Shown here: positions 1 to 64,000 of the stretch, piece by piece | How the letters are laid out: the number at the start of each line of letters is the position of its first letter | Numbering within the stretch: position 1 is the first letter of the stretch | Source: Deltaproteobacteria bacterium | GTDB lineage: Bacteria; Myxococcota; Kuafuiibacteriia; Kuafuiibacteriales; Kuafuiibacteriaceae | NCBI GenBank assembly: GCA_040218735.1 | Contig: JAVJQW010000050.1 | Span: forward strand, 288,001 to 352,000 | Direction of reading: 5' to 3' | Length of the DNA stretch: 64,000 nt | Program-made: the position numbers and the translations under genes | Notes under the pieces: generated by a model | What the model saw: the letters and a program-made list of their open reading frames with translations, nothing else | What the model was told of the DNA's origin: nothing | Database searches by the model: none

Positions 1-217
1 CGTCCCCGTCGGTATAGCGATAAAACCCCGGAGGGGCTTGGATTTCAGGCTTCGCCATATTTCGGGCCGAGACGGGGCCGAGCGCACCTCGACGTCAGCG
101 AGGGCGGCCCGCGGATCAGGCTGAAGCTAGCAGGCGCCCCGAGCGGCTTCAACACGCGGCGCACGGAAGGCGACAGGTGGGTCGGAGCCGGGTAGGATAC
201 TCGGCCGAAGCAGCCTC

Positions 218-3200
218 ATGGCGAGCGGATCCACCAGACCAGCGCAGCTCGGCGGCGACAACGTCATCCGCTTCCTCGACTGCGCACATTTCCTCCAGGA
301 GCTCGCCGGGAACCTCGGTCGAGGACGTGCCCTCGTGCGCACGCGCCGGAGCTTCGAGCTGGGCGAGCGCTTCACCGTGGACGTCGAGGCGCCGGGGGTG
401 GCGTGGCGCGTCGAGGTCGACGTGCGCGTCGTCTTCTCCCGCAGCGGGTTCGTCGGTCTGGAGCTCGAGCGCTTCGACGAGGCGCTCTCCGCGCTGGATC
501 GGCTCGGGGAGGCCGCAGAGCGCGCGGACGACGACGTCGAGGACGAACGACCGCCCGTACCTACCGCGCCCGGGCCGGCCGTGCTCAGCGCCGAGAAGAC
601 CCTCGTCGCCCCCAACCCGGTGATGAACCTCGGCGATGCGTTCACGCCGCTGGGCGATCCACCGCGGACCGGCGAGGCGCAGATCCACATCCGCGAGGAG
701 GACGAAGCCGAGACCGGTGAGTTCCCCATCCTCCCCGGTGATCCCGTCCCGGATCCCGCGGAGACCGGATCCGTGCGGGTGCCCAACCGCGCGGCGACGA
801 TCGTCGAGACCGACCTCGTCGCCGCACCGCCGACGAACCGGCGACGACGCCCGCGGGTCTCGACACCCCCGGAGCGCGGCCTCTCGGATCCCGCGCCCGG
901 CGGTCGGCCGCGCCCCCGGGATCGGATCGACACTTCGACGCAGGACTCGGTCGACATCCCGACCGGTGACGTCCCGGATCCCGCGGAGCACGCGACGCGT
1001 TCGTTGCCGGCCGCGCGACCGGACGCGCCGGCGGCGCCGTCGTCTCGACCCGACGTCCCCATGGCGCCCTCGCTCGCGCTCGACACGAGCGTGCCCATCG
1101 CCCCGTCGCGCAGCGCGCCGCCGCCGGACAGCACCACGGTCGCGTCGGAGAGCTCACGTCCTCGCGCCGCGACCGTGCAGGCGCGGACGGAGTCGCTGTC
1201 GAACTACGAGATCCCTCCGCCGGAGCTCGGCGGATCGGCGATCGTGATGAACCCGCTGCTCGAGGCCGCGCCGGCGGAGGCCACCGCCGACGACGTCGAC
1301 GCGCGCATCATGGAGCCGCCATCGGCGGACGCGGACGTCACGTCCGACGACGTCGACGCTCAAGCCCCGACCCCTGAGGCGACGCCGACGCCCGCGCCGA
1401 GCCTCTCGGACGACCTCGACCTCGACGTGCCGAGCCTCCCCGCGCCCGACGCGGTCCCCGTCGACAACCTCGAAGCGCTCGAGGACGACGACGTGCGGCT
1501 CCCGCGGGTGACCGAGGATGGCCGGGTCGATCTCGCGGACCCCGCGGACCTGCTCGCGCTCTACCTCGGCCAGATTCGGCACGGCACGCTGACGCTCTAC
1601 GGGTCGCTGACCAAGGACGCCGGCGACACGGTGCGGCTCACCATCGAGGGCCCCAACGCGGTCGAGATCGAGGCCCTCGTGATGGCGCGCGTGGGGCCGT
1701 GGTTCACGTTCGCCGTGCCGGACCCTCGCCCGGTCGAGGCCGTGTTGAGCGCGAACGTCGTCCATTGGAAAGAATCCATTGAAGCGCTCGCCGAGAACTA
1801 CCTCGAGGAGAGCGACGAACGGCGCCGCGAAATCGCCGAGCCGGAGCCCGAGCCGTCGCTCGAGGAGAGCGCGACGGCGGACGACTCCGCGCCGCCCCCG
1901 CCCGAGGACCCGATCGTCCCGCCGCCGCCGATCGAGGTGACCGCGGACGACGTCGAGGAGGAGGAGCCGGTGGTCCTCGTTCCGGCGGCGCCCCCGGAGC
2001 CGGAGCCGGAGCCCGAGCCCGAACCCGAGCCGGAGCCCGAGCCCGAGCCGGAACCGGAGCCCGAGCCCGAGGGGGATCCGGATCGCGCGCCGCGCGTGCC
2101 GAAGCTCGACGGGACGAACGTGCGCTTCGATCACACGATCGATCTCGAGCACGAGCTGAAGGTGAACCTCGCGAACGGCGGGCTGTTCGTCGAGGCGGCC
2201 CCCATCCCGATCCGCGAGCGGCGGCGCCTGAAGATCCACATCGGCGACAAACCCACCGGCGTCACCATCGAAGCCGACGTCGTGTTCGCGAGCGGCGGCA
2301 AGGTCGGCTTCTCCGTCCCCGCGTCGGCCGAGGCGCAGACCCAGCTGGAGGAGTACCTCCGCACCGGGACCGCGCAGCCCAGCTCCACGCCGCTGCCGAG
2401 TGAGTCCCCGGTGCCCACCTCCGGGACCCCCGAGCCGCTCCCGCCCGAGCGCGAGGCCTCGGTCGGTGGCGCCTTCGGTGGTGACCTCCTCGCGCCGCTG
2501 TCGATCTCCCAGATCCTCGGGCTGGAGCAGAAACGCGCGTCGTCGACCGCGGACCTCGAGAAGACCTCGGCGGTGCAGCTGATCGAGTACCTCGTCCGTC
2601 AGGGCGAAAAGGGTGTGCTCATGATCCGCGGCCCGCAGCGCACCCAGACGATCTGGTTCCACGGCGGCAGCGTCGCGTACATCCTCGACGAGCCCTTCGA
2701 CGAGGCCACGAGCCTCGGCCGCGTCCTCATCACCCAAAAGAAGCTCAACGACGCCGCGCTGCGCGAGGGCCTCGAGAAGGCGAAGGCGAGCAAGAAGCCC
2801 CTCGGCCGCACGCTCGTCCTCCTCGGCACGATTCGAAAAGCGGAGCTCACCGCGGCGCTCCGCGAGCAGGCGCGCCTCAAGATGGACTACACGTTCGCGA
2901 CGAAGTCCGGGCACTTCGAGTTCGGCCCCTGGCAGGAGCCGCCCGGCAACGCCGACCTCGTCGTGACCAAGGGCCTCGGTCTCCTCGCGCGGTACCTCCG
3001 CAGCCGCTACGACGAGTACAACTACCAAGAGCTCGAAGCGATCTTCGGCGCCAACATGAACCGGCGCGTCGAGCACGAGACCGACTTCGAGAGCATCGCG
3101 ACGAGCCTTCAACTCCAACCCAAGGAGCTTCGATTCCTCGAGCTGTCCCTCGACGGCCACCGTACGATCCACGACGCGGTCCTCGGCAGCCCCGCCGGTC

Positions 3201-3760
3201 GCCTCGGCTCACTCCGCCTGGTCGGCATGTGCCTCAGCATGGCGCTGATCCGCTTCTCGGACGGCAACGCCGTTCGGCGCGAGAAGACGCAGGTCGGCCG
3301 CGAGCCGAGCGCCTTCGTCCGCGTGAAGAACGAGCTGGACGAACGCCTCACGCTGCTCGAGGGCATGAACCACTTCGAGGTGCTCGGCGTGCACTGGTCC
3401 GCGCACCACCGCAACTACCGCGAGGCCTACGACAACGCGAAGCGCGAGTTCAACCTGCGCCGCTCGCCCTACAAGGACGCGCCGGACGACGTGAAGAAGA
3501 AGGTCCAGCGCATCGTGCAGATCCTCGACCAGAGCTACACGACCCTCAACGACGCCACCCAGCGCGTCTCCTACCGCAAGCAGCTCTTCGACAAGACCGA
3601 ACGCCAGTACGCCGCCGAGATGCTCGTGAAGCAGGGCGAGGTCGCGCTCATGCGCGGCGACCGCGTCGGCGCCATCGAAGCCCTGGAGACCGCGGTCGAG
3701 CTCGACCCCTCGACCCGCAACCGCAACCTCCTCATGAGCGCCCGCGAAGGCCGCCGGTAG
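218..3760 (+). CDS. Multidomain protein: PilZ-like domains, Pro/acidic linkers, DUF4388/MshEN-like region, J-like domain lacking HPD, C-terminal TPR-like helix
   Basis: PilZ-like segments (NLGRGRALV..VVFSRSGFVGLE; NLANGGLFV..VVFASGGKVGFS); DUF4388-like GVLMIRG..TIWFHGGSVAYI..SLGRVL; J-like NHFEVLGV..YREAY..SYTTLND..R..Y. Confidence 0.75.
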   Translation: MASGSTRPAQLGGDNVIRFLDCAHFLQELAGNLGRGRALVRTRRSFELGERFTVDVEAPGVAWRVEVDVRVVFSRSGFVGLELERFDEALSALDRLGEAAERADDDVEDERPPVPTAPGPAVLSAEKTLVAPNPVMNLGDAFTPLGDPPRTGEAQIHIREEDEAETGEFPILPGDPVPDPAETGSVRVPNRAATIVETDLVAAPPTNRRRRPRVSTPPERGLSDPAPGGRPRPRDRIDTSTQDSVDIPTGDVPDPAEHATRSLPAARPDAPAAPSSRPDVPMAPSLALDTSVPIAPSRSAPPPDSTTVASESSRPRAATVQARTESLSNYEIPPPELGGSAIVMNPLLEAAPAEATADDVDARIMEPPSADADVTSDDVDAQAPTPEATPTPAPSLSDDLDLDVPSLPAPDAVPVDNLEALEDDDVRLPRVTEDGRVDLADPADLLALYLGQIRHGTLTLYGSLTKDAGDTVRLTIEGPNAVEIEALVMARVGPWFTFAVPDPRPVEAVLSANVVHWKESIEALAENYLEESDERRREIAEPEPEPSLEESATADDSAPPPPEDPIVPPPPIEVTADDVEEEEPVVLVPAAPPEPEPEPEPEPEPEPEPEPEPEPEPEGDPDRAPRVPKLDGTNVRFDHTIDLEHELKVNLANGGLFVEAAPIPIRERRRLKIHIGDKPTGVTIEADVVFASGGKVGFSVPASAEAQTQLEEYLRTGTAQPSSTPLPSESPVPTSGTPEPLPPEREASVGGAFGGDLLAPLSISQILGLEQKRASSTADLEKTSAVQLIEYLVRQGEKGVLMIRGPQRTQTIWFHGGSVAYILDEPFDEATSLGRVLITQKKLNDAALREGLEKAKASKKPLGRTLVLLGTIRKAELTAALREQARLKMDYTFATKSGHFEFGPWQEPPGNADLVVTKGLGLLARYLRSRYDEYNYQELEAIFGANMNRRVEHETDFESIATSLQLQPKELRFLELSLDGHRTIHDAVLGSPAGRLGSLRLVGMCLSMALIRFSDGNAVRREKTQVGREPSAFVRVKNELDERLTLLEGMNHFEVLGVHWSAHHRNYREAYDNAKREFNLRRSPYKDAPDDVKKKVQRIVQILDQSYTTLNDATQRVSYRKQLFDKTERQYAAEMLVKQGEVALMRGDRVGAIEALETAVELDPSTRNRNLLMSAREGRR
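1994..2071 (+). repeat. (CCS GAR)x13 coding repeat encoding a (Pro-Glu)13 spacer
   Basis: ccggag/cccgag/cccgaa/ccggaa units read directly. Confidence 0.9.
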
Positions 3761-3785
3761 CCCACGGCGCCCGACATTCCCTCCG

Positions 3786-5420
3786 CTACAGCTGCGCGAG
3801 CAGGGACGTCTCGAACCACCCGCTCGTGTCGCCCTTCACGGCGTCCTGCAGCGACTCGCCGTACATCGCCTCGTAGGCCTTGGCCGTGGCCGCCAGCTGG
3901 CCCTTGCTCCGCTTCCCGAGGATCCGGATCAACGCCGCCTCGTCCGTGCCCCACCCGTCGATCGCCTGGTGCAGCGCGACGGCGTCGCGCGTCGCCTGGG
4001 CCTGGTCCACGGTGCCGCTCTCGTCGCGGTTCCCGCTCGCGAGCGTGAGGAGCATCGTCTCGAGGTCGCCGCTCGTGTCGCCCTTGATCGCGTCGTCGAG
4101 CGACTCCCCGAACATCTCCTGGTACGCCGAGCGAATCGCGCGGATCTCCCGGTTCGTCCGGTTCGAGAGCACGTCGATCAGCTTCTGCTCGTCCGTGCCC
4201 AGCCCGTCGATCGCCTCGTGCAGCGCAACCGCATCGCGCGTCGCCTTGCCCTTGTCGACCCGCGGCGCACCGCCGGCCGTCATCTGCCCCTGCAGTCGCC
4301 CGTTCGAGCGGCGCGCCGCGAGCTCGGCGCGCAGGTCGACGCGCTTCGGCGCCGCCTTCTTCGGCGCGGTGTCCGCGCGCTTGAGCTGCGCCAGCAGCGA
4401 GTCCTCGAAGTCACCGCTGGTGTCGCCCTTGATCGCGTCCTCCAGCGACTCGCCGTACATCTCCTGGTACGCCTTCGCGATCGCCTTCAGCTGCGGGCCG
4501 CTCCGTCCGCTGATGATGCGGTTGAGCGTCGCCTCGTCGGTGCCCCACCCGTCCATCGCCTCGTGCAGCGCCGCCGCGTCGCGCGTGGCCGCGTTCTCGT
4601 CGACCTTCCCCGACTCGTCCCGGTTTCCGCGGAGCATCGACAAGAGTGAGTCCTCGAAGTCACCGCTGGTGTCGCCCTTGATCGCGTCCTCCAGCGACTC
4701 GCCGTACATCTCCTGGTACGCCGCCTTGATCGCGTTGATCTGCGTGTTGCTGCGGCCGCTGAGGATGCGCGTCAGCGCGGCCTCGTCCGTGCCCCACCCG
4801 TCCATCGCCTGGTGCAGCGCGACGGCGTCGCGGGTCGCCTGCGCCTGGTCCGCCTTCTGCGCGACCTTCGCTTGCTGCGCCTGCGCGGCGACGGGGATCG
4901 GCGCCGCGCGCACCGCGGGGCGCTGCGCCGGCGCGCGGCTCGGCGCCTGACGCTGGTACAGCTGCGCGAGGCGATCGAAGTCGACCGCGCCCTGCCCGCC
5001 GATCGACTGGTAGAACGGTTGGTAGAACTGCGCCGCGGTGATCAGCTGCGTCAGCATCTCGGCCGCCGCCTGCGCCGTGCGCGGGTCGACGCCGAACGCG
5101 ATGAAGAACCGCGCGAAGTCGGTGGTGTCGAGCGCGCCGAGGCGCGGGTCGTAGAACGGGATCTGCTGATTCGGACGCGGCGCTCGACCGCGGAGGTCGC
5201 GCGCGATGGCGTCGCCGAGCGGGGCCGCCTCGATCTGATCGAAGCCGGACTGCGTGAGGATTACGACGTAGTGCTGGCGCTCGGCTTCGGAGCCACCCAT
5301 GCGAATGCGCAGGTCGTCGGCGCGCGCGGGGGAGCCGGCCAGGCGCGCGTTCGCGGCGGAGTGGCTGGAGCGGGCGTGGACGCTGCGAGGGTTGAGTGCG
5401 GTGTGCGTTTCGATGGCCAT
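3786..5420 (-). CDS. Annexin-family protein with four annexin repeats and a ~195-aa N-terminal region
   Basis: Four G[WL]GTDE..Y..M[YF]GESL.DA[IV]KGDTSG repeats; GxGT-X38-D spacing counted in repeat 1; AGGAGG RBS 4 nt upstream of ATG. Confidence 0.92.
   Translation of the reverse strand: MAIETHTALNPRSVHARSSHSAANARLAGSPARADDLRIRMGGSEAERQHYVVILTQSGFDQIEAAPLGDAIARDLRGRAPRPNQQIPFYDPRLGALDTTDFARFFIAFGVDPRTAQAAAEMLTQLITAAQFYQPFYQSIGGQGAVDFDRLAQLYQRQAPSRAPAQRPAVRAAPIPVAAQAQQAKVAQKADQAQATRDAVALHQAMDGWGTDEAALTRILSGRSNTQINAIKAAYQEMYGESLEDAIKGDTSGDFEDSLLSMLRGNRDESGKVDENAATRDAAALHEAMDGWGTDEATLNRIISGRSGPQLKAIAKAYQEMYGESLEDAIKGDTSGDFEDSLLAQLKRADTAPKKAAPKRVDLRAELAARRSNGRLQGQMTAGGAPRVDKGKATRDAVALHEAIDGLGTDEQKLIDVLSNRTNREIRAIRSAYQEMFGESLDDAIKGDTSGDLETMLLTLASGNRDESGTVDQAQATRDAVALHQAIDGWGTDEAALIRILGKRSKGQLAATAKAYEAMYGESLQDAVKGDTSGWFETSLLAQL
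4399..4722 (-). repeat. 75-bp identical direct repeat (4399-4473 and 4648-4722) between annexin repeats 2 and 1
   Basis: gagtcctcgaagtcaccgctgg...ctcctggtacgcc occurs twice, period 249 bp (83 aa). Confidence 0.85.
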
Positions 5421-5451
5421 GAATCCTCCTGGATGGTGTGCCCGATGCCTT

Positions 5452-5467
5452 TACAAGGTCCGGGCCA
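5452..5467 (-). promoter_or_regulatory. Putative sigma54 (-24/-12) promoter of the annexin gene
   Basis: Minus strand TGGCCCG-GACC-TTGTA vs consensus TGGCACG-N4-TTGCW (GT rather than GC at -12); adjacent to a sigma54 activator gene. Confidence 0.6.
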
Positions 5468-5630
5468 AGCCGCAGGAGGACGCGCGGCGACGCTCGAGAT
5501 CCCCGGTCGGGAGCCCTCTAGGGATCGCGGGGGCTCCCGAATTGGGAACCCCTGCGCGACAGCGTGGTCGGCGTGGGCGGCACCCCTCCACCGCCGGTCC
5601 ACAGCGCGCGGCGAGGTGCCATCGCCTGCT

Positions 5631-7367
5631 ATGTTAGTGCCGTTGAGCTTCGAGACGTTACCGCCGACCGAGCGCGCGCCGGTGTCGGCCGAGCGCAAGA
5701 CGGACGCTCCGCTCTCCCTGCTCGTCATCGTCGAGGAGGGCGTGTCGACGCACCCGCTGACGGTGGGAATGCAGCTGTCGATCGGGCGTGAGCCCACCGT
5801 CGACGTCCACGTCGACGATCCGCTCGTCTCCCGCGAGCACGCGCGCCTGTACGTGCGCGACATCGTCGAGCTCGAAGATCTGGGGAGCGCCAACGGCACG
5901 AAGATCCGCGGGCAGCGCGTCGTCGCGCACGAGAAGACGCCGATAGGCGCCGGGCAGGTCGTGGAGATCGGCTCGGCGATCCTCGTGCTGCAGGAGCAGA
6001 GCACGGTCGCCCGGAGACGCCGCCTGTGGTCCCACGGCTACTTCGAGGTTCGCCTCGAAGAGGAGTGCGCGCGCAACGCACGCGGGCGTCGTTCGCCGTT
6101 CGCCGTGCTGCGCGTGCGCGTCGACGCCGCGGACGACGAGACGCTCGTGCAAGACACGTTGACGAAGGCGCTCCGCTCCTCGGACGTCGTCGCGAGCTAC
6201 GCCCCCGGTGAGTACGAGCTGCTCCTCGTCGACACCGCCGCGTCGCGCGCGGAGCGCATCGCCGATCGCATCTCGGACCGCTTCGTCGAGGCCGGCCACC
6301 GCATCGAGATCGGCATCGCGTCGTTCCCCCGCGATGGCCTCACCGCGGACGCGCTGATCGCCCACGCGGGGATCGACCTCGCGCTCGACGAAGACACGGC
6401 GCCCTCCTCGGCCGCGGTCGTCGAGGACCCGGCGATGGTCGATCTGTACCGCGTCGTCGATCGCGTCGCGCAGGGGACGATCAGCGTCCTGCTCGTCGGC
6501 GAGACCGGCGTCGGCAAGGAGGTCGTCGCCGAGGCGCTGCACCGCCGCTCACCGCGCGTCGACGCCCCGTTCGTGCGCCTCAACTGCGCCGCGCTCACGC
6601 AGACCCTCGTGGAGTCGGAGCTGTTCGGCCACGTCCGCGGCGCGTTCACCGGCGCCGAACAAGACAAACGCGGCCTGATCGAAGCCGCCGACGGCGGCAC
6701 GGTGTTCCTCGACGAGGTCGGCGAGCTCCCGCTGCCCACGCAAGCTACCTTGCTCCGCGTCCTCGAGCGCCGCGAGGTCCAGCGCGTGGGGAGCCTGGAG
6801 CCGCGCCCGGTCGACGTGCGCTTTGTCTCCGCCACGAACCGCGACCTCGAGGAGGAGATCGCGCGCGGGCGTTTCCGCGAGGATCTCTTCTACCGCCTCA
6901 ACGGCGTCACCATCGCGATCCCTCCGCTCCGCGATCGCCCCGGGGAGATCACATTGCTCGCGAGGATGTTCGTGGATCGCGTCAGCCACGAGCTCGGCGT
7001 GGAGGCCCCCGCGCTCTCCACGCGCGCCGAAGCGCTCCTCGGCGGCTACCACTGGCCGGGCAACATCCGCGAGCTCCGCAACATGATCGAGCGCGCGGTC
7101 CTGCTCTGCACGGGAGACGTCCTCGACGCTGAGCACCTCCCCGTCGACAAACTCTCCGCGACCTGGTCGAGCACTCCCGCGCGCCCTCGCCGACCGCGTG
7201 CGACGTCGGCGAGCCCGGAGCACGACGAGCGCAAACAGCGCATCCTCGACGCGCTGGACGCCTGCGCCGGCAACCAGACCCGCGCCGCCGAACACCTCGG
7301 CGTCTCCCGACGCACGCTCACGAAGTGGCTCGGCCGCTACGACATCCCCCGGCCCCGCAAACGCTGA
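5631..7367 (+). CDS. Sigma54-dependent transcriptional activator: FHA + degenerate GGDEF-like + AAA+ + Fis-type HTH
   Basis: FHA GR..SREH..GSANGT; GETGVGKE, ESELFGH..GAFTGA, FLDEVGE, FREDLFYRL, WPGNIRELRN; GNQTRAAEHLG. Start is a best guess inside ORF 4812..7367. Confidence 0.93.
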   Translation: MLVPLSFETLPPTERAPVSAERKTDAPLSLLVIVEEGVSTHPLTVGMQLSIGREPTVDVHVDDPLVSREHARLYVRDIVELEDLGSANGTKIRGQRVVAHEKTPIGAGQVVEIGSAILVLQEQSTVARRRRLWSHGYFEVRLEEECARNARGRRSPFAVLRVRVDAADDETLVQDTLTKALRSSDVVASYAPGEYELLLVDTAASRAERIADRISDRFVEAGHRIEIGIASFPRDGLTADALIAHAGIDLALDEDTAPSSAAVVEDPAMVDLYRVVDRVAQGTISVLLVGETGVGKEVVAEALHRRSPRVDAPFVRLNCAALTQTLVESELFGHVRGAFTGAEQDKRGLIEAADGGTVFLDEVGELPLPTQATLLRVLERREVQRVGSLEPRPVDVRFVSATNRDLEEEIARGRFREDLFYRLNGVTIAIPPLRDRPGEITLLARMFVDRVSHELGVEAPALSTRAEALLGGYHWPGNIRELRNMIERAVLLCTGDVLDAEHLPVDKLSATWSSTPARPRRPRATSASPEHDERKQRILDALDACAGNQTRAAEHLGVSRRTLTKWLGRYDIPRPRKR

Positions 7368-7383
7368 GGTATGATCGCCGCGC

Positions 7384-8715
7384 GTGCGGCGCTTCGGTGA
7401 GTTCGCGCTGCTCGAGCGCCTCGAGCAGGGATCGGGCGGGACGGTCCACCTCGCCCGTCGCATCGGCGCGCCCCAGGACCACGACCCGCTCCTCGTGGTG
7501 AAGCGCCTCCACTCGGACCTCATGGAGCACGACACCTTCGTGCGCCGCTTCTCCCACGAAGCGCTGATCGCGGTGTCGGTGAAGAGCCCGAACGTCGTGG
7601 TCGTCGAGGACGTCGGGCGCGTGGGCGACGAGCCGTACATCGCGATGCACTTCGTGGAGGGGCTGTCGCTGTACGAAGTGCTCGAGCGCGTCACCGCCGC
7701 GGGCTACGGCATCCCGCTCGACGTCACCGTCGCGATCGTCGCGGGGTGCCTGGGCGGCCTCCGCGCGCTGCACGACGCCATCCACCCGGACACCCTCGAA
7801 CCCCTCGGCGTGGTCCACCGCGACATCTCCCCGAAGAACATCGTGCTCGCGTTCGACGGGCACCCCGTGCTGATCGATCTGGGCCTCGGGAAGTCGAATG
7901 TCGCCGACTGGCAGACCGCGGCCGGCGACGTCCTCGGGTCCCTCGGCTACATGGCGCCCGAGCAGGTCCTCGGCGACCGCGTCGATCACCGCGCGGATCT
8001 GTTCTCGCTGAGCGCCGTGTTCTACGAGCTGCTCACGCTCGAGCCGTACGTCCCGCGCGGCGCGCGGCGCGACATGCTGCGGCGGATGGAGTCGCCGCCC
8101 CCGGCCCGCCTCGACCGCGAAGACGTGCCGATGCCGATCCGCGCCCTCCTCGAGTCGGGCCTGTCCTACGACCCGAACCAGCGCCCGGCGAGCGCCGCGG
8201 AGATGTACGATCGGCTCACCTCGGTCATCGCCCCCGCGACACCGAAGCTCGTGGCCGCGTTCGTCCGTGACCTCGTCGGCGAAGACCTGCGCTCGACCGC
8301 GAAGAACGTCGACGACCTGAAGTCGCAGCCGATCGCGTTCCCCGACGACACCCCCTACGAAGGCACGGTGGTGATCGCGCGACGCGAGTCCGCGGTGAAC
8401 ACCATCGACGACCTCGAACCCGAGAGCGACGACCCGACCGCGCTCGTCGTCGCCCACGATCGCCCCAAGATCGCGGACGCCACGCTGCGTGCGCCGCCCG
8501 ACACCGTCCTCGGAGACGACACCGACAGCCTCCTGCAGGCGCAGACCCGTATCACGGCACGGCCGCGAGCGACCGGAGTACCGTGGGCGGTCGTGCTGCT
8601 GTTGATGGTGCTCGTGGCGGCCGCGACGGTGTTCGTGGATCGCTTCGTCATCGGCGTCGAAGCGCCGGCGCCGACCGCCGAGCCTCCGCCCACCGTCTCC
8701 GCGACGCCGCGGTGA
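7384..8715 (+). CDS. Hanks-type Ser/Thr protein kinase with C-terminal TM helix
   Basis: VVKRL, HRDISPKN, DLG, GSLGYMAPE, DLFSL; TM WAVVLLLMVLVAAATVFV. Confidence 0.92.
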   Translation: MRRFGEFALLERLEQGSGGTVHLARRIGAPQDHDPLLVVKRLHSDLMEHDTFVRRFSHEALIAVSVKSPNVVVVEDVGRVGDEPYIAMHFVEGLSLYEVLERVTAAGYGIPLDVTVAIVAGCLGGLRALHDAIHPDTLEPLGVVHRDISPKNIVLAFDGHPVLIDLGLGKSNVADWQTAAGDVLGSLGYMAPEQVLGDRVDHRADLFSLSAVFYELLTLEPYVPRGARRDMLRRMESPPPARLDREDVPMPIRALLESGLSYDPNQRPASAAEMYDRLTSVIAPATPKLVAAFVRDLVGEDLRSTAKNVDDLKSQPIAFPDDTPYEGTVVIARRESAVNTIDDLEPESDDPTALVVAHDRPKIADATLRAPPDTVLGDDTDSLLQAQTRITARPRATGVPWAVVLLLMVLVAAATVFVDRFVIGVEAPAPTAEPPPTVSATPR

Positions 8716-8719
8716 AGCG

Positions 8720-9481
8720 TCACATCCCGGACTCGCCGGACTTCTTCATGGTGTTGGTCTGCACCATCTCGCTCTCGAGCTCGGCGACGCGCTGCTTGGC
8801 CTTCTTCGCCTGGTCGGGCGACGGGCGCCCGGCGAGCACGTCGTTCCACGCTTCGAGCTTCGTCTGACGATCGATGCGCGCGATTTTGTCGACGGACATC
8901 GCCTCCGTGTAGAGCTGCTTCTGGAGGTCGTTGATCCGCTTCAGCGCCGCGCGAGCCTCCGGCCCCTTCGCGACCCAAGTCAGCACCTGCTCCCACGCGC
9001 GGATGCGATCCACCTTGGGTTTGCGAGCGCGCTCGACGCCCTCCGCCTCGGCGACGAGCCGCTTGGTCTCCATCGAGGTCCAGTGCGCGACGCGCTGCTT
9101 CGCCTTCCGTGCTTCCTTGCTCTTCGGGTAGAGGTCCCTAACCTCCGTCCACTTCGTGATCTTGTCGCGCGGTGACAGGTCGTCGTCGGAGTCGGCGCGT
9201 GTCGCGGCGTCGACGACGCGCAGGCGCGCCGCGTTCTTCCAGCGATCCATCGCGCGCTTCGCGTAGCCGATCTGCTCCTGCGCGCGATCGATGAAGGCCT
9301 TCCACTCGCGGAGCTTCTCTTCGTCGGAGACCTCCGGATCCTGTTCGAGCTTGCGCAGCCCGTAGAAGGTCAGGACGGTGCCCGGCTTCTTGACGACCTT
9401 CTTGGCGTCGCCGTCTTCGCCGGCGGCCAGCGCCGGCGTGGCGATCGCGAGGCTCAGCGCGATGACGAGCGTTCGATTCAT
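8720..9481 (-). CDS. Secreted helical-repeat hypothetical protein
   Basis: Signal peptide ending PALA; AAGGAG RBS; four K[LI]xxW-type repeats. Confidence 0.75.
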   Translation of the reverse strand: MNRTLVIALSLAIATPALAAGEDGDAKKVVKKPGTVLTFYGLRKLEQDPEVSDEEKLREWKAFIDRAQEQIGYAKRAMDRWKNAARLRVVDAATRADSDDDLSPRDKITKWTEVRDLYPKSKEARKAKQRVAHWTSMETKRLVAEAEGVERARKPKVDRIRAWEQVLTWVAKGPEARAALKRINDLQKQLYTEAMSVDKIARIDRQTKLEAWNDVLAGRPSPDQAKKAKQRVAELESEMVQTNTMKKSGESGM

Positions 9482-9483
9482 GT

Positions 9484-9957
9484 TCACTCCTTGGGGCCGC
9501 GGAACGAGAAGTTCGGCTGGAACATGATGAACCCGTCCGGCTTCTTGGCCTGGGGTTCCTTCGGCTTCTCATTCGGCCCGGGGATGTAGAACTTGCCTTC
9601 GACCCCGACGGGGATCTTCAGCGAGAACTCCTGGTCGACCTTGTTGGGCCGCGGGAACTTCCAGCGCTTCGCGACGCTCTCCAGACACAGCCGGAGGTGA
9701 CGCGCGCCCTCCAGCGAGGTGTCGATGCGTGTCTTGGTGACCGCGCCCGACTCGCCCACCTTCACGACCACCGTGGCGACACCCTGCGTCTTCGGGTTTT
9801 CGTTGTGGTAGCGCGCGTTGCACGCGTCGATCGCCGGCCCGGTGGCGTTGAGCGTGCTGCGCACCTTCTCCATGGCCTGCTCCTTGGTCATGACCTCTTC
9901 GGCCGGAGGTTCGGCCGCGACGAGCGCGAGCGTGACGAGCAAGGCGGAAGCGTTCAC
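9484..9957 (-). CDS. AgmX/PglI C-terminal (TonB-C-like) domain protein
   Basis: AIDACNARY..NPKTQGVATVVVKVGESGAV..LRLCLESVAKRWKFPRP; GTGA overlap with upstream gene. Confidence 0.75.
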   Translation of the reverse strand: MNASALLVTLALVAAEPPAEEVMTKEQAMEKVRSTLNATGPAIDACNARYHNENPKTQGVATVVVKVGESGAVTKTRIDTSLEGARHLRLCLESVAKRWKFPRPNKVDQEFSLKIPVGVEGKFYIPGPNEKPKEPQAKKPDGFIMFQPNFSFRGPKE

Positions 9958-10838
9958 GCCGAAGAGGCTAACCCCGCGGTGTCCGGAAACAAAAGCCCCG
10001 CGGGCCCGAGGGCCTCCAGATCCGCCGGGAGGGGCGCGTCGAAGGTCCGGCCTTCGGGGAGTATCAGGCGCGCCGCGTGGAGGAGGGGCCGAGAGAAGTC
10101 CACGATCGTCCCGCCGAGGCTCCCCGCCGCGTGGCCGCCGTAGAGCACGTCCCCCGCGATCGGGGTCCCGACGTGGCTCAGGTGGACGCGAATCTGGTGC
10201 GTCCGGCCCGTACGCGGGCGCGCGACCACCGCCGCCAGCCCGTCGACGGTCGCCACCACCTCCAGGTCGGTCTGCGACGGCTTGCCCTTGGGGCTGACCG
10301 CCTTCGCGCGCGGGCGGCGCCGATCCGCGCCGATCGGGGCGTCCACCGTCCCCGGCGGGGGCGCACCTTCGGTCACGGCGAAGTAGACCTTGTGGACGCG
10401 CTGCTCCGCGAACGCCCGCGACAGGTCCGCCGCGGCCTTCTTCGTCTTGGCGAACGCCAGGGCGCCCGTGGTGTCGACGTCCAGGCGGTGCACCACGTGG
10501 ACCTTTCGCTCCGATAGAATCCATTCGAGTGAACGACGGGGGCTCGTCTCCGTCTCGTTGACGTGGACGCCGGCCGGTTTGTTCACCACGACGATCGTGT
10601 CGTCCTCGAAGAGGATGGGCACCTCGACGGGCGCCTCGGGCTCCGCACCTTCGTGGACCACGACGCGCGAGCCGGCCCTGAGGCTCCTGCCCGCGACGCG
10701 ACAGCGCTTTCCGTCGACGAACACCGCGCCGTCGCCGATCAACACACGGGCGCGGCGGCGCGAGATGCCCTCCACGGCGGCAGCGATCGCTTTGTCGAGG
10801 CGGTCCGTGTCCGCCTCGACGCCGAAGACGTGTTTCAC
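9954..10838 (-). CDS. RluA-family RNA pseudouridine synthase
   Basis: S4-like N-terminus, VNKPAG, HRLDVDTTG, TGRTHQIRVH, GDVLYG. Confidence 0.95.
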   Translation of the reverse strand: MKHVFGVEADTDRLDKAIAAAVEGISRRRARVLIGDGAVFVDGKRCRVAGRSLRAGSRVVVHEGAEPEAPVEVPILFEDDTIVVVNKPAGVHVNETETSPRRSLEWILSERKVHVVHRLDVDTTGALAFAKTKKAAADLSRAFAEQRVHKVYFAVTEGAPPPGTVDAPIGADRRRPRAKAVSPKGKPSQTDLEVVATVDGLAAVVARPRTGRTHQIRVHLSHVGTPIAGDVLYGGHAAGSLGGTIVDFSRPLLHAARLILPEGRTFDAPLPADLEALGPAGLLFPDTAGLASSA

Positions 10839-11563
10839 TCCTCGGTGGTGCTCTTCTTCACGAGCACGCCCTTCTTGCCGAGCATGTACTCGTCCTTCAG
10901 CTCCGGCGGGAAGTCGCCGAAGTACGGCTTCACGTTCCAGCCGAGGTCCACGAGCGCCTGCGCGGCGCGGCGCTGCACGCGACCGGAGTGCTCGTCGCTG
11001 GTGCAGACCTTCGCGAGCGCCTCGGTGGAGTCCGGGTTCTCGAGCTTCTGGAGCGCCTCGATGGTCTGGAACTGCACGTCGTCCGCGTGGTCGCCGAGGT
11101 AGGGCGCGAGTTTGTCGGCGTCCTCGGGCGCGGCGACCTCGGCGATCGAGAAGATCAGCGTGGTCTTCGCCTGCGTGGTCCGGTGATCGAGCGGCTCGTA
11201 CGCGAGGAGCGTCTCGAGCAGGAAGTCGAACGAGTCCTGGCGCCCAAGGATCTTCTGCAGCGCCCGAATCGGGAACGCGATCGTCTTCTCGGAGCGGATG
11301 AACTGCTTGAGCGGCTCCACGACCGGGTCCCCGAGCGACACGAGCTGGTCGACGAGCTCACGCTTCTCGGACTCGTCGGCGATCTGCCCGTTTGCGTTGA
11401 TCGTGAACCGCCCGAGCAGCGCGGTGTACGCCTCCGGCGTCGCGATCTCGAAGAGCTTGTCCATCGCGGCTCGCCGGTAGTCCGGCTGCGCGTAGACCTC
11501 CTTCACCTGCTTGGCCGCCTTCTCGAGCGGGGATTTGGGCTTGAGCTTGTCGAAGAGGCCCAT
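10835..11563 (-). CDS. HEAT-repeat protein
   Basis: HEAT-like LGDHADDVQFQTIEALQKL, VQRRAAQALVDL; overlaps next gene by 4 nt. Confidence 0.75.
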   Translation of the reverse strand: MGLFDKLKPKSPLEKAAKQVKEVYAQPDYRRAAMDKLFEIATPEAYTALLGRFTINANGQIADESEKRELVDQLVSLGDPVVEPLKQFIRSEKTIAFPIRALQKILGRQDSFDFLLETLLAYEPLDHRTTQAKTTLIFSIAEVAAPEDADKLAPYLGDHADDVQFQTIEALQKLENPDSTEALAKVCTSDEHSGRVQRRAAQALVDLGWNVKPYFGDFPPELKDEYMLGKKGVLVKKSTTEE

Positions 11564-11622
11564 GAGGGGCCCTTCGATAAGACCTCGACACGGGCGCGTC
11601 AACGAGAACGAGGAACGAGTTC

Positions 11623-11806
11623 CCCTTGAACTTGAACTTGCCCGTTCCCTTGCCCGCGAGCACTGCCGAATTCATGGCGGTGCGAGACGGACCGGGGCAA
11701 CGAATCGGTCCGGGCAAGGGTTCGTCATTGCCCAGGGCTCGTGAGCGATGCGCCAGGAACCCTCGTCCATTGAGGGCAAGGGAACGGGCAAGTTCAAGTT
11801 CAAGGG
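11623..11806. repeat. 184-bp intergenic element with perfect 33-bp terminal inverted repeats (REP/MITE-like)
   Basis: 11623-11655 cccttgaacttgaacttgcccgttcccttgccc is the reverse complement of 11774-11806. Confidence 0.85.
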
Positions 11807-11851
11807 AACGCCTTCTGCGGTGCGGACGCTTTGATATCCTCCACCACCACA

Positions 11852-13147
11852 ATGCCTCCCCGACGCCCTCCGGGCCCCGTCGACGACGGCGCCTCGCTCC
11901 TCACCTCGATCCGCTTCTACCGCGACATGACCCGCGACTCCCTCGGCACGATGCGCCGACGGTTCGAGCGGTACGGGGACCTGTACTTCAACGTCAGCCG
12001 GGGGGATCCGCTGTTCGTCACGCGGCACCCCGATCACGCGTACCAAGTGCTCGTCGCCGGGGCGAAGGCGTTCGGGAAGCGGAGCGACCTCGAGCCGTTC
12101 CTCGGGCAGGGGCTCCTCGAGGCGAACGGCGCGGTGTGGCGGCGGCAGCGGCGGCTGATGCAGCCGTCGTTCTCCGCGCAGCGGATCGCCGCGTACCGCG
12201 ACATGATGATCGAGGAGACCGAGAAGCGCATCGCGACGTGGGCGGACGGCGAGACGCGCGACATCGACGCAGACATGATGGCGCTGACGCTCGCGATCGT
12301 GTCGCGCGCCCTCTTCTCGCACGAGGCCGACGACGCCGAGACGGTGTCGAAGGTGATGACCGTGTTCCAGGAGGCCGCGACCGGGCTCGACCTGTTCCCG
12401 TCCTGGCTCCCCACGCCGCTGCACCGCCGTCAGGCTGCCGCGCTGAAGGCGATGGACGACCTCGTGTACGGCGTCATCGACGGGCGCGACATCGACCAGG
12501 ACCACGAAGACCTGCTGCAAGATCTCTTGCACGCGAGTGACGCCGAAGGCGGCATGTCGCGGAAGCAGGTGCGCGACGAGCTCGTCACGATGTTCCTCGC
12601 AGGACACGAGACGACCTCGCTCACGCTGATGTGGACGTTCTACCTGCTCGCGAAGCACCCCGAGATCGAGGCGCGCGTCTACGAGGAGGTCGCGGCGGCG
12701 GAGTCGTTCGACCGCCTCCCCTTCACCGCGAACGTCCTGAAGGAGTCGATGCGTCTGTACCCGCCCGCGTACGTCGTGCCGCGCGTCGCGATCGAGGACA
12801 CCGAGCTCGGCGGCTACACCCTCGAGCGCGGGGCGGAGGTCGTGGTGTGGATCTACTTCTGCCACCACGACGAACGCTGGTTCACGGAGCCGGAGCGCTT
12901 CGACCCGGATCGGTTCGCAGAGGGGAGCGACCGCGTGAAGCACCCGCACGCCTACCTCCCGTTCGGCGCCGGGAGCCGGACGTGCATCGGGCGGCACTTC
13001 GCGTCGTTCGAAGCCCAGCTCCTCCTCGCCACGATCGTGAAGCACTTCTCGCTGTCGCTGGCGCCCGACGCCAACGTGGCGATGAATCCGCGCATCACAC
13101 TCGGCGCGAAACACGGGATGAAGATGGTCGTGCGCGATCGGGGTTGA
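11852..13147 (+). CDS. Cytochrome P450
   Basis: FLAGHETT, ESMR (ExxR), PERFDPDRF, PFGAGSRTCIG heme motif. Confidence 0.97.
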   Translation: MPPRRPPGPVDDGASLLTSIRFYRDMTRDSLGTMRRRFERYGDLYFNVSRGDPLFVTRHPDHAYQVLVAGAKAFGKRSDLEPFLGQGLLEANGAVWRRQRRLMQPSFSAQRIAAYRDMMIEETEKRIATWADGETRDIDADMMALTLAIVSRALFSHEADDAETVSKVMTVFQEAATGLDLFPSWLPTPLHRRQAAALKAMDDLVYGVIDGRDIDQDHEDLLQDLLHASDAEGGMSRKQVRDELVTMFLAGHETTSLTLMWTFYLLAKHPEIEARVYEEVAAAESFDRLPFTANVLKESMRLYPPAYVVPRVAIEDTELGGYTLERGAEVVVWIYFCHHDERWFTEPERFDPDRFAEGSDRVKHPHAYLPFGAGSRTCIGRHFASFEAQLLLATIVKHFSLSLAPDANVAMNPRITLGAKHGMKMVVRDRG

Positions 13148-13169
13148 CGCCCCGGGCGGAGATCGATTA

Positions 13170-13183
13170 GTTGCTATAGCAAC
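13170..13183. promoter_or_regulatory. Palindromic operator GTTGCTATAGCAAC (probable MarR site 1)
   Basis: Perfect 14-bp palindrome just upstream of the MarR start; near-copy at 13660. Confidence 0.8.
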
Positions 13184-13186
13184 AAA

Positions 13187-13630
13187 GTGCGGAAGGTTCG
13201 GATCACCGACTCGCTCGCGTACCACGTGTACCGGAGCGCCCGGCTGCTACGGCGGCACTTCCTGTCGATGGCGACGAGCCTCGACATGGAGCTGACACAG
13301 GAGCAGTGGTTCGTGCTCAACAAACTCGTGCTGGAGGACGGGCGGAGTCAGGTGGATCTGGGCGAAGAGATCTTCGCGGATCGCCCCAACCTCACCCGCA
13401 TCCTGACCACGATGGAGCGGCGCGGGCTGGTGCGGCGGCGGCCGGACGAGGAGGACGGGCGGCGAATCCGTGTGTTCCTCACGGCCGACGGGCGACGGCA
13501 CCACGACGAGTTCGCGGCTATCGTGCCCAAGGCGCGCAGCCAGCTGTTCGCGGGCATCACGAAGGAAGACCTCGAGACGGCGATTCGAGTCCTGGCTCGG
13601 CTCGAATCCAACCTGGTGAAGGACGACTGA
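13187..13630 (+). CDS. MarR-family transcriptional regulator
   Basis: LTQEQWFVL..SQVDL..LTRILTTMERRGLVRR..DGRRIRVFLT.DG. Confidence 0.95.
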   Translation: MRKVRITDSLAYHVYRSARLLRRHFLSMATSLDMELTQEQWFVLNKLVLEDGRSQVDLGEEIFADRPNLTRILTTMERRGLVRRRPDEEDGRRIRVFLTADGRRHHDEFAAIVPKARSQLFAGITKEDLETAIRVLARLESNLVKDD

Positions 13631-13659
13631 GCCCCGTCCCAAAAAAATTTGCAGCATTA

Positions 13660-13673
13660 GTTGCTATAACAAC
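13660..13673. promoter_or_regulatory. Operator copy GTTGCTATAACAAC (probable MarR site 2)
   Basis: ATTAGTTGCTATA[G/A]CAACAAA shared with site 1; directly upstream of the RBS of 13692. Confidence 0.8.
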
Positions 13674-13691
13674 AAAAGGAATCGAACGAAG

Positions 13692-14138
13692 ATGAAGACC
13701 TCGAAAGCACAGTTCCTCGTGACCACGATGATGGCTGGCGCCTGCGTCAGCTCGACCACCCCGGCGACCGCGGGTGCGCCGGACGACGCCATCACGGCGG
13801 CCGTTCGCGCCTACGTGAAAGGCGGCGACGCGCAGGATCGCGCGCAGGTCGAGAAGATCACCCACGCCTCCTTCCGCGTCATCGCGTCGATGGGCGGCGC
13901 GGGCGACGCCTCGTTCATGTCGCGCGACGACTACCTCGGTCTCCTCGACGCCAAGAAGATCGGAGGCACCCCGCGCACCGTGAAGGTCGAGTGGACCAAG
14001 TCGCTGGGCAACGTCGCCAACGTGAAGGTGCAGCTCGAATCGAAGGCGGCGCGCTTCGACTCACTCTTCACGCTGGTGAAGAAGGACGGCCGCTGGGTCG
14101 TCGTCGAAGACGTCGTCCGCCTCGACAAGAAGGGCTAG
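13692..14138 (+). CDS. Exported NTF2-like (lumazine-binding/SnoaL-like) protein
   Basis: Signal/lipoprotein-like N-terminus; AVRAYVKG..D; FDSLFTLVKKDGRWVVV. Confidence 0.8.
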   Translation: MKTSKAQFLVTTMMAGACVSSTTPATAGAPDDAITAAVRAYVKGGDAQDRAQVEKITHASFRVIASMGGAGDASFMSRDDYLGLLDAKKIGGTPRTVKVEWTKSLGNVANVKVQLESKAARFDSLFTLVKKDGRWVVVEDVVRLDKKG

Positions 14139-14382
14139 CGAGGCTGCGCCTCGAACCCTCCAGGCTCCGCCGAAACGCAGTGCGGCGCATCCTCGCGCTG
14201 GCAGCCAACCGCGGGCAGCCGACAGCTTGGGTGCCACGATCGTTGCGCCGGCTCATTGGCGGGCTCGATGCGCCGACGGAACGTGTAGAGCATCCGGCTG
14301 CCGGCTGCGACCTGCAGGCCCCCGCGGTCGATCTGCGCACCGAGAGTCGGCCTCTTCGCCACGGTTCTCTTAGAGCAGACTC

Positions 14383-15084
14383 CTAGAAGACCAACTGCAT
14401 CGTCGCGGTGGTCGCGAACATCGTGACGTCCGGTCCGTGGTGCATCGACTTCGGCGACACCATCGCGCGGAGGCCGAAGCCGATGCCGTTCAGGTCGAAG
14501 CCCATCGCGAGGCTCGGCGCCCAGCCCGAGTAGCCCTTGTTGTCCGCGGGGTCGAAGAAGATCACGTGGCCGAAGCCGCTGTCGCCGTGGAGCGTCAGCC
14601 CGCCGACCTGGTGGCGGTACCCGCCGGAGACGCCGGTGTGGATCGTGGTGATCGAGCCGAGCGGGCTGCCGAGGTAGAGCACGCCCGAGATGAACAGCGT
14701 CAGCGTCAGGAACGTGTACGCGAAGATGCTCACGAGGGCGCGCGCGACCGTCGTGCCGTTTTCGTTGCCGCGCCCGACCCACGACGTGACGTCCTTGAAG
14801 CCGTTCACGCTGAACTCACCGACGTCGTAGCCGGCCTTCGCCCACTCCGTCGTGCGCTCGAAGTCGGTGAGCGTGACGTCGCCGACGAAGCGAAGCGTGA
14901 AGCCAGACTCGTGGTGCACGTGCACCTCGCCCGCGACGCCGACGCCGGGTTGCACGACGTCGCCGAGCACGTACATCGCGGCGCCCGCGCCGAACGCGCC
15001 GCCGCCCCGGAAGCGCGTCTGGCCGAACGCCGTGCCCGAGTAACAGAGGATCAGGAGGCCGGCGATCGAGGGGGCGACGCGCAT
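14383..15084 (-). CDS. Hypothetical outer-membrane protein
   Basis: Signal peptide, Gly/aromatic beta-strands, terminal Phe (MQLVF). Confidence 0.6.
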   Translation of the reverse strand: MRVAPSIAGLLILCYSGTAFGQTRFRGGGAFGAGAAMYVLGDVVQPGVGVAGEVHVHHESGFTLRFVGDVTLTDFERTTEWAKAGYDVGEFSVNGFKDVTSWVGRGNENGTTVARALVSIFAYTFLTLTLFISGVLYLGSPLGSITTIHTGVSGGYRHQVGGLTLHGDSGFGHVIFFDPADNKGYSGWAPSLAMGFDLNGIGFGLRAMVSPKSMHHGPDVTMFATTATMQLVF

Positions 15085-15135
15085 CGCCCGCCATCATACG
15101 GCGGGTTCGGTGCGGCCGCCGATTTGTGATCGCAG

Positions 15136-15513
15136 TCAGTCGGTCTTCATCGTGACCTTGGCGACGTGCGTCGCACCGAGGATGACGGTCTCGCCGCCCG
15201 TCGGACGGAGCCGCGCCTGCATCGAGAAGTCGCGCTGGTCGGAAGCGCCGTGACGCTGCGCGGTGACGTTCACGGAGAGGAGCCCCCTCGCCTCGCGGCA
15301 GACGTCGAGCTCGTAGCGGTCGTTGGGCGTGCCTTGTTTCATGCGGCTGCACTCACCTTCGACGCGCACCGTGAGTGGGACGTCGTCGACCGTAACGGTC
15401 ACCGCGAGTGGTCCGCCGATGCGCGGGCCTTCCGTGGACGCGTCGCAGAGGGTGGCCGCCGCGGCGGCCGTCGCGCCGAGCGCGATGAATGCAGAGAGGA
15501 TGAGGTACTTCAT
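15136..15513 (-). CDS. Small secreted hypothetical protein
   Basis: MKYLILSAFIALGATAAAA signal peptide; three Cys. Confidence 0.7.
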   Translation of the reverse strand: MKYLILSAFIALGATAAAAATLCDASTEGPRIGGPLAVTVTVDDVPLTVRVEGECSRMKQGTPNDRYELDVCREARGLLSVNVTAQRHGASDQRDFSMQARLRPTGGETVILGATHVAKVTMKTD

Positions 15514-15527
15514 GGCGCGCGTCGAAG

Positions 15528-15543
15528 AGCAACGCGCGTGCCA
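15528..15543 (-). promoter_or_regulatory. Consensus sigma54 promoter
   Basis: TGGCACG-CGCG-TTGCT, a perfect match, 14 nt upstream of ATG 15513. Confidence 0.8.
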
Positions 15544-15616
15544 CGAACCCCCGCAGAGCTCTCCTCGGGCCGCGCGACAGAATGTCCGAGCGGAAGACGC
15601 CGCGCCTGTCACGCCG

Positions 15617-16657
15617 TCACGGCGTGTGCTGCGACCAGTCGACGATCACGCCGTGGTAGTGCTCCTTGTCGTCGAGCATCCCGCGGTAGGCGGAGAGCAG
15701 CGCCTCGGGCTGGATGACGTGACTGACGAGCCCTTCGGTCTTCAGCGCGCCGCTGCGGATCCAGTCGTGCACGCGCTCCAGGTTCTCTTCCACGCTCGGG
15801 CCGCCGCCCGGCACGCGGTACGGTGGCAGACGCCACTCAAGCGCGCCGCGCACGGTGAGCCACTGCATGTGGATGCGGTTGAAGACCGCGGTGAGGTTCG
15901 TCTCGAACGGCGGGCGCGGCGACCCGAGCAAGACGACTTGCCCGTACGGGGCGCAGGCTTCGACGCACATCGCGCAGACCGGCCCGAGCCCCGCGGCGTC
16001 GACCGCGATGTCCACGCCGCGGCCGTCCGTCGCGTCGCGCACCGCCTGGATCGGGTCGTCGCCTTCGAGCACCTCGAGGCCCACGCCGCGCGCGACGTCA
16101 CGGCGCCCCGCGACCGGGTCGTGCACGAACACCCGCGCGCCCGCGATGCGGTACAGCTGCGCCGCGAAGTTTCCGACGAGCCCCATGCCGAGCACGAGCA
16201 CCGTGTGGCCCGGCCGCACCTCGCTCATCTGGAGCGCCGTCATCGACACCAACGCGAGCCGCGCGACCACGGCGGCCTCCGCGTCGAGGTCCTCGCCGAT
16301 CCGAAACGCGGCGCGGAACGGCTTGGGGCTGTCGAGGTCGTAGATCTGAAGCGACGCGTGTTTGCCGAAGCAGAAGATCCGATCGCCCGCCTCGAGCCCG
16401 CGCGTGCGCTCCGGCGCCGCCGCGACGACGCGCCCGACGAGCCCGTAACCCGGACGCCACGGGTACGCGTTCCAGCCGTCCTTCTTGTAGACGCTCTTCG
16501 ACAGCGCGGTGAACGCCGCGAGCTCGGTCCCGCCGCTCATCACGGTGCGCTCGGCCTGCACGAGGATCTGCCCCGGCGCGAGCATGGATGCGTCGAGCTC
16601 TTCGGTGTCGAGCGTGGCCTGCGCCTTGTCGGGGATCAGCGCGAACGTCGCCTTCAT
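15617..16657 (-). CDS. MDR-family (zinc-binding alcohol dehydrogenase-like) oxidoreductase
   Basis: SGGTELA..YPWRPGYGLVGRV, GMGLVG Rossmann motif, GRGVDIAVDAAG. Confidence 0.9.
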   Translation of the reverse strand: MKATFALIPDKAQATLDTEELDASMLAPGQILVQAERTVMSGGTELAAFTALSKSVYKKDGWNAYPWRPGYGLVGRVVAAAPERTRGLEAGDRIFCFGKHASLQIYDLDSPKPFRAAFRIGEDLDAEAAVVARLALVSMTALQMSEVRPGHTVLVLGMGLVGNFAAQLYRIAGARVFVHDPVAGRRDVARGVGLEVLEGDDPIQAVRDATDGRGVDIAVDAAGLGPVCAMCVEACAPYGQVVLLGSPRPPFETNLTAVFNRIHMQWLTVRGALEWRLPPYRVPGGGPSVEENLERVHDWIRSGALKTEGLVSHVIQPEALLSAYRGMLDDKEHYHGVIVDWSQHTP

Positions 16658-17697
16658 GTCGTCGCCTCTACCATCGGCACGAATGCGTTCGAAGCTTCCG
16701 ACGCGATCGCCGCCTCCAGGATCTCGAGCTGCAGCACCACGTCGTACGGATCGATCGGGCTGGGCCCACCGTCCACGATCGCGTCGCGCACCGCCGCGTA
16801 GAACCGTCGGTAGTCGCCGCGCTCGGTCGGAACGACGACCTCCCCCTCGGGGCCGATGCGCTTGCCGTACGCTTCGGGCGTCTCCACGCCCCAGTCCGGC
16901 GTCTCGTGCGGGAGCGCCCCCGATCGAATCTGCGCCTCCTGCGCTTCCACACCGTACTTCACGAAGCTCGCGGCGTCTCCGCACACGAAGAAGCGCGGGC
17001 GCTCGACCGGGTCGAGGTGATCCGCACCGACGCGCACCGTGAGCTCGCCGTAGCGCAGCTCGATGACAAACGCGTCCGTCACCGGTGAACCCGGGCGGCG
17101 CGTCTGAACCCGCGCCGCGACGTGCGTGGGCCGCCCGAAACACACGATCGCCTGGTCGACGAGGTGCGGGCCGAGATCGAACATCAACCCGTGCATCGGA
17201 TCCGACTCGGCCTTCCACGCCGAGCGCTGCGCCAGCGAGGGACGGTACGCCGGCCACATCGATTCGAAGCGGTGGATCCTGCCGAGGTGCCCCCCTTCGA
17301 TCTGCGCGCGGGCCGTCGCGAAGTCTCCGTCGTAGCGCCGGTTCTGGAACGGCACGAGCAGTCGACCCGCGCGCTGCGCAGCGGACGCGAGCTGTCGCAT
17401 CGACGCCGCGTCGGGCGCCACGGGTTTTTCGACCACGACGTGTTTGCCCGCCGCGAGCGCAGCCTTCGCGTGCTCGACGTGCAGCCGATTCGGCGACGCG
17501 ACGACGACGAGATCCACGTCGTCCCGCGCGATGAGCGCCGCCGCGTCCGCGACCACCGCGACGTCCCCGAAGCGCCCCGCGTCCACCTCGCGCGAGGTCG
17601 CCACGGCGCGCAGCGCCAGCCCGTCGACCCCGAGCACGAAACCTCCGTGGAACCCGCGCCCGGCGAGCCCCCAACCGATGATCCCTACGCCCACCAT
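16654..17697 (-). CDS. Gfo/Idh/MocA-family oxidoreductase
   Basis: GWGLAGRGFH, GKHVVVEKP, FQNRRYDGDF, DLGPHLVDQ. Confidence 0.93.
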   Translation of the reverse strand: MVGVGIIGWGLAGRGFHGGFVLGVDGLALRAVATSREVDAGRFGDVAVVADAAALIARDDVDLVVVASPNRLHVEHAKAALAAGKHVVVEKPVAPDAASMRQLASAAQRAGRLLVPFQNRRYDGDFATARAQIEGGHLGRIHRFESMWPAYRPSLAQRSAWKAESDPMHGLMFDLGPHLVDQAIVCFGRPTHVAARVQTRRPGSPVTDAFVIELRYGELTVRVGADHLDPVERPRFFVCGDAASFVKYGVEAQEAQIRSGALPHETPDWGVETPEAYGKRIGPEGEVVVPTERGDYRRFYAAVRDAIVDGGPSPIDPYDVVLQLEILEAAIASEASNAFVPMVEATT

Positions 17698-17762
17698 CGG
17701 CCCTCGATAACACCAAAACTCCGCGCTGGCAGGTTGGGGCTCGGCGTAATAGGTTCGGCTCC

Positions 17763-18968
17763 GTGCAAGACGTCTACATCCTCGACGCGGTCCGCACCCC
17801 CATCGGGCGCCACCGCGGGATGCTCTCCGCGGTCCGCCCCGACGACCTCCTCGCCACCGTCATCCGCGCCGCGCTCGAGCGCACGGGCATCGCCGGCGCG
17901 TCCGTCGACGAAGTCATCATGGGCTGCGCGAACCAGGCCGGCGAAGACAACCGCAACGTCGCGCGCATGTCGCTGCTGCTCGCCGGGATGCCCAACAGCG
18001 TCCCCGGCTTCACGGTCAACCGACTCTGCGCGTCGGGCCTCACCGCGGTGAACCAGGGCGCGCGCCTGATCGCGACCGGCGAGGCGGACATCGTGCTCGC
18101 CGGCGGCGTCGAGTCGATGACGCGCGCGCCGCTCGTCACGCACAAGGGCGACGACGGCTTCGCGACGGGCAACCGCACGATGTACGACACCACGCTCGGG
18201 TGGCGCTTCGGCAACAAACGCATGGAGGACCTCTTCCCGCTCGAAGGCATGGGCGAGACGGCGGAGAACCTCGCCGAGCAGATGGCGATCTCGCGCGAAG
18301 ACCAGGATCAGTTCGCGCTCGACTCCCACAAGAAGGCGCTCGCCGCCGAGGCCGCGGGGCGCTTCGAGGACGAGCGCATCCCCGTCACGATCCCGCAGAA
18401 GAAGGGTGACCCGCTGATCGCCGACCGCGACGAGGGCCCGCGCCCCGACTCGTCGATCGAGAAGCTCGGCAAGCTGCGCACGGTGTTCCGCAAGAACGGA
18501 ACCGTCACGGCCGGCAACTCCAGCCCGCTCAACGACGGCGCAGCGTGTGTCGTGCTCACGAACGAAGCGATCGCGAAGAGCGCGAAGAAGCGCCCCCTCG
18601 CGCGCTGGCTCGGCGCACAGTCGGTCGGCGTGAACCCGCGCATCATGGGCATCGGTCCGGTGCCGGCGGTGGAGCGGTTGATCAAACGCTTCAACCTCAA
18701 GCTCGACGACATCGATCTGTTCGAGCTCAACGAAGCGTTCGCCGCGCAGTCCCTCGCCGTGCTGCGCCGCCTCGACATGGAAGACCTCCACGATCGCGTC
18801 AACGTGAACGGCGGCGCGATCGCGCTCGGGCACCCGCTCGGCGCGTCCGGCGCGCGCATCCTCACGACGCTCGTCCACGAGATGTGGCGGCGCGGGAGCC
18901 GGCGCGGGATCGCGACGTTGTGTGTCGGCGTCGGCCAGGGTGTGGCGACGCTCGTCGAGGGGATCTAG
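17763..18968 (+). CDS. Acetyl-CoA C-acyltransferase (thiolase, PcaF/PaaJ-like)
   Basis: GEDNRNVARM, NRLCASG, NEAFA, GHPLGASG, CVGVGQG. Confidence 0.95.
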   Translation: MQDVYILDAVRTPIGRHRGMLSAVRPDDLLATVIRAALERTGIAGASVDEVIMGCANQAGEDNRNVARMSLLLAGMPNSVPGFTVNRLCASGLTAVNQGARLIATGEADIVLAGGVESMTRAPLVTHKGDDGFATGNRTMYDTTLGWRFGNKRMEDLFPLEGMGETAENLAEQMAISREDQDQFALDSHKKALAAEAAGRFEDERIPVTIPQKKGDPLIADRDEGPRPDSSIEKLGKLRTVFRKNGTVTAGNSSPLNDGAACVVLTNEAIAKSAKKRPLARWLGAQSVGVNPRIMGIGPVPAVERLIKRFNLKLDDIDLFELNEAFAAQSLAVLRRLDMEDLHDRVNVNGGAIALGHPLGASGARILTTLVHEMWRRGSRRGIATLCVGVGQGVATLVEGI

Positions 18969-20462
18969 ATGCGGGACCGCCGAAATCGCGCCGAGACGCT
19001 GATTCGGATCCAGCAAGAACGCATCCCGCACCTGTTCGTCGGCGGCCTCGACGTCGAGTCCGAGAGCAACGCGACGATGCCGGTCATCAACCCGGCGACC
19101 GGCGAGCCCATCGGGCGTGTGCCGGCCGCCAACGTCCGCGACGTCGAGAAGGCGGTGGAGAGCGCGCGTCGGGCGCACGAAGACTTCGCCGACACCACCC
19201 CGCAGGAGCGCGCGCGCCTGTTGATGAGCCTCGCGGAGGTCATGCAGAACGAGGAGGCGGACCTCGCGATCCTCGAGACGCTACAGACCGGGAAGACGTT
19301 CCGCGACGTGCTCGACAACGACGTGCACGAAGCGATCGACGTCGTCCGTTACTTCGCCGGGTGGACCGACAAACGCGCGGGGGAGCTGTACGACCTCGGC
19401 GACCGGACGATCGGGATGTTGCAGTGGGAGCCGTACCCGGTGCTCGGCGCGATCCTCCCCTGGTCGGCGCCGTTCGCGGTGGCGATGCGCAAGGTCGCGA
19501 TGGCGATCGCGCTGGGTTCGACGCTGGTGATGAAGGCGCCGGAGCAAGCGCCCCTCACCGTGCTTCGCGTCGGGGAGATGCTGCGCGACGTCGGGCTGTC
19601 GCCCGGCGTGGTGAACATCGTGACGGGGCACGGCAACCAGGCCGGAGAGGCGCTCGCGTTGTCGCCGCACGTGTCGGTGCTCTCGTACTCGGGCCCGACG
19701 GAGGGCGCGCGTCACGTGCTCGTCGGCGCCGCGAAGAGCAACCTCAAGACGGTGCACTTCGAGCTCGGCGGGAAGGCGGCGTCGATCATCTTCGAGGACA
19801 CCGACCTGTCGCGCGCGGTCGACGCCGCGGTGCGTGCGATCTTCTCCGCGCGCTGCGTCGAGCCGACGGCGTGCTCACGCGTGCTGGTGCACGCGTCGAT
19901 CTACGAGAAGGTCGCGCAGTCCCTCGCCGCGCGCGCGCGGGAGATCGTGCTCGGCGACCCGCTCGACGAACACACGGAGCTCGGTCCGATGATCACCGAG
20001 GACCACATGCGACGCGTGCTCAAGTACATCGAGCTGGGGCGCCGCGAGGGGGCCAAACTCGTCGCGGGCGGATCCCGCGAGACGGAGGGCACGCGCAGCC
20101 TCGGCTTCTACGTGCGCCCCACCCTCTTCGTGGAGGTGAAGCCGTCGATGCGGATCGCACAGGAGGAGATCGCCGGCCCGGTGCTGTGTGTGATGCCGTT
20201 CAAGAACGAGGACGACGCCGTGCGCATCGCGAACGAGACCGACTACGGGCGCCTCGCGTCGGTGTGGACGCGCGACCTCGCGCGCGCGCACCGGCTCGCG
20301 CGGAAGCTCACGGCGGGCGTCGTGCAGATCAATCGCTACCAGGGCTCGAGCGTGCAAGTGAGCCAGGGCGGCGCCCGCTTCTCCGGTCAGGGCCGTGATC
20401 TCGGCCGCCTCGCGCTCGACCAATACTCCCGGACGAAATCCGTCTTCCTCCCCACCCGCTGA
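18969..20462 (+). CDS. Aldehyde dehydrogenase-fold protein, catalytic motifs degenerate
   Basis: INPATGE, ELGGK and EEIAGP retained; PWSAP replaces PWNFP; FSARCVEPTACSR replaces FxNxGQxCxAxSR. Confidence 0.9.
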   Translation: MRDRRNRAETLIRIQQERIPHLFVGGLDVESESNATMPVINPATGEPIGRVPAANVRDVEKAVESARRAHEDFADTTPQERARLLMSLAEVMQNEEADLAILETLQTGKTFRDVLDNDVHEAIDVVRYFAGWTDKRAGELYDLGDRTIGMLQWEPYPVLGAILPWSAPFAVAMRKVAMAIALGSTLVMKAPEQAPLTVLRVGEMLRDVGLSPGVVNIVTGHGNQAGEALALSPHVSVLSYSGPTEGARHVLVGAAKSNLKTVHFELGGKAASIIFEDTDLSRAVDAAVRAIFSARCVEPTACSRVLVHASIYEKVAQSLAARAREIVLGDPLDEHTELGPMITEDHMRRVLKYIELGRREGAKLVAGGSRETEGTRSLGFYVRPTLFVEVKPSMRIAQEEIAGPVLCVMPFKNEDDAVRIANETDYGRLASVWTRDLARAHRLARKLTAGVVQINRYQGSSVQVSQGGARFSGQGRDLGRLALDQYSRTKSVFLPTR

Positions 20463-20645
20463 CGGGCCGCCCAATTCGACCACCCGCGCGCCACGTTCTG
20501 GCGGCGGGGTGCATCCGTTCGGGCGTTTCGGTCGAAATGTCGAAGGCGGGTCCGTCCGGCGCCGATCGATGCTACGAACGAGGGCGACGGAGGCGTCCAA
20601 GTGGGCCGATTCGGCCCCGCGGACGTACGAGGTTCGAGAGAAACG

Positions 20646-22214
20646 ATGCGAATCCTACTGGTGCAACCCACGCCGTTCGAAGAGGGCCGCCTCGGCCTGG
20701 AGAACATCATGTGGCTCTCAGAGCCCGTCGCACTGACGGCGGTGGCCGGCGCGGTGCCGGAGCACGAGATCGAAATCCTCGACCTGCGCCTCGAACCCGA
20801 GAACGCCCTCGCCCACACCATCAACCGATTCCGGCCGGACATCGTCGGCACCACCTCGATGACCACCGACGCGTATCAGGCGAAGGCCGTGCTGCGCACC
20901 GCGAAGCGGATGCGGCCCAACGTGCTGACCCTCATCGGCGGACACCACCCGACGCTTTCCCCTGAGGAGTTCCGCGAGCCGTACATCGACATCATCGTGA
21001 AGGGTGAAGGTGAACTGACGTTCGCCGAGATCTGCACCGTGCGACAGGCGGCGATCGACAACACACGGGCGGAAGTCGTGGACGCGGAGGCGCTCGCGAA
21101 CCAAACCGCCGAGGGGCTGTCTGGCGTCGACGGCATCGAGTTCTCGGCCGGCGATCGTGGCTGGCTCAGCACCGAGAAGCGCAACCAGCAGAAGGCGCTC
21201 GACGACCTCCCCCGCCCGCGGCGCGACCTCGTGCACAAGTACTACGGTCGCTACTTCTTCACGGTCGCGCAGCCGATGGCGTCGATCTTCACGAGCCGCG
21301 GCTGCAGCTTCGACTGTAACTTCTGTGCGATCTGGGAGTTCTACGACCGGCGCGTCCGCTACCTCTCGGCGGAGGGGATCGCGGACCAGATGGCGGCGTG
21401 TGAGGAGCCGTTCATCTTCCTCCTCGACGACAACTTCCTCACCGACCACAAACGCCTGCGCCGCCTCGTCGAGGTCCTGCGCGAGCGCAAGATCGAGAAA
21501 CACTGGATGACGCAGGGGCGCACCGACTTCATCGCGAGCCACCCCGAGCTGATGGCGGACCTCGCGAGCGTCGGGCTCATGTCCGTGCTCTCCGGGTTCG
21601 AGTCGAACGACGAGGACGCGCTCGCCGCGCTCAACAAGAGCAACACCGTCGAGAACAACCGGCGCGCGATGCAGATCCTCCGCGACAACGGCATCCAGTC
21701 GACCGGCATCTTCATGGCGCGCACGGACTTCGAGAAGGAGGACTTCGACGCGCTGTACGACTATATCAACGACCTCGGCGTGGTCGCGCCGATCGTCACG
21801 ATCCACACGCCGCTGCCGGGCACGCAGCTCGAGCGCAAGATGAAGCAAGACCTCCTCACCGAGGACCGCCGCTTCTTCGATCTGCTGCACGCCGTGACGC
21901 CGACGAAGCTCCCGCGCGAGCAGTTCTACGAGCAGTTCGCGCGACAGCTCTGGGCGACGATGCCGAGCACGATGAAGGCGCTGTCACCGTCGCAGCTGTG
22001 GAAGCGCAAGGCGTTCTGGATGCGCGCGCTGCCGAACGTCCCGCGCTTCGTCTACAACGCGCGACGCAACCGCATCGTGCACAGCGATCCGAAGTCGTAC
22101 CTGAACGACGAGGTCGGCGTGCTCGACGGCAAGGCGCGCACGAACTTCGCCGACAAGGCGAAGGTCACCGCCATCCCGAGCGGCAGCAAGAAGCTGCCGA
22201 TCCTCGCGAGCTGA
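20646..22214 (+). CDS. Cobalamin-dependent radical SAM protein (HpnR-like by resemblance)
   Basis: B12-binding N-domain (PDIVGTT..IGGHHPT..GEGE); SRGCSFDCNFC; DDNF; TPLPGT; FDLLHAV.PTKLP. Confidence 0.9.
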   Translation: MRILLVQPTPFEEGRLGLENIMWLSEPVALTAVAGAVPEHEIEILDLRLEPENALAHTINRFRPDIVGTTSMTTDAYQAKAVLRTAKRMRPNVLTLIGGHHPTLSPEEFREPYIDIIVKGEGELTFAEICTVRQAAIDNTRAEVVDAEALANQTAEGLSGVDGIEFSAGDRGWLSTEKRNQQKALDDLPRPRRDLVHKYYGRYFFTVAQPMASIFTSRGCSFDCNFCAIWEFYDRRVRYLSAEGIADQMAACEEPFIFLLDDNFLTDHKRLRRLVEVLRERKIEKHWMTQGRTDFIASHPELMADLASVGLMSVLSGFESNDEDALAALNKSNTVENNRRAMQILRDNGIQSTGIFMARTDFEKEDFDALYDYINDLGVVAPIVTIHTPLPGTQLERKMKQDLLTEDRRFFDLLHAVTPTKLPREQFYEQFARQLWATMPSTMKALSPSQLWKRKAFWMRALPNVPRFVYNARRNRIVHSDPKSYLNDEVGVLDGKARTNFADKAKVTAIPSGSKKLPILAS

Positions 22215-22222
22215 GGACCACC

Positions 22223-23143
22223 ATGGTTGCTACGCCGATCGAACGACCGCACGCGGTCAACACCGACACCACGCTGGGCGCGCGGCGCTTCCTCAAGGAC
22301 CTCCGCGAAGAGATCCGTTGCCACCCGGGCGTGAACCACATCTTCCTCAACCGCCTCGCGACGATGCCGTTCACGCGCGAGGACTACCTGGTGTTCGGAC
22401 TGCAGCACTACCCGCTGATCAACTGCTTCACGCACTACATGGAGAACCTGTTGATCCGCGCGCCGGGCAGCGACGCCAAGCTGTGGATCGCGAAGGTACT
22501 CGTCGACGAGTACGGCGAAGGCAGTGACGGCGACGATCACTCGACGCTCTACCTGAAGTTCCTGCGCGCCGCGGGCGTCCGCGAGAACCAACTCTCCCGC
22601 ACGCACCTCAACCCGTTCACGATCGACTTCGTCCGGACGCACGTCCACCTCACGACGCAGCGCCCGTTCCTGGAAGGGCTCGGTGCGATCGGCCCCGGTC
22701 ACGAGTGGGCCATCCCGGCGATGTTCGAGTCGATCGTCCCCGGCCTGCGTCGCGCGGGGTTCGCGGAGGACGAGATCCTCTACTTCTGGTTGCACCAGGA
22801 TCAGGACGAGGACCACGGCGCGTGGCTCGAGGAGGCGCTGGTCGACCTCGCCGTCACCACCGAGGCCCGCGATCAGATCCGGCGCGGCGCTCTCGCCTCG
22901 CTCGACGCACGCGAGCGGTTCTGGACCGGCGCGCAGCGCGAGGTCGTCCGGTGGCGCCAGCCGCTGTCCGCCAAGAACGCGCTGCGCAAGCTCCAGCGCG
23001 GCGCGCACACGATCCTCTCTGAGGCCGAAGACCGCTCGCGGGTCTCACTCGGCAAACGCGGCCTCGCCCGGCTCCGTCGGCGCCTGACGCCCATCTACCT
23101 CGACGACGTCCTCCCGCGCCCCGAGCTCGCCCCGCACAAGTAG
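22223..23143 (+). CDS. Heme-oxygenase-like diiron oxidase (TenA/PqqC/CADD fold)
   Basis: DEYGEG..DDH, GHEW, YFWLHQDQDEDH ligand pattern; 8 nt after the radical SAM gene. Confidence 0.85.
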   Translation: MVATPIERPHAVNTDTTLGARRFLKDLREEIRCHPGVNHIFLNRLATMPFTREDYLVFGLQHYPLINCFTHYMENLLIRAPGSDAKLWIAKVLVDEYGEGSDGDDHSTLYLKFLRAAGVRENQLSRTHLNPFTIDFVRTHVHLTTQRPFLEGLGAIGPGHEWAIPAMFESIVPGLRRAGFAEDEILYFWLHQDQDEDHGAWLEEALVDLAVTTEARDQIRRGALASLDARERFWTGAQREVVRWRQPLSAKNALRKLQRGAHTILSEAEDRSRVSLGKRGLARLRRRLTPIYLDDVLPRPELAPHK

Positions 23144-23178
23144 CCGCCCGCCCGGCGCGTTTGTACGATGCGGCGCAC

Positions 23179-24510
23179 GTGATCACGCTGGTCATCGGTG
23201 GCGTCGTCGCCGTTTGGGTCGTCGTCGGCGGCGTCGCCCTCGTCAAGCTGCGCGGCGGCGGGAAGCTCCAGCTCGAAGCCGACGGCTGGGCGTCGGCGGC
23301 GCGCGCGCTCCAGCTCGAACAGCGTCGCGCCTTCTTCGCGCCCGGGCTCGTGCTGGTCGGTCACCACGGCGAGCACGAGGTCAAGGTCACGCGCATCGCG
23401 TCTCAGAGCGGCACCGGTTTCTCGGCGGCGATCCGCATCGGCGGCGTGCGCGGCGACGTCACCGTGAGCCCGACGTGCGACCCGTTCGCCTTCGAGCTGT
23501 CCGGCGTCATCCAGACCGGCGACCCCGACTTCGATCGCACGTTCGAGATCGCCGGGCCCGAGGAGCTCGTGCGCGCGACGTTCGACGACAAGACGCGCCG
23601 GACCGCGTTGGAGCGAACGCCGCGCATGGCGATCAGCAAGGGGCAGATCGAGCTCCCCCTCCGCGACGCTCCGGACGGTGCGACGCTCGAGATCCTCACC
23701 CGCGCCCTCCTCGTCCTCGCGCGCCGCCTCTCCATCCGTGGCGACGACTTCGACGGTCCGATCTGCCGCGTCGCCGCGACGGATCCCTGCGCGGGCGTCC
23801 GGCGCCGCTGCCTCGCGTGGCTCGTGGCCTGCGGCGCACCCGACGCGGCCCACGTCGAGGCGCTGAAGCCCCTCCTCGACGACGAGGATCCCGAGATTCG
23901 TCTCTTCGCCTCGCAGGTGATCGGCGAACAGGCCTGCGCCACGCTCGAAGCGCTCGCGCGCGACGCGACCTGCGCCGACCGCATCCGCGCCGCAGCCTTC
24001 GACGGGGCCGTGGACTTCCTCGCGAGCGCGCGGCGCGTCGCGCTGATCGCCGACCTCGTCGCATCCTCGCCGCCCGCCGCACTGGCGACCGAGCTGCTCC
24101 GCGCGATCGAACGCGACCACCTGAAGCGGCACGCGCCGTTCGTGCGTGCGCACCTCGCCCACGCAGACCTGCACGTCCGCATCGCCGCGGCCGGCGCCGC
24201 GGGCCTCGTCGCCGACGCGAGCTGGGTGGCCGACCTCATCGATCGCCTCGACGACCAGGAGAGCGTGGTCGTCGAAGTGTGCGCCGCGCTCGGCTGCGTC
24301 GGCACGGCCGAAGCCGTGAACGCGCTGCGCGCCGCAGCCGACGCGAGCTCTCGCCGCGCGACTCGGGAGGCGGCGCTCCAAGCGATCGCGTCGATTCAAT
24401 CCCGCGCGGGAGAGCCGGGGCGGCTGTCGGTCGTGGGCGAGGACGACGCCGGCGCGGTGAGCTTCGCGGGCGACGACGGCGCGCTGTCCCTCGAACGTCC
24501 GGAGGACTGA
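23179..24510 (+). CDS. Membrane-anchored HEAT-repeat protein (paralog A)
   Basis: N-terminal TM; LLDDEDPEIRLFA; CAALGCVGT; tail GRLSV..GAVSF..GALS. Confidence 0.7.
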   Translation: MITLVIGGVVAVWVVVGGVALVKLRGGGKLQLEADGWASAARALQLEQRRAFFAPGLVLVGHHGEHEVKVTRIASQSGTGFSAAIRIGGVRGDVTVSPTCDPFAFELSGVIQTGDPDFDRTFEIAGPEELVRATFDDKTRRTALERTPRMAISKGQIELPLRDAPDGATLEILTRALLVLARRLSIRGDDFDGPICRVAATDPCAGVRRRCLAWLVACGAPDAAHVEALKPLLDDEDPEIRLFASQVIGEQACATLEALARDATCADRIRAAAFDGAVDFLASARRVALIADLVASSPPAALATELLRAIERDHLKRHAPFVRAHLAHADLHVRIAAAGAAGLVADASWVADLIDRLDDQESVVVEVCAALGCVGTAEAVNALRAAADASSRRATREAALQAIASIQSRAGEPGRLSVVGEDDAGAVSFAGDDGALSLERPED

Positions 24511-24560
24511 GGGACGGTTTCTTCCTCTACGAACCGACTTCTGCGGTTACAACCAAGGAT

Positions 24561-25673
24561 GTGTTCGAGCTCGTCGTAGGGGCCCTCGCATTGACGACCA
24601 TCGGCCTGTGCGCGAAGCGGCTCCTCCGCGCCCCACTCTTGCTCGCCGCAGCGACCGACCCGCGAATCCTCGCCATCGAAGCGCTCGGACTCCAGCGGCG
24701 CACGGCATTGTTCGACCTCTGCTTCGAAGGAACGTTCGACGGACAGTGGATCCGTCTGGTCGTTCACCACAGCAGCGCGACGCAGTTCGTCTATCGGTTG
24801 CGCGTCCGCAACGTCCGAGGGGACGTCAACGTTCGCGGCGTCCACAACTTCGGCGTCATGGTCATCGGCCGTGAACCTCGAACCGGTGACCCGGTGTTCG
24901 ACGCGGAGTGTCGAGTGTCTGGCCCCGAGCCTCTCCTTCGTGCCGCGCTCTCGGCCGACGTCCGAGAGACCATCGCGCGCTACGCGCAGAGCCTGACGGT
25001 CTATCGCGGACGCCTCGAGCTACACGCGACGACGGACCAGGACGCGACGCAAGTGGTCGCCGAGATCCGCAGGCTCGTGCGGTTCGTCAGCCACCTGCGG
25101 ATGCCGAAGGACGCGATCGCCGCGCACCTCCGCGAGAACGCGACGGACGATCCCTGCTTCGGCGTTCGCCTCGCCTGCGTTCGAGCCTTGTCCAAGCTCG
25201 GACACCCGACGACCGCGTCGGCGATCGAATTGTGCAACGTCATCGAACGCGATCGTCTCGTCGCGCACGCCGACTTCGTCCGTTTGTGCCTCGATGACGA
25301 GGGCGCCGAGGTCCGTCACGCGGCGCTGACCGCGAGCGTCGTCGTCGGGGACGAGACGTGGACACCCACGATCGTCGCGCGGCTCGGAACCGACGAGTCG
25401 GAGGAGGTCCTCCTCGCCGCCTGTCGCGCGCTCGCGCGCTTCGGGAGCGCAAAGGCCATCACGCCCCTCGCGAACCTCGAACGACGCGGGCCGAGCCGCG
25501 CCGTCCGCGAAGCCGTTTCGGGCGCGGTCGCCGAGATTCGCTCCCGCGTCGAGGGTGTCGAGCGCGGCCGTCTATCGGTCGCCGCGGACGAGGGCGGCCA
25601 CCTAGCGATCGCGACGTCGCCCGGGGCGCTCAGCACGTCCAGCACGACCGGGTCCTCGGACGCCGACGAGTGA
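24561..25673 (+). CDS. Membrane-anchored HEAT-repeat protein (paralog B)
   Basis: Shares VRGDV, TGDP.FD..GPE.L.RA, DPC.GVR, IERD.L and GRLSV..GALS with paralog A. Confidence 0.7.
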   Translation: MFELVVGALALTTIGLCAKRLLRAPLLLAAATDPRILAIEALGLQRRTALFDLCFEGTFDGQWIRLVVHHSSATQFVYRLRVRNVRGDVNVRGVHNFGVMVIGREPRTGDPVFDAECRVSGPEPLLRAALSADVRETIARYAQSLTVYRGRLELHATTDQDATQVVAEIRRLVRFVSHLRMPKDAIAAHLRENATDDPCFGVRLACVRALSKLGHPTTASAIELCNVIERDRLVAHADFVRLCLDDEGAEVRHAALTASVVVGDETWTPTIVARLGTDESEEVLLAACRALARFGSAKAITPLANLERRGPSRAVREAVSGAVAEIRSRVEGVERGRLSVAADEGGHLAIATSPGALSTSSTTGSSDADE

Positions 25674-25680
25674 GCACGCG

Positions 25681-26949
25681 TCAGCCGAGCCGCGGCCCCT
25701 CGGCCGTGAACTCGAGCGGCGCCACGACGAGGCGTCGCGCGCCGCCGACGTCGTAACCCGGCCGGTCGGGGTGCCAGGCGTGAAACGCCATCCACGTGCG
25801 GCCGTCCTCCGTGCTGAAGATCTCCTGACCGCCGGGGCCGGCCCGATCGCCGTGCGATCTAAGCCACGGTCCAGGCGCTCGGGTGAACGGGCCGTGCAGA
25901 TCGTCGCTGGTCGCGTAGTTGATGCCGTAGTGCTCCGAGTGCCAGTCGTTCGCGGAGTAGAACAGGTAGTAGGTGTCGCCGTGTTTCGTGAGCGTCGGGC
26001 CTTCGATCAGCGGGCGCGGCGCCGTGTAGCTCGCGACCTCCCACGCCTCGTGGCCGGCTTCGCCGAGGAGCGCGACCGGGTCGCCTTCGAGCGCGCGGCC
26101 GTCGGGTGACAGGCGCTGCATCCAGATGTTGGTCGCGCCGCCGCCGGAGTTGCCGTCGTTCTTCCACACGAGGTGCACGACGCCGCCCTCCGTGAACGTC
26201 GCCGCGTCGATCGCGCCGCCCGCGGCCGTCGCGCCGTTGGCGCCGACGGAGACGAGCGGCCCTCCCGTGTCGACGAAGGGTCCGCGGGGATCGTCGGCCT
26301 TCGCGACGCCGACCGCCATGAGGCCGGTGGAGCGCTCCTCGGCGCTGTAGAACAGCGCGTACTGCCCGTCGCCGGTCTTCGCGACCGCGGGGGCCCAGAC
26401 GCGGTGCACCCCGGGGCGCGCCCACGCGCCGAGCTCGGGGAGCGCGTCGACGAGCTCGGCGCCCGGCTCGAACACCGGCACGTTCATGCCGTGGGCGTTG
26501 GTCGCGTACGCGAGCCAGGTGTCGCCCTCCGCGAGGACGAACGGATCCGGGAAGTCGCGGTCGAGGACGGTGCCGCCGTGGCGGTCGGCGATCACTTCGA
26601 ACGCCGGGGGCGCGACGACCTCCGGCTCGGGCGTGGCGGTCGGCGGAGGCGGAGGCACGGGCGTCGAAGGAGGCGCGGGCGTCGAAGGCGGCGCGGGGAT
26701 CGAGGCCTCGACGGTGGCGACCGGGGCGCCCGCCTGCGGGGTCACACCCGTCTCCGGCGCCGCGCACGCGGCGAGCACGGCGAGCGGGAGCGTCCCGGCC
26801 GCGAGCGCGAGGCGCGCGCGCGTGAATCGTCGCCCGCGCGCCGCGGGCACGGCGGCGGGCGCCGCGGGCACGACCGCGGACGGCGCCTCATCGCGCCGCG
26901 ACGATCGGCTCGCCAGGCACCTCAGCCGATAAGTCGAGGCGATCTTCAC
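25681..26949 (-). CDS. Glycoside hydrolase family 43 lipoprotein (start uncertain; 26871 is an alternative)
   Basis: LAAC lipobox, Pro-rich linker, DFPDPFVL, WAPAV, GAIDA, IEGP, GPGG. Confidence 0.9.
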   Translation of the reverse strand: MKIASTYRLRCLASRSSRRDEAPSAVVPAAPAAVPAARGRRFTRARLALAAGTLPLAVLAACAAPETGVTPQAGAPVATVEASIPAPPSTPAPPSTPVPPPPPTATPEPEVVAPPAFEVIADRHGGTVLDRDFPDPFVLAEGDTWLAYATNAHGMNVPVFEPGAELVDALPELGAWARPGVHRVWAPAVAKTGDGQYALFYSAEERSTGLMAVGVAKADDPRGPFVDTGGPLVSVGANGATAAGGAIDAATFTEGGVVHLVWKNDGNSGGGATNIWMQRLSPDGRALEGDPVALLGEAGHEAWEVASYTAPRPLIEGPTLTKHGDTYYLFYSANDWHSEHYGINYATSDDLHGPFTRAPGPWLRSHGDRAGPGGQEIFSTEDGRTWMAFHAWHPDRPGYDVGGARRLVVAPLEFTAEGPRLG

Positions 26950-27793
26950 GAAGAGCAGCGTGCCGCGTCGCGCGCGACGGCGCACTTACCGCGCCGACGT
27001 AAGCGCGCGTCCGCCACACGCCGACGGCGCCGAGCAGCACGATGCCGGACAGCGTGCACGCGAGATCGCCGAGGTCGAAGGTGCGCGCGGGCGAGAGGGA
27101 CTGCGTCCACTCCTCGATCGCCGCGAGCACGAACAGCGCGCCGAGCACCTGAACCTTGTGCCGCGTGATGAACGCGGAGAGCAGGAACGCGAGCAGACCG
27201 TACAGGCCAAAGTGCATCACCTTGTCGACGCCCAGGGACGCGAGCCAGTCGAACTTCAACAGGCGCAGGTAGGCCGCGAACGTCGCGAACACCACGACGG
27301 ACAGCTGCGGCCACAGCCACCACGCCCACCGCGGGCGACGCGTCGCATCCGCGTAGAACGCACCGTAAGCGAGGAGCCCGGTGGCCGCGCCGACGGTGAG
27401 CCCGACGACGACGTCGGAGAGGAAGTGGTGCGCCAGCCCCAGGCGCGACGCGGCGATCAAAAGCGCCCAGACCGCGAAGCCCCAGCGTCGCGTCCGCAGC
27501 GTCTCGAGCGCGGCGACCGCGGCGACGATGACGGCGTGCCCGCTCGGGAACGACGGTGTGCTCGGGGCCGCCCAGAACACCTCGGCGACCTCGGGGCGCG
27601 CGCGCATGAGCGTGAACTGCAGGAGCACGCCGAGCAGCCCCGAAAGCACCGCGGTGAGCAGCACCACGCCGCGACGGGGGCTGCGCCAGGCGGCGAGCAG
27701 CACAAACGGTACGAGCGACCAGGTCAGCGTGCCGCAGACGAAGCCGAAGAGCGGGTGGTCGGCGGGGGTGAGCGCGAGGAGCAGCGAATCCAC
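26888..27793 (-). CDS. PAP2 phosphatase / VanZ-like fusion membrane protein
   Basis: RARP, SFPSGH, SRLGLAHHFLSDV; then DKVMHF.LY.LL..EEWTQ...P.RTFDLGD. Confidence 0.8.
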   Translation of the reverse strand: MDSLLLALTPADHPLFGFVCGTLTWSLVPFVLLAAWRSPRRGVVLLTAVLSGLLGVLLQFTLMRARPEVAEVFWAAPSTPSFPSGHAVIVAAVAALETLRTRRWGFAVWALLIAASRLGLAHHFLSDVVVGLTVGAATGLLAYGAFYADATRRPRWAWWLWPQLSVVVFATFAAYLRLLKFDWLASLGVDKVMHFGLYGLLAFLLSAFITRHKVQVLGALFVLAAIEEWTQSLSPARTFDLGDLACTLSGIVLLGAVGVWRTRAYVGAVSAPSRATRHAALREDRLDLSAEVPGEPIVAAR

Positions 27794-27868
27794 GAGAACA
27801 CGGTACGTGCGACGCGCGGACGCGGGGTGTTGCGCCGAAGGAGAGGTTGTGGCGATTTCGTGGCGCCG

Positions 27869-28381
27869 ATGCGGGCGCCGTTTTCATGGGCCGAGCTGCC
27901 CGGTCCGGGCCGAATCACGATTCGCCCTCGCCCGCCCGGCGGCGACCAGCTCGACGACGCGATGCGCGCCCTCGCCGGACAGGGCGCCACCGTCCTCGGC
28001 TCGATGCTGACGGACGAGGAGGTCACCATCCTCGGGCTCACCGACGAGGGCGCGGCCGCCGAACGCCAGGGCATTCGGTTCGTCCGCTTCCCGATCGTCG
28101 ACCACCGCACGCCGACCTCCCTCGAAGACGCGATCGTCTTCGCGGACGAGCTCGCCACCGCGTACCGCGGCGGCGGGTCGATCGTGTTGCACTGCTTCGC
28201 GGGGATCGGGCGCTCGGCGCTAATGGCGATCGCGACGCTCGTGCGCGCCGGGGTCCCGCTGGAGGACGCGACGCTCGCGCTGAGCGCGGCGCGTGGGCTG
28301 CGGGTCCCGGAGACGCCGCAGCAGTGGGCGTTCGTGCAGGCGATCGAGGCGGCTACTTCGAAGCCGCCGTCGTCTCCATGA
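27869..28381 (+). CDS. Protein tyrosine / dual-specificity phosphatase
   Basis: FPIVDH, HCFAGIGRS (CX5R), VPETPQQ. Confidence 0.92.
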   Translation: MRAPFSWAELPGPGRITIRPRPPGGDQLDDAMRALAGQGATVLGSMLTDEEVTILGLTDEGAAAERQGIRFVRFPIVDHRTPTSLEDAIVFADELATAYRGGGSIVLHCFAGIGRSALMAIATLVRAGVPLEDATLALSAARGLRVPETPQQWAFVQAIEAATSKPPSSP

Positions 28382-29291
28382 AGCGCTCCTCGAGCCGCTT
28401 CCCACGCTCGACGCCCTTCACCGACGCGCCGCTCGTGATGAGCGCCTGCAGCACCGCGTTGGTGACGTCGTCGACCTTCTCGGCGTCCGTGCACTCCACC
28501 GCGAAGCGATCCTTCTCCGGCGACGGCGTCACCTTGCCCACGGTCTCGATCGCCGCGAGCGCCGCCGCGAGCTCGTCCGCGTCGTCCACGGGCTTCGCGA
28601 GGTTCACGAACAAGAGCTGCCCGGTCCCCTTGATCTCGTCCATGGTGCCGGCGGCGACGAGGCGCCCCTTGTCGAGGATCGCCGCGTGGGTGCAGAGCGA
28701 CTCCACCTCCGCGAGGTTGTGACTCGACAGCACGATCGTCCGCTCCGCGTGCAGCGACTTGATGAGCTGCCCGAGCTCCAGCGCGGTGCGCGGGTCGAGC
28801 CCGGCCGTCGGCTCGTCGAAGAGGATGACCTCGTTGTTGCCGATCAGCGTCTGCGCGATCCCCACGCGGCGACGCTGGCCGTGCGAGAGCGCGCGGACCT
28901 TGCGCTCGCTGAGCTCCGCGAGGCCGACCTTCCCGAGCGCGTCGCGCGCCTTCGCCGTGGCCTCGTCGGTCGACATGCCCTGCAGCCGCGCGAGGTGCAC
29001 GAGCACCGCGATGACCTTCTTGTTGTCCGGCAGCTGCGCGTCCTGCGGGAGCGCGAGCACGTGCCCCACGGGCGGGCGCGTCGTCGTCAGCAGGTGGCCG
29101 CGGACCCGCACCTCGCCGGTGGTCGGGCGCAGGAAACCGGAGAGCATCCCGAACGTCGTCGTCTTGCCCGCCCCGTTCGGACCGATGAGCCCGTAGAGCG
29201 AGCCCTCGGGGATCTCGAGGTCGAGCTGCTGGACCGCCTGCACCGAGCCGTAGCTCTTGCTGACGCCTTGGAGCTGAATCGCAGCGCTCAC
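28353..29291 (-). CDS. ABC transporter ATP-binding protein
   Basis: GPNGAGKTT, LSHGQ, DEPTAGLDP, SSHNL. Confidence 0.95.
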   Translation of the reverse strand: MSAAIQLQGVSKSYGSVQAVQQLDLEIPEGSLYGLIGPNGAGKTTTFGMLSGFLRPTTGEVRVRGHLLTTTRPPVGHVLALPQDAQLPDNKKVIAVLVHLARLQGMSTDEATAKARDALGKVGLAELSERKVRALSHGQRRRVGIAQTLIGNNEVILFDEPTAGLDPRTALELGQLIKSLHAERTIVLSSHNLAEVESLCTHAAILDKGRLVAAGTMDEIKGTGQLLFVNLAKPVDDADELAAALAAIETVGKVTPSPEKDRFAVECTDAEKVDDVTNAVLQALITSGASVKGVERGKRLEERFMETTAASK

Positions 29292-30154
29292 AGGTCCCGC
29301 CTCCGTAGCACGAGGTGCGCGAGCGCGATGAACACCGCCGCGTACCCGAGATAGATCCCGACGGCGATCGGGTCGAGCGCGTACAGCTCCACGTCCCAGC
29401 TCCCCATCCACACCTTGCCGAGCGGCTCGTACATGAGGCCGAGGAAGAACTGCACCACGCGGATGCCCATCAGGAAGATGACCCCGAGGAGCAGCACGAG
29501 GATCGGCGGGTTGAGCGTCGCCGAGACGAGCGTCGTGTACGCGGAGTAACCGAGCACCAGCAGCAGCAACGCGAACCAGATGCGGGGCATCGCGGCGATC
29601 GTCGACTCCATGTCGTACAGGTCGTTGATCTTCGCGTAGGAGAGCAGCGCGATGTGCACGATCACGATCGCCACGAAGCTCACCAGCCAGTGCCCGATGA
29701 GCTTCCCTGCGAGGTAACTCCCGCGGTGTACACGCTGCAGGAGGTAACGTGTGTAGCGCGTCGAGACGTCCTCGCTGATGCGGTTGAACCCGACGAGGAG
29801 CATCAACAGCGGGATGGAGAACGTGGAGAAGAACAGGACGCCGAACACCATCGGCGGCAGGTCGCCGTTCAGGATCGCCTCCGCGAGGTACGTGCTCATG
29901 CCCTGGTCGGCGAGCCCCTCGACGATGGCGGTGCGCTCCGCCTCCCCGAGCCCGGCAGCCCCCATGAGGAGCTTGCCCTCCATCTTCTCGTTCACCCACA
30001 GGAGCCCGGACCCGACGATGCCGGCGGCGAACGCGTAACTAATCACCAGGAACGCGAAGCGGATGCTCTTCACCATGTCGAAGATCTCCGCGCGCGCGAC
30101 GGCGAACGTCTCGGCGAGCACGCGGTCGAGCGCGTGCGCGTTGTCGGTACTCAT
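29288..30154 (-). CDS. ABC-2-type transporter permease
   Basis: About six TM segments; ISEDVSTRYTRYLL..RGSYLAGK; overlaps the ATPase gene. Confidence 0.85.
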   Translation of the reverse strand: MSTDNAHALDRVLAETFAVARAEIFDMVKSIRFAFLVISYAFAAGIVGSGLLWVNEKMEGKLLMGAAGLGEAERTAIVEGLADQGMSTYLAEAILNGDLPPMVFGVLFFSTFSIPLLMLLVGFNRISEDVSTRYTRYLLQRVHRGSYLAGKLIGHWLVSFVAIVIVHIALLSYAKINDLYDMESTIAAMPRIWFALLLLVLGYSAYTTLVSATLNPPILVLLLGVIFLMGIRVVQFFLGLMYEPLGKVWMGSWDVELYALDPIAVGIYLGYAAVFIALAHLVLRRRDL

Positions 30155-30195
30155 GGACGCGCGCACCGCTACCAGGCGCGTCGGGGATTCAGCAA

Positions 30196-32103
30196 CTACT
30201 CGAGGGCGGAGCGCTTCACGACGGATGGAATTGCCGTGCGGTACGTGCCTTCGACGTGGGCCATCAGCTCGAACAGGCTGTCCATGTACCGCGGGCCGTT
30301 CCCGTCGATGCCGGGGTGGTTCGTGTTGAAGTTTCCGTCCTCGCAGGCGTCGTTGCTGCAGGTGGAATCCGGGAACACGATGATGAACTTGGACCAGTCA
30401 CTCTGGCGGCGCGCGACCTTCTCCTCCTGGGTCGAGCTGGACTGATAGCCAAAGAACAGGATCGCGGAGGCCAGCAGCTGGTCCGACTCCATCCCCTGCC
30501 CGTGCATGAAGTACACGACGGGATAGCGGCGGTCGGCGTTGTCGGGGAGGTGGTAGCCGGGCGGCAGCACCACGCCGAACTCACGCTCCTCCTGCAGCGC
30601 CTCCGAGAAGAACGTCCCCGGGAGGATGAGGTCCCGGGTCTCACCGACGTTGTCGAGGTCGGTGACATCGCGGTCGAGGAAGCGGTTCTCGGCGAACGCG
30701 AGCGCGACGAGGAAGCGGTTGAGCACCTGCGAGACGGTCCCGACGTGGTGCCCGTCGCCGCGGTTGATCTCCCGCTCGGAGGCGTCCGGGTCGCCGTAAC
30801 GCACGTACGCGTGTTTGCCGATCCCCTCCTCGGAGTAGTCGACCTGCAAGAAGTCGAGCTTGCTCAGCTCGGGGGTCAGCGTCTTGAACGCCGTGTAGTC
30901 CGGCGCGAGCTCGGGGCCGACGCGGTGCTGCAGCGATCCCCACAGCCAGTTCGTCGCGGCGGCGCTCATCAGGAAGTCTCGGATGCCGGCGTCCGCGTAG
31001 ATGTTCATGCGGTCGAGGTGCCCCTCGGGGATGGTCTCGATCAGCGTGCGCGGGTTCTGCGCGAGGTAGTTCTCGATGTTCGGGTTGTAGTCGAACTTGC
31101 CGTTGCCCTCGCCGTAGTCACCGGTGCCATCGACGCCGTCGAGGCCGTAGTCGAGGAAGGGCTCGCCTTCGTCCCACTTCCAGTTGCCGGCCTGGCCGCC
31201 GGGGTTGTCGATCCAGTCGTAGGCGTCGTCCGGGCCGCGACCGACGTCCTCGTAGCGCTCGTGCATGAACTTCAGCACAGGCTCGGCGAAATCGCGGATG
31301 CCGTTGCCGTTGTAATCGACCGACAGACCGATCTCCATCGCGACCTCGCTCGGCCGCTCGGGGTCGAAGTCACCGCTGTTGGTGCGCGTGTCGCAGAAGA
31401 CGAGCACGTCGTGGGTGCCGTCCGGGTTGTACTCGTGGTGGTAGACACCTTCGAGCTTCATAGGCGTTTCGCACTTCTCCTGCGGCGTCCAGGTGCGGAA
31501 GTCCATCGGGACGCCCGGCGGGAAGTACGGGGAGTCGGGGTTGTAGGCGACCGGGTTGCCGAACGCGAGCGCGATGTCCTGGAACGACTTCCGGAGTTTG
31601 TCGCGCCCGAAGGAGCCGCCGCGGCCCTCGTCGATCCAGCGGTACCAGTGGTTGTAATCCTGCAGCGGCTCGAACATCCGGCCTTCGCGGTCGAGCTGCA
31701 CGACGGCCTCCGCCGGTCCGCAGAACGCGGGGCCGGTCGGATCGTCGACGGCGTCGAGGTTCGCGAGGATGGTCTCGCGATCGCAGAAGCCGCCGAGGTA
31801 GCTGCGGTCGATGTTCCGCAGCATGTAAACCCAGTCGACGATCGGCACGCCGAGCATGCCGATGCTGTCGAACAGATCGGGGCGCAGCAGGCCGAGCATC
31901 CCGGCGCCGCCGGCGCCCATCGACACCCCCATCACCGCGCGCTGCGTGAAGCAGGTCTCGTCGGCGTTGGCTTCGGAGCAGGTGATGAGGCCCCACTCGT
32001 CGGTCTCGGTGCGGAGCGTACGGTCTTCGGTCGCGACGTCGTCCTTCGGGCCGCAGGCCGCGAGTAAGAGGAAGGTCGTCAAGGTGGCGGCGAAGCGGGA
32101 CAT
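30196..32103 (-). CDS. Lipoprotein, alpha/beta-hydrolase (esterase-like), apparently circularly permuted
   Basis: LAAC lipobox; GVSMG near the N-terminus; LPPGY..RYPVVYFMHGQG near the C-terminus. Confidence 0.8.
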   Translation of the reverse strand: MSRFAATLTTFLLLAACGPKDDVATEDRTLRTETDEWGLITCSEANADETCFTQRAVMGVSMGAGGAGMLGLLRPDLFDSIGMLGVPIVDWVYMLRNIDRSYLGGFCDRETILANLDAVDDPTGPAFCGPAEAVVQLDREGRMFEPLQDYNHWYRWIDEGRGGSFGRDKLRKSFQDIALAFGNPVAYNPDSPYFPPGVPMDFRTWTPQEKCETPMKLEGVYHHEYNPDGTHDVLVFCDTRTNSGDFDPERPSEVAMEIGLSVDYNGNGIRDFAEPVLKFMHERYEDVGRGPDDAYDWIDNPGGQAGNWKWDEGEPFLDYGLDGVDGTGDYGEGNGKFDYNPNIENYLAQNPRTLIETIPEGHLDRMNIYADAGIRDFLMSAAATNWLWGSLQHRVGPELAPDYTAFKTLTPELSKLDFLQVDYSEEGIGKHAYVRYGDPDASEREINRGDGHHVGTVSQVLNRFLVALAFAENRFLDRDVTDLDNVGETRDLILPGTFFSEALQEEREFGVVLPPGYHLPDNADRRYPVVYFMHGQGMESDQLLASAILFFGYQSSSTQEEKVARRQSDWSKFIIVFPDSTCSNDACEDGNFNTNHPGIDGNGPRYMDSLFELMAHVEGTYRTAIPSVVKRSALE

Positions 32104-32198
32104 TCAGGCCACATCTGAAAAAACACCGGCACCTGTGTCAATCGGTCCACACCGCCGTAGGAGCGGCGGGGGCGGTGTCGCACCCCATCGAGGGGGTT

Positions 32199-32393
32199 TC
32201 AGCTGCGGTGGAAGAACAGCGTGATCGTCAGGCAGTGGAACTCGTTGTCGCTGGACTGCGTGACGATCTTGTCGACGATCTCCACGCCCGGGTTGGCCGC
32301 GAGCCAGGCGGTGATCGTCTCGCCGAGCTCTTCGCGCTCGCGGGCCTTCGTCGCCGAGAAGACCTTCACGCCGTTGAAGCTGTTCGTCGTCAT
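32199..32393 (-). CDS. Small hypothetical protein (64 aa)
   Basis: Typical codon usage; compact VKVFSAT..VTQSSDNEFHCLTITLFF pattern I recall from small myxobacterial proteins (unverified). Confidence 0.75.
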   Translation of the reverse strand: MTTNSFNGVKVFSATKAREREELGETITAWLAANPGVEIVDKIVTQSSDNEFHCLTITLFFHRS

Positions 32394-32533
32394 CCCCGTC
32401 TCCCCCGTTCCGTCCGCGCGCGCACCGACGCGATCCGCACGAGAATCATTCTACCGAGAAAACGCGCGGGTCGGAGGCATTAGTCCACGCGCCGCGACCG
32501 ACTGTCCCAAATCGGCGCGGTCGACCCCGCGCC

Positions 32534-33106
32534 TCACACCGTCTTGCGGACCGGGGGCGCAGCTTTGTCGTCGCTCGGCGGCGGACCCGGTGGCTCCTCG
32601 TCGATGATCTCGCGACTGACGAGCTTGTAACGACGGAAGGACGAGTCGAGGTAGACGCGGTTCGTGATCGCGGGCGGGCGATACGTGAACTCGATCTTCT
32701 GCGGCGTGAACGTCCCGAAGATCGCGCGGCTGTCCGCGGAGAGCGTCAGGCGCAGCTTCGCGGTCACCGTCCCGTCGATCTCCGGGACGAGCTCCTTCGG
32801 GAAGCCTTGCGAGACGATCAGCTCCTGACCGTGATCGCGTCGCGTCATGAAAATCGTGCGCCCGCGCAGGATGCCCGTGTACTCCTGGAAGCCGCCGCGC
32901 ATGAGGCGACGACCGCGCACGAACGGACCGAACTGCACGAGCGTGATGCGCTCCGGTTTGCCGCCGCCCAAACCTTCGTCCACGCGCGTCCAGGTCCCCG
33001 CGACACGTATCGTGAAGCCGCGAATGATCCACACGAGGATCGCCACGCCCACGCCGATCAGGAGCAGGTGCCAGAACGCGAGCTCGATCGGTCCTAGACG
33101 AAGCAT
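32534..33106 (-). CDS. Membrane-anchored hypothetical protein
   Basis: N-terminal TM then beta-rich domain. Confidence 0.7.
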
Positions 33107-33182
33107 TTCGAGGCTGGTCCGGGGGGTTTTAGGCGAGTTTGGGCTTTTCGGCCATCCCGCCGTCCTCTATGGTCCTCGGCCC

Positions 33183-35246
33183 ATGGCGCCGAAGGCTTCC
33201 AAGATGTCGAAGGTCCGCAACATCGGGATCGCGGCCCACATCGATGCCGGAAAGACCACGGTCTCCGAGCGCATCCTGTTCTACACCGGCCGCATCCACA
33301 AGACCGGTGAAGTCCACGACGGCGAAGCGACCATGGACTGGATGGAGCAGGAGCGCGCGCGCGGCATCACCATCACCGCGGCCGTCACCTCCTGCCCCTG
33401 GCGGGACCACGACATCCACCTGATCGACACCCCCGGCCACGTCGACTTCACGGTCGAGGTCGAGCGATCCTTGCGCGTCCTCGACGGCGCCGTCGCGGTG
33501 TTCTGCGCCGTGTCCGGGGTCGAGCCGCAGTCCGAGACGGTGTGGCGCCAGGCCGCGCGCTACGGCGTGCCGCGCCTGGCGTTCGTCAACAAGATGGACC
33601 GCATCGGCGCGGACTTCGCCCACGTCGTGGCGGACATCGAGAAGAAGCTCGGCGGCGCCAACCCCGTCCCGATCCAGATCCCGATCGGCGCCGAGTCGGC
33701 GTACGAGGGCATCATCGACCTCGTCGACATGCAGGCCGTGCGTTTCTCCGGGCAGCACGGTGAGGTCGCCGAGCGCGGGGACATCCCGGCCGAGCTCGCG
33801 GACGAGGCCGCCGCCGCGCGCGAGAACCTCCTCGAGAAGCTGTCGGACCTCGACGACGCGCTCGCCGAGAAGTACCTCGGCGGCGAAGAGATCACACGCG
33901 AGGAGATCGTCGAGGGCCTGCGCAAGGGCACCATCGCCAACGCCCTGCAACCCGTGTTGTGCGGGACGGCGCTGCGCGACAAGGGCGTGCTGCCGTTGCT
34001 CGACGCGATCGTCGACTACCTCCCCTCCCCGCTCGACGTGCCGCCCGTCGTGGGCATCGATCCCAAGACCGAGGAGAAGCTCACGCGACCGCCGGATCCG
34101 AAGGCGCCGCTGTCCGCGCTGTGTTTCAAGGTCGCGATGGAGGACGGGCGTCGGCACGTCTTCATGCGGATCTACTCCGGGAAGATGGAGGCCGGCGCGC
34201 CGGTGCTCAACACGACCAACGGCAAGACCGAGCGGGTGGCGCGCCTGTTCAAGACCCACTCACACAAGAAGGAGCGCCTCAAGGAAGCGGTCGCGGGCGA
34301 CATCGTCCTCGCGGCGGGCCTGCGATTTGCGCGCACCGGCGACACACTCTCGGACTCCAAACACCAGATCCGACTCGAGGAGATGAGCTTCCTCAAACCC
34401 GTCATCTCCATCGCGGTCGAGCCGAAGCAGAACAAGGACCTCGAAAAGCTCGGCGAGGCGCTCGGCAAGCTCGCGGACGAGGACCCCACGGTGATGCTGT
34501 CGGAAGACGAGAACACCGGGCAGACGCTGCTCGCGGGGATGGGCGAGCTGCACCTCGAGATCCTCTGCGACCGGCTCGAGAAGGAGTTCAACGTCCCGGT
34601 GAGCTCCGGCAACCCGAGCGTCGTGTACCGCGAGACGGTGCGGAAAGTGGCGCGCGCGGAGGAGCTGTTCGAGCGGATCATCGACGAGGAGAAGAAGGAG
34701 AAGGTCTTCGCCCGCGTCGTCATGGAGGTCGCACCGCGCGACCGCGAGAGCGGGACGCGTTACGTCGACCAGCGCACCGACGCGAACAAGGAAGCCAACT
34801 CGATCAACGACAAGGACTTCGCCGAGATGCGCGAGGGCACGCTCGAAGCACTGCAGGCCGGACCGATCGACGGTTACCCGGTGCAGGACATCGAGCTGCG
34901 GTTGATCGAGGTCGAGACGCGCCCCGGCGAGACGACGACGATCGCGTTGCGGGTCGCGGCGGCGAACGCCGTGCGCGCGGCGCTCGAGCAGGCGGACCCG
35001 GCGACGCTCGCGCCGCTGATGAGCCTGGAGGTCGTCGTGCCCGAGGCGATGACCGGCGCGGTGGTCGGCGACCTGTCGTCGCGCGGCGGGCGCATCGAGG
35101 GTGTGGACACCGAGGGCGACCGGGGCGTCGTACGCGCGACCGTCGCGATGACGTCGATGTTCGGGTACTCGACCGACCTGCGAAACCTCACCGAGGGCCG
35201 CGGCAACTTCTCGATGCGCTTCTCGAAGTTCGACACGCTGGATTGA
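33183..35246 (+). CDS. fusA: Elongation factor G paralog (stand-alone, EF-G2-like)
   Basis: [30 protein letters not shown]; divergent domain IV; no rpsL/rpsG/tuf neighbours. Confidence 0.9.
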
Positions 35247-35353
35247 CTCGGCGCGTCAGGCTGACGCCAGGACATGTCAGATATCATCGGACGTCAACCC
35301 ACAGGTTGTCCGTTGACCCCTTGGCCATCGATCCGGAGATTCGCTAACCGGAT

Positions 35354-38300
35354 ATGTCCCGTGTACGCGTATATCTCCCCTTCATCGCCTGCCTCGCGCC
35401 GGTCGTGAGCTGCGCGCAGTGTGCGCCCGGGAAGGTGGGCACCGGCGTGGCCCGGCTGTCGGTCCGGAACTTCGGCGCGATCGTCGAGCTGGTCAGCTCG
35501 GACACGAGCTGCGGCTTCGAAGCGCAGCACGTGAAGGACGCGGTGCTCCTCTCCGGTGAGCCGGGGTCGATGGGGACGGCGACGTACAACGTCCAGACCT
35601 GCACGATCGACATCCCCGCCTCCGAGCCGAAGACGTCGATGGACTGCAACGGGACGGTCTTCACGATCCACGGCAAGGTCACGGTCACCGCCAAGAAACA
35701 GATCGGCGGCATCCTCACCGGAGACGTCGGCACCCCCGTCATCCCGGCGGGCCCCGACGCCGCGACCATCTACGTCGAGGACGCGGTGTTCGAGAACTTC
35801 TTGGTCGAAAGCTCCATCAGCCCCAACAAACTCACGATGATCTCCGGCGGCATCTCCGGACAGCTCGCGCCCCGCCTCGGCGTCGACACGGCAAACGGCG
35901 CCTGCTCCATCCCAACGAAGAACGCGATGATCTCCGAGGTCATCTACACGCCGGGCTCGCGCGTGAACGTCGTGACCGACAGCCGCGACTTCGAAGTCCC
36001 GGTCGACGGCTCGCTCATCTGGGCGGTCAACGGCAAACACTCCGGCCACGAGAACGCGTTGTCCGGCACCGTCGTGGTGTGGGGCGGCGAGCAGGAGGTC
36101 CCGAACGACGACGACGGCCTCGACCCCGACTACGACCCCGCCCTCTTCGAGAGCTCGTTTGCGTGCAACGCCGAGCTCGCGCAGCCGACCTCCTTCGAGT
36201 GCCAAGGATTCCTCGGCCCGCGCCTCGCGCAGAACGCCGCACGTCTGACGGTGCGAACGTTGGGCCGCATCGCCTCCGCGCTGGAGGCCGACACCGCGTG
36301 CGGCTTCTCGAGCCCCACCGCGCAGGCCGCGGCGACGATCGACGGCGCGGTCGGCGGCATGGGCTCCGTGACCGTCACTGCGGAGGAGTGTGTGCTCGAC
36401 TTCGGCAAGTCGACGGTCCTGCAGACGAGCTGCCAGGGCTCGGAGACGATCGGGTCGGGGCGCGTCGTGGTGCGCGGTACGAAGCGCCTCACCGGGCGCA
36501 TCACCGGCGACGCCGCGACCCCCGTCGTTCCGACGACGTCCTCCCCCGCGGAGATCCAGGTGGAGATCCTCGCGTTCACGGACCTGCGCATCGCGGAGGG
36601 GGACTCGGCGCTGACGATCGAGACCGGCGCGCTGTCGGGCACCGTGCGGCCGATGGTCGTGGCCGACACGGCGCAGTCCGGGCTGTGCGCGTTCACGACG
36701 CCGATCGTTCGGTTCTCGGACATCCGCTACACCGCGCCGACGACGGCGAAGATCGAGTCCACGTCGGGCACGTTCGGCCTGACGATCGAGGACAGCAACC
36801 TGATGGCCGTGAACGGCAAGTGGGACTCGGACGAAAACCTCCTCGACGGGACGATCGTCGTCGACGGCGAGTCGTGGTCACTCCCCACCGACCCGGCCGA
36901 CGACGGCCTCGACCCCGCGTACGACGCCGCGAAGTTCGACGCCTCATGGCAGTGCGGGACGGTGCAGCTCCCGGTGAGCACGCAATGTGATCCGACACCG
37001 CCGCTCGCGCAGGGCGCAGCGCAGCTGTCCATTCAAACGCTCGGCACCCTCGCAAAGGTGCTGGAGGCCGACACGACGTGTGGCTTCTCGAGCCCGTCCG
37101 TGAACGAGGCTGCGGTGGTCACCGGCGACCTCGGCTACGACGGCGGCTCGGTCGTCTATTCCGTGGGCTCGCCGTGTGCGTTCGACTTCGGCGAGCGCAC
37201 GGTGGTGGCGACGGACTGCAACGGCAAGAACGTCTACGCGAGCGGGCGCGTTTCGCTCACGGGGACGAAGACCATCCTCGGCATCGTCTCGGGCGACCCG
37301 GCGCAGCCCGTGGTTCCGACCGACTGGGAGCCCGCGGAGCTCGACCTGCGCGCGACGTTCGAAGGCTTCGCGATGTGGGCGGATCCGGAGGCGAACATCC
37401 TCGAGATCCAGCAGGGCGCGTTGTCGGGTGTCGTGTCGCCGCGGGTCGCGATCGACACGGTGACCGGCGCGTGCAGCATCTCGACGCCGACGGCGCGGAT
37501 GCGCGACGTCGCGTACGAGGGCGCGTCGTTGACGATCGTGAAGGACGGGTTGCGCTTCGACCTGTCGGCGGAGCGGTCCGCGCTCGACGCGCAGAACGGC
37601 GTCGGCGAGGCGAACACGAACTACCTCGCGGGCTCGATCGTCGTGAACGGGACCTCGTTCACGGTGCCGGTCTCGGGGCAGCCCATCCTCGATCCGGAGT
37701 ACGACCAGGCGGTGTTCGACGCGAGCTACGCGTGCACGCCCGACATGGTGGTCCCGACGGACGTCGAGCAGTGCAACATGAAGCACGTCCTCGCGGAGGG
37801 CTTCGCGCGGCTGTTGGTGATGTCGACCGGACAGCTCGCGAGCCAGATCAACTCGGACGACGAGTGCGGCTTCGAGGACTTCTGGGTGAAGACGGATCCG
37901 ATTCGCGTCGAAGGCGACTCGGGCGACCAGGGGTTGTTGGAGTGGGAGATCGAGGACTGCCGTCACCAGAACAACGGCAGCAACCCGGTGTACGTGGACT
38001 GCTACGGGCGGCAGCGGTTCATCGACCTCGACGTCACCGTCGACGCCGGGCGCATCGTGACGGGCGAGCGCGAGACGATCCTGGTGTTCATCGACTCGAT
38101 CGTCCCGAACACGCACGACGCGGTGCAGATCATGTTCAACGACGTGGAGGTGCAGTCGTACGAGCTGTGGGAGCGCGAGGGGGACCTCGCGGATCCGTTC
38201 CGCGGCATCATCATGAACGGTGGGCGGTTGTCCGGGGTCGTGCAGCCGATCGTCGGTGAGCGCGCCGACGAGCCGGGGACGTTCGACGTCCCGACGCCGG

Positions 38301-38578
38301 TCATCCACGCGCAGAACGTGACGCTGAACGCGTCGGCGGTGACGCTCCACTCCGGGCCGAAGACGTTCAAGTTCAACGTCGACACCTCGGCGATCGAGGC
38401 GTTCAACGGCTCGTGGATCGGCAAGAACATGACGAACTTCCTCACGGGCTCGGTGACGATGAACGGTGAGGTGATCGAGCTCGGCGTGCTCCCGCTCGAC
38501 CCCGCGTTCGACCAGACGGAGTTCGACGCGCGTTACGCCTGCGTGAACCAGTTGGCGTACACGATCCAGCCCGAGTAG
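35354..38578 (+). CDS. Large exported Cys-containing protein with four ~260-aa repeats
   Basis: A[RQ]L..G..D..CGF at ~35450, ~36235, ~37015, ~37800; each unit ends LDP.[YF]D...F....C. Confidence 0.8.
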   Translation: MSRVRVYLPFIACLAPVVSCAQCAPGKVGTGVARLSVRNFGAIVELVSSDTSCGFEAQHVKDAVLLSGEPGSMGTATYNVQTCTIDIPASEPKTSMDCNGTVFTIHGKVTVTAKKQIGGILTGDVGTPVIPAGPDAATIYVEDAVFENFLVESSISPNKLTMISGGISGQLAPRLGVDTANGACSIPTKNAMISEVIYTPGSRVNVVTDSRDFEVPVDGSLIWAVNGKHSGHENALSGTVVVWGGEQEVPNDDDGLDPDYDPALFESSFACNAELAQPTSFECQGFLGPRLAQNAARLTVRTLGRIASALEADTACGFSSPTAQAAATIDGAVGGMGSVTVTAEECVLDFGKSTVLQTSCQGSETIGSGRVVVRGTKRLTGRITGDAATPVVPTTSSPAEIQVEILAFTDLRIAEGDSALTIETGALSGTVRPMVVADTAQSGLCAFTTPIVRFSDIRYTAPTTAKIESTSGTFGLTIEDSNLMAVNGKWDSDENLLDGTIVVDGESWSLPTDPADDGLDPAYDAAKFDASWQCGTVQLPVSTQCDPTPPLAQGAAQLSIQTLGTLAKVLEADTTCGFSSPSVNEAAVVTGDLGYDGGSVVYSVGSPCAFDFGERTVVATDCNGKNVYASGRVSLTGTKTILGIVSGDPAQPVVPTDWEPAELDLRATFEGFAMWADPEANILEIQQGALSGVVSPRVAIDTVTGACSISTPTARMRDVAYEGASLTIVKDGLRFDLSAERSALDAQNGVGEANTNYLAGSIVVNGTSFTVPVSGQPILDPEYDQAVFDASYACTPDMVVPTDVEQCNMKHVLAEGFARLLVMSTGQLASQINSDDECGFEDFWVKTDPIRVEGDSGDQGLLEWEIEDCRHQNNGSNPVYVDCYGRQRFIDLDVTVDAGRIVTGERETILVFIDSIVPNTHDAVQIMFNDVEVQSYELWEREGDLADPFRGIIMNGGRLSGVVQPIVGERADEPGTFDVPTPVIHAQNVTLNASAVTLHSGPKTFKFNVDTSAIEAFNGSWIGKNMTNFLTGSVTMNGEVIELGVLPLDPAFDQTEFDARYACVNQLAYTIQPE

Positions 38579-38590
38579 TAGTCCCTTCGC

Positions 38591-39493
38591 GTGGACATCG
38601 ACAAACTCGAGCTCGCCTTCGACCCGGAGTCGCTCCGGGTCCTGGAGATCATCCTCGGGCTCGTGATGTTCGGCGTCGCGCTGAACCTGCGCGTCGAAGA
38701 CTTCGTCCGGATCTTGCGTCGGCCCCGTGCGCCGCTCGTGGGCGTGCTCGCGCAGTTCGTGTTGCTCCCCGGCGTGACGTTCGGCGCGACGTTGCTCCTG
38801 GACGTCCCCGCGAGCATCGCGCTCGGGATGATCATGGTCGCGGCCTGCCCCGGCGGGAACGTGTCGAACTTCATCACGCACTACGGGCGCGGCGACACCG
38901 CGACGAGTGTGTCGATGACGGCGATCTCCACGACCGCGGCGATCGTGATGATGCCGCTGAACTTCGAGCTGTGGGGCGGCCTGCACCCGACCGGGTCGGC
39001 GCTGCTGTCCGAGATCGCGCTGTCACCGTGGACGATGTTGCGCGGCGTCTTCATCTTGCTCGGCGTCCCGCTCGTGACGGGGATGCTCGTCGCGCGGTTC
39101 TTCCCGCGGGTCGCGAAGAAGCTCGAGCGGCCGTTTTCGATCCTGTCGCTCGCGTTCTTCGCGGTGTTCGTGATCGTCGCGTTCATCAACAACCGCCACG
39201 TGTTCCTGGAGGCGATCGGCTACGTGCTCGTTCCGGTGTTCGTGATGAACGCGCTGGCGCTGTCCGTCGGCTACGGTATGGCGAAGCTCGCGCGGCTGTC
39301 GGTGCCGGAGTGCCGCGCGGTGAGCGTGGAGGTCGGCATCCAGAACTCCGGGCTCGCGCTGGTGCTGATCTTCGCGTTCTTCGGCGGGCGCGGCGGCCTC
39401 GCGGCGGTCGCGGCCTGGTGGGGCATCTGGCACATCCTCGCCGGCCTCACGGTCGCAACGGTATGGCGCCGACGCGATCGAGCGAGGGCGTGA
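38591..39493 (+). CDS. Bile acid:sodium symporter (BASS) family transporter
   Basis: MFGVAL, AQFVLLP, CPGGNVSN, EVGIQNSGLA. Confidence 0.93.
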   Translation: MDIDKLELAFDPESLRVLEIILGLVMFGVALNLRVEDFVRILRRPRAPLVGVLAQFVLLPGVTFGATLLLDVPASIALGMIMVAACPGGNVSNFITHYGRGDTATSVSMTAISTTAAIVMMPLNFELWGGLHPTGSALLSEIALSPWTMLRGVFILLGVPLVTGMLVARFFPRVAKKLERPFSILSLAFFAVFVIVAFINNRHVFLEAIGYVLVPVFVMNALALSVGYGMAKLARLSVPECRAVSVEVGIQNSGLALVLIFAFFGGRGGLAAVAAWWGIWHILAGLTVATVWRRRDRARA

Positions 39494-39972
39494 TGGAGAT
39501 TCGACCGGAGGAGCCGACCGACTTCGACGCGATCGACGCGGTGGTGGCGGCGGCGTTCGGCCAGCGCGACGAAGCCGACCTCGTGAAGCGGCTGCGCGCG
39601 CTCAACGCGTACCGGGCCTTCGTCGCGGTCGACGGTGACGTCGTCGGGCACATCGCATTCACGCAAGTCGCGCTCGACCCGGAGGTCGGCCTGGTGTTGA
39701 TGGGGCTCGCTCCGCTGTCGGTGCGCCCCGACGCGCAGCGACAAGGCGTCGGCACCGCGCTCACCCAGCACGGCCTCACGTCGCTACGCGGTGTGGCCGA
39801 CGCCTGCGTGGTGCTCGGGAGCCCGGCGTACTACCCGCGCTTCGGTTTCGCGGCGCGCGACGGCCTGACGTGTGTGTACGACGTGACGCCCGAGCACTTC
39901 ATGGCGGTGGAGCTTCGGCCCGGCGCGCTCGCGGGTGTGCGCGGCGTCGTTCAGTACGACCCGGTCTTCTGA
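39493..39972 (+). CDS. GNAT N-acetyltransferase (YhbS-like)
   Basis: IRPE, EADLVKRLR, LAPLSVRPDAQRQGVG, VLGSPAYYPRFGF. Confidence 0.92.
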   Translation: MEIRPEEPTDFDAIDAVVAAAFGQRDEADLVKRLRALNAYRAFVAVDGDVVGHIAFTQVALDPEVGLVLMGLAPLSVRPDAQRQGVGTALTQHGLTSLRGVADACVVLGSPAYYPRFGFAARDGLTCVYDVTPEHFMAVELRPGALAGVRGVVQYDPVF

Positions 39973-39973
39973 C

Positions 39974-40642
39974 TCAGAGCGCGTGCTCGAAGAGCAACGC
40001 GACGGGGAGCCCGAGGCCGGCGACGACACCCGCGACGGTCCCGACGAGGTGTGCCTTCCGATCCGTGTTGCCGTGCCCGGCGATGACGTGCAGGAGCGCG
40101 CCGCCGAGGAGCGCTTCGAACGCCGCGAGCGGGAGCGCGTCGATGGCGACGTGCGCCATGCCGAAGAAGCCGACGAGGGTGGCGATGGCCAGCGCGACGA
40201 GCGCCAGCGCTGCGCTGCGCGGACCGAAGCGCGGCTTCAAGAGCCACCACACGAGGACACTCGCGGGGATGCGGTGCAGGACGATGGCGACGGAGAGCGC
40301 CTCCTCGCCGTGGGCGATGCCGGCGCCGTCCATGGTCGCGTGCGCAGCGACGGCGAAGAGCCCGACGCCAACGACCCAGCCTTCGCTCCGCGAGTGGGCG
40401 AAGCGGTGGAGCGCGTACGGGAGCAGGAGGCCGACGAGGAACGCGACCACGGCCCAGACCCCGGCGGCAGGGAAGACCCGAGGCAGCACGTGGAGCACCA
40501 CGAGGCCCCCTACGCTGCCCAGGACGAAGCCGTCGAGGAGCGAGCGCGCCCGGGGGGAGCCGTCGAGGGCGCGGTACAGGAGCGGGCCGAGGGCGAGCGC
40601 GCCGACGCTCAGCGCCAACGCGAAGGCTTGCTCCTTCGGCAC
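39974..40642 (-). CDS. ZIP-like metal-transport membrane protein
   Basis: Multiple TMs; HVLP, HATMDG, IVLHRIP, G.LLHV. Confidence 0.65.
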   Translation of the reverse strand: MPKEQAFALALSVGALALGPLLYRALDGSPRARSLLDGFVLGSVGGLVVLHVLPRVFPAAGVWAVVAFLVGLLLPYALHRFAHSRSEGWVVGVGLFAVAAHATMDGAGIAHGEEALSVAIVLHRIPASVLVWWLLKPRFGPRSAALALVALAIATLVGFFGMAHVAIDALPLAAFEALLGGALLHVIAGHGNTDRKAHLVGTVAGVVAGLGLPVALLFEHAL

Positions 40643-40827
40643 GTCGTATCGAGTCCTACCGATGCAGCGGTTAGGCAACGACAATTCAGGGACTTGCGGC
40701 GCGCTGCGCCCAGGGTGGGACATCCGCGCTAAAAGTAAGTGATAGTGCGCAACCAGGATACCACGCGGTCGATAACGATCTTCGTACGGGGCGCCCGAGG
40801 GACGCGCCCCGCCAAGGGGAAATCAAG

Positions 40828-41229
40828 ATGACCAGTATCGATATTCGCGCGTTCGCGCAGCAGGCGCTCGAAGCGTCCAACCTCGACCACAACGACTACA
40901 AGGCGTTCTCGGGCTGGAACCCCAGCATCGCGCTCGGCCAGCAGTACACGTTCGGCGCGACCGAAGCGAAGGAGCTTCGCTACGAGATCGATCGCACGGG
41001 CTGGTTCCAGGACCCCATGCTGCCGGACTCACCGCCCTCCGACCTGCGCGGCGCCGTCCTCTCGACGTTCCAGAGACTGACCACGCCGGAGGCCGCGCGC
41101 GAGATGCCGAAGGGGTCGGTCCGGCTGACGAAGGCGGCCGCCGACATCCTGAACAACTACGCGAAGGACCTCGGCGCCGAAGTGCACTTCGAGGCGCATC
41201 AGCAGCGCCCGAACCACCCGGTGGGCTGA
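40828..41229 (+). CDS. Hypothetical protein
   Basis: AAGGGG RBS-like site, GC3-biased codons. Confidence 0.7.
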   Translation: MTSIDIRAFAQQALEASNLDHNDYKAFSGWNPSIALGQQYTFGATEAKELRYEIDRTGWFQDPMLPDSPPSDLRGAVLSTFQRLTTPEAAREMPKGSVRLTKAAADILNNYAKDLGAEVHFEAHQQRPNHPVG

Positions 41230-41232
41230 ACG

Positions 41233-41418
41233 ATGAACGATCGGGAGAAGAAGTTCGTCGACGAGGCGGTCAAGAACCTCCTCGCGAAGCTCGGCAAGGT
41301 CGAAGACGCACCGGCCGCGACGCCGGCACGACGCCCGGCTTCGTCGGACGGGTTCACGCGTTCGTCGGTCTCGTGGATGGAGCGGCTCAACGGTCGCTCG
41401 ACGCGGAAGGCCGGATGA
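41233..41418 (+). CDS. Small hypothetical protein (61 aa)
   Basis: 3 nt after upstream stop; ATGA overlap with downstream gene. Confidence 0.6.
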   Translation: MNDREKKFVDEAVKNLLAKLGKVEDAPAATPARRPASSDGFTRSSVSWMERLNGRSTRKAG

Positions 41419-42212
41419 AGACGCTGCCGCTCGGGTCGGGTGCGCCGGGGTTCTCGAAGCTCCGTCGTCGGCTCGAGGGGCAGCCGCTCGCGCCCGACGT
41501 CGGGGCAGAGGCGCTGCCTTCGTGTGAAGAAGCCCGGCGCTTCTGGAGCGAGCGCGCGTGGAGCGAAGCAGCGGCGGTGCCCGCGATCTCGCAGCTGTCG
41601 CTCGCGATGATGCGCGAGCGCTTCGAGCTCGACGTGTTGGGCGCGCTGACGCGCATCGCGAGCGACGAGGTCCGACACACCGAGCTGTCGCGCGACCTGG
41701 CGAACGGGCTCGGCGGCTACACCGAGGACATCCCGCCCGAGGTGCCGTACGAACCGGCGCGACTCGCGGAGATCGAGGCGTGCGGCGCGGCGAGCTGGGT
41801 GTTGTCGATCGCGGTGAGCGAGACGGTGTCGGCGGCGCTGATGCAAGCTCGCTTGCGCTACACGACGCACCCCGCGGTGCGTGACACGCTCCAACGCATC
41901 TACGACGACGAGAAGGCGCACGCCGCAACCGCGTGGCTGATCTGCCAGAACCTCGTGCCGCTCGTGGCGCAGTCGGAGCGCGACGCGCTCGCGGAGCAGG
42001 CGCTCGAGATCTTCGAGGCGATCGGCCAGACGTTCATCACCGCCGGCCTCCCGACGCTCGAGAGGGCGCAGGCGCGACGCGTCCGGAAGGTGACCGCGGA
42101 GCGCGGCCTCGGCGCGATGCCGCCGGACGAGGCGGACCAGCTGGTGATGCGCGTGGTGACACAGACTGTGGCGCCGCGACTTCGCCGCGCCCAGATTCCG
42201 GTCCAGATCTAG
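41415..42212 (+). CDS. Ferritin-like diiron-carboxylate protein
   Basis: E..DEVRH..E..DEKAH duplicated ExxH pattern. Confidence 0.8.
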   Translation: MKTLPLGSGAPGFSKLRRRLEGQPLAPDVGAEALPSCEEARRFWSERAWSEAAAVPAISQLSLAMMRERFELDVLGALTRIASDEVRHTELSRDLANGLGGYTEDIPPEVPYEPARLAEIEACGAASWVLSIAVSETVSAALMQARLRYTTHPAVRDTLQRIYDDEKAHAATAWLICQNLVPLVAQSERDALAEQALEIFEAIGQTFITAGLPTLERAQARRVRKVTAERGLGAMPPDEADQLVMRVVTQTVAPRLRRAQIPVQI

Positions 42213-42234
42213 TGACCGTCGATCGCGGGCGACG

Positions 42235-44520
42235 TCAGGCGTCCGCGACGACCTGATGGCTGGGCGGCAGCGGTCGACCGTCGGCGGCGATCCGCGTCAG
42301 CCCGAGCGACTTGCCCGCGACCCACGTACGCCGGAGGACGCGGTACGTCTCGCGCGGCATCCCCTCGGGGAGCTCGACCGTTGTGTACTGGTCGTGGATC
42401 CGGATCGCGCCGATCGTGTGGCCCGGGATGCCGGCCTCGTTGCTGATCGCGCCTACGATGTTCTTCGGCTGCACGCCGTCCTCGGCGCCGACGTCGAGGC
42501 GGTAGTTGTCCATGCCCGAGGCGGACACCTGCGGAGCGGCGCGTCGCTTCGGCGGCGCCCCCCCATCCATCGGCCGCGCGTTGTCGCGGCCCACCCGCGG
42601 CGCGTCGCCACGGTCGCGCCACGAAGCCCGGTGGTCGCCGTTGGCGCGGGCGTCGCCGCGGTCGCGCCGCGAGCGGTCGTCGCGGTGTTCCCCGTTCACG
42701 CGGGCGTCGCCGCGGTCGCGCCACGATCGGTCGTCGCGGTGTTCGGCGTCGCCGCGGTCGCGCCGCGAGCGGTCGTCGCGGTGTTCGCCGTTCACGCGGG
42801 CGTCGCCGCGGTCGCGCCACGATCGGTCGCTTCGGTGTTCGCCGTTCACGCGGGCGTCGCCGCGGTCGCGCCACGATCGGTCGCTTCGGTGTTCGCCGTT
42901 GGCCTGCGAAGCGCCGTTGCGATCGCGCCACGACTGGTGTTCGCCGTTGGTCTGCGACGCGCCGTCGCGATCGCGCCACGACCGGTTCGTGCGGTCGGCC
43001 CGCGGCTGCGACGCGTCGCCGCGGTCGCGCCAGGACCGCTGGTCGCCGTGCTGCCCGGCATCTTGCGCGCGCCCCGGACGGTCACGCCGCGCGCCGCGCG
43101 TGTCCTCGGCGCCGCCGTCACGGTCGCGCCGACGCCCCGGCATCTCGCCGTTCCGGTCGCGCCCTCGCGCGTCGCCGGCGGCGCGGGGTGCCCGCCCGTC
43201 GAGTGGTCGGTCGCCGAGGGCCATCTGCGCGAGCGCCGCCGCAACCTTGGCGAGCGGCGTGCCCGACGCCTCGGCGTACTGCGTGACGAGACACTCCACG
43301 GACGCGAGGTCCGCCCCGCGGACCCGGGCTTCGACCTGCTCGAGCAGGCGCGCCGTGCGCTTCGCCTCGACCTCGGCCGGGCTCGGCGGCGGCACCACTT
43401 CGATCGGCTGCCCCGTCGCGCGCTCGATGCGGCGCAGCCGCGAGCGCTGCGCCTTAGTGAGGAACAGGATCGCCTCTCCGGCGCGGCCCGCGCGGCCCGT
43501 GCGTCCGACGCGATGGATGTACGACTGCGTGTCGCGCGGCGCATCGAAGTTGAAGACGTGGCTGACACGCGCGACGTCGAGTCCGCGCGCCGCGACGTCC
43601 GTCGCGGTGAGCACGTCGAGCGCGCCCGACTTGAGCTTGTCGATGGTGCGTTCGCGTGCGCGCTGCGGCATGTCGCCGTTGAGCGCGGTCGCCGCGACGC
43701 CTTCACGACGGAGCGCCTCGGCGAGGTTCGCGGTGGCGTCCTTGGTACGCGTGAACACGATGACGCCGTCGGTGTCCTCGGTCTGGAGGAGACGCAGGAG
43801 GACGTCGGTCTTCGCACGCTCGTGGACGAACACCGCGCGCTGGCGAATCGAGTCCGCGGTCATCGTCTCCGCCTCGATGCGAATCTGCTCGGGCTCGTTC
43901 TGGTAGCGCTGCGCGATGCGGCGAATCGCGCCGGGCATCGTCGCCGAGAACAACGCGATCTGCCGCGGCTCCGGGACGCCGGCGAGCACGCGTTCGACGT
44001 CTTCGATGAACCCCATCGCCAACATCTCGTCGGCCTCGTCGAGCACGACGGTGGAGATCTGCGACAGGTCGAGCGCCTTGCGCTCGATGAGATCGATCAA
44101 GCGCCCCGGCGTACCGACGACGACGTGCACGCCGCGACGGAGCGCGTCGAGCTGCACACGGTAGTCCTGCCCGCCGTAGATCGTCGTGACGGCGAAGCCC
44201 GCGAGGTCGCGCCCGTAGGTCGCGAACGACTTCGACACCTGAATCGCGAGCTCCCGCGTCGGCGCCAGCACGAGGACCTGCGGCACCCGGCGCTCGAGGT
44301 CGAGCTTCGAGAGGATGGGCAACGCAAACGCGGCCGTCTTCCCCGTGCCGGTCTGCGACTGCGCGAGCACGTCGCGCCCCTCGGCGAGCAGCGGGATGAT
44401 CTGCGCCTGCACATCGGTGGGCGCGTCGTAGCCGGCGCGACGCACGGCCTTCAGGACTCGGGGATGGATCGGTAGGTCAGCGAACGCCGTGGGCGTTCGG
44501 GTGTCGGGCGCTTCGTTCAC
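42235..44520 (-). CDS. deaD: DEAD-box RNA helicase, DeaD/CsdA-like, with DbpA RNA-binding domain
   Basis: QTGTGKT, PTRELA, DEAD, SAT, ARGLD, HRVGRTGRAG; C-terminal YRLDVG..DGVQPKNIVGAI.NEAG. Confidence 0.92.
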   Translation of the reverse strand: MNEAPDTRTPTAFADLPIHPRVLKAVRRAGYDAPTDVQAQIIPLLAEGRDVLAQSQTGTGKTAAFALPILSKLDLERRVPQVLVLAPTRELAIQVSKSFATYGRDLAGFAVTTIYGGQDYRVQLDALRRGVHVVVGTPGRLIDLIERKALDLSQISTVVLDEADEMLAMGFIEDVERVLAGVPEPRQIALFSATMPGAIRRIAQRYQNEPEQIRIEAETMTADSIRQRAVFVHERAKTDVLLRLLQTEDTDGVIVFTRTKDATANLAEALRREGVAATALNGDMPQRARERTIDKLKSGALDVLTATDVAARGLDVARVSHVFNFDAPRDTQSYIHRVGRTGRAGRAGEAILFLTKAQRSRLRRIERATGQPIEVVPPPSPAEVEAKRTARLLEQVEARVRGADLASVECLVTQYAEASGTPLAKVAAALAQMALGDRPLDGRAPRAAGDARGRDRNGEMPGRRRDRDGGAEDTRGARRDRPGRAQDAGQHGDQRSWRDRGDASQPRADRTNRSWRDRDGASQTNGEHQSWRDRNGASQANGEHRSDRSWRDRGDARVNGEHRSDRSWRDRGDARVNGEHRDDRSRRDRGDAEHRDDRSWRDRGDARVNGEHRDDRSRRDRGDARANGDHRASWRDRGDAPRVGRDNARPMDGGAPPKRRAAPQVSASGMDNYRLDVGAEDGVQPKNIVGAISNEAGIPGHTIGAIRIHDQYTTVELPEGMPRETYRVLRRTWVAGKSLGLTRIAADGRPLPPSHQVVADA
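42595..43040 (-). repeat. Coding tandem repeat (~54-bp / 18-aa unit, ~9 degenerate copies) inside the helicase
   Basis: RS[WR]RDRGDARVNGEH units; exact 54-bp duplication at 42781-42888. Confidence 0.88.
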
Positions 44521-44576
44521 GTGTGGGGAAAGGGGTGAGGGATGCGGCCGGGCTTGTCGAGGAGAATCGGCGCCGG

Positions 44577-45506
44577 TCAGATCGGCGCGAGCCGCCCGAG
44601 GCGAAACACCGGCAGCTCGAGCTGGGCGCGCGCGACCTCGCGGCGGGCGCGGAACTCGTGGATCTCGTACGCGCGCGGCTGCTCGCGGAGCGCGGCGACG
44701 AGCTGCGTGTTGAGCGCGTGGCCGCCCTTGTACGCGACGTAGCGGCCGATGATGGGCAGCCCCAGGAGGGCCAGGTCGCCCACCGCGTCGAGCATCTTGT
44801 GACGCACGAACTCGTCGGGGAAACGCAGCCCCTCAGGGTTTTGGACGGAGTAGTCGTCGACGACCACCGCGTTGTCGAGCGAGCCGCCCCGGGCGAGGCC
44901 CGCGGCGTGCATCTTCTCGACGTCCTTCGCGAACCCGAAGGTGCGCGCCGGCGCGAGCTCGCGGAGGAATGCGGTGTCGGACATCGCCAGCTCGTAGGTC
45001 TGGCGGTTCACGATCGGGTGGTCGAAGTCGATCGTGGCGCGGAGCGAAAAGCAGGCCGCGGGCTCGAGGCGCGCGAACTTGTCGCCGTCGCCGACCATCA
45101 CGGTCTTGGTCACCACCAAAAAGCGCTTCGGCTTACGCTGGGCGACCGTCCCGCCGGCCTCGCGGATGAGGTCCACGAAGCGCGCCGCGGAACCGTCGAG
45201 GATCGGGATCTCGGGGCCGTCGACCTCGACGCGGGCGTTATCGATGCCGAGGCCGGAGAGCGCCGCGATCAGGTGCTCGACGGTCTGGACGGAGACCCCG
45301 TCCTTCCCGAGCGACGTCGCCAGGACCGTGTGGACCACGTGATCCGTGGTCGCGGGTATCTCGACCGGGGGATGAAGATCGCTCCGGACGAACACGAGGC
45401 CGGTGTCCGGGGCGGCGGGGAGGATTCGAAACGTCGCGAGCTCGCCGCTGTGGAGGCCTACACCTTCACCGCGGACCGTCGACCTGACCGTGCGCTGATA
45501 CAACAT
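44577..45506 (-). CDS. lpxC: UDP-3-O-acyl-N-acetylglucosamine deacetylase
   Basis: GVGLHSG, TVEHL, PILDGSA, APARTFGF, RHKMLDAVGDL, GGH. Confidence 0.97.
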   Translation of the reverse strand: MLYQRTVRSTVRGEGVGLHSGELATFRILPAAPDTGLVFVRSDLHPPVEIPATTDHVVHTVLATSLGKDGVSVQTVEHLIAALSGLGIDNARVEVDGPEIPILDGSAARFVDLIREAGGTVAQRKPKRFLVVTKTVMVGDGDKFARLEPAACFSLRATIDFDHPIVNRQTYELAMSDTAFLRELAPARTFGFAKDVEKMHAAGLARGGSLDNAVVVDDYSVQNPEGLRFPDEFVRHKMLDAVGDLALLGLPIIGRYVAYKGGHALNTQLVAALREQPRAYEIHEFRARREVARAQLELPVFRLGRLAPI

Positions 45507-45552
45507 GATGTGCGGTACGCCCTACGTGCCCTCGGACTCGGCTGTGGCGATG

Positions 45553-45568
45553 AGCAACAACCAAGCCA
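45553..45568 (-). promoter_or_regulatory. Putative sigma54 promoter of lpxC
   Basis: TGGCTTG-GTTG-TTGCT with GG/GC at the correct spacing, 46 nt upstream of ATG. Confidence 0.65.
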
Positions 45569-45764
45569 CGGTCGGGCAAGGTCCCGAAACGTCTGACCCC
45601 GCCACGTTACGCGGTGCGTAAGTGAATCACCTTCGGACACCCATGTCGCAAAAAGGATACGGTGTGCCGAAAGAACAACGGTCGGAGGCCCGAAACCGCG
45701 GTGTGGGTGCCATGAGACCGGTCGGCAGGCAACCCCTAACTATCGAAAATTCGAGACGCTTCGG

Positions 45765-46796
45765 TCAGAGGAGCTTGCGCTGGTTCAACGTCTTGCCGAG
45801 GTGGGTGTAGGCCCGCTCGGTCGCAACCCGACCCCGCGGCGTCCGCTTCAGGAACCCCTGTAGGATGAGGTACGGCTCGTAGACGTCCTCCAGGGTATCC
45901 CGCTCCTCACCCACGCTCGCCGCCAACGTATCGAGGCCGACGGGCCCCCCGTCGAAGCGGTCGATGATCGCCAGCAGCAGCCGCCGGTCCATCAGGTCGA
46001 ACCCCTTCTCGTCGATCTCCAGCGCGGCGAGCGCCTTGTCGGCGATGGGCTTCGTGATGCGCCCTTCGCCCAGCACCTCCGCGAAGTCGCGCAGGCGGCG
46101 CAACAGCCGGTTCGCGATACGCGGCGTCCCTCGGGAGCGACACGCGATCTCGTGGGCTCCTTCGGGCTCCAGCTCTACGCCGAGCCGCGCCGCGGAGCCG
46201 GTGACGATCTGCTCGAGCTCGTCGGGCGCGTAGAACTGCAGCTGCGCGACGTACCCAAAGCGGTCCCGCAGCGGGTTCGACAGCAACCCCGCGCGGGTCG
46301 TCGCCCCCGCGAGCGTGAAGCGCGGGAGCGGCAACGTCATCGTGCGGGCGTGCGGTCCGTCGCCGATCACGACGTCGAACCGGTACTCCTCCATCGCCGG
46401 ATAGAGGTTCTCCTCCACGGCCGGGGTGAGGCGGTGGATCTCGTCGATGAAGAGAACGTCGTGCGGCTCGAGGCTCGTCAATATGCCCGCGAGATCGCCC
46501 TTCTTCTCGAGCGCGGGGCCCGAGGTGACGTGCAGCTTCACGCCCATCTCGACCGCGATGATGTTCGCCAGCGACGTCTTCCCGAGGCCCGGCGGTCCCG
46601 CGAACAGGAGGTGATCGACCGGCTCGCTGCGCCCCTTGGCCGCCTCCACGAACACCTTCAGGTTCGCAGTGATCTTCTTCTGCCCGACGTACTCCTCGAA
46701 CGAACGCGGCCGCAGCGCGGCGTCGATCGGCGGATCGCCCGGACGCGCCTGCCCGCTGGTCTCGCGGCCTCGATCCTCGTCTTCCTTACGGCTCAT
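45765..46796 (-). CDS. ruvB: Holliday junction branch migration helicase RuvB
   Basis: [38 protein letters not shown]. Confidence 0.98.
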
Positions 46797-46870
46797 CTCG
46801 ACTCGAACCCGCGGTCACCCGAACGGATGCTCAGCGTTGTGGCACGCGACCTTTCGCGTCGGCAACCCCA

Positions 46871-47467
46871 TCAACGCCCCTTGCTCAGCGCGTCCTTCAG
46901 CAACACCTCGAGCGACGCGTCCTCGCCCTTGCGCCCGATCGCCGCCGCCGCCGTCTCCTCCGCCACCGCCTCGCGGTAGCCAAGGTTCACCAGGGCGCTG
47001 ACGAGGTCCTTGCCCACCGCGCTCGCGGGGAGGTTCGACGGGCTCGGGTCCGACGAAGGCGCGAGCGACGGCGAGAGCGCCTGCAGCTTGTCGTACAGGT
47101 CGATCAGGATCCGCTCCGCGGTCTTCTTCCCCACACCCGGCAGCTTCGACAGTCGCGCGGGCTCCCGCCGCAGGACGAGCTCGATGAAGTCCGCGACCGG
47201 CGTCTGCAGGATCGCCATCGCCTTCACCGGCCCGACGCTCTGCACGCCGATCAGGTAGTTGAACACCTCGCGCTCGATCGCGTCCGCGAAGCCGAAGAGC
47301 TGAATCGCGTCGTCGCGCACGTTTGTATGGATGAAGACGTCGACGCGCTCGCCGATTCGGTACGGGCACTGCGCCGTGACGTGGACCTGGTAGCCAACGC
47401 CGTTGACGTCCACGAGGATCGACGTCGCCGAGCGGTCGATCACCTCGCCACGCAGCCGCCCGATCAT
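46871..47467 (-). CDS. ruvA: Holliday junction branch migration protein RuvA
   Basis: MIGRLRG, VNGVGY, LFGF, PGVGKKTAERI, ALVNLGY. Confidence 0.96.
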   Translation of the reverse strand: MIGRLRGEVIDRSATSILVDVNGVGYQVHVTAQCPYRIGERVDVFIHTNVRDDAIQLFGFADAIEREVFNYLIGVQSVGPVKAMAILQTPVADFIELVLRREPARLSKLPGVGKKTAERILIDLYDKLQALSPSLAPSSDPSPSNLPASAVGKDLVSALVNLGYREAVAEETAAAAIGRKGEDASLEVLLKDALSKGR

Positions 47468-47958
47468 CGCGCCGCCCCCGTGGCGACCTTCCAGCGCAGC
47501 ACGGCCGTCCCCGCGATCGCGAGCGCCAACGCATCCGACGCATCCGACGGCGCCCGTGTCTTCAATCCGAGCAGCACCTTCACCATCTCCTGCACCTGCA
47601 ACTTCTCCGCGCGCCCGCTCCCGGTCACGGCCTTCTTCACCTCGGCGGGGGTGATCTCCACGATCGGGTAGCCGCCCTGCGCCGCCGCCAGCAGCGCGAC
47701 ACCACGGGCCTGCCCCAGCACCAACGCGCTCTTGGCGCTCTTCGAATGGAACACCGACTCGACGAACACATGGTCCGGCCGACGCTCCTGCAGCACCTCC
47801 TCCAACTCGCGGTGGATGGTGTGCAGCCGCAGCGGGAGCGCCTCGGACTCGGTCGCGCGGATCACGCCGGATCCGAGGTGGATCATCCGACTGCCCTCCG
47901 CCTGGACGACACCCCAACCGGTGCGTCGCGATCCCGGATCGATTCCGAAAGCGATCAT
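47464..47958 (-). CDS. ruvC: Crossover junction endodeoxyribonuclease RuvC
   Basis: GIDPG, LGQARG, VKKAVTGSG.A.K, DASDALA. Confidence 0.97.
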   Translation of the reverse strand: MIAFGIDPGSRRTGWGVVQAEGSRMIHLGSGVIRATESEALPLRLHTIHRELEEVLQERRPDHVFVESVFHSKSAKSALVLGQARGVALLAAAQGGYPIVEITPAEVKKAVTGSGRAEKLQVQEMVKVLLGLKTRAPSDASDALALAIAGTAVLRWKVATGAAR

Positions 47959-48707
47959 TCGCCGTCGAGCATATCCATGATCGCGTCCGGTATGTCGAAG
48001 TTGGACCAGACGTTCTGAATGTCGTCGTGGTCCTCGAGCCGCTCCAACAGCTTCAGCGTCGTGCGCGCGATCTCCTCGTCGCAGGTGACGCTCGTGGACG
48101 GAATCATCGTGATCTCGGCGACCGCTGGTTCGAGCCCTGCGGACTCGATCGCATCACGCACACTCAAGAAGTCGTTCGGCTCGGTGTAGACCACGATCTG
48201 ATCGTCCTCGATCTGGACGTCCTCGGCGCCGGCCTCGATCGCCGCATTCATGATCCGCTCTTCCTTGTACGTCTCGGCGTCGAAGCGAATCATCCCGCGA
48301 CGGTCGAACAGAAACGCCACCGTCCCGGTCTTGCCCAGGCCACCGCCGAGTTTGTCGAACAGGCTCCGGACCTCGGCGATCGTGCGTGTCTGATTGTCGG
48401 TCGCGACGTCCATGATGAAGGCCACGCCACCGGGCCCGTAGCCCTCGTAGACGAGCTCCTCCATCTGGCCGCCTTCGAGCTCGCCGGTCCCCTTGGCGAT
48501 CGCACGGTTGATGTTGTCGAGCGGCATCGACTGGGCCCGCGCGGCGTTGATCGCGAGCCGGAGTCGAGGGTTGCCGTCGGGATCCCCGCCCCCCAGCCGC
48601 GCGGAGACCATGATCTCCTTGGCGAGCTTGGTGAAGAGCTTGCCGCGCTTCGCGTCGACAGCCCCCTTTCTCCGCTTGATGTTGCTCCACTTGCTGTGTC
48701 CCGCCAT
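47955..48707 (-). CDS. yebC: YebC/PmpR-family protein
   Basis: MAGHSKWSNIKRRK, NPRLR, YEGYGPGG; canonical position before ruvC. Confidence 0.96.
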   Translation of the reverse strand: MAGHSKWSNIKRRKGAVDAKRGKLFTKLAKEIMVSARLGGGDPDGNPRLRLAINAARAQSMPLDNINRAIAKGTGELEGGQMEELVYEGYGPGGVAFIMDVATDNQTRTIAEVRSLFDKLGGGLGKTGTVAFLFDRRGMIRFDAETYKEERIMNAAIEAGAEDVQIEDDQIVVYTEPNDFLSVRDAIESAGLEPAVAEITMIPSTSVTCDEEIARTTLKLLERLEDHDDIQNVWSNFDIPDAIMDMLDGE

Positions 48708-48806
48708 GGAACGACGCCCTCGACCCGCGCGGATAACATACCGACCGAAAGACGAACAACGTCCGCGCGTCAGGAGGCCGGCGGTTGTGGTATCAGGGGC
48801 TTTCGA

Positions 48807-51254
48807 GTGGTTCGCAACGCGAGTGCATGGCTCTGCCTCCTCCTGGGCGTCGGTTCGTGCAAGTCGAACGACGAAGCACCCTCGACCCTCGCGCGCACCA
48901 TCGAAGGCCCGGCCGAGCTCCTCTGGGGCCCCGCAGCCACCGGCTCCGTCGGCGACATCTCGATGACCAACGGCGTCATCCTCGCCGTCATCACGCACGA
49001 CGCCGCCAGCAGCGGCTTCGCCGCGAGTGAAGGCAACCTCGTCGACCTCGCCCCGCTCCCCCACGGCCAAGACCACATCAACGAGCTGTTCCTCTACCTC
49101 GACAACGAGTTCCCCCGGCAAGCGAAGTACGACGACGTCCGCATCATCGCGCCCGGTGGCCCCGGCAAAGAGGCCCGCGTCCGCGCGACCGGCGTCGACA
49201 CCGGCAACCCGCTCATCAAGGTCGTCACGGACTACGTCCTCGAACCGGAGCAACACTGGATCACGCTCGAGACACGCTTCACCTCGACGGCCACGCACAC
49301 CATCGCGAGTTACGAGGTCGGCGACGCCGTCCAGTGGGGCCGCACCGAGCACATGGCGCCCGGTCACGGGTTCGACCTTCCCGGCAAACGCGTTCACGTC
49401 GACTGGATCTGCGGCATCGGGAGCGACACCTCCTACGCCCTCGTCCCGGACGGCAAACTCCGCTTCGATACATTCAATGGATCCATGTGGAGTGACCCAA
49501 TCGGCGCGACGGTCGAGTTGAAACCCAACGAGACCGTGACCTACGTCCGCCACGTCGTCGTCGGCCACGGCGACACCGCGTCGCTCGCGCGCGCCGTCGC
49601 CTCCCTGCGCGGTGACGTCACCGGCCGCATCGAAGGCCACGTCACCAGCAGCGGTGCGGCGGTCGCCGACGCGCGGGTGTGGTTCATGGACGACCAGGAC
49701 AAGATCGTCGGCCTCTCCAAGGTCGACGGCGCCGGGCGCTACACGCTCGACCTGTTGCCCGGGACCTACCGCGGCAAGGTCGACGCCCCCGGCCGAACGT
49801 CCGTCGGTTCCGAGGCGATGCAGGTCACCGCGGCGAAGACCACCACGGTCGACTTCGCGATGGGCCCGCCCGGCATCCTCGCCTGGCGCATCGCAGGCCA
49901 CGACGGTCGCGCGCCCGCCGTGAAGGTCGCGATCATCGGCGTCGACGGCACGCCGAACCCCCGCTTCGGCCCCTCGTTCTTCGCAGACGGCGCCGAGAAC
50001 TTCGTGCTGTCGAAGCGCGGTGTCGGCCAGGTCCCGATCGCCGCCGGCAACTACCGCGTCCTCGTCGCGCGCGGCCCGGAGTTCGAGCGCGTCGACCAGC
50101 GCGTGAAGGTCGAGCCCGGCAAACGCGTGGAGGTCACCGGGAAGCTCGAGCGGGCGTACGAGACCCCCGGTTTCATCGCGACGGATCTCCACCAGCACGC
50201 CGCGCCCAGCTTCGACTCCGGCGTGTCGCTGGAGGACCGCGCGCTCTCCAACGCCGCGGAGGGCGTCGAGGTGCTGGTGTCGACCGAGCACAACTTCATC
50301 GTCGACTTCGCACCGGTGGTCGCGGAGCAGGGCCTCGGGCGCGTCGTGTTCCCGATCTCCGGCACCGAGGCGACCACCCACACCGTGGGCCACTTCAACG
50401 CCCTGCCCCTGCGCATCGACCCCGCCCACCCGCGCGGCGGAATGATCGACGTCGAAGGCCAGAGCCCACGACAGATCTTCGACTTCGTGCGCACGCTCGC
50501 ATCGCCCGAAGTCGCGCCGTTCATTCAGGTCAACCATCCTCGCTCCGGATTCACGGGTTACTTCGACGTGATGAAACTGGACCCCGAGACGGGGCGCTCC
50601 GCGGACGCGCGCTTCATCGACGACTTCGACGGCATCGAGGTCGTCACGTTCGGCGTACCGAAGGAAACGACCAAGGCGATGCGCGACTGGTTCAACCTCG
50701 TGAAGAACGGACGCCGCTACACGGCGACCGGCACCAGCGACTCGCATACGATCACCCTCCGTCCCGTCGGCTGGCCGCGCACCTGGGTCTGCGTCGACCG
50801 TGACGATCCTCCGTTCCTCGACGTCGCCGCCTTCACCGAGTCCCTCCGCTCCGGCTGCGCCACCATCGGCGCCGGCCCGTTCGTCACCATCCGCTCCGGC
50901 GACACCAAGATGGGCCAGCTCAAACAGGCCGACCGCGGCAAGTTCGAGGTCACGGTCGACGTGAAGGCCGCGTCCTGGATCGGCACCGACACCCTCACCC
51001 TCTTCGTCGACGGCGACGTCGAGCGGAAGGTGGCGCTCACGAACAAGGGCGTCGACCGGCACCACGCAACGTACGCGCTGAAGTGCAGCTCCGACTGCTT
51101 CGTCGCCGCCTACGTGGAGTCCGAACAGACCCTCGCGCCGCTCATCACGCCGCGCCGCAAGCTCGACCCGCGCCCCGTCGCGCTCACCAACCCCATCTAC
51201 GTCGACGTCGATGGCGACGGCGTCTTCACCCCTCCCCCCGGAAGCTCCAAATGA
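48807..51254 (+). CDS. CehA/McbA-type PHP metallohydrolase lipoprotein with carboxypeptidase-regulatory-like domains
   Basis: VGSC lipobox; ARGPEF; DLHQH, STEHN, GHFN, NHPR, SDSH, TNPIYVD. Confidence 0.85.
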   Translation: MVRNASAWLCLLLGVGSCKSNDEAPSTLARTIEGPAELLWGPAATGSVGDISMTNGVILAVITHDAASSGFAASEGNLVDLAPLPHGQDHINELFLYLDNEFPRQAKYDDVRIIAPGGPGKEARVRATGVDTGNPLIKVVTDYVLEPEQHWITLETRFTSTATHTIASYEVGDAVQWGRTEHMAPGHGFDLPGKRVHVDWICGIGSDTSYALVPDGKLRFDTFNGSMWSDPIGATVELKPNETVTYVRHVVVGHGDTASLARAVASLRGDVTGRIEGHVTSSGAAVADARVWFMDDQDKIVGLSKVDGAGRYTLDLLPGTYRGKVDAPGRTSVGSEAMQVTAAKTTTVDFAMGPPGILAWRIAGHDGRAPAVKVAIIGVDGTPNPRFGPSFFADGAENFVLSKRGVGQVPIAAGNYRVLVARGPEFERVDQRVKVEPGKRVEVTGKLERAYETPGFIATDLHQHAAPSFDSGVSLEDRALSNAAEGVEVLVSTEHNFIVDFAPVVAEQGLGRVVFPISGTEATTHTVGHFNALPLRIDPAHPRGGMIDVEGQSPRQIFDFVRTLASPEVAPFIQVNHPRSGFTGYFDVMKLDPETGRSADARFIDDFDGIEVVTFGVPKETTKAMRDWFNLVKNGRRYTATGTSDSHTITLRPVGWPRTWVCVDRDDPPFLDVAAFTESLRSGCATIGAGPFVTIRSGDTKMGQLKQADRGKFEVTVDVKAASWIGTDTLTLFVDGDVERKVALTNKGVDRHHATYALKCSSDCFVAAYVESEQTLAPLITPRRKLDPRPVALTNPIYVDVDGDGVFTPPPGSSK

Positions 51255-51496
51255 TCCAGCTCGTCATCGGCGCCCTCATCCTCCTGCTCGGCCTCCCCTT
51301 CCTCATCCGCGGCTGGGTCTTCACCGTCAAACCGGAAGGCAAGACCAGCGAACGCGCCAAGGAGCGCAACCTCCGGATGGGTCTCGAGACCGACATGAAG
51401 AAGTGGGGCCGCAAGGTCCGCCGCTTCGGATTGCTCCTGGTCCTCTTCGGCGGCGGCCTCGTGGCCTGGGGCTACACCAGCGCGTTCGCCGGCTGA
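51251..51496 (+). CDS. Small two-TM membrane protein
   Basis: Two hydrophobic helices; ATGA overlap with upstream gene. Confidence 0.75.
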   Translation: MIQLVIGALILLLGLPFLIRGWVFTVKPEGKTSERAKERNLRMGLETDMKKWGRKVRRFGLLLVLFGGGLVAWGYTSAFAG

Positions 51497-51500
51497 CCGC

Positions 51501-52988
51501 TCATCGACACGTCGCGTTCGGCAACGGATCTCCCGGGGTCGGTACACACCACGCGAAGCGCCCGTCGGCGTCCCGCGCAATCGCTTCGTGCCAGACGTCC
51601 GGCGGCGACCCGCCCTCGTGGTCGCCCGATTCTCCCGCGCCGATCGTGACGCGATCGAGGAGCGTCGAGCCGCTCCACAGCTCCACCGTCAGATCGCGCT
51701 GCGACATGTCCCCGCGCGGACGCACGACGAGCGCCTCCCCCGGCCACCACGCACGGAGGTTGCCGCCGTCGCCGAAGTAGAGCGCCGGAGCGCCGTCGAC
51801 CTTCGTGATCGCGGGCGTGCGATCGATCGTCCTGAGCTCCAACCCTGCCGAGAGCAACGACACCGGTTCGGCGGAGTCGTTCACGATCTCGATCCACTCG
51901 TCCGTGCTCGTGATCGCGCCGTTCCCGGGGCGGGCGTCGAAGGGCACCGCGCCCCCCGCGCTGTCGCTCCAGTCGTGCAGCGCCGTCGAGACGACCTCCG
52001 TGATGTGCGCGCGCGTCGCCGCCGGGAACCCGACCTCGAACCGAATCGGAGGCGCGAGGTTCCCGGCGAGATCCGACACCACCACATGCACGGCGAGCTG
52101 CGCTCCACCGGCGATGTGCCCCTGCGATGTCAACCTGACTTGCCGACCCGCGACCGGGTGCGAAGCGAGCGGCGTCGACGTCCCGGCTGCGTCCACCGCG
52201 GTGCCGCTGACGACGACCGGTTCATCGGCATCCACGTCCACCAAGAGCGAGTCCCCGTCGATCGCCACGCGCGTCGAAGTGACGACGGGCGGGATCGAAT
52301 CCACGACCGTGGAGGTCTGCACGACCGACGTCGCCGGGTCACCGGGCGCCACGGCATCGTGGGTCAACGCGAGCCGATACGTCGTCGAGGGCGTCAACGC
52401 ACCTTGCACGTCGAACACCACGGCGCCCTCATGTTCACGCGACGCCACCAACGCGACCCGCTCTAGGGCGGGTCCTTCGAGGAACGCCGCGCCGATCGGG
52501 GACGGCAGCGGCGGCGACGAAGCCACCGCGACGTGGCGCAGGTTCACGGGCGCGGGCTCCGTCGGCGTCGGCTCGCGCACCACGGCGCGCGGATTGGGGA
52601 GCGTCCCCTCCGACGTGGTGAAACGGAACGGCTCCGTCGGCGGCGCGACGGTGCGTCCATCGTCGGTCACGAAGTCCGTCCCGAGCGAGACGAACAACGC
52701 CTCGCCGGCTGGCCAAGTCGTGTCCGGAGCGACCACGAGCTCGTCACCCGAGTCTGCCGGCGTCGCGACGAACCGAACCGGGCGTCCGTCGGCGCGAACG
52801 ATGGACAGCGTCCCCATGTTCACCGCCTCCGAGAAGCCGAGGCGAACCGACGCCTCCGGCGGGACGTCGGTGTCCGGCGCGACGCCGAGCGCAAACGGGA
52901 CGAACTCGGGGTCGGTGAGGGGCTGAGGGGCTTCGAGGCAACCGGCGACGACGAGCGCCGCCGAACAAATGAGGTTTCGATCGATCAT
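51501..52988 (-). CDS. Lipoprotein with Ig-like domains and C-terminal lamin-tail-like domain
   Basis: VAGC lipobox; LGFSEAV (Big_5-like); DLAGN; ITEVV..DEWIEIVN..PTPG. Confidence 0.7.
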   Translation of the reverse strand: MIDRNLICSAALVVAGCLEAPQPLTDPEFVPFALGVAPDTDVPPEASVRLGFSEAVNMGTLSIVRADGRPVRFVATPADSGDELVVAPDTTWPAGEALFVSLGTDFVTDDGRTVAPPTEPFRFTTSEGTLPNPRAVVREPTPTEPAPVNLRHVAVASSPPLPSPIGAAFLEGPALERVALVASREHEGAVVFDVQGALTPSTTYRLALTHDAVAPGDPATSVVQTSTVVDSIPPVVTSTRVAIDGDSLLVDVDADEPVVVSGTAVDAAGTSTPLASHPVAGRQVRLTSQGHIAGGAQLAVHVVVSDLAGNLAPPIRFEVGFPAATRAHITEVVSTALHDWSDSAGGAVPFDARPGNGAITSTDEWIEIVNDSAEPVSLLSAGLELRTIDRTPAITKVDGAPALYFGDGGNLRAWWPGEALVVRPRGDMSQRDLTVELWSGSTLLDRVTIGAGESGDHEGGSPPDVWHEAIARDADGRFAWCVPTPGDPLPNATCR

Positions 52989-53560
52989 GGCATGGGTTCC
53001 TTTCGATAGGAGTCGAGGCGACCACCCGTGAGGGCTCGGATGAGTCCGTCGAGCCGGGCCGCGTCGAGGCGAAGCTCGTGCGAGGGCTCGAGGCGGTACG
53101 CGATCCACACGTCCAGCCGCCGAAAATAGAGCTCGGTGATTCGCTCGCGCACGAGGCGTATCGCCGCCGAACGCGCGATACGTTCGCGGTTGGCGCGCAG
53201 CTCGAGGTCGGCGAACACGAGGTCGCCGAGCCCGAACTTCACCACCACGTCGAGGCCGAGGCCTCGACCGGTGTTCGTCCAGCTGCTCGCGGAGCCCGCG
53301 AGCGCGTCACGAACGGAGAGGTCCGTGTCCGTGCCGAAGCGTATGTCGACCTTCGGTACGGCGCCGCGCCAGCGCAGGCGCGACGTCCATTCTTCGATCT
53401 CGGCGTCATCGCCGAGTACCAGCGTGTCCTCCGCCGCAGACTGAACGGCGGCGAGTGAGGGGAGCGCGGTATTGCCTGCGACCGCGTCCTCGATCCAGGA
53501 CTCGACGGTCGTCGACGTCACCGTCGACGCCATCAACACCAGCGCGATCACGACGCACAC
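52985..53560 (-). CDS. Exported protein resembling a half TolC/outer-membrane-factor repeat
   Basis: Helix, then VPKVDI beta-hairpin, then long helix (RITELYF..LTGG); resemblance by eye only. Confidence 0.5.
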   Translation of the reverse strand: MCVVIALVLMASTVTSTTVESWIEDAVAGNTALPSLAAVQSAAEDTLVLGDDAEIEEWTSRLRWRGAVPKVDIRFGTDTDLSVRDALAGSASSWTNTGRGLGLDVVVKFGLGDLVFADLELRANRERIARSAAIRLVRERITELYFRRLDVWIAYRLEPSHELRLDAARLDGLIRALTGGRLDSYRKEPMP

Positions 53561-53940
53561 CCCAGCGCGAAGAGCCGTGCGTCGAGCTCATGACCGCGCG
53601 CGACGTTCACGAGCTGTGCGCAACGTCGACGCCGCAGGCGTTCGAGGCGGGGCGGCCCCACGGCGCGAGGCGACGGCACCAGCAGGGCATCGAACGCGAC
53701 GACGACACCGAGCGCGATCTGCCAGCGCACGCGTCGGACGGGCGGAGATTGACTCCAGACGACGGCGCCGAGCGCCGTCAACGCGATGGCGTCGGAGCGC
53801 CTCGGGAAGCGGACGATTCGATCCGCGAGGGGGAGATCGAAGGCGTCGACGAGGTCGGCCTCGGGGGCCTGACGATCGAAGTACGCTTCGACGTCGGGGG
53901 CCTGCGCGGTGAGCGCGGCGACGAACGCGAACGGCAACAT
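53548..53940 (-). CDS. Hypothetical exported protein
   Basis: Signal-like N-terminus; overlaps downstream gene; beta-hairpin plus helix. Confidence 0.45.
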   Translation of the reverse strand: MLPFAFVAALTAQAPDVEAYFDRQAPEADLVDAFDLPLADRIVRFPRRSDAIALTALGAVVWSQSPPVRRVRWQIALGVVVAFDALLVPSPRAVGPPRLERLRRRRCAQLVNVARGHELDARLFALGCAS

Positions 53941-54066
53941 CGCGCCGGCCCCATCGCAAGCGCAGGGCCAACTTCGACACGCGCCGCGCGCGACGAAAAA
54001 GTTCGATTATCGGACGACGTCCGAAATCGGTCCGAATACCTCAGGCTTTCGAACGAACCAGACGCC

Positions 54067-54669
54067 TCACATCCCGGCGTCGCGGGTACCTGGGCACGGC
54101 CCCGCCATTGCAAAGGGCTGTTGGATGCAGAAGGTCGCGCCCGTGAACGTGTTGCCGTTGCAGTCGCAGAACGTCCCGACGCCCGCGTCGCCGCTGCACG
54201 TCGACGGGTCGCGGCACGTCCCGAAGTCGCCGCAGCTGTTCGCTTCGAACTCGCAGATGAAGGTCGCCGGACAGTCGGCGTTGGTCATGCAGCGATGAAT
54301 GGCGCCGTCTCTGGGGCCGCTGTCACGATGGCCTGCGTCGCGTGGACCGCCATCGCGGTCGGCGCCGACCACCCCCTCGCAGGGCGTCGCGTCGGTCTGC
54401 ACGCGGGTGTAGGGATCCGTGGAGCACGTCTCGTCACCGAAGACCCGGTTTCCGTCGCACCCGCAAAAGACCATCGCGGTCGTGTCGTCATCGCAGGCGC
54501 TCGTCGAGCAGACGCCGTCCACGCGGCACCCGTCGTACGGGAACACACACTGCTCGTTGCTCGGGCAGTCGGAGTCGCGGCGGCAGGCGTCGCCGCTGCC
54601 CTCGAGGTCGTAGGTGTTGGTGGAGCAGGAAGCGATGACGACGGCGAATCCAAGTCGTATGCGGGTCAT
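54067..54669 (-). CDS. Cys-rich lipoprotein with two Kazal-like modules
   Basis: IASC lipobox; CxxxxDC motifs; FCGCDGN and FCDCNGN. Confidence 0.75.
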   Translation of the reverse strand: MTRIRLGFAVVIASCSTNTYDLEGSGDACRRDSDCPSNEQCVFPYDGCRVDGVCSTSACDDDTTAMVFCGCDGNRVFGDETCSTDPYTRVQTDATPCEGVVGADRDGGPRDAGHRDSGPRDGAIHRCMTNADCPATFICEFEANSCGDFGTCRDPSTCSGDAGVGTFCDCNGNTFTGATFCIQQPFAMAGPCPGTRDAGM

Positions 54670-54702
54670 GAATGCTCTACCCGCGAGCGCGTCGTTTCGG
54701 CG

Positions 54703-57360
54703 TCACCGACGACGGCGCCAGACGAACAGTGGCAAGAGAGCGAGCGCCCACCAAGCCCCTGCACGGCCGTTCACGCAGCGGCACCCGGTGGCCTCCTCGA
54801 TTCGCGCCGGCGCCGTCACCATCCCCGCTTCGCGCAGCACGAGCTCGGTCACGTGGCCGGCTTCGTCCGCGGCGCGCACGACGATGGCCGCCGTGTCGTT
54901 GACCTCGGGGGCGGGCACGAAGCCGGTGGTGTCCGGGGTGACCTCGGCGAACGCACCGTCCACGCCCAGCGTCACGACGAGCGCGTCTTCGCTGACGACG
55001 TCCCACGCGCGAATGACGACGCCGCCCCGCACGTAGTCCATCTTTGCGTTCAGGCGCGGCGGCTCCGCGTCGATCGTAAACGTGAGCCGCACCGGGCTCG
55101 GGTCGAGCGTGCGGTAGGCGCCGACCTCGCGCGCGCGGACGTCGACCCAGTGGTGGCCCTGCGCGAGGAACTCCGGACGGATGAGCTTCAGACGATCGGT
55201 CGTGAAGAACGGCGTCCAGAACCCACCGTCGACGCGGAGCTGGTACTCGAGCTCGCCGTCGCCGGGCGCCGTTCCGCCGAGGGCGATCTCGGCCTCCGGC
55301 CACACCGGCCCGCCGGGGTTCGACACCGAGAACTCCTGCGCGCTCGGGACGAACAAGGACGTCAGCTCGGCCGTCGTCTCGGCGGCGGCGCTGAGGTTGC
55401 CCACGAAGGACGGGTCGAACGCGAGGTCGGCGTACACCGCGACGTTGGCGTAGCGGCCGTTCGCCTCCACACCGCGGACGCCGAGGATCGACAGGTCGAA
55501 CCCGCCGAGGTCGGCCGGGCCCGGCAACGCAAACGGCGGCAAGGCACCGGTGAAGCCGGGGAGCGCGAGGTTGATGAGCCCGGGGATGGCGTCCTCGAGG
55601 TCCGCCGGGTCCTCGGCGAGCAGGTCGCTGTTCGTGACGCGCACGTTCGTGACCGCGTTCGAGACGTCCCCGACGACGAACTGCAGCTCGTTGTTCGCGG
55701 TGACGAACGCGCCCAGGCCGATCTCGACGTCGGCGGTGACGGTCATGAGGTGGACCCAGCGCTCCTCGATCAACGCCGAGAAGCCGATCTCGAAGTCGTC
55801 GAGGTCCAGCACCAGCAGCGGATCGGTGAGCGTCGGCTCCGTCATCCCCGGCATGACCTCACCCGAACCGATGAGGATCCGCGGCTCGGCGCGCGGGAAG
55901 ATCGACAAGCGCGCCGGGAAGATCGACTTCTCGAAGCGGTCGTCGTGGGTGAGCTGGCGCAGCGAGGAGATCAGCAGCCCCAGCGACCCGGTGTTGAGGA
56001 GGTCGATGTCGTAGGACGACACCGACGTGCACATCAGCCCGGTCGTGTAGACCGTCCACATGAACTGATCCAGGAGCGCCTGCGAGAAGCCGGCCGCGAC
56101 CATGTAGCCCGTCTCGTCGGTGCCGTCCCAGTCGAGGTCGGCCATCGAGGACGTGGGCAGCGGCGCCGGCGCGACGAAGCCAGGGCGGAGGCGGGGGCTG
56201 TCGAGGATCATCGCGCACGCGGGATCCGCGTCCACGACCTCGGCACCACCGAGCGCACCGATGTTGGCGCCCGCGGTGTCGGTCGTGGAGTCACCGCCGA
56301 CCATGAAGGACATGTCGCCGCGCCCGGGGCGCCCCGAGACGAAGCCGGAGAGGAGCTGTGCGAAGTCGAGGCGGCCCTCGATGCCGAGCGTCTGCGGGAC
56401 GATGTCGGCGGTGGCGTCCTCCTCGCAGAGATCGTCCGCGTTGCAGCTGGTCTGCGCCGGGCAGTCCGCGTTGGTCAGACAGGGGCGACCGAGCGCGGCG
56501 TCGACCTCGTCGCCGATGATCGTCGCGAGCTCGTCGGTGAGCTGGCTGACGATGAGCTGCTTGATGAAGCCGAGGTCCGCGATGGCGCACAGGAGCGGGC
56601 CGTCGGTGAAGCGTGGATCGGGGTCGGCGTCGACCTCGACGTAGCTGTTGGGGATCATCGCGGCGACGTCGAGGATCTCGACCTTCAGCTGACCGCCCGT
56701 CCCTACCGGCGGGGTGTAACGATCGAGCGCGGCGGTGATCTGGATGTCCTGCGTCCCCGGGACGCTCGACAGCGACATGACACAATCCATCCCGCCGAGG
56801 GAGTCGTAGCGGAACGGGATGTCGTTGGTTTCGATCTGGACGGTGACGTTGGCGAGGAATTGGTTCGGGCCCATCGGCTGGACCGTGAGCGCCTCGAAGC
56901 GAATCCACGCGAAGCAGCGGCGCGCGCCCGGCTGCGTCGGGTCATCACGGCAGATTGTCGCGTTGCCGCTCACCTGCCGGTCGATCTCGAAGCCCAGCAG
57001 AGGCCCCGCATCGCCCGACACCTGCTCGACGCAGCGCCCCACCTGACACGAAGCGGGATTCGGGGCCCCCGTGGACGTCACGAAGTTGGTGGGGCACGGG
57101 ACGTCGGCGGGCGCGCCGCACGACATCGACGCGTACGCGGACATCAGGTCCTGGAACTCCCGTCCGATCTGGTCGAAGCCGGACTGGGTCATGCGCACCT
57201 GCGCCGCCCGCTCGATCTGCGCCTCGGGCGGGAATCCTCCGGGGACCGGAGCGAGCGCACCGCCGAAGCAGCCGCCGCAGTTCAGCTGACCGGAGCACGC
57301 CCCGGCCATGAGGAGGAGCACCGTGGGAAGTGAGCGCACGGAGGGCGCAGAAAGACGCAT
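54703..57360 (-). CDS. Large surface protein, BPI/LBP (TULIP)-like, with MYXO-CTERM-like tail
   Basis: AGAC lipobox; VRMTQSGFDQI and MVAAGFSQALLDQFMWTVY.TG resemble BPI N/C-domain openings; tail GCRC..WWALALLPLFVWRRRR. Confidence 0.7.
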   Translation of the reverse strand: MRLSAPSVRSLPTVLLLMAGACSGQLNCGGCFGGALAPVPGGFPPEAQIERAAQVRMTQSGFDQIGREFQDLMSAYASMSCGAPADVPCPTNFVTSTGAPNPASCQVGRCVEQVSGDAGPLLGFEIDRQVSGNATICRDDPTQPGARRCFAWIRFEALTVQPMGPNQFLANVTVQIETNDIPFRYDSLGGMDCVMSLSSVPGTQDIQITAALDRYTPPVGTGGQLKVEILDVAAMIPNSYVEVDADPDPRFTDGPLLCAIADLGFIKQLIVSQLTDELATIIGDEVDAALGRPCLTNADCPAQTSCNADDLCEEDATADIVPQTLGIEGRLDFAQLLSGFVSGRPGRGDMSFMVGGDSTTDTAGANIGALGGAEVVDADPACAMILDSPRLRPGFVAPAPLPTSSMADLDWDGTDETGYMVAAGFSQALLDQFMWTVYTTGLMCTSVSSYDIDLLNTGSLGLLISSLRQLTHDDRFEKSIFPARLSIFPRAEPRILIGSGEVMPGMTEPTLTDPLLVLDLDDFEIGFSALIEERWVHLMTVTADVEIGLGAFVTANNELQFVVGDVSNAVTNVRVTNSDLLAEDPADLEDAIPGLINLALPGFTGALPPFALPGPADLGGFDLSILGVRGVEANGRYANVAVYADLAFDPSFVGNLSAAAETTAELTSLFVPSAQEFSVSNPGGPVWPEAEIALGGTAPGDGELEYQLRVDGGFWTPFFTTDRLKLIRPEFLAQGHHWVDVRAREVGAYRTLDPSPVRLTFTIDAEPPRLNAKMDYVRGGVVIRAWDVVSEDALVVTLGVDGAFAEVTPDTTGFVPAPEVNDTAAIVVRAADEAGHVTELVLREAGMVTAPARIEEATGCRCVNGRAGAWWALALLPLFVWRRRR

Positions 57361-57394
57361 CGGACCGAATCTTCGGGATGTCCCGGGCCCGAGG

Positions 57395-58258
57395 TCAATT
57401 GGTCTTCGGACGGACGCCGAGCTGGACGAGCCCCTCGTTGAGGCGGCCGGTGCGAAAGCCTTCGAGATCCAGCGTCACGAAGCCAAATCCCGCCGCTTGG
57501 GCGTCCGCGACGATCCGCGCGCGATGTCGGACGACCCCCTCGATCTCCGCCTCGCCGACCTCGATCCGCACCATATCGTCGTTGTCGCGGACCAGGCGGG
57601 CGCGGACGTCGAAGAAGCCCAGCTCCCGCAGGCACACCTCGACCCGCTCCACCCGGCCCAGACGCTCCTCGGTCACCGCCACGCCGTACGGGAGGCGGCT
57701 CGAGAGGCACGCGAGCTGCGGCTTGTCCCAAGTCGGCAGGCCGAGCCGCTTCGACAGCGCGCGGATCTCCGCCTTCGACAGGCCCACTTCGGCGAGCGGG
57801 TGCCGGACGTCGTGCTCCGCGGCCGCCCGGTGCCCCGGGCGAAAGTCCGCGAGGTCGTCCGTGTTGAAGCCGTCGACGACGACGGCGCCCTCGAACGTCT
57901 CGGCCGCGAGCTGGGTCGTGTCGAACAGCTCCGTCTTGCAGTAGTAGCAGCGCGACGTCTCGTTCTTCACGTAGTCCGGACGGTCGAGCTCGTGCGTCGT
58001 GACCACGCGGTGCTCGATCCCGATCGCGACGGCGAGCGCCTTCGCGTCCTCCAGCTCGACCTGCATCAACGACGGCGAGCGCGCCGTCAGCGCTATCGCC
58101 CGCTCACCCAGCGCATCGCAGGCGACCCGTGCGAGGAACGCGGAGTCCACACCGCCCGAGTAGGCGACGACCACGCGACCGTACGAGCGGAGCAGCTCGA
58201 CGAGCGCGCGGTGTTTGGCCTCGACCGCGTCCGAAAGCGTGGCGACGTCCACCGACAT
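57395..58258 (-). CDS. larE: LarE-like ATP-dependent sulfur transferase (PP-loop)
   Basis: SGGVDS, RCYYCK, DFRPG, WDKPQLACLSSR.PYG, GFRTG.LN. Confidence 0.9.
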   Translation of the reverse strand: MSVDVATLSDAVEAKHRALVELLRSYGRVVVAYSGGVDSAFLARVACDALGERAIALTARSPSLMQVELEDAKALAVAIGIEHRVVTTHELDRPDYVKNETSRCYYCKTELFDTTQLAAETFEGAVVVDGFNTDDLADFRPGHRAAAEHDVRHPLAEVGLSKAEIRALSKRLGLPTWDKPQLACLSSRLPYGVAVTEERLGRVERVEVCLRELGFFDVRARLVRDNDDMVRIEVGEAEIEGVVRHRARIVADAQAAGFGFVTLDLEGFRTGRLNEGLVQLGVRPKTN

Positions 58259-58270
58259 CGTGCGTTTCGT

Positions 58271-59326
58271 CTACACGATGCGGTGCGCGCTGGCACCCGC
58301 GGATTCACGCACGATCGGCCGCAGCATCGGCCCCGCGATCGCGCGAATCGCACGCGCGGCGTGTTGGTAGGTCGCGTCGAGCCCCGAGGCGGCCGTCGCG
58401 TCGGCGAGCGCTCCGGCCACCGCCTTCAGGTCCCGCGGGCGGTCCTGAGGCCGCGTCGCGAACAGCGGCGTGAGCACCTCCCCGAGGCGCCCGAGGTTCG
58501 AGTGCGGCGCGAGGAGACGGCGCGCGAGGACGCCGACCGCGTACGCGTCCGCGGCCAGCGAGGGCAACAACCCGTAGCGACGCTCGGGCGCGAGGAACGG
58601 ATCGAGCAGCGGTTCCGAGAGGTCGACGTCGGGCCCCGGCGACCACAACCGAACCGAGCCATCGAGCCCGAGGTGCAGCCGGCGGGGCTCGATGGCCCCG
58701 TGGGGACCGCGGCGGGCGTGGTGCTGCGCCACCCCCTCCGCGAGGTGACAGGCCAGGACCGCGGACACCTCCGCCGGCACCGTGAGGAGCCCGGCTTCGA
58801 GCGCGTCGAAGAGCGCGGTGGCGGGGATCTGAGGCCCTTCGGATTCCACGACCGCGATACGGCCATCGAAGAGCTCCAGCCCGTCATCGACGCTCCGCGG
58901 CTCGCGCCGGACGGTGATCCAACGCTCGTCCGCGAGGCGGAACGCCCGCACCGTCCTATCGGGCGTCGCGTGCTCGTGAGCGACGCGTGCGCCGTCGACC
59001 TGCGCACCGACCAGGCTCGGCCAATCGGGGTCCGCCAGGCTGAACGACAAACGAAGATCGTTGAGGCGCAACACCTCGTCCGGCGCCACGGTGATCGGCG
59101 CGCGGACGCGTTCGTCTTCTCGCGCGAGCCCGGCGCGCCCACGCCCGAGGTCCGTCACGAGGATGCGCCCGCGGCGCACCAGGACATGCACGTGGCGCTC
59201 GGCGAGTCGGTCGTCGTCGATGGTGAGGTCGGCGCGCGGTCCCCGCCCGAGGAAGAGGTCCGGCCCCGGGCGCTCGTGAACCTCCACGCGCCCGCGGCGC
59301 GCCACGACGAACCGCACCGAGGCCAT
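58271..59326 (-). CDS. Degenerate FHA + pseudokinase protein
   Basis: LGRG..D.RLAERH (FHA, Ser lost); HGAIEP, LAPE, DAYAVG, RP kinase C-lobe remnants without HRD/DFG. Confidence 0.65.
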   Translation of the reverse strand: MASVRFVVARRGRVEVHERPGPDLFLGRGPRADLTIDDDRLAERHVHVLVRRGRILVTDLGRGRAGLAREDERVRAPITVAPDEVLRLNDLRLSFSLADPDWPSLVGAQVDGARVAHEHATPDRTVRAFRLADERWITVRREPRSVDDGLELFDGRIAVVESEGPQIPATALFDALEAGLLTVPAEVSAVLACHLAEGVAQHHARRGPHGAIEPRRLHLGLDGSVRLWSPGPDVDLSEPLLDPFLAPERRYGLLPSLAADAYAVGVLARRLLAPHSNLGRLGEVLTPLFATRPQDRPRDLKAVAGALADATAASGLDATYQHAARAIRAIAGPMLRPIVRESAGASAHRIV

Positions 59327-59398
59327 GCCCGGACGATGGTACTCGCGACGCATGGTGTGCGGCCAGGCCTGCAAGCGCAGCGCCGGTCAGGCCGCCTC

Positions 59399-60625
59399 TC
59401 AGGGCCAGGGCTCGACTTCGAGGCTGTCCGCGACGAGCCGGCGGAGCGTGCCGTCCTCCGTCAACACGTGCGTCGCACCCTGGTTCTGCGCCATCGCAGC
59501 GAAGAGCCACGGAGAACGCTCCGTCGCCACGAGGGGAGCCTGATCGACCCCCGCGATGGGCTCCGGAGCCAGCACGAGATCGAAGGAAGAGAGGTCATGC
59601 CCCTCGGCGTCGGCCGCCTTGGCGACCGCCAGCACCCGCTTCGCCCCCGCGCGCAGGACACGCGCACGGGACTCCGCAGCGAGCTCTTCGCCGCCGACCA
59701 CGAAGACCGGGCCGCCGATGATGCGGCGTTGGTTCTGCGCGTACAGGTCACCGACCGCCATGTAGGCGAGCGCCTGGCCGTCCGCGACGAGGCGGACGAT
59801 CGCGCCGGGCTCGAGCCCACCGTCGACGAGCTGGCGCTCGTGGACGTCGAGCACGATCGGCACGCGCCACGGCGTCCCCGCGGGGAGTCGACCCAGGTCC
59901 TGTACGGAGCGAACCTCGGCGCGGCGCATGAAACCCGCGAGGGGCGAGTACAGGCCGCCTGCGAAGCACCGCAGGTCCTCGCGGACCTGGCGCTCCTCGA
60001 TCTCGATCGTGCGCGACTCCGCGAGGGCGTCGAGGCGCTCGGCTTCGGGGGCGTCGATCCGGCGGGGCGCCAACGCACCGGACACCGGGCGCAGCGGGCG
60101 CGCCGCCTCCTTGCCTTCCATCGTTCGGAGCGAGAGGTCGGGCAGCTGCGTCTTCGCCTCCCCGAGGCGACGCTCCACGAAGCGCTTCGCCTCCGCGTCG
60201 TACTGGTACGCCGCGAGGTCCGCGTAGACGCCCTCGCGGACGGACACGACCACGTACACGACGCCCGGCGTGAGCTCGATGCCCTCCTGCACGGCCATCG
60301 CGCGATCCTCCGGCGAGAAGTACGCGCCGGCGTCGCAGTGGGAGTGATAGATGATGCGCTCGTCGAGGCCGGCCTCGCTCGCCTCGTCGAGGACACGCAT
60401 CCGCTCCAGGTCGTTCATGCGGAACGCGTCGCGCCCCGTGCGCGGGAACGCCTCCGGATCCCGTGCGTGATACTTGTCCTGCACGTTCTCCATCGGGACG
60501 ACGCGCGTCAGCTTCGGCCCGTTGCCGAGCACGACGCCGCACGCCTCGACGGGATAGTCGCGGACCGCGTGCGCCTTCAGCGCCTCGACGATCGGATCCG
60601 TGAGCTCGAGCCCGAAGACCTTCAC
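59399..60625 (-). CDS. JAMM/Mov34 (Mec-like) metalloprotease fused to an ATP-sulfurylase PUA-like domain
   Basis: YPVEACG, YHSHCDAGAYFSPED; then GLYSPLAGFM..RLPAGTPWRVPIVLDV; no QxRN or HxGH motifs. Confidence 0.85.
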   Translation of the reverse strand: MKVFGLELTDPIVEALKAHAVRDYPVEACGVVLGNGPKLTRVVPMENVQDKYHARDPEAFPRTGRDAFRMNDLERMRVLDEASEAGLDERIIYHSHCDAGAYFSPEDRAMAVQEGIELTPGVVYVVVSVREGVYADLAAYQYDAEAKRFVERRLGEAKTQLPDLSLRTMEGKEAARPLRPVSGALAPRRIDAPEAERLDALAESRTIEIEERQVREDLRCFAGGLYSPLAGFMRRAEVRSVQDLGRLPAGTPWRVPIVLDVHERQLVDGGLEPGAIVRLVADGQALAYMAVGDLYAQNQRRIIGGPVFVVGGEELAAESRARVLRAGAKRVLAVAKAADAEGHDLSSFDLVLAPEPIAGVDQAPLVATERSPWLFAAMAQNQGATHVLTEDGTLRRLVADSLEVEPWP

Positions 60626-61545
60626 GACTCGCGGACCTCCACGTATCGCGACGCGTGGTCGGGCAGGACCGCCACCACGACCGGCTTCTTGCCGGCGGCG
60701 AGCGCCTCCTCGGCGATCGTCTTCGCGGCGTGAACCACGGCGCCCGCCGAGTGCCCGACGAGCAGGCCTTCGTCGCGGACGAGCGCCTCGGCGCTGTCCC
60801 AGCCCGCGTCCGTCGGGCAGAAGAAGGTCCGCGTCAGCACGGAGCGATCGTAGATCCCCGGGCGGATCGATGTCTCGATGTACTTGAGGCCTTCGAGCCC
60901 GTGGAACTCGTCGTCCGGCTCCACGCCGATGACCTCGATGTCGTCCCGAAAGGCGCGAAGCCGACGCCCCGTGCCCATGACGGTGCCGCTCGTCCCGATG
61001 CCCGCGACGAAGTGCGTGATGCGATCGCCGAGGGCCTCGATGATCTCCTCCGCCGTCCCGTCGTGGTGCGCACGCCAGTTCGCCTCGTTGTTGTACTGGT
61101 TCGTGTAGAAGTAGCGCCCGGGCTGCTCCTCCACGATCTTGCGCACGAGCTCGATCGCGCCGTCGGAGCCGTCCATCGGATCGCTGTAGATGATCTTCGC
61201 GCCGAACGTGCTCAGCATGCTCTTGCGCGCCGACGACACGTTCTCGGGCATCACCAGCGTGACTTCGTACCCGCGCGCCGCACCGTACAGCGCGAGCGCC
61301 ACGCCCGTGTTGCCGCTCGTGGAGTCGATGATCGACATCCCGGGCCGCAGCTCACCGGACTTCTCTGCGGCCTGGATCAGGTTCAACGCCGGGCGGTCCT
61401 TCACGCTGCCGCCCGGGTTCAAGAACTCGAGCTTCGCCCAAACCTCGGCGCCTTCGGGCTCGACCGAACGGAGCCGGGCCATCGGCGTACGACCGACGGC
61501 CTCGGCGATCGACCCGACGGTCCGGGCCCGCGATGGTGCGCTCAC
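60622..61545 (-). CDS. cysM: PLP-dependent cysteine synthase (CysM-type)
   Basis: AKLE.LNPGGSVKDR, TSGNTG, QYNN, GIGTSGT, EGLLVGHSAG. Confidence 0.9.
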   Translation of the reverse strand: MSAPSRARTVGSIAEAVGRTPMARLRSVEPEGAEVWAKLEFLNPGGSVKDRPALNLIQAAEKSGELRPGMSIIDSTSGNTGVALALYGAARGYEVTLVMPENVSSARKSMLSTFGAKIIYSDPMDGSDGAIELVRKIVEEQPGRYFYTNQYNNEANWRAHHDGTAEEIIEALGDRITHFVAGIGTSGTVMGTGRRLRAFRDDIEVIGVEPDDEFHGLEGLKYIETSIRPGIYDRSVLTRTFFCPTDAGWDSAEALVRDEGLLVGHSAGAVVHAAKTIAEEALAAGKKPVVVAVLPDHASRYVEVRES

Positions 61546-61820
61546 CTGCCGCCCGCGATCGCCGGAACGATGCTGACCTCCGTGCCGTCCTCGACCTTGG
61601 TGTCGACGTTGTCGAGGAACCGGATGTCCTCGTCCTTGTAGTAGACGTTCACGAAGCGCTTGGGCGCGCCGTTCTCGTCGCAGATGCGCTCGCCGATGCC
61701 GGGGTGCGCCGCGGTCAGGCTCGCGAGGACGGCCTTGATCGTCTCGCCCTGCACTTCGACCTTGTCATGCCCCTCCGTGAACTTCCTGAGGGGCGTCGGA
61801 ATTCGAACCGTGATTGCCAT
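61542..61820 (-). CDS. MoaD/ThiS/CysO-like ubiquitin-fold sulfur carrier
   Basis: VRIPTPLR, RFVNVY..DEDIRFL, IVPAIAGG-R-stop. Confidence 0.93.
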   Translation of the reverse strand: MAITVRIPTPLRKFTEGHDKVEVQGETIKAVLASLTAAHPGIGERICDENGAPKRFVNVYYKDEDIRFLDNVDTKVEDGTEVSIVPAIAGGR

Positions 61821-62661
61821 GATGTTCTCGAGAACCTCCAAATTTTCGATCGACTGAGAAGTAGCGGTCTCCCGCGTCCACGACGATGCTGATGACGCGT
61901 GCGCCCTCGCTCGCCTCGTCCCGCGCTACACGTGCTGCAGCAGCGGAACCCATCCCGACCAGGATCCCTTCCTTGCGCGCGAGCTCGATGCGCGTTTCGT
62001 AGGCCTCGGGATCGAGCACACACACCACGCGGGTCGCGCCCTTGGGCGCCGACGACCCGCGCACCACGCCGTCCTGCACCGAGACCTCCGCCTGCTCGCA
62101 CCGCACCGTTCCGACGGTCTCCACCGGCCGGCCCGCGGCGACGAACGCGTCCGCGACACCGAACAGCAGCTCACCACCGTTGAGCGGCGAGACGAGCACG
62201 GTCTTTTCGCCGTCGTCGTCGATCATCTCGACGAGCTCCGCACCGAGCGAGGATGAAAACGCCGCGCGCGCGAGCTCGGGCTTCTTCGGCGACACCAGGA
62301 GCGTCCCTTCGATCGTCGACGCGACCGCGTGGGTCTTCTCCAGCTCACCGGGCACCCGCACGACCTCGACCGCGTACCGCCCGAGCAGATCCAGGTGCTC
62401 CGGCAACGTCTTGTCCGGGACCACGACCGTGAGCTTCTTCTTCAACGGCGCAGCCGCCGCCGCAAACGCGAGCGCAGGACTCCCGCTCGCCGCGATGACG
62501 ACACGATCGTCGTCGCACGCGGCCAAAAGCGGACCGGCGATCCGATCGTACGCGCTACCGGACGGGAGCATCATCTCGACCTTCGCGTACAGTGCTGTTC
62601 CCGGCGCGAAACGTTGAAGACGCACGAGCGGCGTCCCGAAGCTGGTCGAGATGAATGACAC
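61765..62661 (-). CDS. Cysteine-synthase-fold protein lacking the PLP lysine
   Basis: GTPLVRL, AKVE..LPSGSAYDR (Tyr at the Lys position), EGILVG, DAGDRYFS. Confidence 0.8.
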   Translation of the reverse strand: MSFISTSFGTPLVRLQRFAPGTALYAKVEMMLPSGSAYDRIAGPLLAACDDDRVVIAASGSPALAFAAAAAPLKKKLTVVVPDKTLPEHLDLLGRYAVEVVRVPGELEKTHAVASTIEGTLLVSPKKPELARAAFSSSLGAELVEMIDDDGEKTVLVSPLNGGELLFGVADAFVAAGRPVETVGTVRCEQAEVSVQDGVVRGSSAPKGATRVVCVLDPEAYETRIELARKEGILVGMGSAAAARVARDEASEGARVISIVVDAGDRYFSVDRKFGGSREHHGNHGSNSDAPQEVHGGA

Positions 62662-62696
62662 TTCGTGTCAAATGAACGGACGAACGGCGGGTTTCG

Positions 62697-64000
62697 TCAA
62701 CCGTCGGAGAGGCCCGCGAGCCTCCGGAGCCGCTCGGTCTTCTCGGAGAGCTCCCGCGACACCCGCTCGAGCTGCCGCTCCCGGTCGTCGATCGTGGTCT
62801 CCAGCTCGGTGATCCTCCGCTCCGCCTGGACCTGCGCCTGCTCCGAGGCCTGAAGCTGCGCCCGCAGCCGGTGCGACTCGGATTCCATCGCCGTAGCCTC
62901 CGCCGTCAGCCGCGCAAGCTGCTGGTCGCGGGCCTCGACGTCCGTCCGCAGCCGGTCCACGTCACCCCGCTGCTCCAGCTTCCCGCGCAGGATGTCGCTG
63001 TCCGAGCGCGCCTGCGTGAGCTGCCGCCGCACGAACTCCAGGCCCTCGCGGCCCTGGCGGATCTCCGAGAGCTTCCGCCCGACCTCCGCGCGCGCCTCGT
63101 CCAGCTCACGCGCCGTCCGCTCCGCGAGCGCCTTGAGGCGTTTGACCTCGCCGTCGCGGTCCGCGAGGGCGCGCTCCAGGTTCTGGACCCGACCACGCAA
63201 CGCGTCCGAATTCGACGACGCCCCGGCCTCCAGCTCCACGATGCGCTCACGCGCCGCGGTGAGCGCGGTCTCCAAGTTCGACCGCGACGTGCTGCCGAGC
63301 TCCTGCTCGAGCTGCGAGAGCCGCGCCTCCACCTTGCCCTTCGCCGCCTCGACCTGCTGCCGCTGGTCCTCGACCGTGCGCAGGCGCCCCTCGACCTCTT
63401 CGAGCTTGGCCTGCCAACGCGTCTCCTTCTGCTGCACTTCGAGCTCGAGGTGACGCCGCTGGCGCTCGGCGTGCTCCGCGCGGCCCTCCGCTTCGAGGGA
63501 TCGCTGCTCGAGCGTCTTGCGCTTCTCCTCCAGCCGCTGCGCCCGCGCCTCGGACTCCTTCGAAAACGCCTCCGCGTGCCGCGCGCGATCCGCACTGCGC
63601 TCCGACTCCGCGCGCATCCGCTCGACGTCTGCCTCGGCCTTCGACAGCTTCGACTCCGCGTTGGACCGACGCTCCTCCAGCTGCGCGATCGTGAGCTTCG
63701 TTTCGTCGAGCTCCTTCGCGACGCGCGTCGCTTCCGCCTCGGCGCGCTCTGCGCGTATCCGCTGCTCCTCGGCCAACGCCGGGTTCGAGCCCGCGAGCGC
63801 GCGGTTCGCCTCCGCGAGGCGCGACTCCGTCTCTTCGCGCGCCTGCTGCTCGGCCTGCGCGGCGTCCCAGCCTTCCTTCGCACGCGCCGACTGCTCCGCG
63901 ACCTGATCGCGCAGCGCCGTGATCTCCGACTTCAGCCCGTCGCGTTCGCCGGCCGTCTGCGCGAGCCGCGCGACGCGTTCCTGCCCCGCCTTCCGCTCGG
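62697..64000 (-). CDS. Long coiled-coil protein (5'-partial; continues beyond the window)
   Basis: Heptad-rich E/R/A/L sequence; the frame stays open to the window edge. Confidence 0.8.
   Translation of the reverse strand, partial: ERKAGQERVARLAQTAGERDGLKSEITALRDQVAEQSARAKEGWDAAQAEQQAREETESRLAEANRALAGSNPALAEEQRIRAERAEAEATRVAKELDETKLTIAQLEERRSNAESKLSKAEADVERMRAESERSADRARHAEAFSKESEARAQRLEEKRKTLEQRSLEAEGRAEHAERQRRHLELEVQQKETRWQAKLEEVEGRLRTVEDQRQQVEAAKGKVEARLSQLEQELGSTSRSNLETALTAARERIVELEAGASSNSDALRGRVQNLERALADRDGEVKRLKALAERTARELDEARAEVGRKLSEIRQGREGLEFVRRQLTQARSDSDILRGKLEQRGDVDRLRTDVEARDQQLARLTAEATAMESESHRLRAQLQASEQAQVQAERRITELETTIDDRERQLERVSRELSEKTERLRRLAGLSDG

Follow-up and report, generated by a model that had tools for sequence, protein, structure and literature searches.

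The window analysed here, a 64,000-nucleotide stretch of contig JAVJQW010000050.1 from a bacterium of the phylum Myxococcota, encodes a bona fide annexin, with a similarity signal far above chance. The Pfam profile PF00191 (Annexin) matches the 544-residue protein four times (E 9.8e-102; 333.5 bits against a cut-off of 25), just as a preliminary description of this DNA had anticipated, and a phmmer search returns annexin VI at 3.3e-90 and, at E<=0.001, 77 PDB sequences. When the whole genome is searched in six frames, the same four repeats come back, at 79.1-94.4 bits apiece, and no second annexin gene. The protein is laid out as a short tail, a helical N-domain, a disordered linker and two modules of two repeats each, with a disordered basic tether between the modules (Table 1). 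Its gene is a real, vertically inherited chromosomal gene of a large, high-GC bacterial genome, and it belongs to a three-gene cassette that also encodes a sigma-54 activator and a Ser/Thr protein kinase.

Table 1. Features of the annexin gene and its cassette (positions in the window; aa, amino acid positions in the protein).
Feature	Position	Strand	Remarks
Three-gene cassette of ~5 kb (annexin, activator, kinase)	3761..8719	.	flanks adjacent in other genera
Annexin gene, 544 aa and stop codon	3786..5420	-	open reading frame with ATG start; PF00191 four times
N-terminal tail, aa 1-43, begins MAIET	5292..5420	-	hydrophilic; pLDDT <50; without hydrophobic core
All-alpha N-domain core, aa 40-155	4956..5303	-	lineage-specific; AF2 prediction confident
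P/A/Q-rich linker, aa 156-194	4839..4955	-	predicted disordered; pLDDT <50 at aa 159-190
Annexin repeat R1, aa 195-263	4632..4838	-	GWGT...D250
14-aa linker of II-III type, GNRDESGKVDENA	4590..4631	-	
Annexin repeat R2, aa 278-346	4383..4589	-	GWGT...D333; 81% identity with R1
Basic insert between the pairs, 46 aa, aa 347-392	4245..4382	-	predicted disordered
Annexin repeat R3, aa 393-461	4038..4244	-	GLGT...D448
14-aa linker of II-III type, GNRDESGTVDQAQ	3996..4037	-	
Annexin repeat R4, aa 476-544	3789..3995	-	GWGT...D531
Shine-Dalgarno AGGAGG	5425..5430	-	4 nt 5' of ATG; conserved in L021
Sigma-54-like -24/-12 element TTGGCCCGGACCTTGTA	5452..5468	-	31-32 nt 5' of annexin ATG
Inverted repeat / palindrome, GGGCTCCCGAATTGGGAACCCC region	5491..5556	.	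similar palindrome in L021
Divergent activator, FHA + sigma-54 AAA+ + HTH_8	5631..7367	+	Pfam; GAFTGA at aa 337
Ser/Thr protein kinase, Pkinase	7384..8715	+	16 nt past activator stop codon

Repeat architecture and predicted fold

Each repeat contains G[WL]GTDE (at aa 208, 291, 406 and 489) and KGDTSG (at aa 248, 331, 446 and 529), and exactly 38 residues lie between the T of GxGT and the D of KGD in 4/4 repeats when counted from these positions, a spacing that had previously been given, correctly, for repeat 1. The annexin type II Ca2+ motif, i.e. GxGT with an acidic residue 38 positions downstream, is intact in the sequence of all four, as had been claimed, and in 10 homologs its G-x-G-T-D-E columns are either invariant or conserved to no less than 90%. 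The grouping of the repeats into two pairs, each joined by a GNRDESG[KT]VD...ATRDA linker (starting at aa 265 and aa 463), is likewise borne out, as is the basic character of the insert between the pairs, which had been put at about 45 residues and spans 46, with 13 K/R versus 4 D/E; its length differs among orthologs. The protein is under purifying selection: relative to the ortholog from a second genome of the same genus (L021), dN/dS is 0.28 for the gene and 0.23-0.27 for the domains of the protein (0.27 in the N-domain), versus 0.32 for the P/A/Q-rich linker. This same-genus ortholog (L021/P0003) and a fragment, P0004, show three repeats. On the side of assembly, it may be recorded that assemblies break within R2 and that one contig 'goes back 249 nt' there.

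Identity among the four repeats is 59-81%, whereas the repeats of 15 eukaryotic annexins average 31%; R1 and R2 have a 75-nt run of perfect identity and a lower dS; and in a repeat-level tree, where repeats cluster by protein and not by eukaryotic type, those of P0005, P0006 and P0009 form a starred clade of their own. Taken together, these features suggest that the repeats undergo homogenisation by gene conversion or unequal crossing-over.

Is this core of the eukaryotic type, as had been proposed? Its pair linker does match the eukaryotic one, whereas the order of its repeats does not. The two window pairs score 277/253 against eukaryotic II-III pairs, as opposed to 229/219 against I-II and 199/172 against III-IV, each of the four repeats is closest to eukaryotic type II, and the 14-aa spacing of the pair linker equals that of the eukaryotic II-III linker, with a sequence close to the mollusc AGRDESGSVD and the insect GGRDESSQVD. 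Judging by these comparisons, each two-repeat module, together with its linker, is most probably homologous to the II-III half of a eukaryotic annexin. A series of four different paralogs in I-II-III-IV order, by contrast, was not found in the window annexin, whose core consists of near-copies of one type arranged (II-III)x2. The likeness of the linker to those of animal annexins had been illustrated by A11; a likeness to II-III linkers it is, but A11 is just one among many PDB matches.

The window protein thus belongs to the same PF00191 family as the eukaryotic annexins (A6 1avc/1m9i, A7 8w5s, A13 6b3i, A3 1axn, B12 1aei, A5, A4), and has in common with them five-helical repeats, Ca2+ sites of the form GxGT-38-D/E, the length and motif of the II-III linker, and a variable N-terminal region that precedes the core. 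It differs from them in its (II-III)-46 aa-(II-III) layout, in repeats that are not orthologs of I, II, III and IV, in the apparent retention of the Ca2+ site by all four repeats, and in its possession of a bacterial N-domain, predicted to be folded, and of a bacterial regulatory cassette.

In the AF2 model, every repeat comprises five helices (pLDDT 70-89), and the five-helix repeat fold emerges from AF2, VIA-align and Foldseek alike. VIA-align pairs the model with 8w5s_A (Z 24.2, rmsd 10.8 A, 223 aligned) and 1mcx (Z 24.0, rmsd 7.2 A, 227 aligned), and fits R2-R3-R4 onto I-II-III at ~7 A over ~228 residues, i.e. about three repeats. Foldseek of the annexin model gives an E of about 1e-15 with ~350 columns aligned, but at an rmsd of ~19 A and a TMt of 0.23-0.25, and the Atlas model aligns over 176/350 residues. 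The whole-protein model, built on an alignment only 10 sequences deep, reaches a pTM of 0.33 and amounts to modules with three low-confidence linkers, pLDDT falling below 50 at aa 350-386 of the inter-pair insert; the arrangement of the modules is accordingly predicted with low confidence, and a canonical annexin disc is not confidently predicted.

The N-terminal ~195 residues, which had been left unassigned, keep that status, with no Pfam match for the first 194 even at E<=10. AF2 models the N-domain at a pTM of 0.62, with a core pLDDT of 79-96. A sequence search for it among 1.84 billion representatives gave 17 matches, a word-based search no short homologs, and a PDB profile search a best E of 0.012 without an aligned stretch; Foldseek returned nothing at E<=0.001 (best E 0.47), a wide VIA-align run over 48,161 chains returned a single one at Z>=5 (Z 5.2, with 60 aligned at 2.5 A rmsd), Z 8 not being reached, an Atlas feature and structure search yielded no usable match, and PADLOC and PHROGs gave sub-threshold noise only. 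The domain is confidently predicted to fold, and neither its sequence nor its predicted structure has a known relative, which does not in itself prove a new fold. An identification with eCIS_core was considered and dropped (no PF13699 match at E<=1 with the protein or at E<=10 with the N-domain; hhalign probability 0.1% against the eCIS_core region of L050). The N-domain also occurs on its own, in a small basic-tailed protein that is present once per genome and conserved in the family; in 2 genomes this standalone paralog adjoins rpsD among housekeeping and signalling genes, a neighbourhood that offers no hint of function.

Descent and distribution

The annexin is a genuine host gene because its GC3 is host-like (0.95-0.97 versus 0.90-0.94 in its neighbours), its synteny is conserved, its dN/dS is 0.28 and contigs from three independent studies bridge both of its junctions. 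The flanks are collinear and 83-87% identical in the second genome of the genus, the bridging contigs are those of X2, X3 and X5, and an identical annexin protein is encoded on an 11.5-Mb contig; the repeats are moreover fused to the N-domain. A chimeric contig, which the preliminary description had listed among possible refutations, is thereby made very unlikely. A recent eukaryotic origin, be it through contamination, a chimeric contig or recent horizontal transfer from an animal (e.g. a sponge or mollusc host), would explain why, beyond a few bacterial orthologs, the top matches are animal annexins (<=50%; Mya arenaria), why the II-III linker motif is common to animals and rare in other bacterial annexins, and why annexin DNA is present in sponge metagenomes. 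It is nonetheless very improbable in view of the host-like GC and GC3, the bacterial Shine-Dalgarno sequence and promoter, the fusion to a bacteria-specific N-domain, the 11.5-Mb contig, the synteny in a second genome and the independent contigs over both junctions.

The trees of repeat pairs speak in the same sense. Repeat-level trees, with their 72 columns, are too short for placing the window family. Among repeat pairs, those of II-III type from the eukaryotic sample (6-8 proteins of animals and protists, selected by name out of the hit lists, fungi, plants and Amoebozoa being left out) are split off without any bacterial pair (UFBoot 96 / SH-aLRT 90; 95% of bootstrap trees), and a tree constrained to group the window family with the II-III pairs of Metazoa is worse by 43.7 lnL (p-AU 0.043). 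Both results weigh against a recent transfer from animals into the window lineage, which is disfavoured, while a connection of ancient date with the II-III half of eukaryotic annexins is not rejected (p-AU 0.35) and stays compatible with the data.

How exceptional is such a protein among bacteria? The notion that bacterial annexins are rare and mostly single-repeat has to be abandoned: annexin repeats occur in 65/301 sampled genomes of the phylum, the 153 annexin stretches that were confirmed come from many phyla and are for the most part multi-repeat, and Kodavali 2014 (PMC3894181) already describes bacterial annexins with 1-5 repeats, including some from Myxococcales, in a patchy distribution. 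According to the same source, bacterial annexin domains are remote from, and cluster apart from, those of eukaryotes. The window protein resembles the annexins of that survey in that its repeats are encoded in a bacterial genome; unlike their remote domains, it is found by plain phmmer (E 3e-90). The novelty originally attached to it depended on four-repeat bacterial orthologs not being known, and such proteins exist (P0002, P0005, P0006, P0009 and Xenobiia proteins named 'annexin' by NCBI). What persists of the claim is that the window annexin is exceptionally canonical for a bacterium: its repeats score 79-94 bits, versus at most 66 outside the genus among 301 genomes of the phylum, its identity to animal annexins over a repeat pair is 38-50% (highest in M. 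arenaria, 50%), and its mean of 83 bits per repeat compares with ~75-77 in two animal A6-like proteins (PF00191). Most other bacterial annexins are 25-38% identical to it, and 10/61 bacterial linkers fit a loose II-III pattern, the real motif being confined to the window's own orthologs.

Like the window protein, the metagenomic P0005, P0006 and P0009, the 'Candidatus Xenobiia' proteins P0024, P0106, P0107 and P0111, and the 869-988-aa paralogs L101 and L102 of related genomes have their repeats in two pairs, the linkers being II-III-like and the spacer variable. P0005 and P0006 have the N-domain as well (42-44% overall identity). The Xenobiia annexins differ by a Q/M-rich N-terminus and a long P/T-rich spacer, and the large paralogs by ~500-650 unrelated N-terminal residues without a Pfam domain.

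The cassette and its control region

The cassette is genus-specific: it is present in G000 and G001, and its flanks lie next to each other in 3/5 other genera examined. The activator is 87% identical in L021; the kinase has an HRDISPKN loop and a C-terminal TM helix (Kyte-Doolittle 2.58 at aa 400-418). Upstream of the annexin gene, TTGGCCCGGACCTTGTA is one of only 2 matches to YTGGCACGRNNNTTGCW in the window at <=2 mismatches, itself having 2, and its -12 part reads TTGT and not the near-invariant TTGC. Its chance expectation is ~0.003 for its 210-nt strand, it lies inside a ~60-nt block conserved with the L021 ortholog, and a paralogous cassette in G006 has TCGGCCCGCCGATTGCT 30 nt 5' of the ATG of its target gene. 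Window-wide, the simple sigma-54 core pattern gives 30 matches versus 41.7 expected, and the extended pattern is not enriched either; with global enrichment thus rejected, it is the position and the conservation of the element that carry weight. The element was not found elsewhere in the genome and, being unique there, leads to no regulon. The genome has rpoN, a scan of 3600-5800 detected neither a sigma-70 promoter nor a terminator, and the window contains no Rfam match. These observations point to a putative sigma-54-type promoter for the annexin gene, and the palindrome between this element and the activator gene is a candidate activator-binding site.

The logic of the cassette rests on one genus and the one paralogous cassette of G006; other paralogs of the activator (L200-L203) have layouts that differ from it. 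The target of the G006 cassette carries a peptidoglycan-binding domain and lacks a hydrophobic N-terminus, and it must act outside the cytoplasm. A kinship of the annexin and this target through an MxIE N-terminus was entertained and discarded, there being no homology past ~5 residues.

An arrangement in which a sigma-54 activator is encoded divergently from a membrane-stress effector gene is known from pspF-pspA. By analogy only, the window cassette likewise has a sigma-54 activator facing away from the gene of a peripheral membrane-binding protein, if such the annexin is, with a -24/-12-type element in front of it; the differences are that the annexin has no homology to PspA and that the window activator comes with an FHA input domain and is paired with a Ser/Thr kinase. 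It is motifs and synteny, not expression, that suggest this likeness. In the account of Francke 2011, sigma-54 regulons are tied to the cell exterior.

Proposed role and meaning

What might such a protein do? According to two papers on the subject (PMC3894181; PMC10569963), no bacterial annexin is biochemically characterised, and the later one, from 2023, states that no prokaryotic annexin has been purified or deleted (PMC10569963); in a 2024 review the class AnxF stands 'in abeyance'. The best reading, which we offer tentatively, is that the window annexin is an inducible, cytoplasmic, Ca2+-triggered membrane binder. It would stay in the cytoplasm because it has no signal or TM segment: by a simple hydropathy test (Kyte-Doolittle), the highest 19-residue mean of the protein is 0.83 and the first 40 residues do not exceed 0.22 over 10 residues, in keeping with the earlier statement that a Sec signal is absent. 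The membrane-anchored kinase would sense a signal, be it developmental or from the envelope, and the sigma-54 activator, turned on by phospho-threonine signalling via its FHA domain, would fire the divergent promoter, upon which annexin would build up in the cytoplasm. A rise of Ca2+ at the inner face of the cytoplasmic membrane, e.g. by leakage upon damage, could then act as the trigger: the Ca2+ loops, with their Trp/Leu tips, and the basic tether would bind anionic phospholipids, and the two flexibly linked modules might patch, cross-link or stiffen the membrane, as eukaryotic annexins do in repair. In support of the principle, bovine annexin A4 has been reported to act on membranes inside E. 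coli (PMC10569963).

Export by some other route is nevertheless conceivable, because eCIS_core and M35 domains accompany other bacterial annexins and the G006 target has a peptidoglycan-binding domain. Released independently of Sec, in vesicles, through a contractile injection system or when cells lyse in the course of predation, the annexin would be an effector that binds prey or eukaryotic-host membranes where Ca2+ is high, its N-domain serving in trafficking or as an adaptor. In line with this, 2/8 other bacterial annexin proteins scanned have an N-terminal eCIS_core, one of them together with an Aspzincin_M35 peptidase, fusions to toxin domains are reported (Kodavali 2014; PMC3894181), two eCIS_core proteins are encoded elsewhere in the genome, P0130 joins the N-domain to a TGL transglutaminase, as one would expect if it were a swappable adaptor, the G006 cassette drives a peptidoglycan-binding protein that likewise has no hydrophobic N-terminus, and near-identical DNA turns up in sponge, aquaculture and biofloc metagenomes. 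We consider such an effector unlikely all the same, given an N-domain unrelated to eCIS_core, a protein without signal peptide and without toxin or enzymatic domain (Pfam, PADLOC and PHROGs scans), a cassette without secretion-system genes, and a standalone N-domain paralog that sits beside rpsD in two genomes.

Alternatively, the N-domain might be the functional part, e.g. by helping to assemble the envelope or a spore coat or by acting as a protein-protein hub, with the repeats reduced to a Ca2+-dependent tether or binding polysaccharide or nucleic acid. TGL is a spore-coat cross-linker in Bacillus, which lends interest to the P0130 fusion, and sigma-54 activators with FHA domains are prominent in myxobacterial development. 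Francke 2011 assigns 53 such activators to M. xanthus. The N-domain is, moreover, as constrained as the repeats and conserved as a small protein of its own. A structural or developmental scaffold of this kind must, however, be reconciled with four Ca2+/membrane loops kept intact under purifying selection, whose Trp/Leu tips are the lipid-binding signature of characterised annexins, and we judge it rather improbable.

The Ca2+-triggered membrane binder can also be fitted into a wider picture, one that we would bet against with some conviction. Among survivors, the window family would be the nearest kin of the two-repeat unit behind the eukaryotic II/III half-core (or an ancient capture); its II/III modules would form a circularly permuted pseudo-tetrad on membranes, R1-R2-R3-R4 standing at IV-I-II-III; the cassette would serve bacteria as a Ca2+/annexin system of membrane repair, governed by the kinase through the FHA/sigma-54 activator; and the N-domain, of new fold, would be an adaptor. 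If all this were true, annexin-type membrane repair and the annexin half-core would be placed in bacteria.

At a more modest level, the window annexin is useful as a bacterial model for annexin function and does not represent a novel class of protein. Prokaryotic annexins are still given a marginal place in reviews; with annexin repeats in about one-fifth of the sampled genomes of this phylum, the picture of their rarity is corrected, and a hitherto undescribed N-terminal domain family, predicted to fold confidently, is brought to attention. Since the protein is canonical, small, soluble-looking and modular and is encoded in a simple three-gene cassette, questions about annexins become directly testable in a bacterium. 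How does a minimal two-repeat annexin module act at the membrane, how is an annexin induced, and is Ca2+-triggered membrane repair older than eukaryotes?

Repeat architecture, N-domain and predicted fold

The product of the annexin gene contains four annexin repeats (R1-R4; Pfam PF00191, E 9.8e-102, 333.5 bits), and a six-frame search of the whole genome (11.6 Mb, 70 contigs) returned the same four, at 79-94 bits each, and no second annexin gene. G[WL]GTDE occurs at aa 208, 291, 406 and 489 and KGDTSG at aa 248, 331, 446 and 529; therefore, the classical GxGT-38-D spacing, which the preliminary description had counted for the first repeat, holds in 4/4. Its account of the linkers and the insert was likewise accurate: the linkers GNRDESG..VD...ATRDA begin at aa 265 and 463, and the basic insert between the pairs R1-R2 and R3-R4, put at ~45 aa, measures 46 aa (13 K/R vs 4 D/E). 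Neither a hydrophobic (Sec) signal nor a TM segment is found in the protein, and the unassigned N-terminal ~195 aa correspond to 194 aa with no Pfam match even at E<=10.

The gaps within both pairs are 14 aa, equal to the II-to-III gap of eukaryotic annexins, in which, by contrast, the I-II and III-IV gaps are ~3 and ~9 aa, and linkers of similar text occur in Mya (AGRDESGSVD), Psylliodes (GGRDESSQVD) and an A6-like annexin (ANRDESSEYD). The proposed likeness to the animal II-III linker is thus right in kind, but the eukaryote-type four-repeat core proposed with it did not hold. In Smith-Waterman comparisons the two pairs score highest against eukaryotic II-III (277/253), ahead of I-II (229/219) and III-IV (199/172), and every single repeat is nearest to eukaryotic type II (41-46% identity); judged by its sequence, the protein is laid out as (II-III)-spacer-(II-III) rather than I-II-III-IV.

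Identity among R1-R4 is 59-81%, with 81% for R1-R2; repeats within one eukaryotic annexin average 31% (range 21-55%) in 15 eight-repeat proteins picked by name among 153 hit-list proteins with a clean eight-repeat pattern. Because R1 and R2 have a 75-nt stretch of perfect nucleotide identity in common and a dS of 0.34 (0.46-0.56 for the remaining repeat pairs), metagenome assemblies break exactly at this run (one contig jumps back 249 nt, one repeat period), three repeats are seen in the same-genus ortholog and in a 98%-identical fragment, and the 12 repeats of the orthologs P0005, P0006 and P0009 group in a starred clade apart from the repeats of the window protein and its ortholog P0002, the data point to repeats that are still being homogenised, through gene conversion or unequal crossing-over. 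The three-repeat forms may alternatively reflect assembly collapse.

An AF2 model of the full protein, built on a 10-sequence alignment, has a mean pLDDT of 68.9 and a pTM of 0.33, with five helices in each repeat (pLDDT 70-89) and values <50 for residues 1-43, 159-190 and 350-386. Foldseek aligned it with annexins at E ~1e-15 over ~350 columns (rmsd ~19 A, target-normalised TM 0.23-0.25), VIA-align gave Z up to 24.2 with best rigid fits of ~225-230 residues, and 176/350 residues of the ESM Atlas model (pTM 0.38) superpose. The repeats are accordingly modelled as annexin folds, but a canonical disc is not confidently predicted. The VIA-align fit places model residues 272-544 (R2, R3, R4) on residues ~10-240 (repeats I-III) of annexins A1, A2, A4, A5 and B12 at ~7 A, a register in which R1 would fall at position IV. 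This is only a hint of a circularly permuted pseudo-tetrad, which would accord with the known pseudo-twofold relation of the I/IV and II/III modules.

The N-terminal helical domain (N-domain) is an undescribed domain family. Exhaustive phmmer against 1.84 billion representatives retrieved only 17 proteins at E<=0.001: orthologs, standalone proteins of 144-270 aa, the metagenomic protein P0130 (629 aa; module at aa 185-269, upstream of a C-terminal TGL protein-glutamine gamma-glutamyltransferase (transglutaminase) domain) and a repetitive S-layer protein that is probably a spurious match. When the search was made with the entire protein, hits to aa 80-187 came solely from the window's own taxonomic family. 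A standalone paralog is present in the window's own genome (G000) and eight relatives, adjoining rpsD in G000 and in G006, a genome of another genus. Seven positions are invariant (R82, P88, G110, P113, Y133, G141, L151), and AF2 of the domain alignment (pTM 0.62; core aa 41-160, pLDDT 79-96) predicts an all-alpha structure plus a small hairpin. Foldseek of this model against PDB gave no match at E<=0.001 (best 0.47), and VIA-align against 48,161 representative chains went no higher than Z 5.2 (rmsd 2.5 A, 60 aligned), short of what noise usually yields with helical models. To eCIS_core, too, the domain is unrelated.

Host origin, distribution and kinship

The gene has a GC of ~0.71, a GC3 of 0.95-0.97 (0.90-0.94 in its neighbours) and a strong AGGAGG 4 nt upstream of the ATG; three contigs, up to 11.5 Mb long, carry records of the identical protein. 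In the same-genus genome G001 (record L021, DNA 100% identical) it sits between the same flanking genes, 87% and 83% identical. Near-identical DNA occurs in runs from 10 studies, and among contigs from the four compared, those of three studies (X2, X3 and X5; sponge, aquaculture and biofloc metagenomes) bridge both gene ends with ~1% differences. The dN/dS against L021 is 0.28 overall (N-domain 0.27, repeats 0.23-0.25, linkers 0.32-0.36). A pseudogene is excluded, and so are a chimeric contig and contamination, the concern for which a check across the flanks had been advised.

Is such a protein exceptional among bacteria? Kodavali et al. (2014; PMC3894181) list 34 bacterial annexins with 1-5 repeats from 17 species, Myxococcales included, and hold them remote from eukaryotic ones; in later papers (including PMC10569963) they are still termed rare and uncharacterised. 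Among the papers retrieved on bacterial or prokaryotic annexins, none dealt with the window's subfamily. The rarity and near-uniqueness assumed in the preliminary description were not upheld, annexin repeats being widespread in bacteria: PF00191 occurs in 65/301 sampled genomes and 26/137 genera of the window's phylum, and two narrow peptide patterns alone led to 153 tblastn-confirmed annexin stretches on one-genome-per-species contigs. The 80 retained loci belong to Myxococcota, Vulcanimicrobiota, Melainabacteria, Cyanobacteriota, Chloroflexota, Actinomycetota, Pseudomonadota and Bacteroidota, and their ORFs carry 1-9 repeats, often inside proteins of 500-3,265 aa. In sum, the initial observation stands and its interpretation does so only in part.

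What sets the protein apart, at the level of sequence, is how canonical it is. Its repeats reach 79-94 bits, versus no more than 66 bits for repeats from outside the genus in the 301 genomes, and the protein is 38-50% identical to animal annexins over a pair and 25-38% identical to most other bacterial annexins. Among bacteria, the II-III linker motif hardly occurs outside the window family and relatives with two repeat pairs (2+2); a loose pattern matches 10/61 other bacterial linkers, the true motif solely orthologs. Trees from a small eukaryotic sample (eight animal and protist proteins) do not nest the family inside animals. In the careful pair tree, a split separates the 16 eukaryotic II-III pairs from every bacterial pair (UFBoot 96/SH-aLRT 90, in 95% of bootstrap trees), and a tree constrained to join the family to metazoan II-III pairs is worse by 43.7 lnL (p-AU 0.043). 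A union of the bacterial 2+2 family with the whole set of eukaryotic II-III pairs is not rejected (p-AU 0.35); in the best tree all bacterial pairs come together, with a support of only 24.

Related genomes hold a second subfamily (L101, L102; 869-988 aa) with 2+2 repeats, II-III-like linkers, an AB loop expanded in the second repeat of each pair, a Q-rich segment like Xenobiia N-termini and ~500-650 N-terminal residues without a Pfam domain. A gut melainabacterium (L022, Gastranaerophilales MAG) has adjacent annexin genes of 2 and 4 repeats. In Sphingomonas (L027) and Laspinema (L050), annexin repeats follow an N-terminal eCIS_core and are likely modules of injected effectors. Two large eCIS_core ORFs also occur in G000, so a contractile injection system, or cargo of one, is probably encoded there.

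Coordinates of the annexin gene, its neighbours and related loci
Feature	Source	Position	Strand	Remarks
DUF4388 protein	window	218-3760	plus	1,180 aa; long acidic PE/EP repeats, J-domain-like/TPR-like C-terminus
Annexin ORF	window	3786-5420	minus	ATG start, 544 aa
Candidate sigma-54-like element TTGGCCCGGACCTTGTA	window	5452-5468	minus	within 60-nt conserved block
FHA/sigma-54 activator	window	5631-7367	plus
Ser/Thr kinase	window	7384-8715	plus
255-aa gene	window	8720-9487
GTGGCACGCGCGTTGCT	window	15528-15544	minus	perfect TGGCAC-N5-TTGC sigma-54 core; sole zero-mismatch match in window
tRNA-Ala(GGC)	window	52525-52620	plus	single tRNA call in window; unusually long (96 nt)
Standalone N-domain paralog	L013 (G000:C18)	627-1166	minus	179 aa, basic C-terminal tail
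Activator-kinase unit	L197 (G006:C1)	529-3207
Second-subfamily annexin	L101	898-3507	minus
Second-subfamily annexin	L102	2006-4972	plus
eCIS_core with 4-5 annexin repeats	L027	2894-5491		additional C-terminal Aspzincin_M35 peptidase
eCIS_core with 4-5 annexin repeats	L050	3677-6748
eCIS_core ORF	G000:C9	518345-518563		open frame 1,667 aa
eCIS_core ORF	G000:C9	551298-551486		open frame 1,622 aa; ~33 kb from the other

The cassette and its candidate promoter

The annexin gene is monocistronic, convergent with the DUF4388 gene and divergent from that of an activator with FHA, sigma-54 AAA+ and HTH domains, after which the kinase gene starts at 16 nt. Each of the 20 family genomes has a single ortholog of the DUF4388 gene. 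In G006, G011 and G003 it is followed, after ~13-76 nt, by the ortholog of the 255-aa gene and then RluA; in G004, 2.6 kb of other DNA intervene, and G008 differs. The 7.2 kb downstream of it in these five other genera (two further loci ran off contigs) contain no annexin, activator or kinase match (0/5), so 3761-8719 is a three-gene block found at this locus only in the window's genus; its base composition shows no difference from the flanks. The activator carries GAFTGA and gives 21 paralog matches within the genome, which also contains rpoN; outside the genus, even its closest relatives share only 46-48% identity with it over the N-terminal 260 aa. The kinase carries HRDISPKN and a single TM helix at its C-terminus.

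The 60 nt upstream of the annexin ATG are almost identical in L021, the remaining intergenic DNA having diverged. The candidate element in this block, 31 nt before the ATG, has two mismatches to YTGGCACGRNNNTTGCW, with GT instead of GC in its -12 part, and lies ~25-90 nt from an upstream inverted repeat/palindrome in both genomes. Sigma-54 patterns are not globally enriched across the 64-kb window (two matches at that level, the candidate being one, with 1.69 expected); the chance expectation on the annexin-upstream 210-nt strand is ~0.003. The closest activator paralog in G006 (56% identical, a kinase homolog likewise next to it; L197) is divergent from a 268-aa gene with PG_binding_1 (40.4 bits), whose product lacks a hydrophobic N-terminus. 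Upstream of that gene, TCGGCCCGCCGATTGCT stands 30 nt ahead of the ATG and is followed by ACACCAGGAGGA; sigma-54-like promoter and 5'-UTR are laid out as in the annexin gene (31 nt and ACACCATCCAGGAGGA). The gene arrangements of other activator paralogs differ from the annexin cassette.

Function and outlook

Given the family to which it belongs and the motifs kept intact under selection, the protein is probably a Ca2+- and membrane-binding annexin. How it would act is a more tentative matter. The best-supported mechanism, conceivable though by no means assured, is that of an inducible cytoplasmic membrane binder: control from the kinase through the FHA-activator to sigma-54 would induce the annexin, which would act on the inner leaflet of the membrane upon Ca2+ entry. 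This accords with the absence of export signals, with the envelope bias of sigma-54 regulons reported by Francke (2011) and with the report that a mammalian annexin is active inside E. coli (PMC10569963). The main rival, an exported effector, draws on the fusion of other bacterial annexins to eCIS_core and peptidase and on the paralogous cassette in G006, whose target gene encodes a peptidoglycan-binding protein; we regard it as unlikely.

Taken together, the window encodes a highly canonical bacterial annexin, distinguished by its (II-III)x2 layout, by an N-domain that is undescribed and by its place in a putative sigma-54 cassette. For tests of what annexins do in bacteria, and of where they come from, it offers a good starting point.

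Follow-up and report, generated by a model that had tools for sequence, protein, structure and literature searches.

A bacterial annexin encoded in the genome of a soil-type myxobacterium is probably switched on by a membrane-anchored kinase and a phosphothreonine-reading transcriptional activator. The three genes form a self-contained, divergent unit at positions 3786-8715 of the window (the whole 64,000-nt stretch of DNA that was analysed), with the annexin on the minus strand, an enhancer-binding protein (EBP) followed by the Ser/Thr kinase on the plus strand, and convergent genes flanking both ends (Table 1). Taken as a whole, an annexin module controlled by sigma-54, the EBP and the kinase is the best explanation that we can offer for what the sequence shows, namely the genes present, their motifs and folds, the palindromes and the promoter-like site, and the conservation of these in one ortholog, and we give it a little less than an even chance of being right. 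We know of no established function for any bacterial annexin. A gene of this kind with an apparently private regulatory pair and a readable promoter would allow its trigger to be found with a simple reporter fusion, which makes the module a rare experimental handle on the role of annexins in bacteria.

Table 1. Features of the annexin module in window coordinates.
Feature	Position	Strand	Description
Annexin CDS	3786-5420	-	544 aa; Pfam Annexin E=9.8e-102, 4 stretches
Shine-Dalgarno AGGAGGA	5424..5430	-	read from the sequence; 3 nt before the annexin ATG at 5420
Candidate sigma-54 promoter	5452..5467	-	TGGCCC-N5-TTGTA, TGGCCCGGACCTTGTA; 2 mismatches to consensus TGGCACGNNNNTTGCW
Candidate activator site B	5497..5515	.	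AGATCCC-CGGTC-GGGAGCC, 2 mismatches; centre ~65 bp upstream of the predicted start site
Candidate activator site A	5532..5550	.	GGCTCCC-GAATT-GGGAACC, 7-N5-7 palindrome; centre ~100 bp upstream of the predicted start site
EBP CDS	5631-7367	+	578 aa, or 574 aa from TTG 5643
Ser/Thr kinase CDS	7384-8715	+	443 aa; Pkinase aa 10-269, Pfam E=1.3e-24

The locus and its annexin

The initial annotation of this DNA had proposed a signalling circuit running from the kinase through the activator to the annexin. All of its elements were found where it had placed them, and both the gene identities and the geometry hold, with the annexin divergent from the activator and the kinase 16 nt past the latter. No further EBP or kinase was found among 38 other ORFs of the window, and Rfam gave no matches (E<=1) between 3500 and 9000. 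PADLOC, which left the annexin without a match and otherwise recognised only generic domains, AAA+ (RtcR_PspF2) and kinase (PD-T4-6), does not support a reading of the locus as a defence system. Sequence comparisons were made with one orthologous locus, L001, from a close relative (EBP 86-87% at the amino-acid level).

The annexin begins with a basic N-terminal region (aa 1-190) matching no known family, which is followed by two two-repeat modules (aa 191-346 and 390-543) with a 43-aa basic linker between them. As expected of annexins, GxGTDE is found in each of the four repeats, followed some 38 residues later by an acidic residue. The repeats are 59-80% identical to each other in protein and 69-84% in DNA, a divergence too large for Tandem Repeats Finder, which gave 0 rows for the gene. 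In the AF2 model, the two-repeat modules reach pLDDT values of 80-90, and residues 1-67 and 350-386 stay below 50; as for a single four-repeat core disc, the model gives two confident two-repeat modules joined by the disordered 43-aa linker, with a pTM of 0.34. The sequence shows no hydrophobic signal at the N terminus, Pfam finds no toxin or enzyme domain fused to the annexin, and the module does not include a secretion gene. The strong ribosome-binding site previously assigned to the gene was recovered as AGGAGGA, at 5430-5424 of the minus strand, and is identical in L001.

For the N-terminal region, the ESM Atlas gave no usable feature match (all structural rows with TM<=0.34), and an exhaustive profile search of 1.84 billion proteins yielded 17 matches at E<=1e-3, some of them stand-alone proteins of 144-270 aa. 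None of the 14 new matches has a Pfam family over the matching region. Two of these 14 bear unrelated domains elsewhere (SLH, TGL). The N-terminal domain is shared by P0005 and P0006, metagenome-derived annexin homologues with 42-44% identity.

The divergent promoter region

The candidate sigma-54 promoter sits 21 nt ahead of the annexin start codon, with GG at 5466/5465 and a -12 dinucleotide GT rather than GC, so that the C of this GC is one of its two mismatches to the consensus. Transcription is predicted to start near 5441, leaving a leader of about 21 nt. Counted over the whole window, promoter matches are no more frequent than expected by chance: there are 4 sites of such quality against 6.42 +/- 2.29 in shuffled sequences, 90 out of 100 of which hold at least 4. 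For the correct strand of the 210-bp region, arithmetic from the shuffle counts gives about 0.01 such sites expected by chance. In a footprinting that compares two sequences, those of the window and L001, the 16-mer is identical at 15 of 16 positions, with its sole change in the spacer (binomial p=0.006 for a neutral identity of 0.63). It lies inside a block, 5475-5421, which is identical at 48 of 55 positions (p=6e-5); the corresponding values are 0.59-0.67 at the four-fold degenerate sites of the EBP, the annexin and the flanking gene, and 31/79 in the distal intergenic region. The -24/-12-like sequence that had been annotated at 5452-5467 is present, in the right position and within conserved DNA. 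Its unusual -12 TTGT has a precedent, since the sequence upstream of E. coli K-12 pspA, TTGGCACGCAAATTGTAT, bears the same one; we take this to be the sigma-54 promoter of pspA. A scan of positions 3500-9600 found no sigma-70-like promoter.

Between the promoter and the EBP gene there are two tandem candidate activator sites, 35 bp apart. Site A is the sole zero-mismatch match to GGYTCCC-N5-GGGARCC in 64 kb, and its counterpart in L001 (GGTTCCC-CAATT-GGGAACC) lies at an equal distance from the ATG. For site B, the half-site nearer site A is kept (GGGAGCC; L001 GGTTCCC, in the annexin orientation), and the one nearer the promoter is degenerate in L001. Three of the 21 half-sites (GGYTCCC/GGGARCC) found in 64 kb fall in the 222-bp intergenic region (Poisson 4e-5, a post hoc value), at 130/118/95 nt from the ATG in the window versus 129/117/96 nt in L001. 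Overall, the zone with the palindromes is no better conserved than neutral DNA (56/86 identical). A single long palindrome, GGGARCC-N12-18-GGYTCCC, describes the region less well than two 7-N5-7 sites, given a 2-nt difference in arm spacing between the window and L001. The protein that binds these palindromes would presumably be the EBP.

The enhancer-binding protein

The EBP comprises an N-terminal tail, an FHA domain, a degenerate GGDEF fold, an AAA+ domain with its lid, and an HTH, a layout common to all homologues inspected (121 aligned out of 468 matches to the N-terminal 262 aa at E<=1e-3), which include a paralog in the same genome, P0152. Its start could be the TTG at 5643, since the L001 frame does not stay open immediately upstream of this TTG. 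The Sigma54_activat domain (aa 264-428, PF00158, E=1e-67) with an intact GAFTGA, the AAA lid and the HTH_8 (aa 535-570, E=1.4e-10) are those of an NtrC-type EBP; no NCBIfam equivalog scored above its cut-off. The GETGVGKE, GAFTGA and DE motifs are invariant or conserved in at least 90% of 42 aligned sequences, with the AAA+/GAFTGA motifs also intact and almost unchanged across the 121 family members. The same family supports the earlier claim of an intact FHA domain (aa 50-114, PF00498, E=5e-15), whose predicted phosphothreonine-binding residues (Gly-Arg, Ser-x-x-His, Asn-Gly) are near-invariant: G52 and H70 occur in 121/121 members, R53, S67 and N88 in 120/121, and R68 in 120-121/121. In the N-terminal tail, T13 is a candidate phospho-site, being Thr in 91/121 and Ser in 9/121.

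The region of aa ~128-250 adopts a degenerate GGDEF fold. The AF2 model of aa 120-262 has a pLDDT of 89.8, and the matches listed by Foldseek against the PDB are GGDEF-domain entries (best E=7e-10, TM 0.71-0.75); the Pfam GGDEF profile gives 18.3 bits, under its cut-off of 23.8. APGEY stands in place of the catalytic GG(D/E)EF motif, with a family consensus of [GA]-P-G-E-Y, and judging by these residues the domain should not be filed as a cyclase. RSSD occupies the I-site position, whose R-x-x-D is retained (R182 76%, D185 85% of 121). The locus would thus offer a compact case of an FHA domain and a catalytically dead GGDEF fold gating an AAA+ transcription motor.

The kinase

The kinase and the EBP are probably co-transcribed, because only 16 nt, a gap identical in L001, separate the kinase start from the EBP stop. 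The kinase bears the motifs HRDISPKN, DLG and APE, and 10 aligned relatives all keep the Hanks-type residues K40, E59, D147, N152, D165 (of DLG) and P192/E193. The catalytic loop lacks the Lys at D+2 of HRDxKxxN, as do the 15 commonest loop variants, which account for 109 of 120 relatives among the matches listed. We presume that the protein is an active kinase. It had been described as a transmembrane kinase with almost no extracytoplasmic part, in agreement with its single hydrophobic segment (aa 399-417), a C-terminal anchor which is followed by only 26 residues. This short tail is the result of a secondary loss of the extracytoplasmic domain of its relatives. The 26-aa tail is shared by P0242, a metagenome-derived kinase homologue with 70% identity. 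The linker of ~130 aa contains another candidate phospho-site, T328 (TVVIA), conserved in at least 90% of the 10 aligned relatives, in which V330 and A332 are invariant. A complex prediction for the linker (aa 296-350) and the EBP FHA (aa 25-125) gave a score of 0.01 (mark 0.32), which speaks neither for nor against a contact. That the kinase acts on the FHA domain of the EBP is suggested by the adjacency of their genes.

Distribution of the module

The synteny of the three genes in related genomes had been put forward as a test of the circuit, and the outcome is mixed: the arrangement is found in L001 and is not seen in 30 of 31 bacterial annexin loci. The annexin and the EBP/kinase pair occur together in 1/31 loci, hence in very close relatives only, and no EBP lies near the annexin in the remaining 30, within the flanks examined, which are short in several contigs. 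The synteny with L001 does not discriminate, because an unrelated flanking gene is equally conserved there (83%). Upstream of the other 30 annexins, only 3-mismatch sigma-54-like sites were detected, in two loci (L010, L011), both within open frames. The other myxobacterial annexin-domain proteins examined are fusion proteins, 1079-1383 aa long, and none is encoded near an EBP. For the close homologues of the EBP (P0121, 98%) and the kinase (P0241, 94%), a contig of 66,306 nt is listed in both cases. A metagenome-derived annexin 81% identical to that of the window, P0002, is encoded in a 15,845-nt contig, a length given for no EBP or kinase among the 120 matches listed, so the pair is possibly absent from that locus. 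A lineage-specific, psp-like circuit is plausible.

Relation to known systems

A close parallel in layout is the pspF-pspA region of E. coli, where an EBP gene again diverges from its neighbour, the sigma-54-dependent gene of a peripheral membrane-binding protein. Both intergenic regions are short (166 bp in psp, 210 bp in the annexin module) and the candidate annexin promoter has the same unusual -12 as that of pspA, TGGCCC-N5-TTGTA for the annexin and TGGCAC-N5-TTGTA for pspA. However, PspF lacks any regulatory domain, its control being exerted through PspA binding, whereas the EBP described here has an FHA domain, a degenerate GGDEF fold and a dedicated kinase. An annexin takes the place of the PspA/IM30-type coiled coil as effector, and there are no pspBC-like genes. 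The module thus has neither the effector nor the domain-free EBP that define a Psp system, and the resemblance is one of layout and promoter only.

Other parallels concern the regulators. The FHA EBPs of Myxococcus xanthus share with ours the combination of FHA, sigma-54 AAA+ and HTH in a myxobacterium, and Jelsbak, Givskov and Kaiser reportedly proposed in 2005 that they are linked to Hanks-type kinases. In the actinobacterial proteins GarA and OdhI, the FHA domain binds the protein's own tail once a Hanks-type kinase has phosphorylated a Thr there. T13 of the EBP is likewise placed a few tens of residues ahead of the FHA, within a disordered N-terminal tail; GarA and OdhI, in contrast, regulate metabolic enzymes, and the FHA of the EBP sits on an AAA+ transcription motor. 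No literature linking annexins and RpoN in myxobacteria, or dealing with FHA-GGDEF-type EBPs, was found in a search that covered few subscription journals.

As for the annexins themselves, the consulted part of the survey by Kodavali et al. (2014, PMC3894181) describes proteins of 2-5 domains in Haliangium, Corallococcus and Myxococcus, and finds that the neighbourhoods of bacterial annexins offer no general clue to function. Like those in that part of the survey (PMC3894181), the annexin of the window comes from a myxobacterium and has repeats with GxGTD; it differs from them in its compact 2+2 repeats, its own N-terminal domain and its dedicated regulatory pair.

Proposed mechanism and alternatives

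In the proposed mechanism, the annexin would be expressed as a single-gene transcript from the sigma-54 promoter (-24 GG at 5466/5465, -12 TTGT, start near 5441). The divergently encoded EBP would activate this promoter as dimers bound to sites A and B, the tandem palindromes centred at about -100 and -65, with its AAA+ motor gated by the N-terminal module of FHA and degenerate GGDEF. Threonine phosphorylation by the co-transcribed, membrane-anchored and sensor-domain-less kinase would set this gate, T13 of the EBP being a candidate GarA-like switch in cis or in trans and the juxtamembrane T328 of the kinase a candidate docking site. The product would be a cytoplasmic, Ca2+-type four-repeat annexin that binds acidic membrane lipid. 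The sigma-54 dependence of the annexin, the sign of its regulation and any physiological trigger are inferred, and a role in envelope stress may be envisaged for the module. A bolder proposal, to which we assign a low probability, is an annexin-based bacterial membrane repair wired like the phage-shock response. A perturbation of the inner membrane, or the accompanying entry of Ca2+, would be sensed by the anchor-reduced kinase and passed as phosphothreonine to the FHA of the EBP, maybe together with c-di-GMP via the dead GGDEF, resulting in a sigma-54 burst of cytoplasmic annexin that coats and seals the damaged lipid. If true, it would provide a prokaryotic annexin with a physiological role and a regulatory pathway for the first time.

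The promoter itself could be a chance match, the conserved block a promoter of another type or a 5' leader, and the EBP-kinase operon a regulator of distant targets whose adjacency to the annexin is a coincidence within a narrow lineage. The chance-level count of such sites in the window, the GT at -12, a synteny restricted to near relatives whose whole neighbourhood is conserved, and the 30/31 annexin loci without an EBP all fit this idea. We nonetheless find it unlikely, given that strand, spacing to the ATG and conservation all suit a promoter, that the tandem palindromes are as far away as activator sites typically are and keep their position in L001, that the scan gave no sigma-70-like promoter, and that the pspA upstream region has the same TTGT. 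If the annexin does depend on sigma-54 and the EBP, the adjacent kinase might still not be the relevant input. In an 11.5-Mb genome, the FHA could read phosphothreonine from other kinases, or the degenerate GGDEF, possibly binding c-di-GMP, could be the main gate, leaving the co-transcribed kinase with other substrates. The size of the EBP family, with 468 matches and a paralog in the same genome, the I-site-position motif kept by the GGDEF-fold domain, and a PilZ plus an MshE-like c-di-GMP-binding motif in a convergent neighbour gene are in line with such a scheme, but the conserved 16-nt operon junction and the conserved Thr motifs in both proteins make it improbable, as does the usual co-transcription of a bacterial sensor with its cognate regulator.

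Even with the regulation as proposed, the annexin might not protect the cell's own membranes; it could act on the membranes of prey or eukaryotes after export or release, or have a part in development or sporulation. Against eukaryotic annexins, the four repeats reach very high scores (PDB annexin VI, E=3e-90), and some bacterial annexin domains are fused to toxin, lipase or protease domains, according to the part of the survey consulted (Kodavali et al. 2014, PMC3894181). The absence from this annexin of a visible signal or a fused toxin or enzyme domain, and from the module of a secretion gene, renders this alternative very unlikely. On the developmental side, the FHA-type EBPs of Myxococcus are tied to the development of the fruiting body, a link which Jelsbak, Givskov and Kaiser reportedly made in 2005.

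Three features discussed above had been missed by the initial annotation, namely the GGDEF-fold domain of the activator, the secondary loss behind the short tail of the kinase, and the tandem palindromes.

Gene organization

In the window, whose G+C content is ~70%, a three-gene unit made of an annexin, an enhancer-binding protein (EBP) and a kinase is bounded by two convergent genes. The annexin stop lies 25 nt from that of the PilZ/DUF4388 gene and the kinase stop 4 nt from that of its neighbour, so the annexin would be transcribed alone, and the EBP and kinase genes, 16 nt apart, as a two-gene operon. The elements named in the initial annotation were recovered: an annexin with a strong ribosome-binding site (AGGAGGA before the ATG) and a -24/-12-like site, a divergent activator with intact FHA and GAFTGA, and a kinase 16 nt behind it whose membrane segment leaves almost no extracytoplasmic part (26 residues).

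Features of the annexin locus and other elements of the window
Feature	Coordinates	Strand	Description
Flanking gene	218-3760	+	1180-aa PilZ/DUF4388 protein, convergent with annexin
Annexin	3786-5420	-	544 aa; Pfam Annexin E=9.8e-102, four stretches
Candidate sigma-54 promoter	5467-5452	-	TGGCCCGGACCTTGTA; 2 mismatches vs TGGCACGNNNNTTGCW, one at the C of the -12 GC
Candidate site B	5497-5515		7-N5-7 palindrome, 2 mismatches
Candidate site A	5532-5550		7-N5-7 palindrome; sole zero-mismatch match in window
Inverted repeat	5579-5620		GGCACCCCTCC / GGCGAGGTGCC
EBP	5631-7367	+	578 aa; FHA, Sigma54_activat, lid, HTH_8; GAFTGA present
Hanks-type kinase	7384-8715	+	443 aa
Flanking gene	8720-9487	-	no family assigned
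AgmX/PglI frame	9484-10524	-	AgmX/PglI C-terminal domain
Pseudouridine synthase	9954-10838	-	
Secreted-looking protein	14383-15084	-	233 aa
Small ORF	15136-15513	-	begins MKYLILSAFIALGATAAAAA, signal-peptide-like
Perfect sigma-54 consensus	15528-15543	-	TGGCACGCGCGTTGCT

Two long minus-strand frames overlap within 9484-10838(-), and the true start of the AgmX/PglI-domain gene is probably well downstream of the annotated one.

The encoded proteins

All four annexin repeats carry GxGTDE and the downstream acidic residue, and they are 59-80% identical to one another; the ends of repeats 1 and 3 are alike, and so are those of 2 and 4, a pattern suggestive of the duplication of a two-repeat module. 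The AF2 model consists of two confident two-repeat modules with a disordered basic linker of 43 aa (pTM 0.34), and the sequence strongly matches solved eukaryotic annexins (annexin VI, E=3e-90). No family was found for the basic N-terminal 190 aa, a region for which 1.84 billion representatives yielded 17 relatives, including some small proteins that stand alone. Bacterial annexins, Myxococcales included, are already known, and their gene neighbourhoods gave no general functional clue, according to Kodavali et al. 2014 (PMC3894181).

The kinase keeps the invariant Lys, Glu, HRD Asp, Asn, DLG Asp and APE. Its catalytic loop, HRDISPKN, is without the usual Lys two residues past the Asp, which is also absent from the 15 commonest loop variants (109 of 120 relatives). 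A membrane segment is predicted in 54 of the 60 closest relatives, of which 51 extend 124-199 residues past it and end in a conserved helical domain (84 residues in the relative P0243). A tail of 26 residues is confined to the window kinase itself and to P0241 and P0242, the two relatives nearest to it; the near-absence of an outside part, as read from these tails, is therefore a secondary loss and not a family trait. In the relatives P0243-P0300, this C-terminal extracytoplasmic domain of ~65 aa, missing from the window kinase (tail 8635-8715), follows a proline-rich spacer; most of these proteins have no Pfam family listed beyond two kinase domains. The kinase linker contains a conserved TVVIA motif (T328 at least 90%, V330 and A332 invariant, in 10 sequences). 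FHA domains prefer pT-x-x-hydrophobic, a preference with which T328 would be compatible.

The N-terminal 262 residues of the EBP match 468 proteins at E<=1e-3, typically with 40-50% identity over 80-98% of the region, one of them being a paralog in the same genome. The FHA residues that bind phosphothreonine show almost no variation across 121 aligned family members. The domain between FHA and AAA+ scores 18.3 bits for Pfam GGDEF (cut-off 23.8), and the Foldseek PDB matches listed for its AF2 model (aa 120-262, pLDDT 89.8) are GGDEF-domain entries (best E=7e-10, TM 0.71-0.75). APGEY (family consensus [GA]PGEY) replaces the catalytic motif, so the domain is not a cyclase; R-x-x-D is kept at the inhibitory-site position (R182 in 76% and D185 in 85% of the 121). 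The disordered tail before FHA holds a conserved T13 in LPPTERA (Thr in 91/121, Ser in 9/121), resembling the GarA/OdhI switch, a known FHA system. Among the papers listed by literature searches, none was relevant to FHA/GGDEF/sigma-54 EBPs, or to annexin with RpoN in myxobacteria.

Candidate promoter and activator sites

The predicted annexin start, near 5441, lies 21 nt before the ATG and directly ahead of AGGAGGA, and a consensus scan of 3500-9600 gave no sigma-70-like promoter. In E. coli K-12, the pspF-pspA intergenic DNA has TTGGCACGCAAATTGTAT upstream of pspA, which we take to be its sigma-54 promoter, with TTGT as at the annexin site; the annexin module resembles the psp locus in layout and promoter without belonging to the Psp system.

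The half-site GGYTCCC/GGGARCC occurs 3 times in the annexin-EBP intergenic region and 21 times in the whole 64-kb window, where 0.06-0.07 copies are expected in 222 bp; the Poisson figure of about 4e-5 is post hoc, because the motif was derived from this same region. The copies make up candidate sites A and B, whose centres are 35 bp from each other, at about -100 and -65 relative to the predicted start. NtrC-type activators usually have dimer sites arranged in tandem.

Comparison with other genomes

Scanning the annexin alignment against 185,579 species-representative genomes yielded 31 loci, in which the EBP and kinase were sought by tblastn. Kinase matches occur in three (L001, L007 and L009) and the EBP in L001 only, a 6,089-nt MAG contig (EBP 86%; kinase 83% over the 77 aa present; PilZ/DUF4388 gene 83%); the other myxobacterial matches checked were not orthologs but fusion proteins of 1079-1383 aa with annexin domains. 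Co-occurrence of annexin and EBP is thus confined to close relatives, and the proposed synteny holds, among the 31 loci, in L001 alone, where conservation of the entire neighbourhood leaves it without weight of its own.

Footprinting is more telling for this locus. With four-fold degenerate sites 59-67% identical between window and L001 (the neutral level), the promoter 16-mer keeps 15/16 positions, its lone change falling in the spacer, and the block 5475-5421 keeps 48/55 (binomial p=6e-5 at 0.63) vs 31/79 in distal intergenic DNA. Overall, the palindrome zone does not exceed the neutral level (56/86). Its half-sites lie 129/117/96 nt from the annexin ATG in L001 vs 130/118/95 in the window; in L001 the two arms of site A match perfectly (GGTTCCC-CAATT-GGGAACC), and site B has a degenerate half on its promoter side.

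The L001 annexin (2174-3568, P0003, 464 aa) is shorter by exactly one repeat length, the gap lying between repeats 1 and 2; either the in-frame deletion is genuine, or near-identical repeats collapsed in the MAG assembly. Annexin repeats are paired with Ser/Thr phospho-signalling a second time, and in a different way, in L007 (6456-12880, from a Myxococcaceae MAG): an annexin-domain protein of 1079 aa and a kinase-TPR protein of 1010 aa are encoded divergently there, and the C terminus of the former has a weak SpoIIE/PP2C-like match (23.3 bits; cut-off 25).

A possible regulatory circuit

Our preferred reading, held tentatively and at somewhat less than an even chance, is a lineage-specific circuit in which the tail-anchored kinase would produce phosphothreonine, this would engage the FHA/GGDEF-fold-gated EBP, and the EBP would activate the annexin from its sigma-54 promoter. 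The circuit first proposed is partly supported: the sequence shows gene content, motifs and conservation, and we infer the steps beyond these. An envelope-stress role would be an attractive hypothesis, by likeness to eukaryotic annexins and Psp.

The true input may be another kinase or c-di-GMP, and a connection of the locus with c-di-GMP is hinted at by the PilZ/MshE-like neighbour and the RxxD of the dead GGDEF domain; we consider such an input unlikely. A chance promoter match and a coincidental adjacency of annexin and EBP-kinase seem about as improbable. Matches of this quality are not above chance window-wide (4 found vs 6.42 +/- 2.29 in shuffles), but arithmetic from the shuffles predicts only ~0.01 for the correct strand of the intergenic region (210 bp). 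In a near-identical MAG, the EBP P0121 (98%) and kinase P0241 (94%) are both listed with a 66,306-nt contig; for the annexin P0002 (81%), no EBP or kinase is among the matches listed from a same-sized contig, a weak point against the circuit reading. Export of the annexin, whose sequence has no apparent signal peptide or membrane segment, or a role in development, is less probable still.

Other observations

The PilZ/DUF4388 product also bears an MshE-like c-di-GMP-binding motif, and its gene adjoins the annexin in L001 too. The perfect sigma-54 consensus lies directly upstream of the small ORF, with no EBP gene near it within the window; its predicted start is only ~4 nt before the ATG, which would leave the mRNA almost without a leader, and the secreted-looking protein comes next. 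The inverted repeat shortly before the EBP start codon has 11-nt arms that are 82% complementary and 20 nt apart, an arrangement not kept in L001.

Follow-up and report, generated by a model that had tools for sequence, protein, structure and literature searches.

Carrier-based sulfur assimilation and LarE

The mec-cysO-cysM genes of Mycobacterium tuberculosis provide a thiocarboxylate route to cysteine (cited in PMC6225789), and Table 1 of Iyer, Burroughs and Aravind (2006; PMC1779556) lists ThiS/MoaD-JAB-E1 neighbourhoods with a cysteine synthase (row 4c) or with SirA and sulfate-assimilation genes (row 4e). The TtuA-TtuB and Ncs6-Urm1 systems pair a PP-loop enzyme that has a tri-Cys [4Fe-4S] cluster with a ubiquitin-like protein whose thiocarboxylate supplies it (PMC9283937, PMC6225789). 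The sulfur donor to cluster-type LarE is known only from an in vitro IscS experiment with the Thermotoga enzyme (PMC9283937, which also names TtuB-TtuA as a precedent). Here we analyzed a six-gene cluster in a 64-kb window (the whole stretch of DNA studied) in which LarE lies within a carrier-based cysteine operon, an arrangement that may reveal where LarE obtains its sulfur. The operon is best read as a derived, partly reduced member, in a Myxococcota lineage, of the ThiS/MoaD-JAB-E1-cysteine-synthase neighbourhoods. We give roughly an even chance to the fuller proposal that this sulfur-assimilation operon took up a canonical LarE of the cluster type for sulfur supply.

Like mec-cysO-cysM, the cluster encodes a ThiS-fold carrier, a CysM-type PLP enzyme, and a JAMM hydrolase in one co-directional unit. 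Unlike in that system, the JAMM domain is fused to PUA_2 and a predicted dead ATP-sulfurylase remnant; the carrier ends one residue past GG; a lysine-less CysK paralogue, an FHA-pseudokinase, and LarE are added; and the E1 of relatives lies in the cluster, fused to TusA rather than rhodanese. The fuller cluster of relatives, with ThiF(-TusA) and miniThiF, matches rows 4c and 4e of the 2006 table (PMC1779556), in which carrier, JAB, a rhodanese-less E1 with a SirA/TusA module, cysteine synthase, ATP sulfurylase, and APS kinase share one neighbourhood. It departs from the type as tabulated there in that only a truncated piece of ATP sulfurylase remains, as a fusion with JAB, APS kinase is left only in locus L011, and neither sulfite reductase nor transporters are found in the cluster. 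A PP-loop enzyme goes unmentioned in PMC1779556 ("PP-loop," 0 occurrences), in contrast to the present loci, where no neighbour is as constant as LarE.

Gene content of the cluster

The six co-directional genes occupy positions 57395-62661 of the minus strand (Table 1). All frames are open, and their GC3 values are of the coding type (0.79-0.92, versus ~0.70 overall). Counted from pseudo-CysK, the intergenic distances are -56, -4, -4, 72, and 12 nt, making the unit tight and partly overlapping; both -4 overlaps are GTGA stop/start overlaps. Coordinates, GC3, spacing, and profile matches uphold the first-pass annotation, which had described six overlapping or closely spaced genes of these types. 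No Rfam elements were found at the cluster.

The same annotation had noted that LarB, LarC, and a MoeB/MoeZ activator are missing from the window, and our searches agree. A Pfam scan of 35 further open reading frames of the window gave no match to ThiF/MoeB, LarA, LarB, LarC, or full ATP sulfurylase. In tblastn over the 64 kb, four ThiF queries reached a best E value of 0.089, and Paenibacillus queries for LarA-like, LarB, and LarC proteins returned nothing at E ≤0.01.

Table 1. Genes and predicted domains of the cluster
Feature	Positions	Strand	Basis
Pseudo-CysK gene	61765..62661	-	PALP 1e-31
ThiS/CysO-like carrier gene	61542..61820	-	ThiS 6.2e-13
CysM gene	60622..61545	-	PALP 5.6e-63
JAMM+PUA_2 fusion gene, 408 aa	59399..60625	-	Prok-JAB 1.8e-16, PUA_2 4.5e-20
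JAMM/MPN+ metalloprotease domain (Mec-like)	60176..60625	-	Prok-JAB 1.8e-16; PDB 2kcq 2.2e-14
PUA_2 domain	59723..60091	-	PUA_2 4.5e-20; as at ATP sulfurylase N-terminus
Truncated ATP-sulfurylase catalytic-domain (Sat) remnant, ~110 aa (predicted)	59402..59740	-	structure-model match
FHA/kinase-like (FHA-pseudokinase, FHAx) gene	58271..59326	-	start set from orthologues
Degenerate FHA domain	59042..59263	-	FHA 20.5 bits, just under cut-off 20.7
Kinase-like C-lobe without catalytic residues (pseudokinase)	58406..58876	-	hhalign, PDB, Atlas
LarE gene	57395..58258	-	TIGR00268 306.8 bits, cut-off 150

The carrier, CysM, and JAMM core

The carrier is a CysO-like protein of the ThiS/MoaD fold with 92 amino acids and 41 to 74% identity to the carriers of seven loci; its ATG start is preceded by GGAGG, and its stop codon overlaps the cysM start. 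The C terminus (AIAGGR) consists of GG plus one extra residue, Arg. One residue follows GG in five of eight carriers, which fits trimming by the JAMM domain. In Wolinella, the JAB enzyme reportedly removes the C-terminal extra residue of the carrier, and the HcyS/HcyD/HcyF methionine route of that organism exemplifies the ThiS/MoaD-JAB-E1 type of neighbourhood. The JAMM site is intact (E27, H94, S95, H96, S104, and D107, invariant in 21 sequences). Alignment showed that the catalytic Lys and motifs of CysM, a CysM-type PLP cysteine synthase, are also intact; the protein matches the PDB CysM/O-phosphoserine sulfhydrylase entries 3dki/3dwg at 1e-59 and scores 312 bits against TIGR01138 (cysM), under the curated cut-off of 394.

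These identities support the mec-cysO-cysM-type carrier route proposed at first reading. Judged by their families, the JAMM domain would trim the carrier to its GG end, and a ThiF-type E1, which relatives encode within the cluster and which is assumed to lie elsewhere in this genome, would adenylate and thiocarboxylate it. CysM would then use the thiocarboxylate to form a carrier-cysteine adduct for cleavage by the JAMM domain.

Conservation of the neighbourhood

We compared the window with 15 related Myxococcota loci (L001-L015); nine loci, the window included, carry full-length JAMM-PUA. The fuller order in relatives is (p)CysK-ThiF(-TusA)-CysO-miniThiF-CysM-JAMM(-PUA)-[FHA-pseudokinase]-LarE. 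The window has lost ThiF and miniThiF. The missing activator is a lineage-specific loss; 9 of the 15 related loci encode a ThiF E1 within the cluster, three of them as a TusA fusion.

LarE lies downstream of JAMM-PUA in eight of the nine full-length loci, the FHA gene is linked in six, and CysM is present in only four. The LarE adjacency persists despite variation in FHAx, in a PHP gene, in the gene downstream, and in the CysO-CysM cassette as a whole. Locus L003 has ThiF-TusA, CysO, miniThiF, JAMM-PUA, and LarE and no CysM, and the more distant L011, with different flanks, reads ThiF-CysO-miniThiF-CysM-JAMM-CysC-LarE, so that LarE follows JAMM and an APS kinase. LarE is kept without a nearby carrier gene in L005, L006, and L012, the last two of which have no CysO, CysM, or ThiF; L010 has JAMM-PUA without LarE. 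Outside the cluster, a coiled-coil gene lies upstream in six of eight evaluable loci, a gene for an 885-amino-acid secreted protein lies downstream in five of nine, and L003 retains YebC-RuvB-LpxC, like the window. Given this wider conservation of gene order in the clade, the LarE linkage may be partly a matter of inheritance rather than selection.

A search for longer LarE-containing proteins returned 17, of which one is CysC-LarE and three are CysN-LarE; these fall in two separate clades and are independent fusions, and none of the 17 contains ThiS, ThiF, or JAB. Together with the APS kinase of L011 and the Sat remnant that forms part of the JAMM protein, the fusions indicate that the most constant partners of LarE are sulfate-activation modules, not the carrier itself.

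LarE and the source of its sulfur

By every sequence criterion, the window's LarE is an ordinary, canonical cluster-type LarE. It is predicted to be an ATP-dependent sulfur insertase of the CxxC-C ([4Fe-4S]) type, it matches PDB 5udq at 5.9e-45 in an almost gapless alignment with no added carrier-docking domain, and its dN/dS is 0.10. SGGVDS, C104, C107, C184, S187, R219, and R221 are invariant, and SGGxDS, CxxC-C, and Ser/Arg/Arg are kept in all nine cluster-linked LarEs. It shares with the [4Fe-4S] LarE of Thermotoga maritima, as described in PMC9283937, the SGGxDS PP-loop, CxxC-C, the Ser/Arg/Arg reported to bind the substrate phosphate, and a third Cys one position past Lactiplantibacillus Cys176, whose own position is taken by Ala.

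LarB and LarC are absent from the window and from the eight LarE-carrying loci among L001-L015, searched to at most 8 kb (flanks shorter at contig ends). In plasmid LarE loci of other phyla, LarB and/or LarC adjoin LarE in five of six, larE stands alone in one, and none of the six has a carrier gene; unlike these, the window LarE sits in a sulfur-carrier operon. Its key residues are nevertheless those of LarB/LarC-adjacent LarEs, among which it nests, so the unknown target suggested in the first-pass annotation is less likely than the normal substrate. The product would most likely be the normal bis-thiocarboxylate precursor of the nickel-pincer cofactor, LarB and LarC being assumed to lie elsewhere in the genome.

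LarE may have been recruited because its [4Fe-4S] cluster would need sulfur reloading from the assimilation route. The proximal donor could be the carrier thiocarboxylate, as TtuB is for TtuA, or sulfide or cysteine made by the pathway. Carrier-to-LarE transfer, which the first-pass annotation had suggested, is plausible but hypothetical. LarE has the superfamily and cluster arrangement of TtuA, and a ThiS-fold carrier and, in relatives, an E1 are encoded alongside. The accounts of the two enzymes differ in substrate, tRNA for TtuA and a pyridinium nucleotide for LarE, which carries no carrier-docking domain, and carrier-LarE contact is only putative. Other pathways with ThiS-type carriers likewise convert a small-molecule carboxylate to a thiocarboxylate, and a carrier of primary metabolism can supply a second pathway as well, but in these pathways the acid is activated by enzymes of the acyl-CoA-synthetase and CoA-transferase kinds, not by a PP-loop/[4Fe-4S] enzyme.

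Alternatively, LarE could be a syntenic neighbour only, the functional unit being cysO-cysM-JAMM plus accessory pseudoenzymes, with LarE drawing sulfur from a cysteine desulfurase and its position inherited with a conserved chromosomal backbone. We consider this possible but rather doubtful. The apparently unrelated genes conserved on both sides and the retention of LarE in L006 and L012 agree with it, but the LarE adjacency is steadier than that of any neighbour and outlasts insertions, deletions, and changed flanks, and in L011 the backbone genes are missing but LarE still accompanies the cassette. Also in its favour, IscS reloads LarE in vitro (PMC9283937), the 17 long LarE proteins lack fusions to ThiS, ThiF, or JAB, and a plasmid larE stands alone; against it, the independent CysC-LarE and CysN-LarE fusions link LarE to sulfur assimilation in other lineages, and only 12 nt separates LarE from its upstream gene here.

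It is very unlikely that LarE itself makes the carrier thiocarboxylate in this ThiF-/miniThiF-less lineage, adenylating the C-terminal Gly carboxylate and thiolating it from the cluster. Five loci (L001, L003, L004, L005, and L011) carry ThiF and LarE together, the phosphate-site residues are invariant and the same as in LarB/LarC-linked LarEs, and the window's FHAx protein is recorded on an 11.5-Mb contig, which leaves ample room for another E1. These observations stand against the lack of ThiF in 64 kb, the strong conservation of LarE, and a reported LarE chemistry in which the carboxylate of a small molecule becomes a thiocarboxylate by way of an acyl-adenylate (PMC11796402).

Three conserved degenerate domains

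Pseudo-CysK has the cysteine-synthase fold, with the PLP Schiff-base Lys replaced by Tyr (SGSAYDR in alignment with GGSVKDR of CysM), and lacks the TSGNTG (Asn) and GTGGT (phosphate) loops. All of the 22 best representative clusters of its family have an aromatic residue at the Lys position, and orthologues occur in L001 and L004. The stop codon has been lost, and the frame extends 56 nt into cysO; the C-terminal 21 residues form a read-through tail (GC3 of 0.43, versus 0.82 in the core).

In the FHA-pseudokinase, the family profile matches solved FHA domains at 6.2e-7, with an invariant Ala where these carry the Ser of S-x-x-H. Pfam Pkinase found no match in the protein; hhalign aligned the C-lobe with the window's own Ser/Thr kinase (probability 84%, E of 7.2e-6), PDB StkP was matched at 1.2e-4, and Atlas features scored 0.93 to Pkinase clusters. 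HRD is changed to HGA and the DLG/DFG position to PGP; APE is retained.

The third degenerate domain is the C terminus of the JAMM protein, PUA_2 plus a predicted Sat remnant of ~110 residues. The family profile with PUA_2 matches ATP sulfurylases 8a8d (1e-20) and 3cr8 (4.3e-20), as do residue alignments. Pfam PF01747 does not match the remnant, nor does any sequence model detect it; the Atlas model of residues 296-408 gave TM scores of 0.76 to 0.79 over 111 to 113 residues against ATP-sulfurylase clusters, and its feature score of 0.84 counts only as a lead. The fusion has 50 homologues and is conserved down to 37% identity, and the remnant holds invariant blocks, including AQNxGAT.

The three degenerate domains of the first-pass annotation are thus confirmed; catalytic residues are lost, yet the families are conserved and hence used, not decaying, and pseudo-CysK, the Sat remnant, and the FHA-pseudokinase are conserved and non-catalytic. 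A standard mec-cysO-cysM set amid decaying genes would account for the deleted activator and miniThiF, the missing catalytic residues, and the pseudo-CysK read-through, but it is extremely improbable and fails already on the conservation data: larE and the FHA gene are linked in relatives, the frames are open, the pseudo-CysK substitution recurs in all 22 best representatives of its family, the JAMM-PUA fusion is maintained, and dN/dS of the pseudokinase gene against the closest locus, measurable among the dead-domain genes for this one only, is 0.32, near the 0.21 to 0.27 of its neighbours. Least credible of all is a ubiquitin-like conjugation or anti-phage system, for although carrier, JAMM deubiquitinase-like enzyme, and (in relatives) E1 are the parts list of bacterial conjugation systems (Iyer 2006, PMC1779556) and FHA and kinase-like modules suggest signalling, none of the six proteins matches 5,027 PADLOC models, no E2-like gene was seen in the cluster or related loci, and CysM, TusA fusions, the Sat remnant, and APS kinase indicate sulfur assimilation. 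Within a sulfur-assimilation operon, the dead proteins, put forward in the first-pass annotation as possible scaffolds or sensors, could pair with or regulate their active relatives, for instance pseudo-CysK with CysM.

Gene content and operon-like spacing of the row

Since the window is about 70% G+C, its ORF lists are full of shadow frames. Third-position G+C (GC3) marked a single row of co-directional genes, all on the minus strand, and these were named by Pfam and NCBIfam (see the table). Family names, GC3 and spacing all bore out the six-gene list and the coordinates proposed in the first-pass annotation. The spacing is operon-like (-56, -4, -4, 72, and 12 nt, in order across the six genes), with a GTGA stop/start overlap at both the cysO/cysM and the cysM/JAMM junctions. 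The absence from the window of a MoeB/MoeZ activator and of LarB and LarC, likewise claimed at that stage, held in Pfam and tblastn searches. Pfam gave no ThiF, LarA, LarB, LarC or complete ATP sulfurylase in the 35 other window ORFs; four ThiF queries reached a best tblastn E value of only 0.089, and LarA-like, LarB and LarC queries from a Paenibacillus lar operon had no match in the window at an E value of ≤0.01. LarB and LarC were also missing from all of the related loci L001 to L015. Rfam detected no riboswitch or other RNA in window positions 54000 to 64000 (E ≤ 0.1), scans returned terminator-like sites at the level of chance (5 seen versus 3.3 ± 2.0 expected) and no promoters, and, in a check for known anti-phage Ubl/JAMM systems, none of the six row proteins matched any defence model of PADLOC-DB at an E value of ≤0.001.

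Coordinates of the row, of related-locus features and of other genes in the window
Feature	Sequence	Coordinates	Strand	Support or remark
Pseudo-CysK (PALP fold)	window	61765-62661	-	PALP 1e-31
ThiS-family carrier (CysO-like)	window	61542-61820	-	ThiS 6.2e-13
Cysteine synthase CysM	window	60622-61545	-	PALP 5.6e-63
JAMM-PUA	window	59399-60625	-	Prok-JAB 1.8e-16 + PUA_2 4.5e-20
FHA-pseudokinase	window	58271-59326	-	weak FHA domain; C-terminus without family name
LarE	window	57395-58258	-	TIGR00268, 306.8 bits versus cut-off of 150
Apparent deletion scar	window	61765-61830		21 extra pseudo-CysK residues run into cysO (ribosome-binding site, then coding region)
Secreted-looking protein, 885 aa	window	54703-57360	-	C-terminal tail Cys-rich, hydrophobic, Arg-rich; no family match
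Long coiled-coil protein	window	62697-63998	-	no family match
Bacterial annexin	window	3786-5420	-	four annexin repeats (Pfam 9.8e-102)
B12-binding radical SAM enzyme, haem-oxygenase-like iron enzyme (Haem_oxygenas_2) and HEAT-repeat protein, in a row	window	20601-24510	+
EF-G-like GTPase, 799 aa	window	32847-35246	+	~120-residue N-terminal extension before GTP_EFTU domain
miniThiF	L001	6689-7060
miniThiF	L003	7203-7946
miniThiF	L004	about 6724-7084
miniThiF	L005	7586-7951
miniThiF	L011	about 5499-5873
miniThiF	L013	7661-7978
miniThiF	L014	7507-7974
1.7-kb insertion between JAMM-PUA and FHA-pseudokinase	L002	1576-3313		2-3 high-GC3 ORFs, no Pfam match
PHP-domain (phosphoesterase) gene between FHA-pseudokinase gene and LarE	L006	10337-11161
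LarE relative, 261-aa ORF	L019 (Sulfitobacter plasmid)	4986-5771		larB directly downstream

Catalytic residues of the carrier, CysM, JAMM and LarE

The carrier ends in AIAGG followed by one Arg; the GG is invariant across eight carriers, five of which have one extra residue after it. CysM keeps its catalytic lysine and the GGSVKDR, TSGNTG and GIGTSGT motifs, and scores below the curated equivalog cut-offs (312 bits versus 394 for the cysM model). The JAMM motif is intact, with E27, H94, H96, S104 and D107 invariant in 21 sequences.

The LarE score spans profile positions 2 to 259 of 259 (TIGR00268, P2CMN sulfur insertase), and the PDB LarE 5udq was matched at 5.9e-45. The SGGVDS PP-loop is invariant in all nine cluster-linked LarEs, and SGGxDS occurs in 17 of 18 other LarE domains, the remaining one being P0222, a truncated LarB fusion that lacks that part. 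By hand counting in the 5udq alignment, the window protein has C104, C107 and C184, with the CxxC 80 residues upstream of the third Cys and Ala183 opposite Lactiplantibacillus Cys176. It thus matches the [4Fe-4S] Thermotoga enzyme both in the CxxC-C pattern and in the one-residue shift from Cys176; excerpts of PMC9283937 ascribe this arrangement also to "most LarE homologs," which makes the cluster type the majority LarE form. These cysteines are present in all 27 LarE domains compared. The same excerpts propose Ser180, Arg212 and Arg214 as ligands of the substrate phosphate (PMC9283937). The nine cluster-linked LarEs all have the equivalent S187, R219 and R221; with LarB and LarC fusions included, both arginines are identical in 27/27 domains and S187 in 26/27 (Thr in P0226).

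Three degenerate domains are conserved in relatives

Pseudo-CysK belongs to the PALP fold family by score, yet it lacks the catalytic motifs of CysK and CysM. It reads SGSAYDR at the position of CysM's GGSVKDR, so that the Schiff-base Lys is replaced by Tyr, and AASGSPA and PLNGGELL stand in place of TSGNTG and G(T/I)GTxGT, with the Asn and Gly-rich phosphate loops gone. Orthologues in L001 and L004 show changes of identical kinds; the upstream CysK paralogue of L007 and L008 retains the lysine. An exhaustive search returned 795 relatives at an E value of ≤0.001. Among these, Tyr, Phe or Trp occupies the Lys position in all of the 22 best representative clusters, in which the loop losses recur, and an aromatic residue does so in 28 of 60 full-length aligned rows.

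In its C-terminal half, the JAMM protein carries a PUA_2 domain as found in ATP sulfurylases (8a8d, 1e-20; 3cr8, 4.3e-20). No sequence model of the sulfurylase catalytic domain (PF01747) matched after PUA_2, and the protein is not a complete sulfurylase. The ~110 residues that follow would be a sulfurylase remnant, an identity that rests on Atlas's own model, which matches ATP-sulfurylase catalytic domains with a TM of 0.76 to 0.79 over 111 to 113 residues. ATP sulfurylases carry nucleotide-binding His and Arg motifs, and these are not visible in the JAMM-PUA alignment. The fusion has 50 homologues, 46 of which contain Prok-JAB as well as PUA_2; wherever a source gives an organism, it is Myxococcota or "Deltaproteobacteria." An apparent JAMM-PUA/FHA fusion ORF in L004 was rejected as a shadow frame, the two genes lying in different frames.

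The third degenerate protein has no Pfam Pkinase match; profiles and Atlas suggest that its C-terminus is a pseudokinase. This C-terminus pairs in hhalign with the Ser/Thr kinase that the window itself encodes (84%, E = 7.2e-6), its family profile matches the solved kinase StkP in the PDB at 1.2e-4, and Atlas places residues 115 to 360 among Pkinase clusters (features, 0.93). In the kinase alignment, HGAIEPRR lies opposite HRDISPKN and SPGP opposite DLGLG, while the APE and later helices are retained; the catalytic HRD Asp, the catalytic-loop Asn and the DFG Asp are all missing. The HG dipeptide and PGP block are invariant in 12 of 12 orthologues, all of which replace the catalytic Asp by Ala or Leu. 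At 20.5 bits, the FHA part falls just under its cut-off (20.7); the family profile reaches solved FHA structures at 6.2e-7. In FHA domains, the Ser of S-x-x-H and an Asn contact the phosphate of phosphothreonine. Here, an Ala is invariant at that Ser, and the S-x-N-G position has no conserved Asn.

The three degenerate domains recognized in the first-pass annotation are thus real and conserved. The reference for dN/dS was L002, the closest locus, whose sequence ends inside cysM; the remaining loci were too diverged. JAMM-PUA gave 0.21, LarE 0.10, the pseudokinase gene 0.32 and the secreted protein encoded downstream 0.27. The degenerate domains are not in decay.

LarE is linked to JAMM-PUA in related loci

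With one genome scanned per species, 15 related loci were obtained, all in Myxococcota-type metagenome-assembled genomes, in which synteny was determined by tblastn, HMMs and Pfam. The fullest order, in L004 and L001, is coiled-coil gene, pseudo-CysK, ThiF, CysO, 120-aa miniThiF, CysM, JAMM-PUA, (FHA-pseudokinase), LarE and (885-aa secreted protein). Nine loci with full-length JAMM-PUA were counted (the window, L001 to L006, L010 and L012). The linkage of larE and the FHA gene to the cluster stood up: LarE lies downstream of JAMM-PUA in 8/9 (missing in L010), and the FHA-pseudokinase gene is present in 6/9 (truncated in L012). CysM is found in 4/9, CysO and ThiF each in 4/8, and pseudo-CysK in 3/8. 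The secreted-looking and coiled-coil genes, which flank the window cluster at 34 to 35 nt, adjoin it in 5/9 and in 6/8 evaluable loci, respectively.

Membership varies around this core. L003 has ThiF-TusA, CysO, miniThiF, JAMM-PUA and LarE without CysM, and the more distant genome of L011, with a stand-alone JAMM and other flanks, has the order ThiF-CysO-miniThiF-CysM-JAMM-APS kinase-LarE. Sandaracinus-like loci (L007 to L009 and L015) showed no LarE within the 2.5 to 8 kb available downstream. Gene order is widely conserved in the clade (L003 continues downstream with YebC, RuvB and LpxC, as does the window), so part of the LarE linkage may simply be inherited.

ThiF is present in 9 of the 15 related loci (fused to TusA in L003, L005 and L014) and miniThiF in 7; the window has neither. 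The miniThiF proteins, of about 105 to 250 aa, are encoded between cysO and cysM or JAMM. They retain the RYxRQ...G..GQ N-terminal helix and a C-terminal helix of ThiF and lack the GxGGxG loop and mid-domain; the full ThiF genes that accompany them begin right at the GxGGxG loop. In the window, the stop of pseudo-CysK is lost and its reading frame extends 56 nt into cysO; the tail has a GC3 of 0.43, and an 83%-identical relative stops just before it. For these reasons, the missing activator probably reflects a recent deletion rather than a design feature of the family.

LarE contexts, fusions and phylogeny outside the clade

Six plasmid LarE loci from other phyla were compared. LarB and/or LarC adjoin LarE in five (Paenibacillus, Embleya, Streptomyces, Sulfitobacter and Clostridium), and neither lies beside it in Tepidibacter. 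The window LarE shares 44% identity with the Paenibacillus one, whose gene stands in a larA-like/larE/larB/larC row. No carrier, E1 or JAMM gene was found beside LarE in any of the six, four by annotation tables and the two unannotated loci (Embleya L016 and Streptomyces L017) by tblastn with all cluster proteins; adjacency outside Myxococcota was therefore not confirmed. Proteobacterial plasmid relatives of LarE (H63 to H85), annotated as "adenine nucleotide alpha hydrolase," match query residues about 18 to 195 only, and the Rhizobium match H74 overlaps a LarC-family gene.

Seventeen longer LarE-containing proteins were found: three LarB fusions, one LarC fusion, one APS-kinase fusion and three CysN fusions (CysN, 352 to 357 bits versus a cut-off of 336), the remainder being HemD, Nudix and HAD fusions and some without a named second domain. 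None of the 17 is a fusion to ThiS, ThiF or JAB. Proteins P0211, P0213, P0214, P0217 and P0212 join LarE to APS kinase (CysC), the CysN GTPase or uroporphyrinogen-III synthase. One CysN-LarE fusion is an NCBI protein of Paradesulfitobacterium; since one source lists the LarE part of a Paradesulfitobacterium genome alone as well (267 aa), this fusion rests on the uninterrupted frame. Through the CysC-LarE and CysN-LarE fusions, LarE is tied to sulfate activation beyond the Myxococcota as well.

In a quick maximum-likelihood tree with SH-aLRT supports, the eight JAMM-PUA-linked LarEs form one clade (97), the L011 LarE pairs with the APS-kinase fusion (96), and the CysN-LarE fusions form a separate clade (98). 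LarB/LarC-linked LarEs are scattered among these three groups. The window LarE is thus an ordinary member of its family, with a gene that moved away from larBC to a place among sulfur-assimilation genes. LarE became associated with sulfur assimilation in a comparable way at least twice.

A possible sulfur route to LarE

The core of the cluster is an already known kind of operon. In the mycobacterial cysteine and Wolinella methionine routes, a carrier is used by a synthase and released by a JAMM-type enzyme. By analogy with these families, the ThiF-type E1 would activate the carrier, TusA would act as a persulfide relay in relatives, JAMM would trim the carrier of the residue that follows GG in five of the eight, and CysM would use the carrier, which JAMM would then release. 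Rows 4c and 4e in Iyer et al. 2006 describe neighborhoods of this type; in row 4e, SirA (TusA family) is always present, and ATP sulfurylase and APS kinase are among the members (PMC1779556).

LarE would perform its usual ATP-dependent conversion of a carboxylate to a thiocarboxylate. According to the excerpts of PMC9283937, sulfur reloading of cluster-type LarE is known solely from an in vitro experiment with a foreign cysteine desulfurase. We see an even balance for and against the proposal that LarE is co-expressed with the carrier pathway because that pathway supplies the sulfur that reloads the LarE cluster. It is rather improbable that a ThiS/CysO-type carrier thiocarboxylate is itself the direct physiological donor reloading the [4Fe-4S] cluster. 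With a direct donor of this kind, the JAMM-pseudo-sulfurylase protein would mature and recycle the carrier, and pseudo-CysK, the sulfurylase remnant and the pseudokinase would partition it between two clients. Cysteine synthesis and the thiocarboxylate groups of the nickel-pincer cofactor would then draw on a single carrier, in a TtuB/TtuA-like relay serving a cofactor. Precedents are TtuB-TtuA, in which a carrier feeds a PP-loop enzyme (PMC9283937), the thioacid siderophores that depend on a carrier, and the borrowing of carriers (PMC6225789).

Were LarE a mere neighbor, what remains would be a known cysteine operon elaborated in one clade. The stable place of larE in a carrier/JAMM/sulfate-activation operon, together with the CysC-LarE and independent CysN-LarE fusions, offers a concrete and testable sulfur route into the nickel-pincer cofactor. 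The dead domains are perhaps most simply viewed as partners of their live relatives. Three conserved pseudoenzymes come from the pathway's own families, namely, the lysine-less CysK, the JAMM-fused sulfurylase remnant and, in relatives, the miniature ThiF; they are good material on how dead paralogues might regulate sulfur trafficking. In the literature found, by a search mostly without subscription journals, there was no JAMM fused to a sulfurylase remnant, lysine-less CysK family, miniThiF, FHA-pseudokinase, stable larE of this kind or CysC- or CysN-LarE fusion.

Other genes in the window

The table also lists genes lying apart from the row, among them the annexin. The three genes at 20601-24510 are possibly a small modification or natural-product unit, and the N-terminal extension of the EF-G-like GTPase may be a mere start-codon choice.
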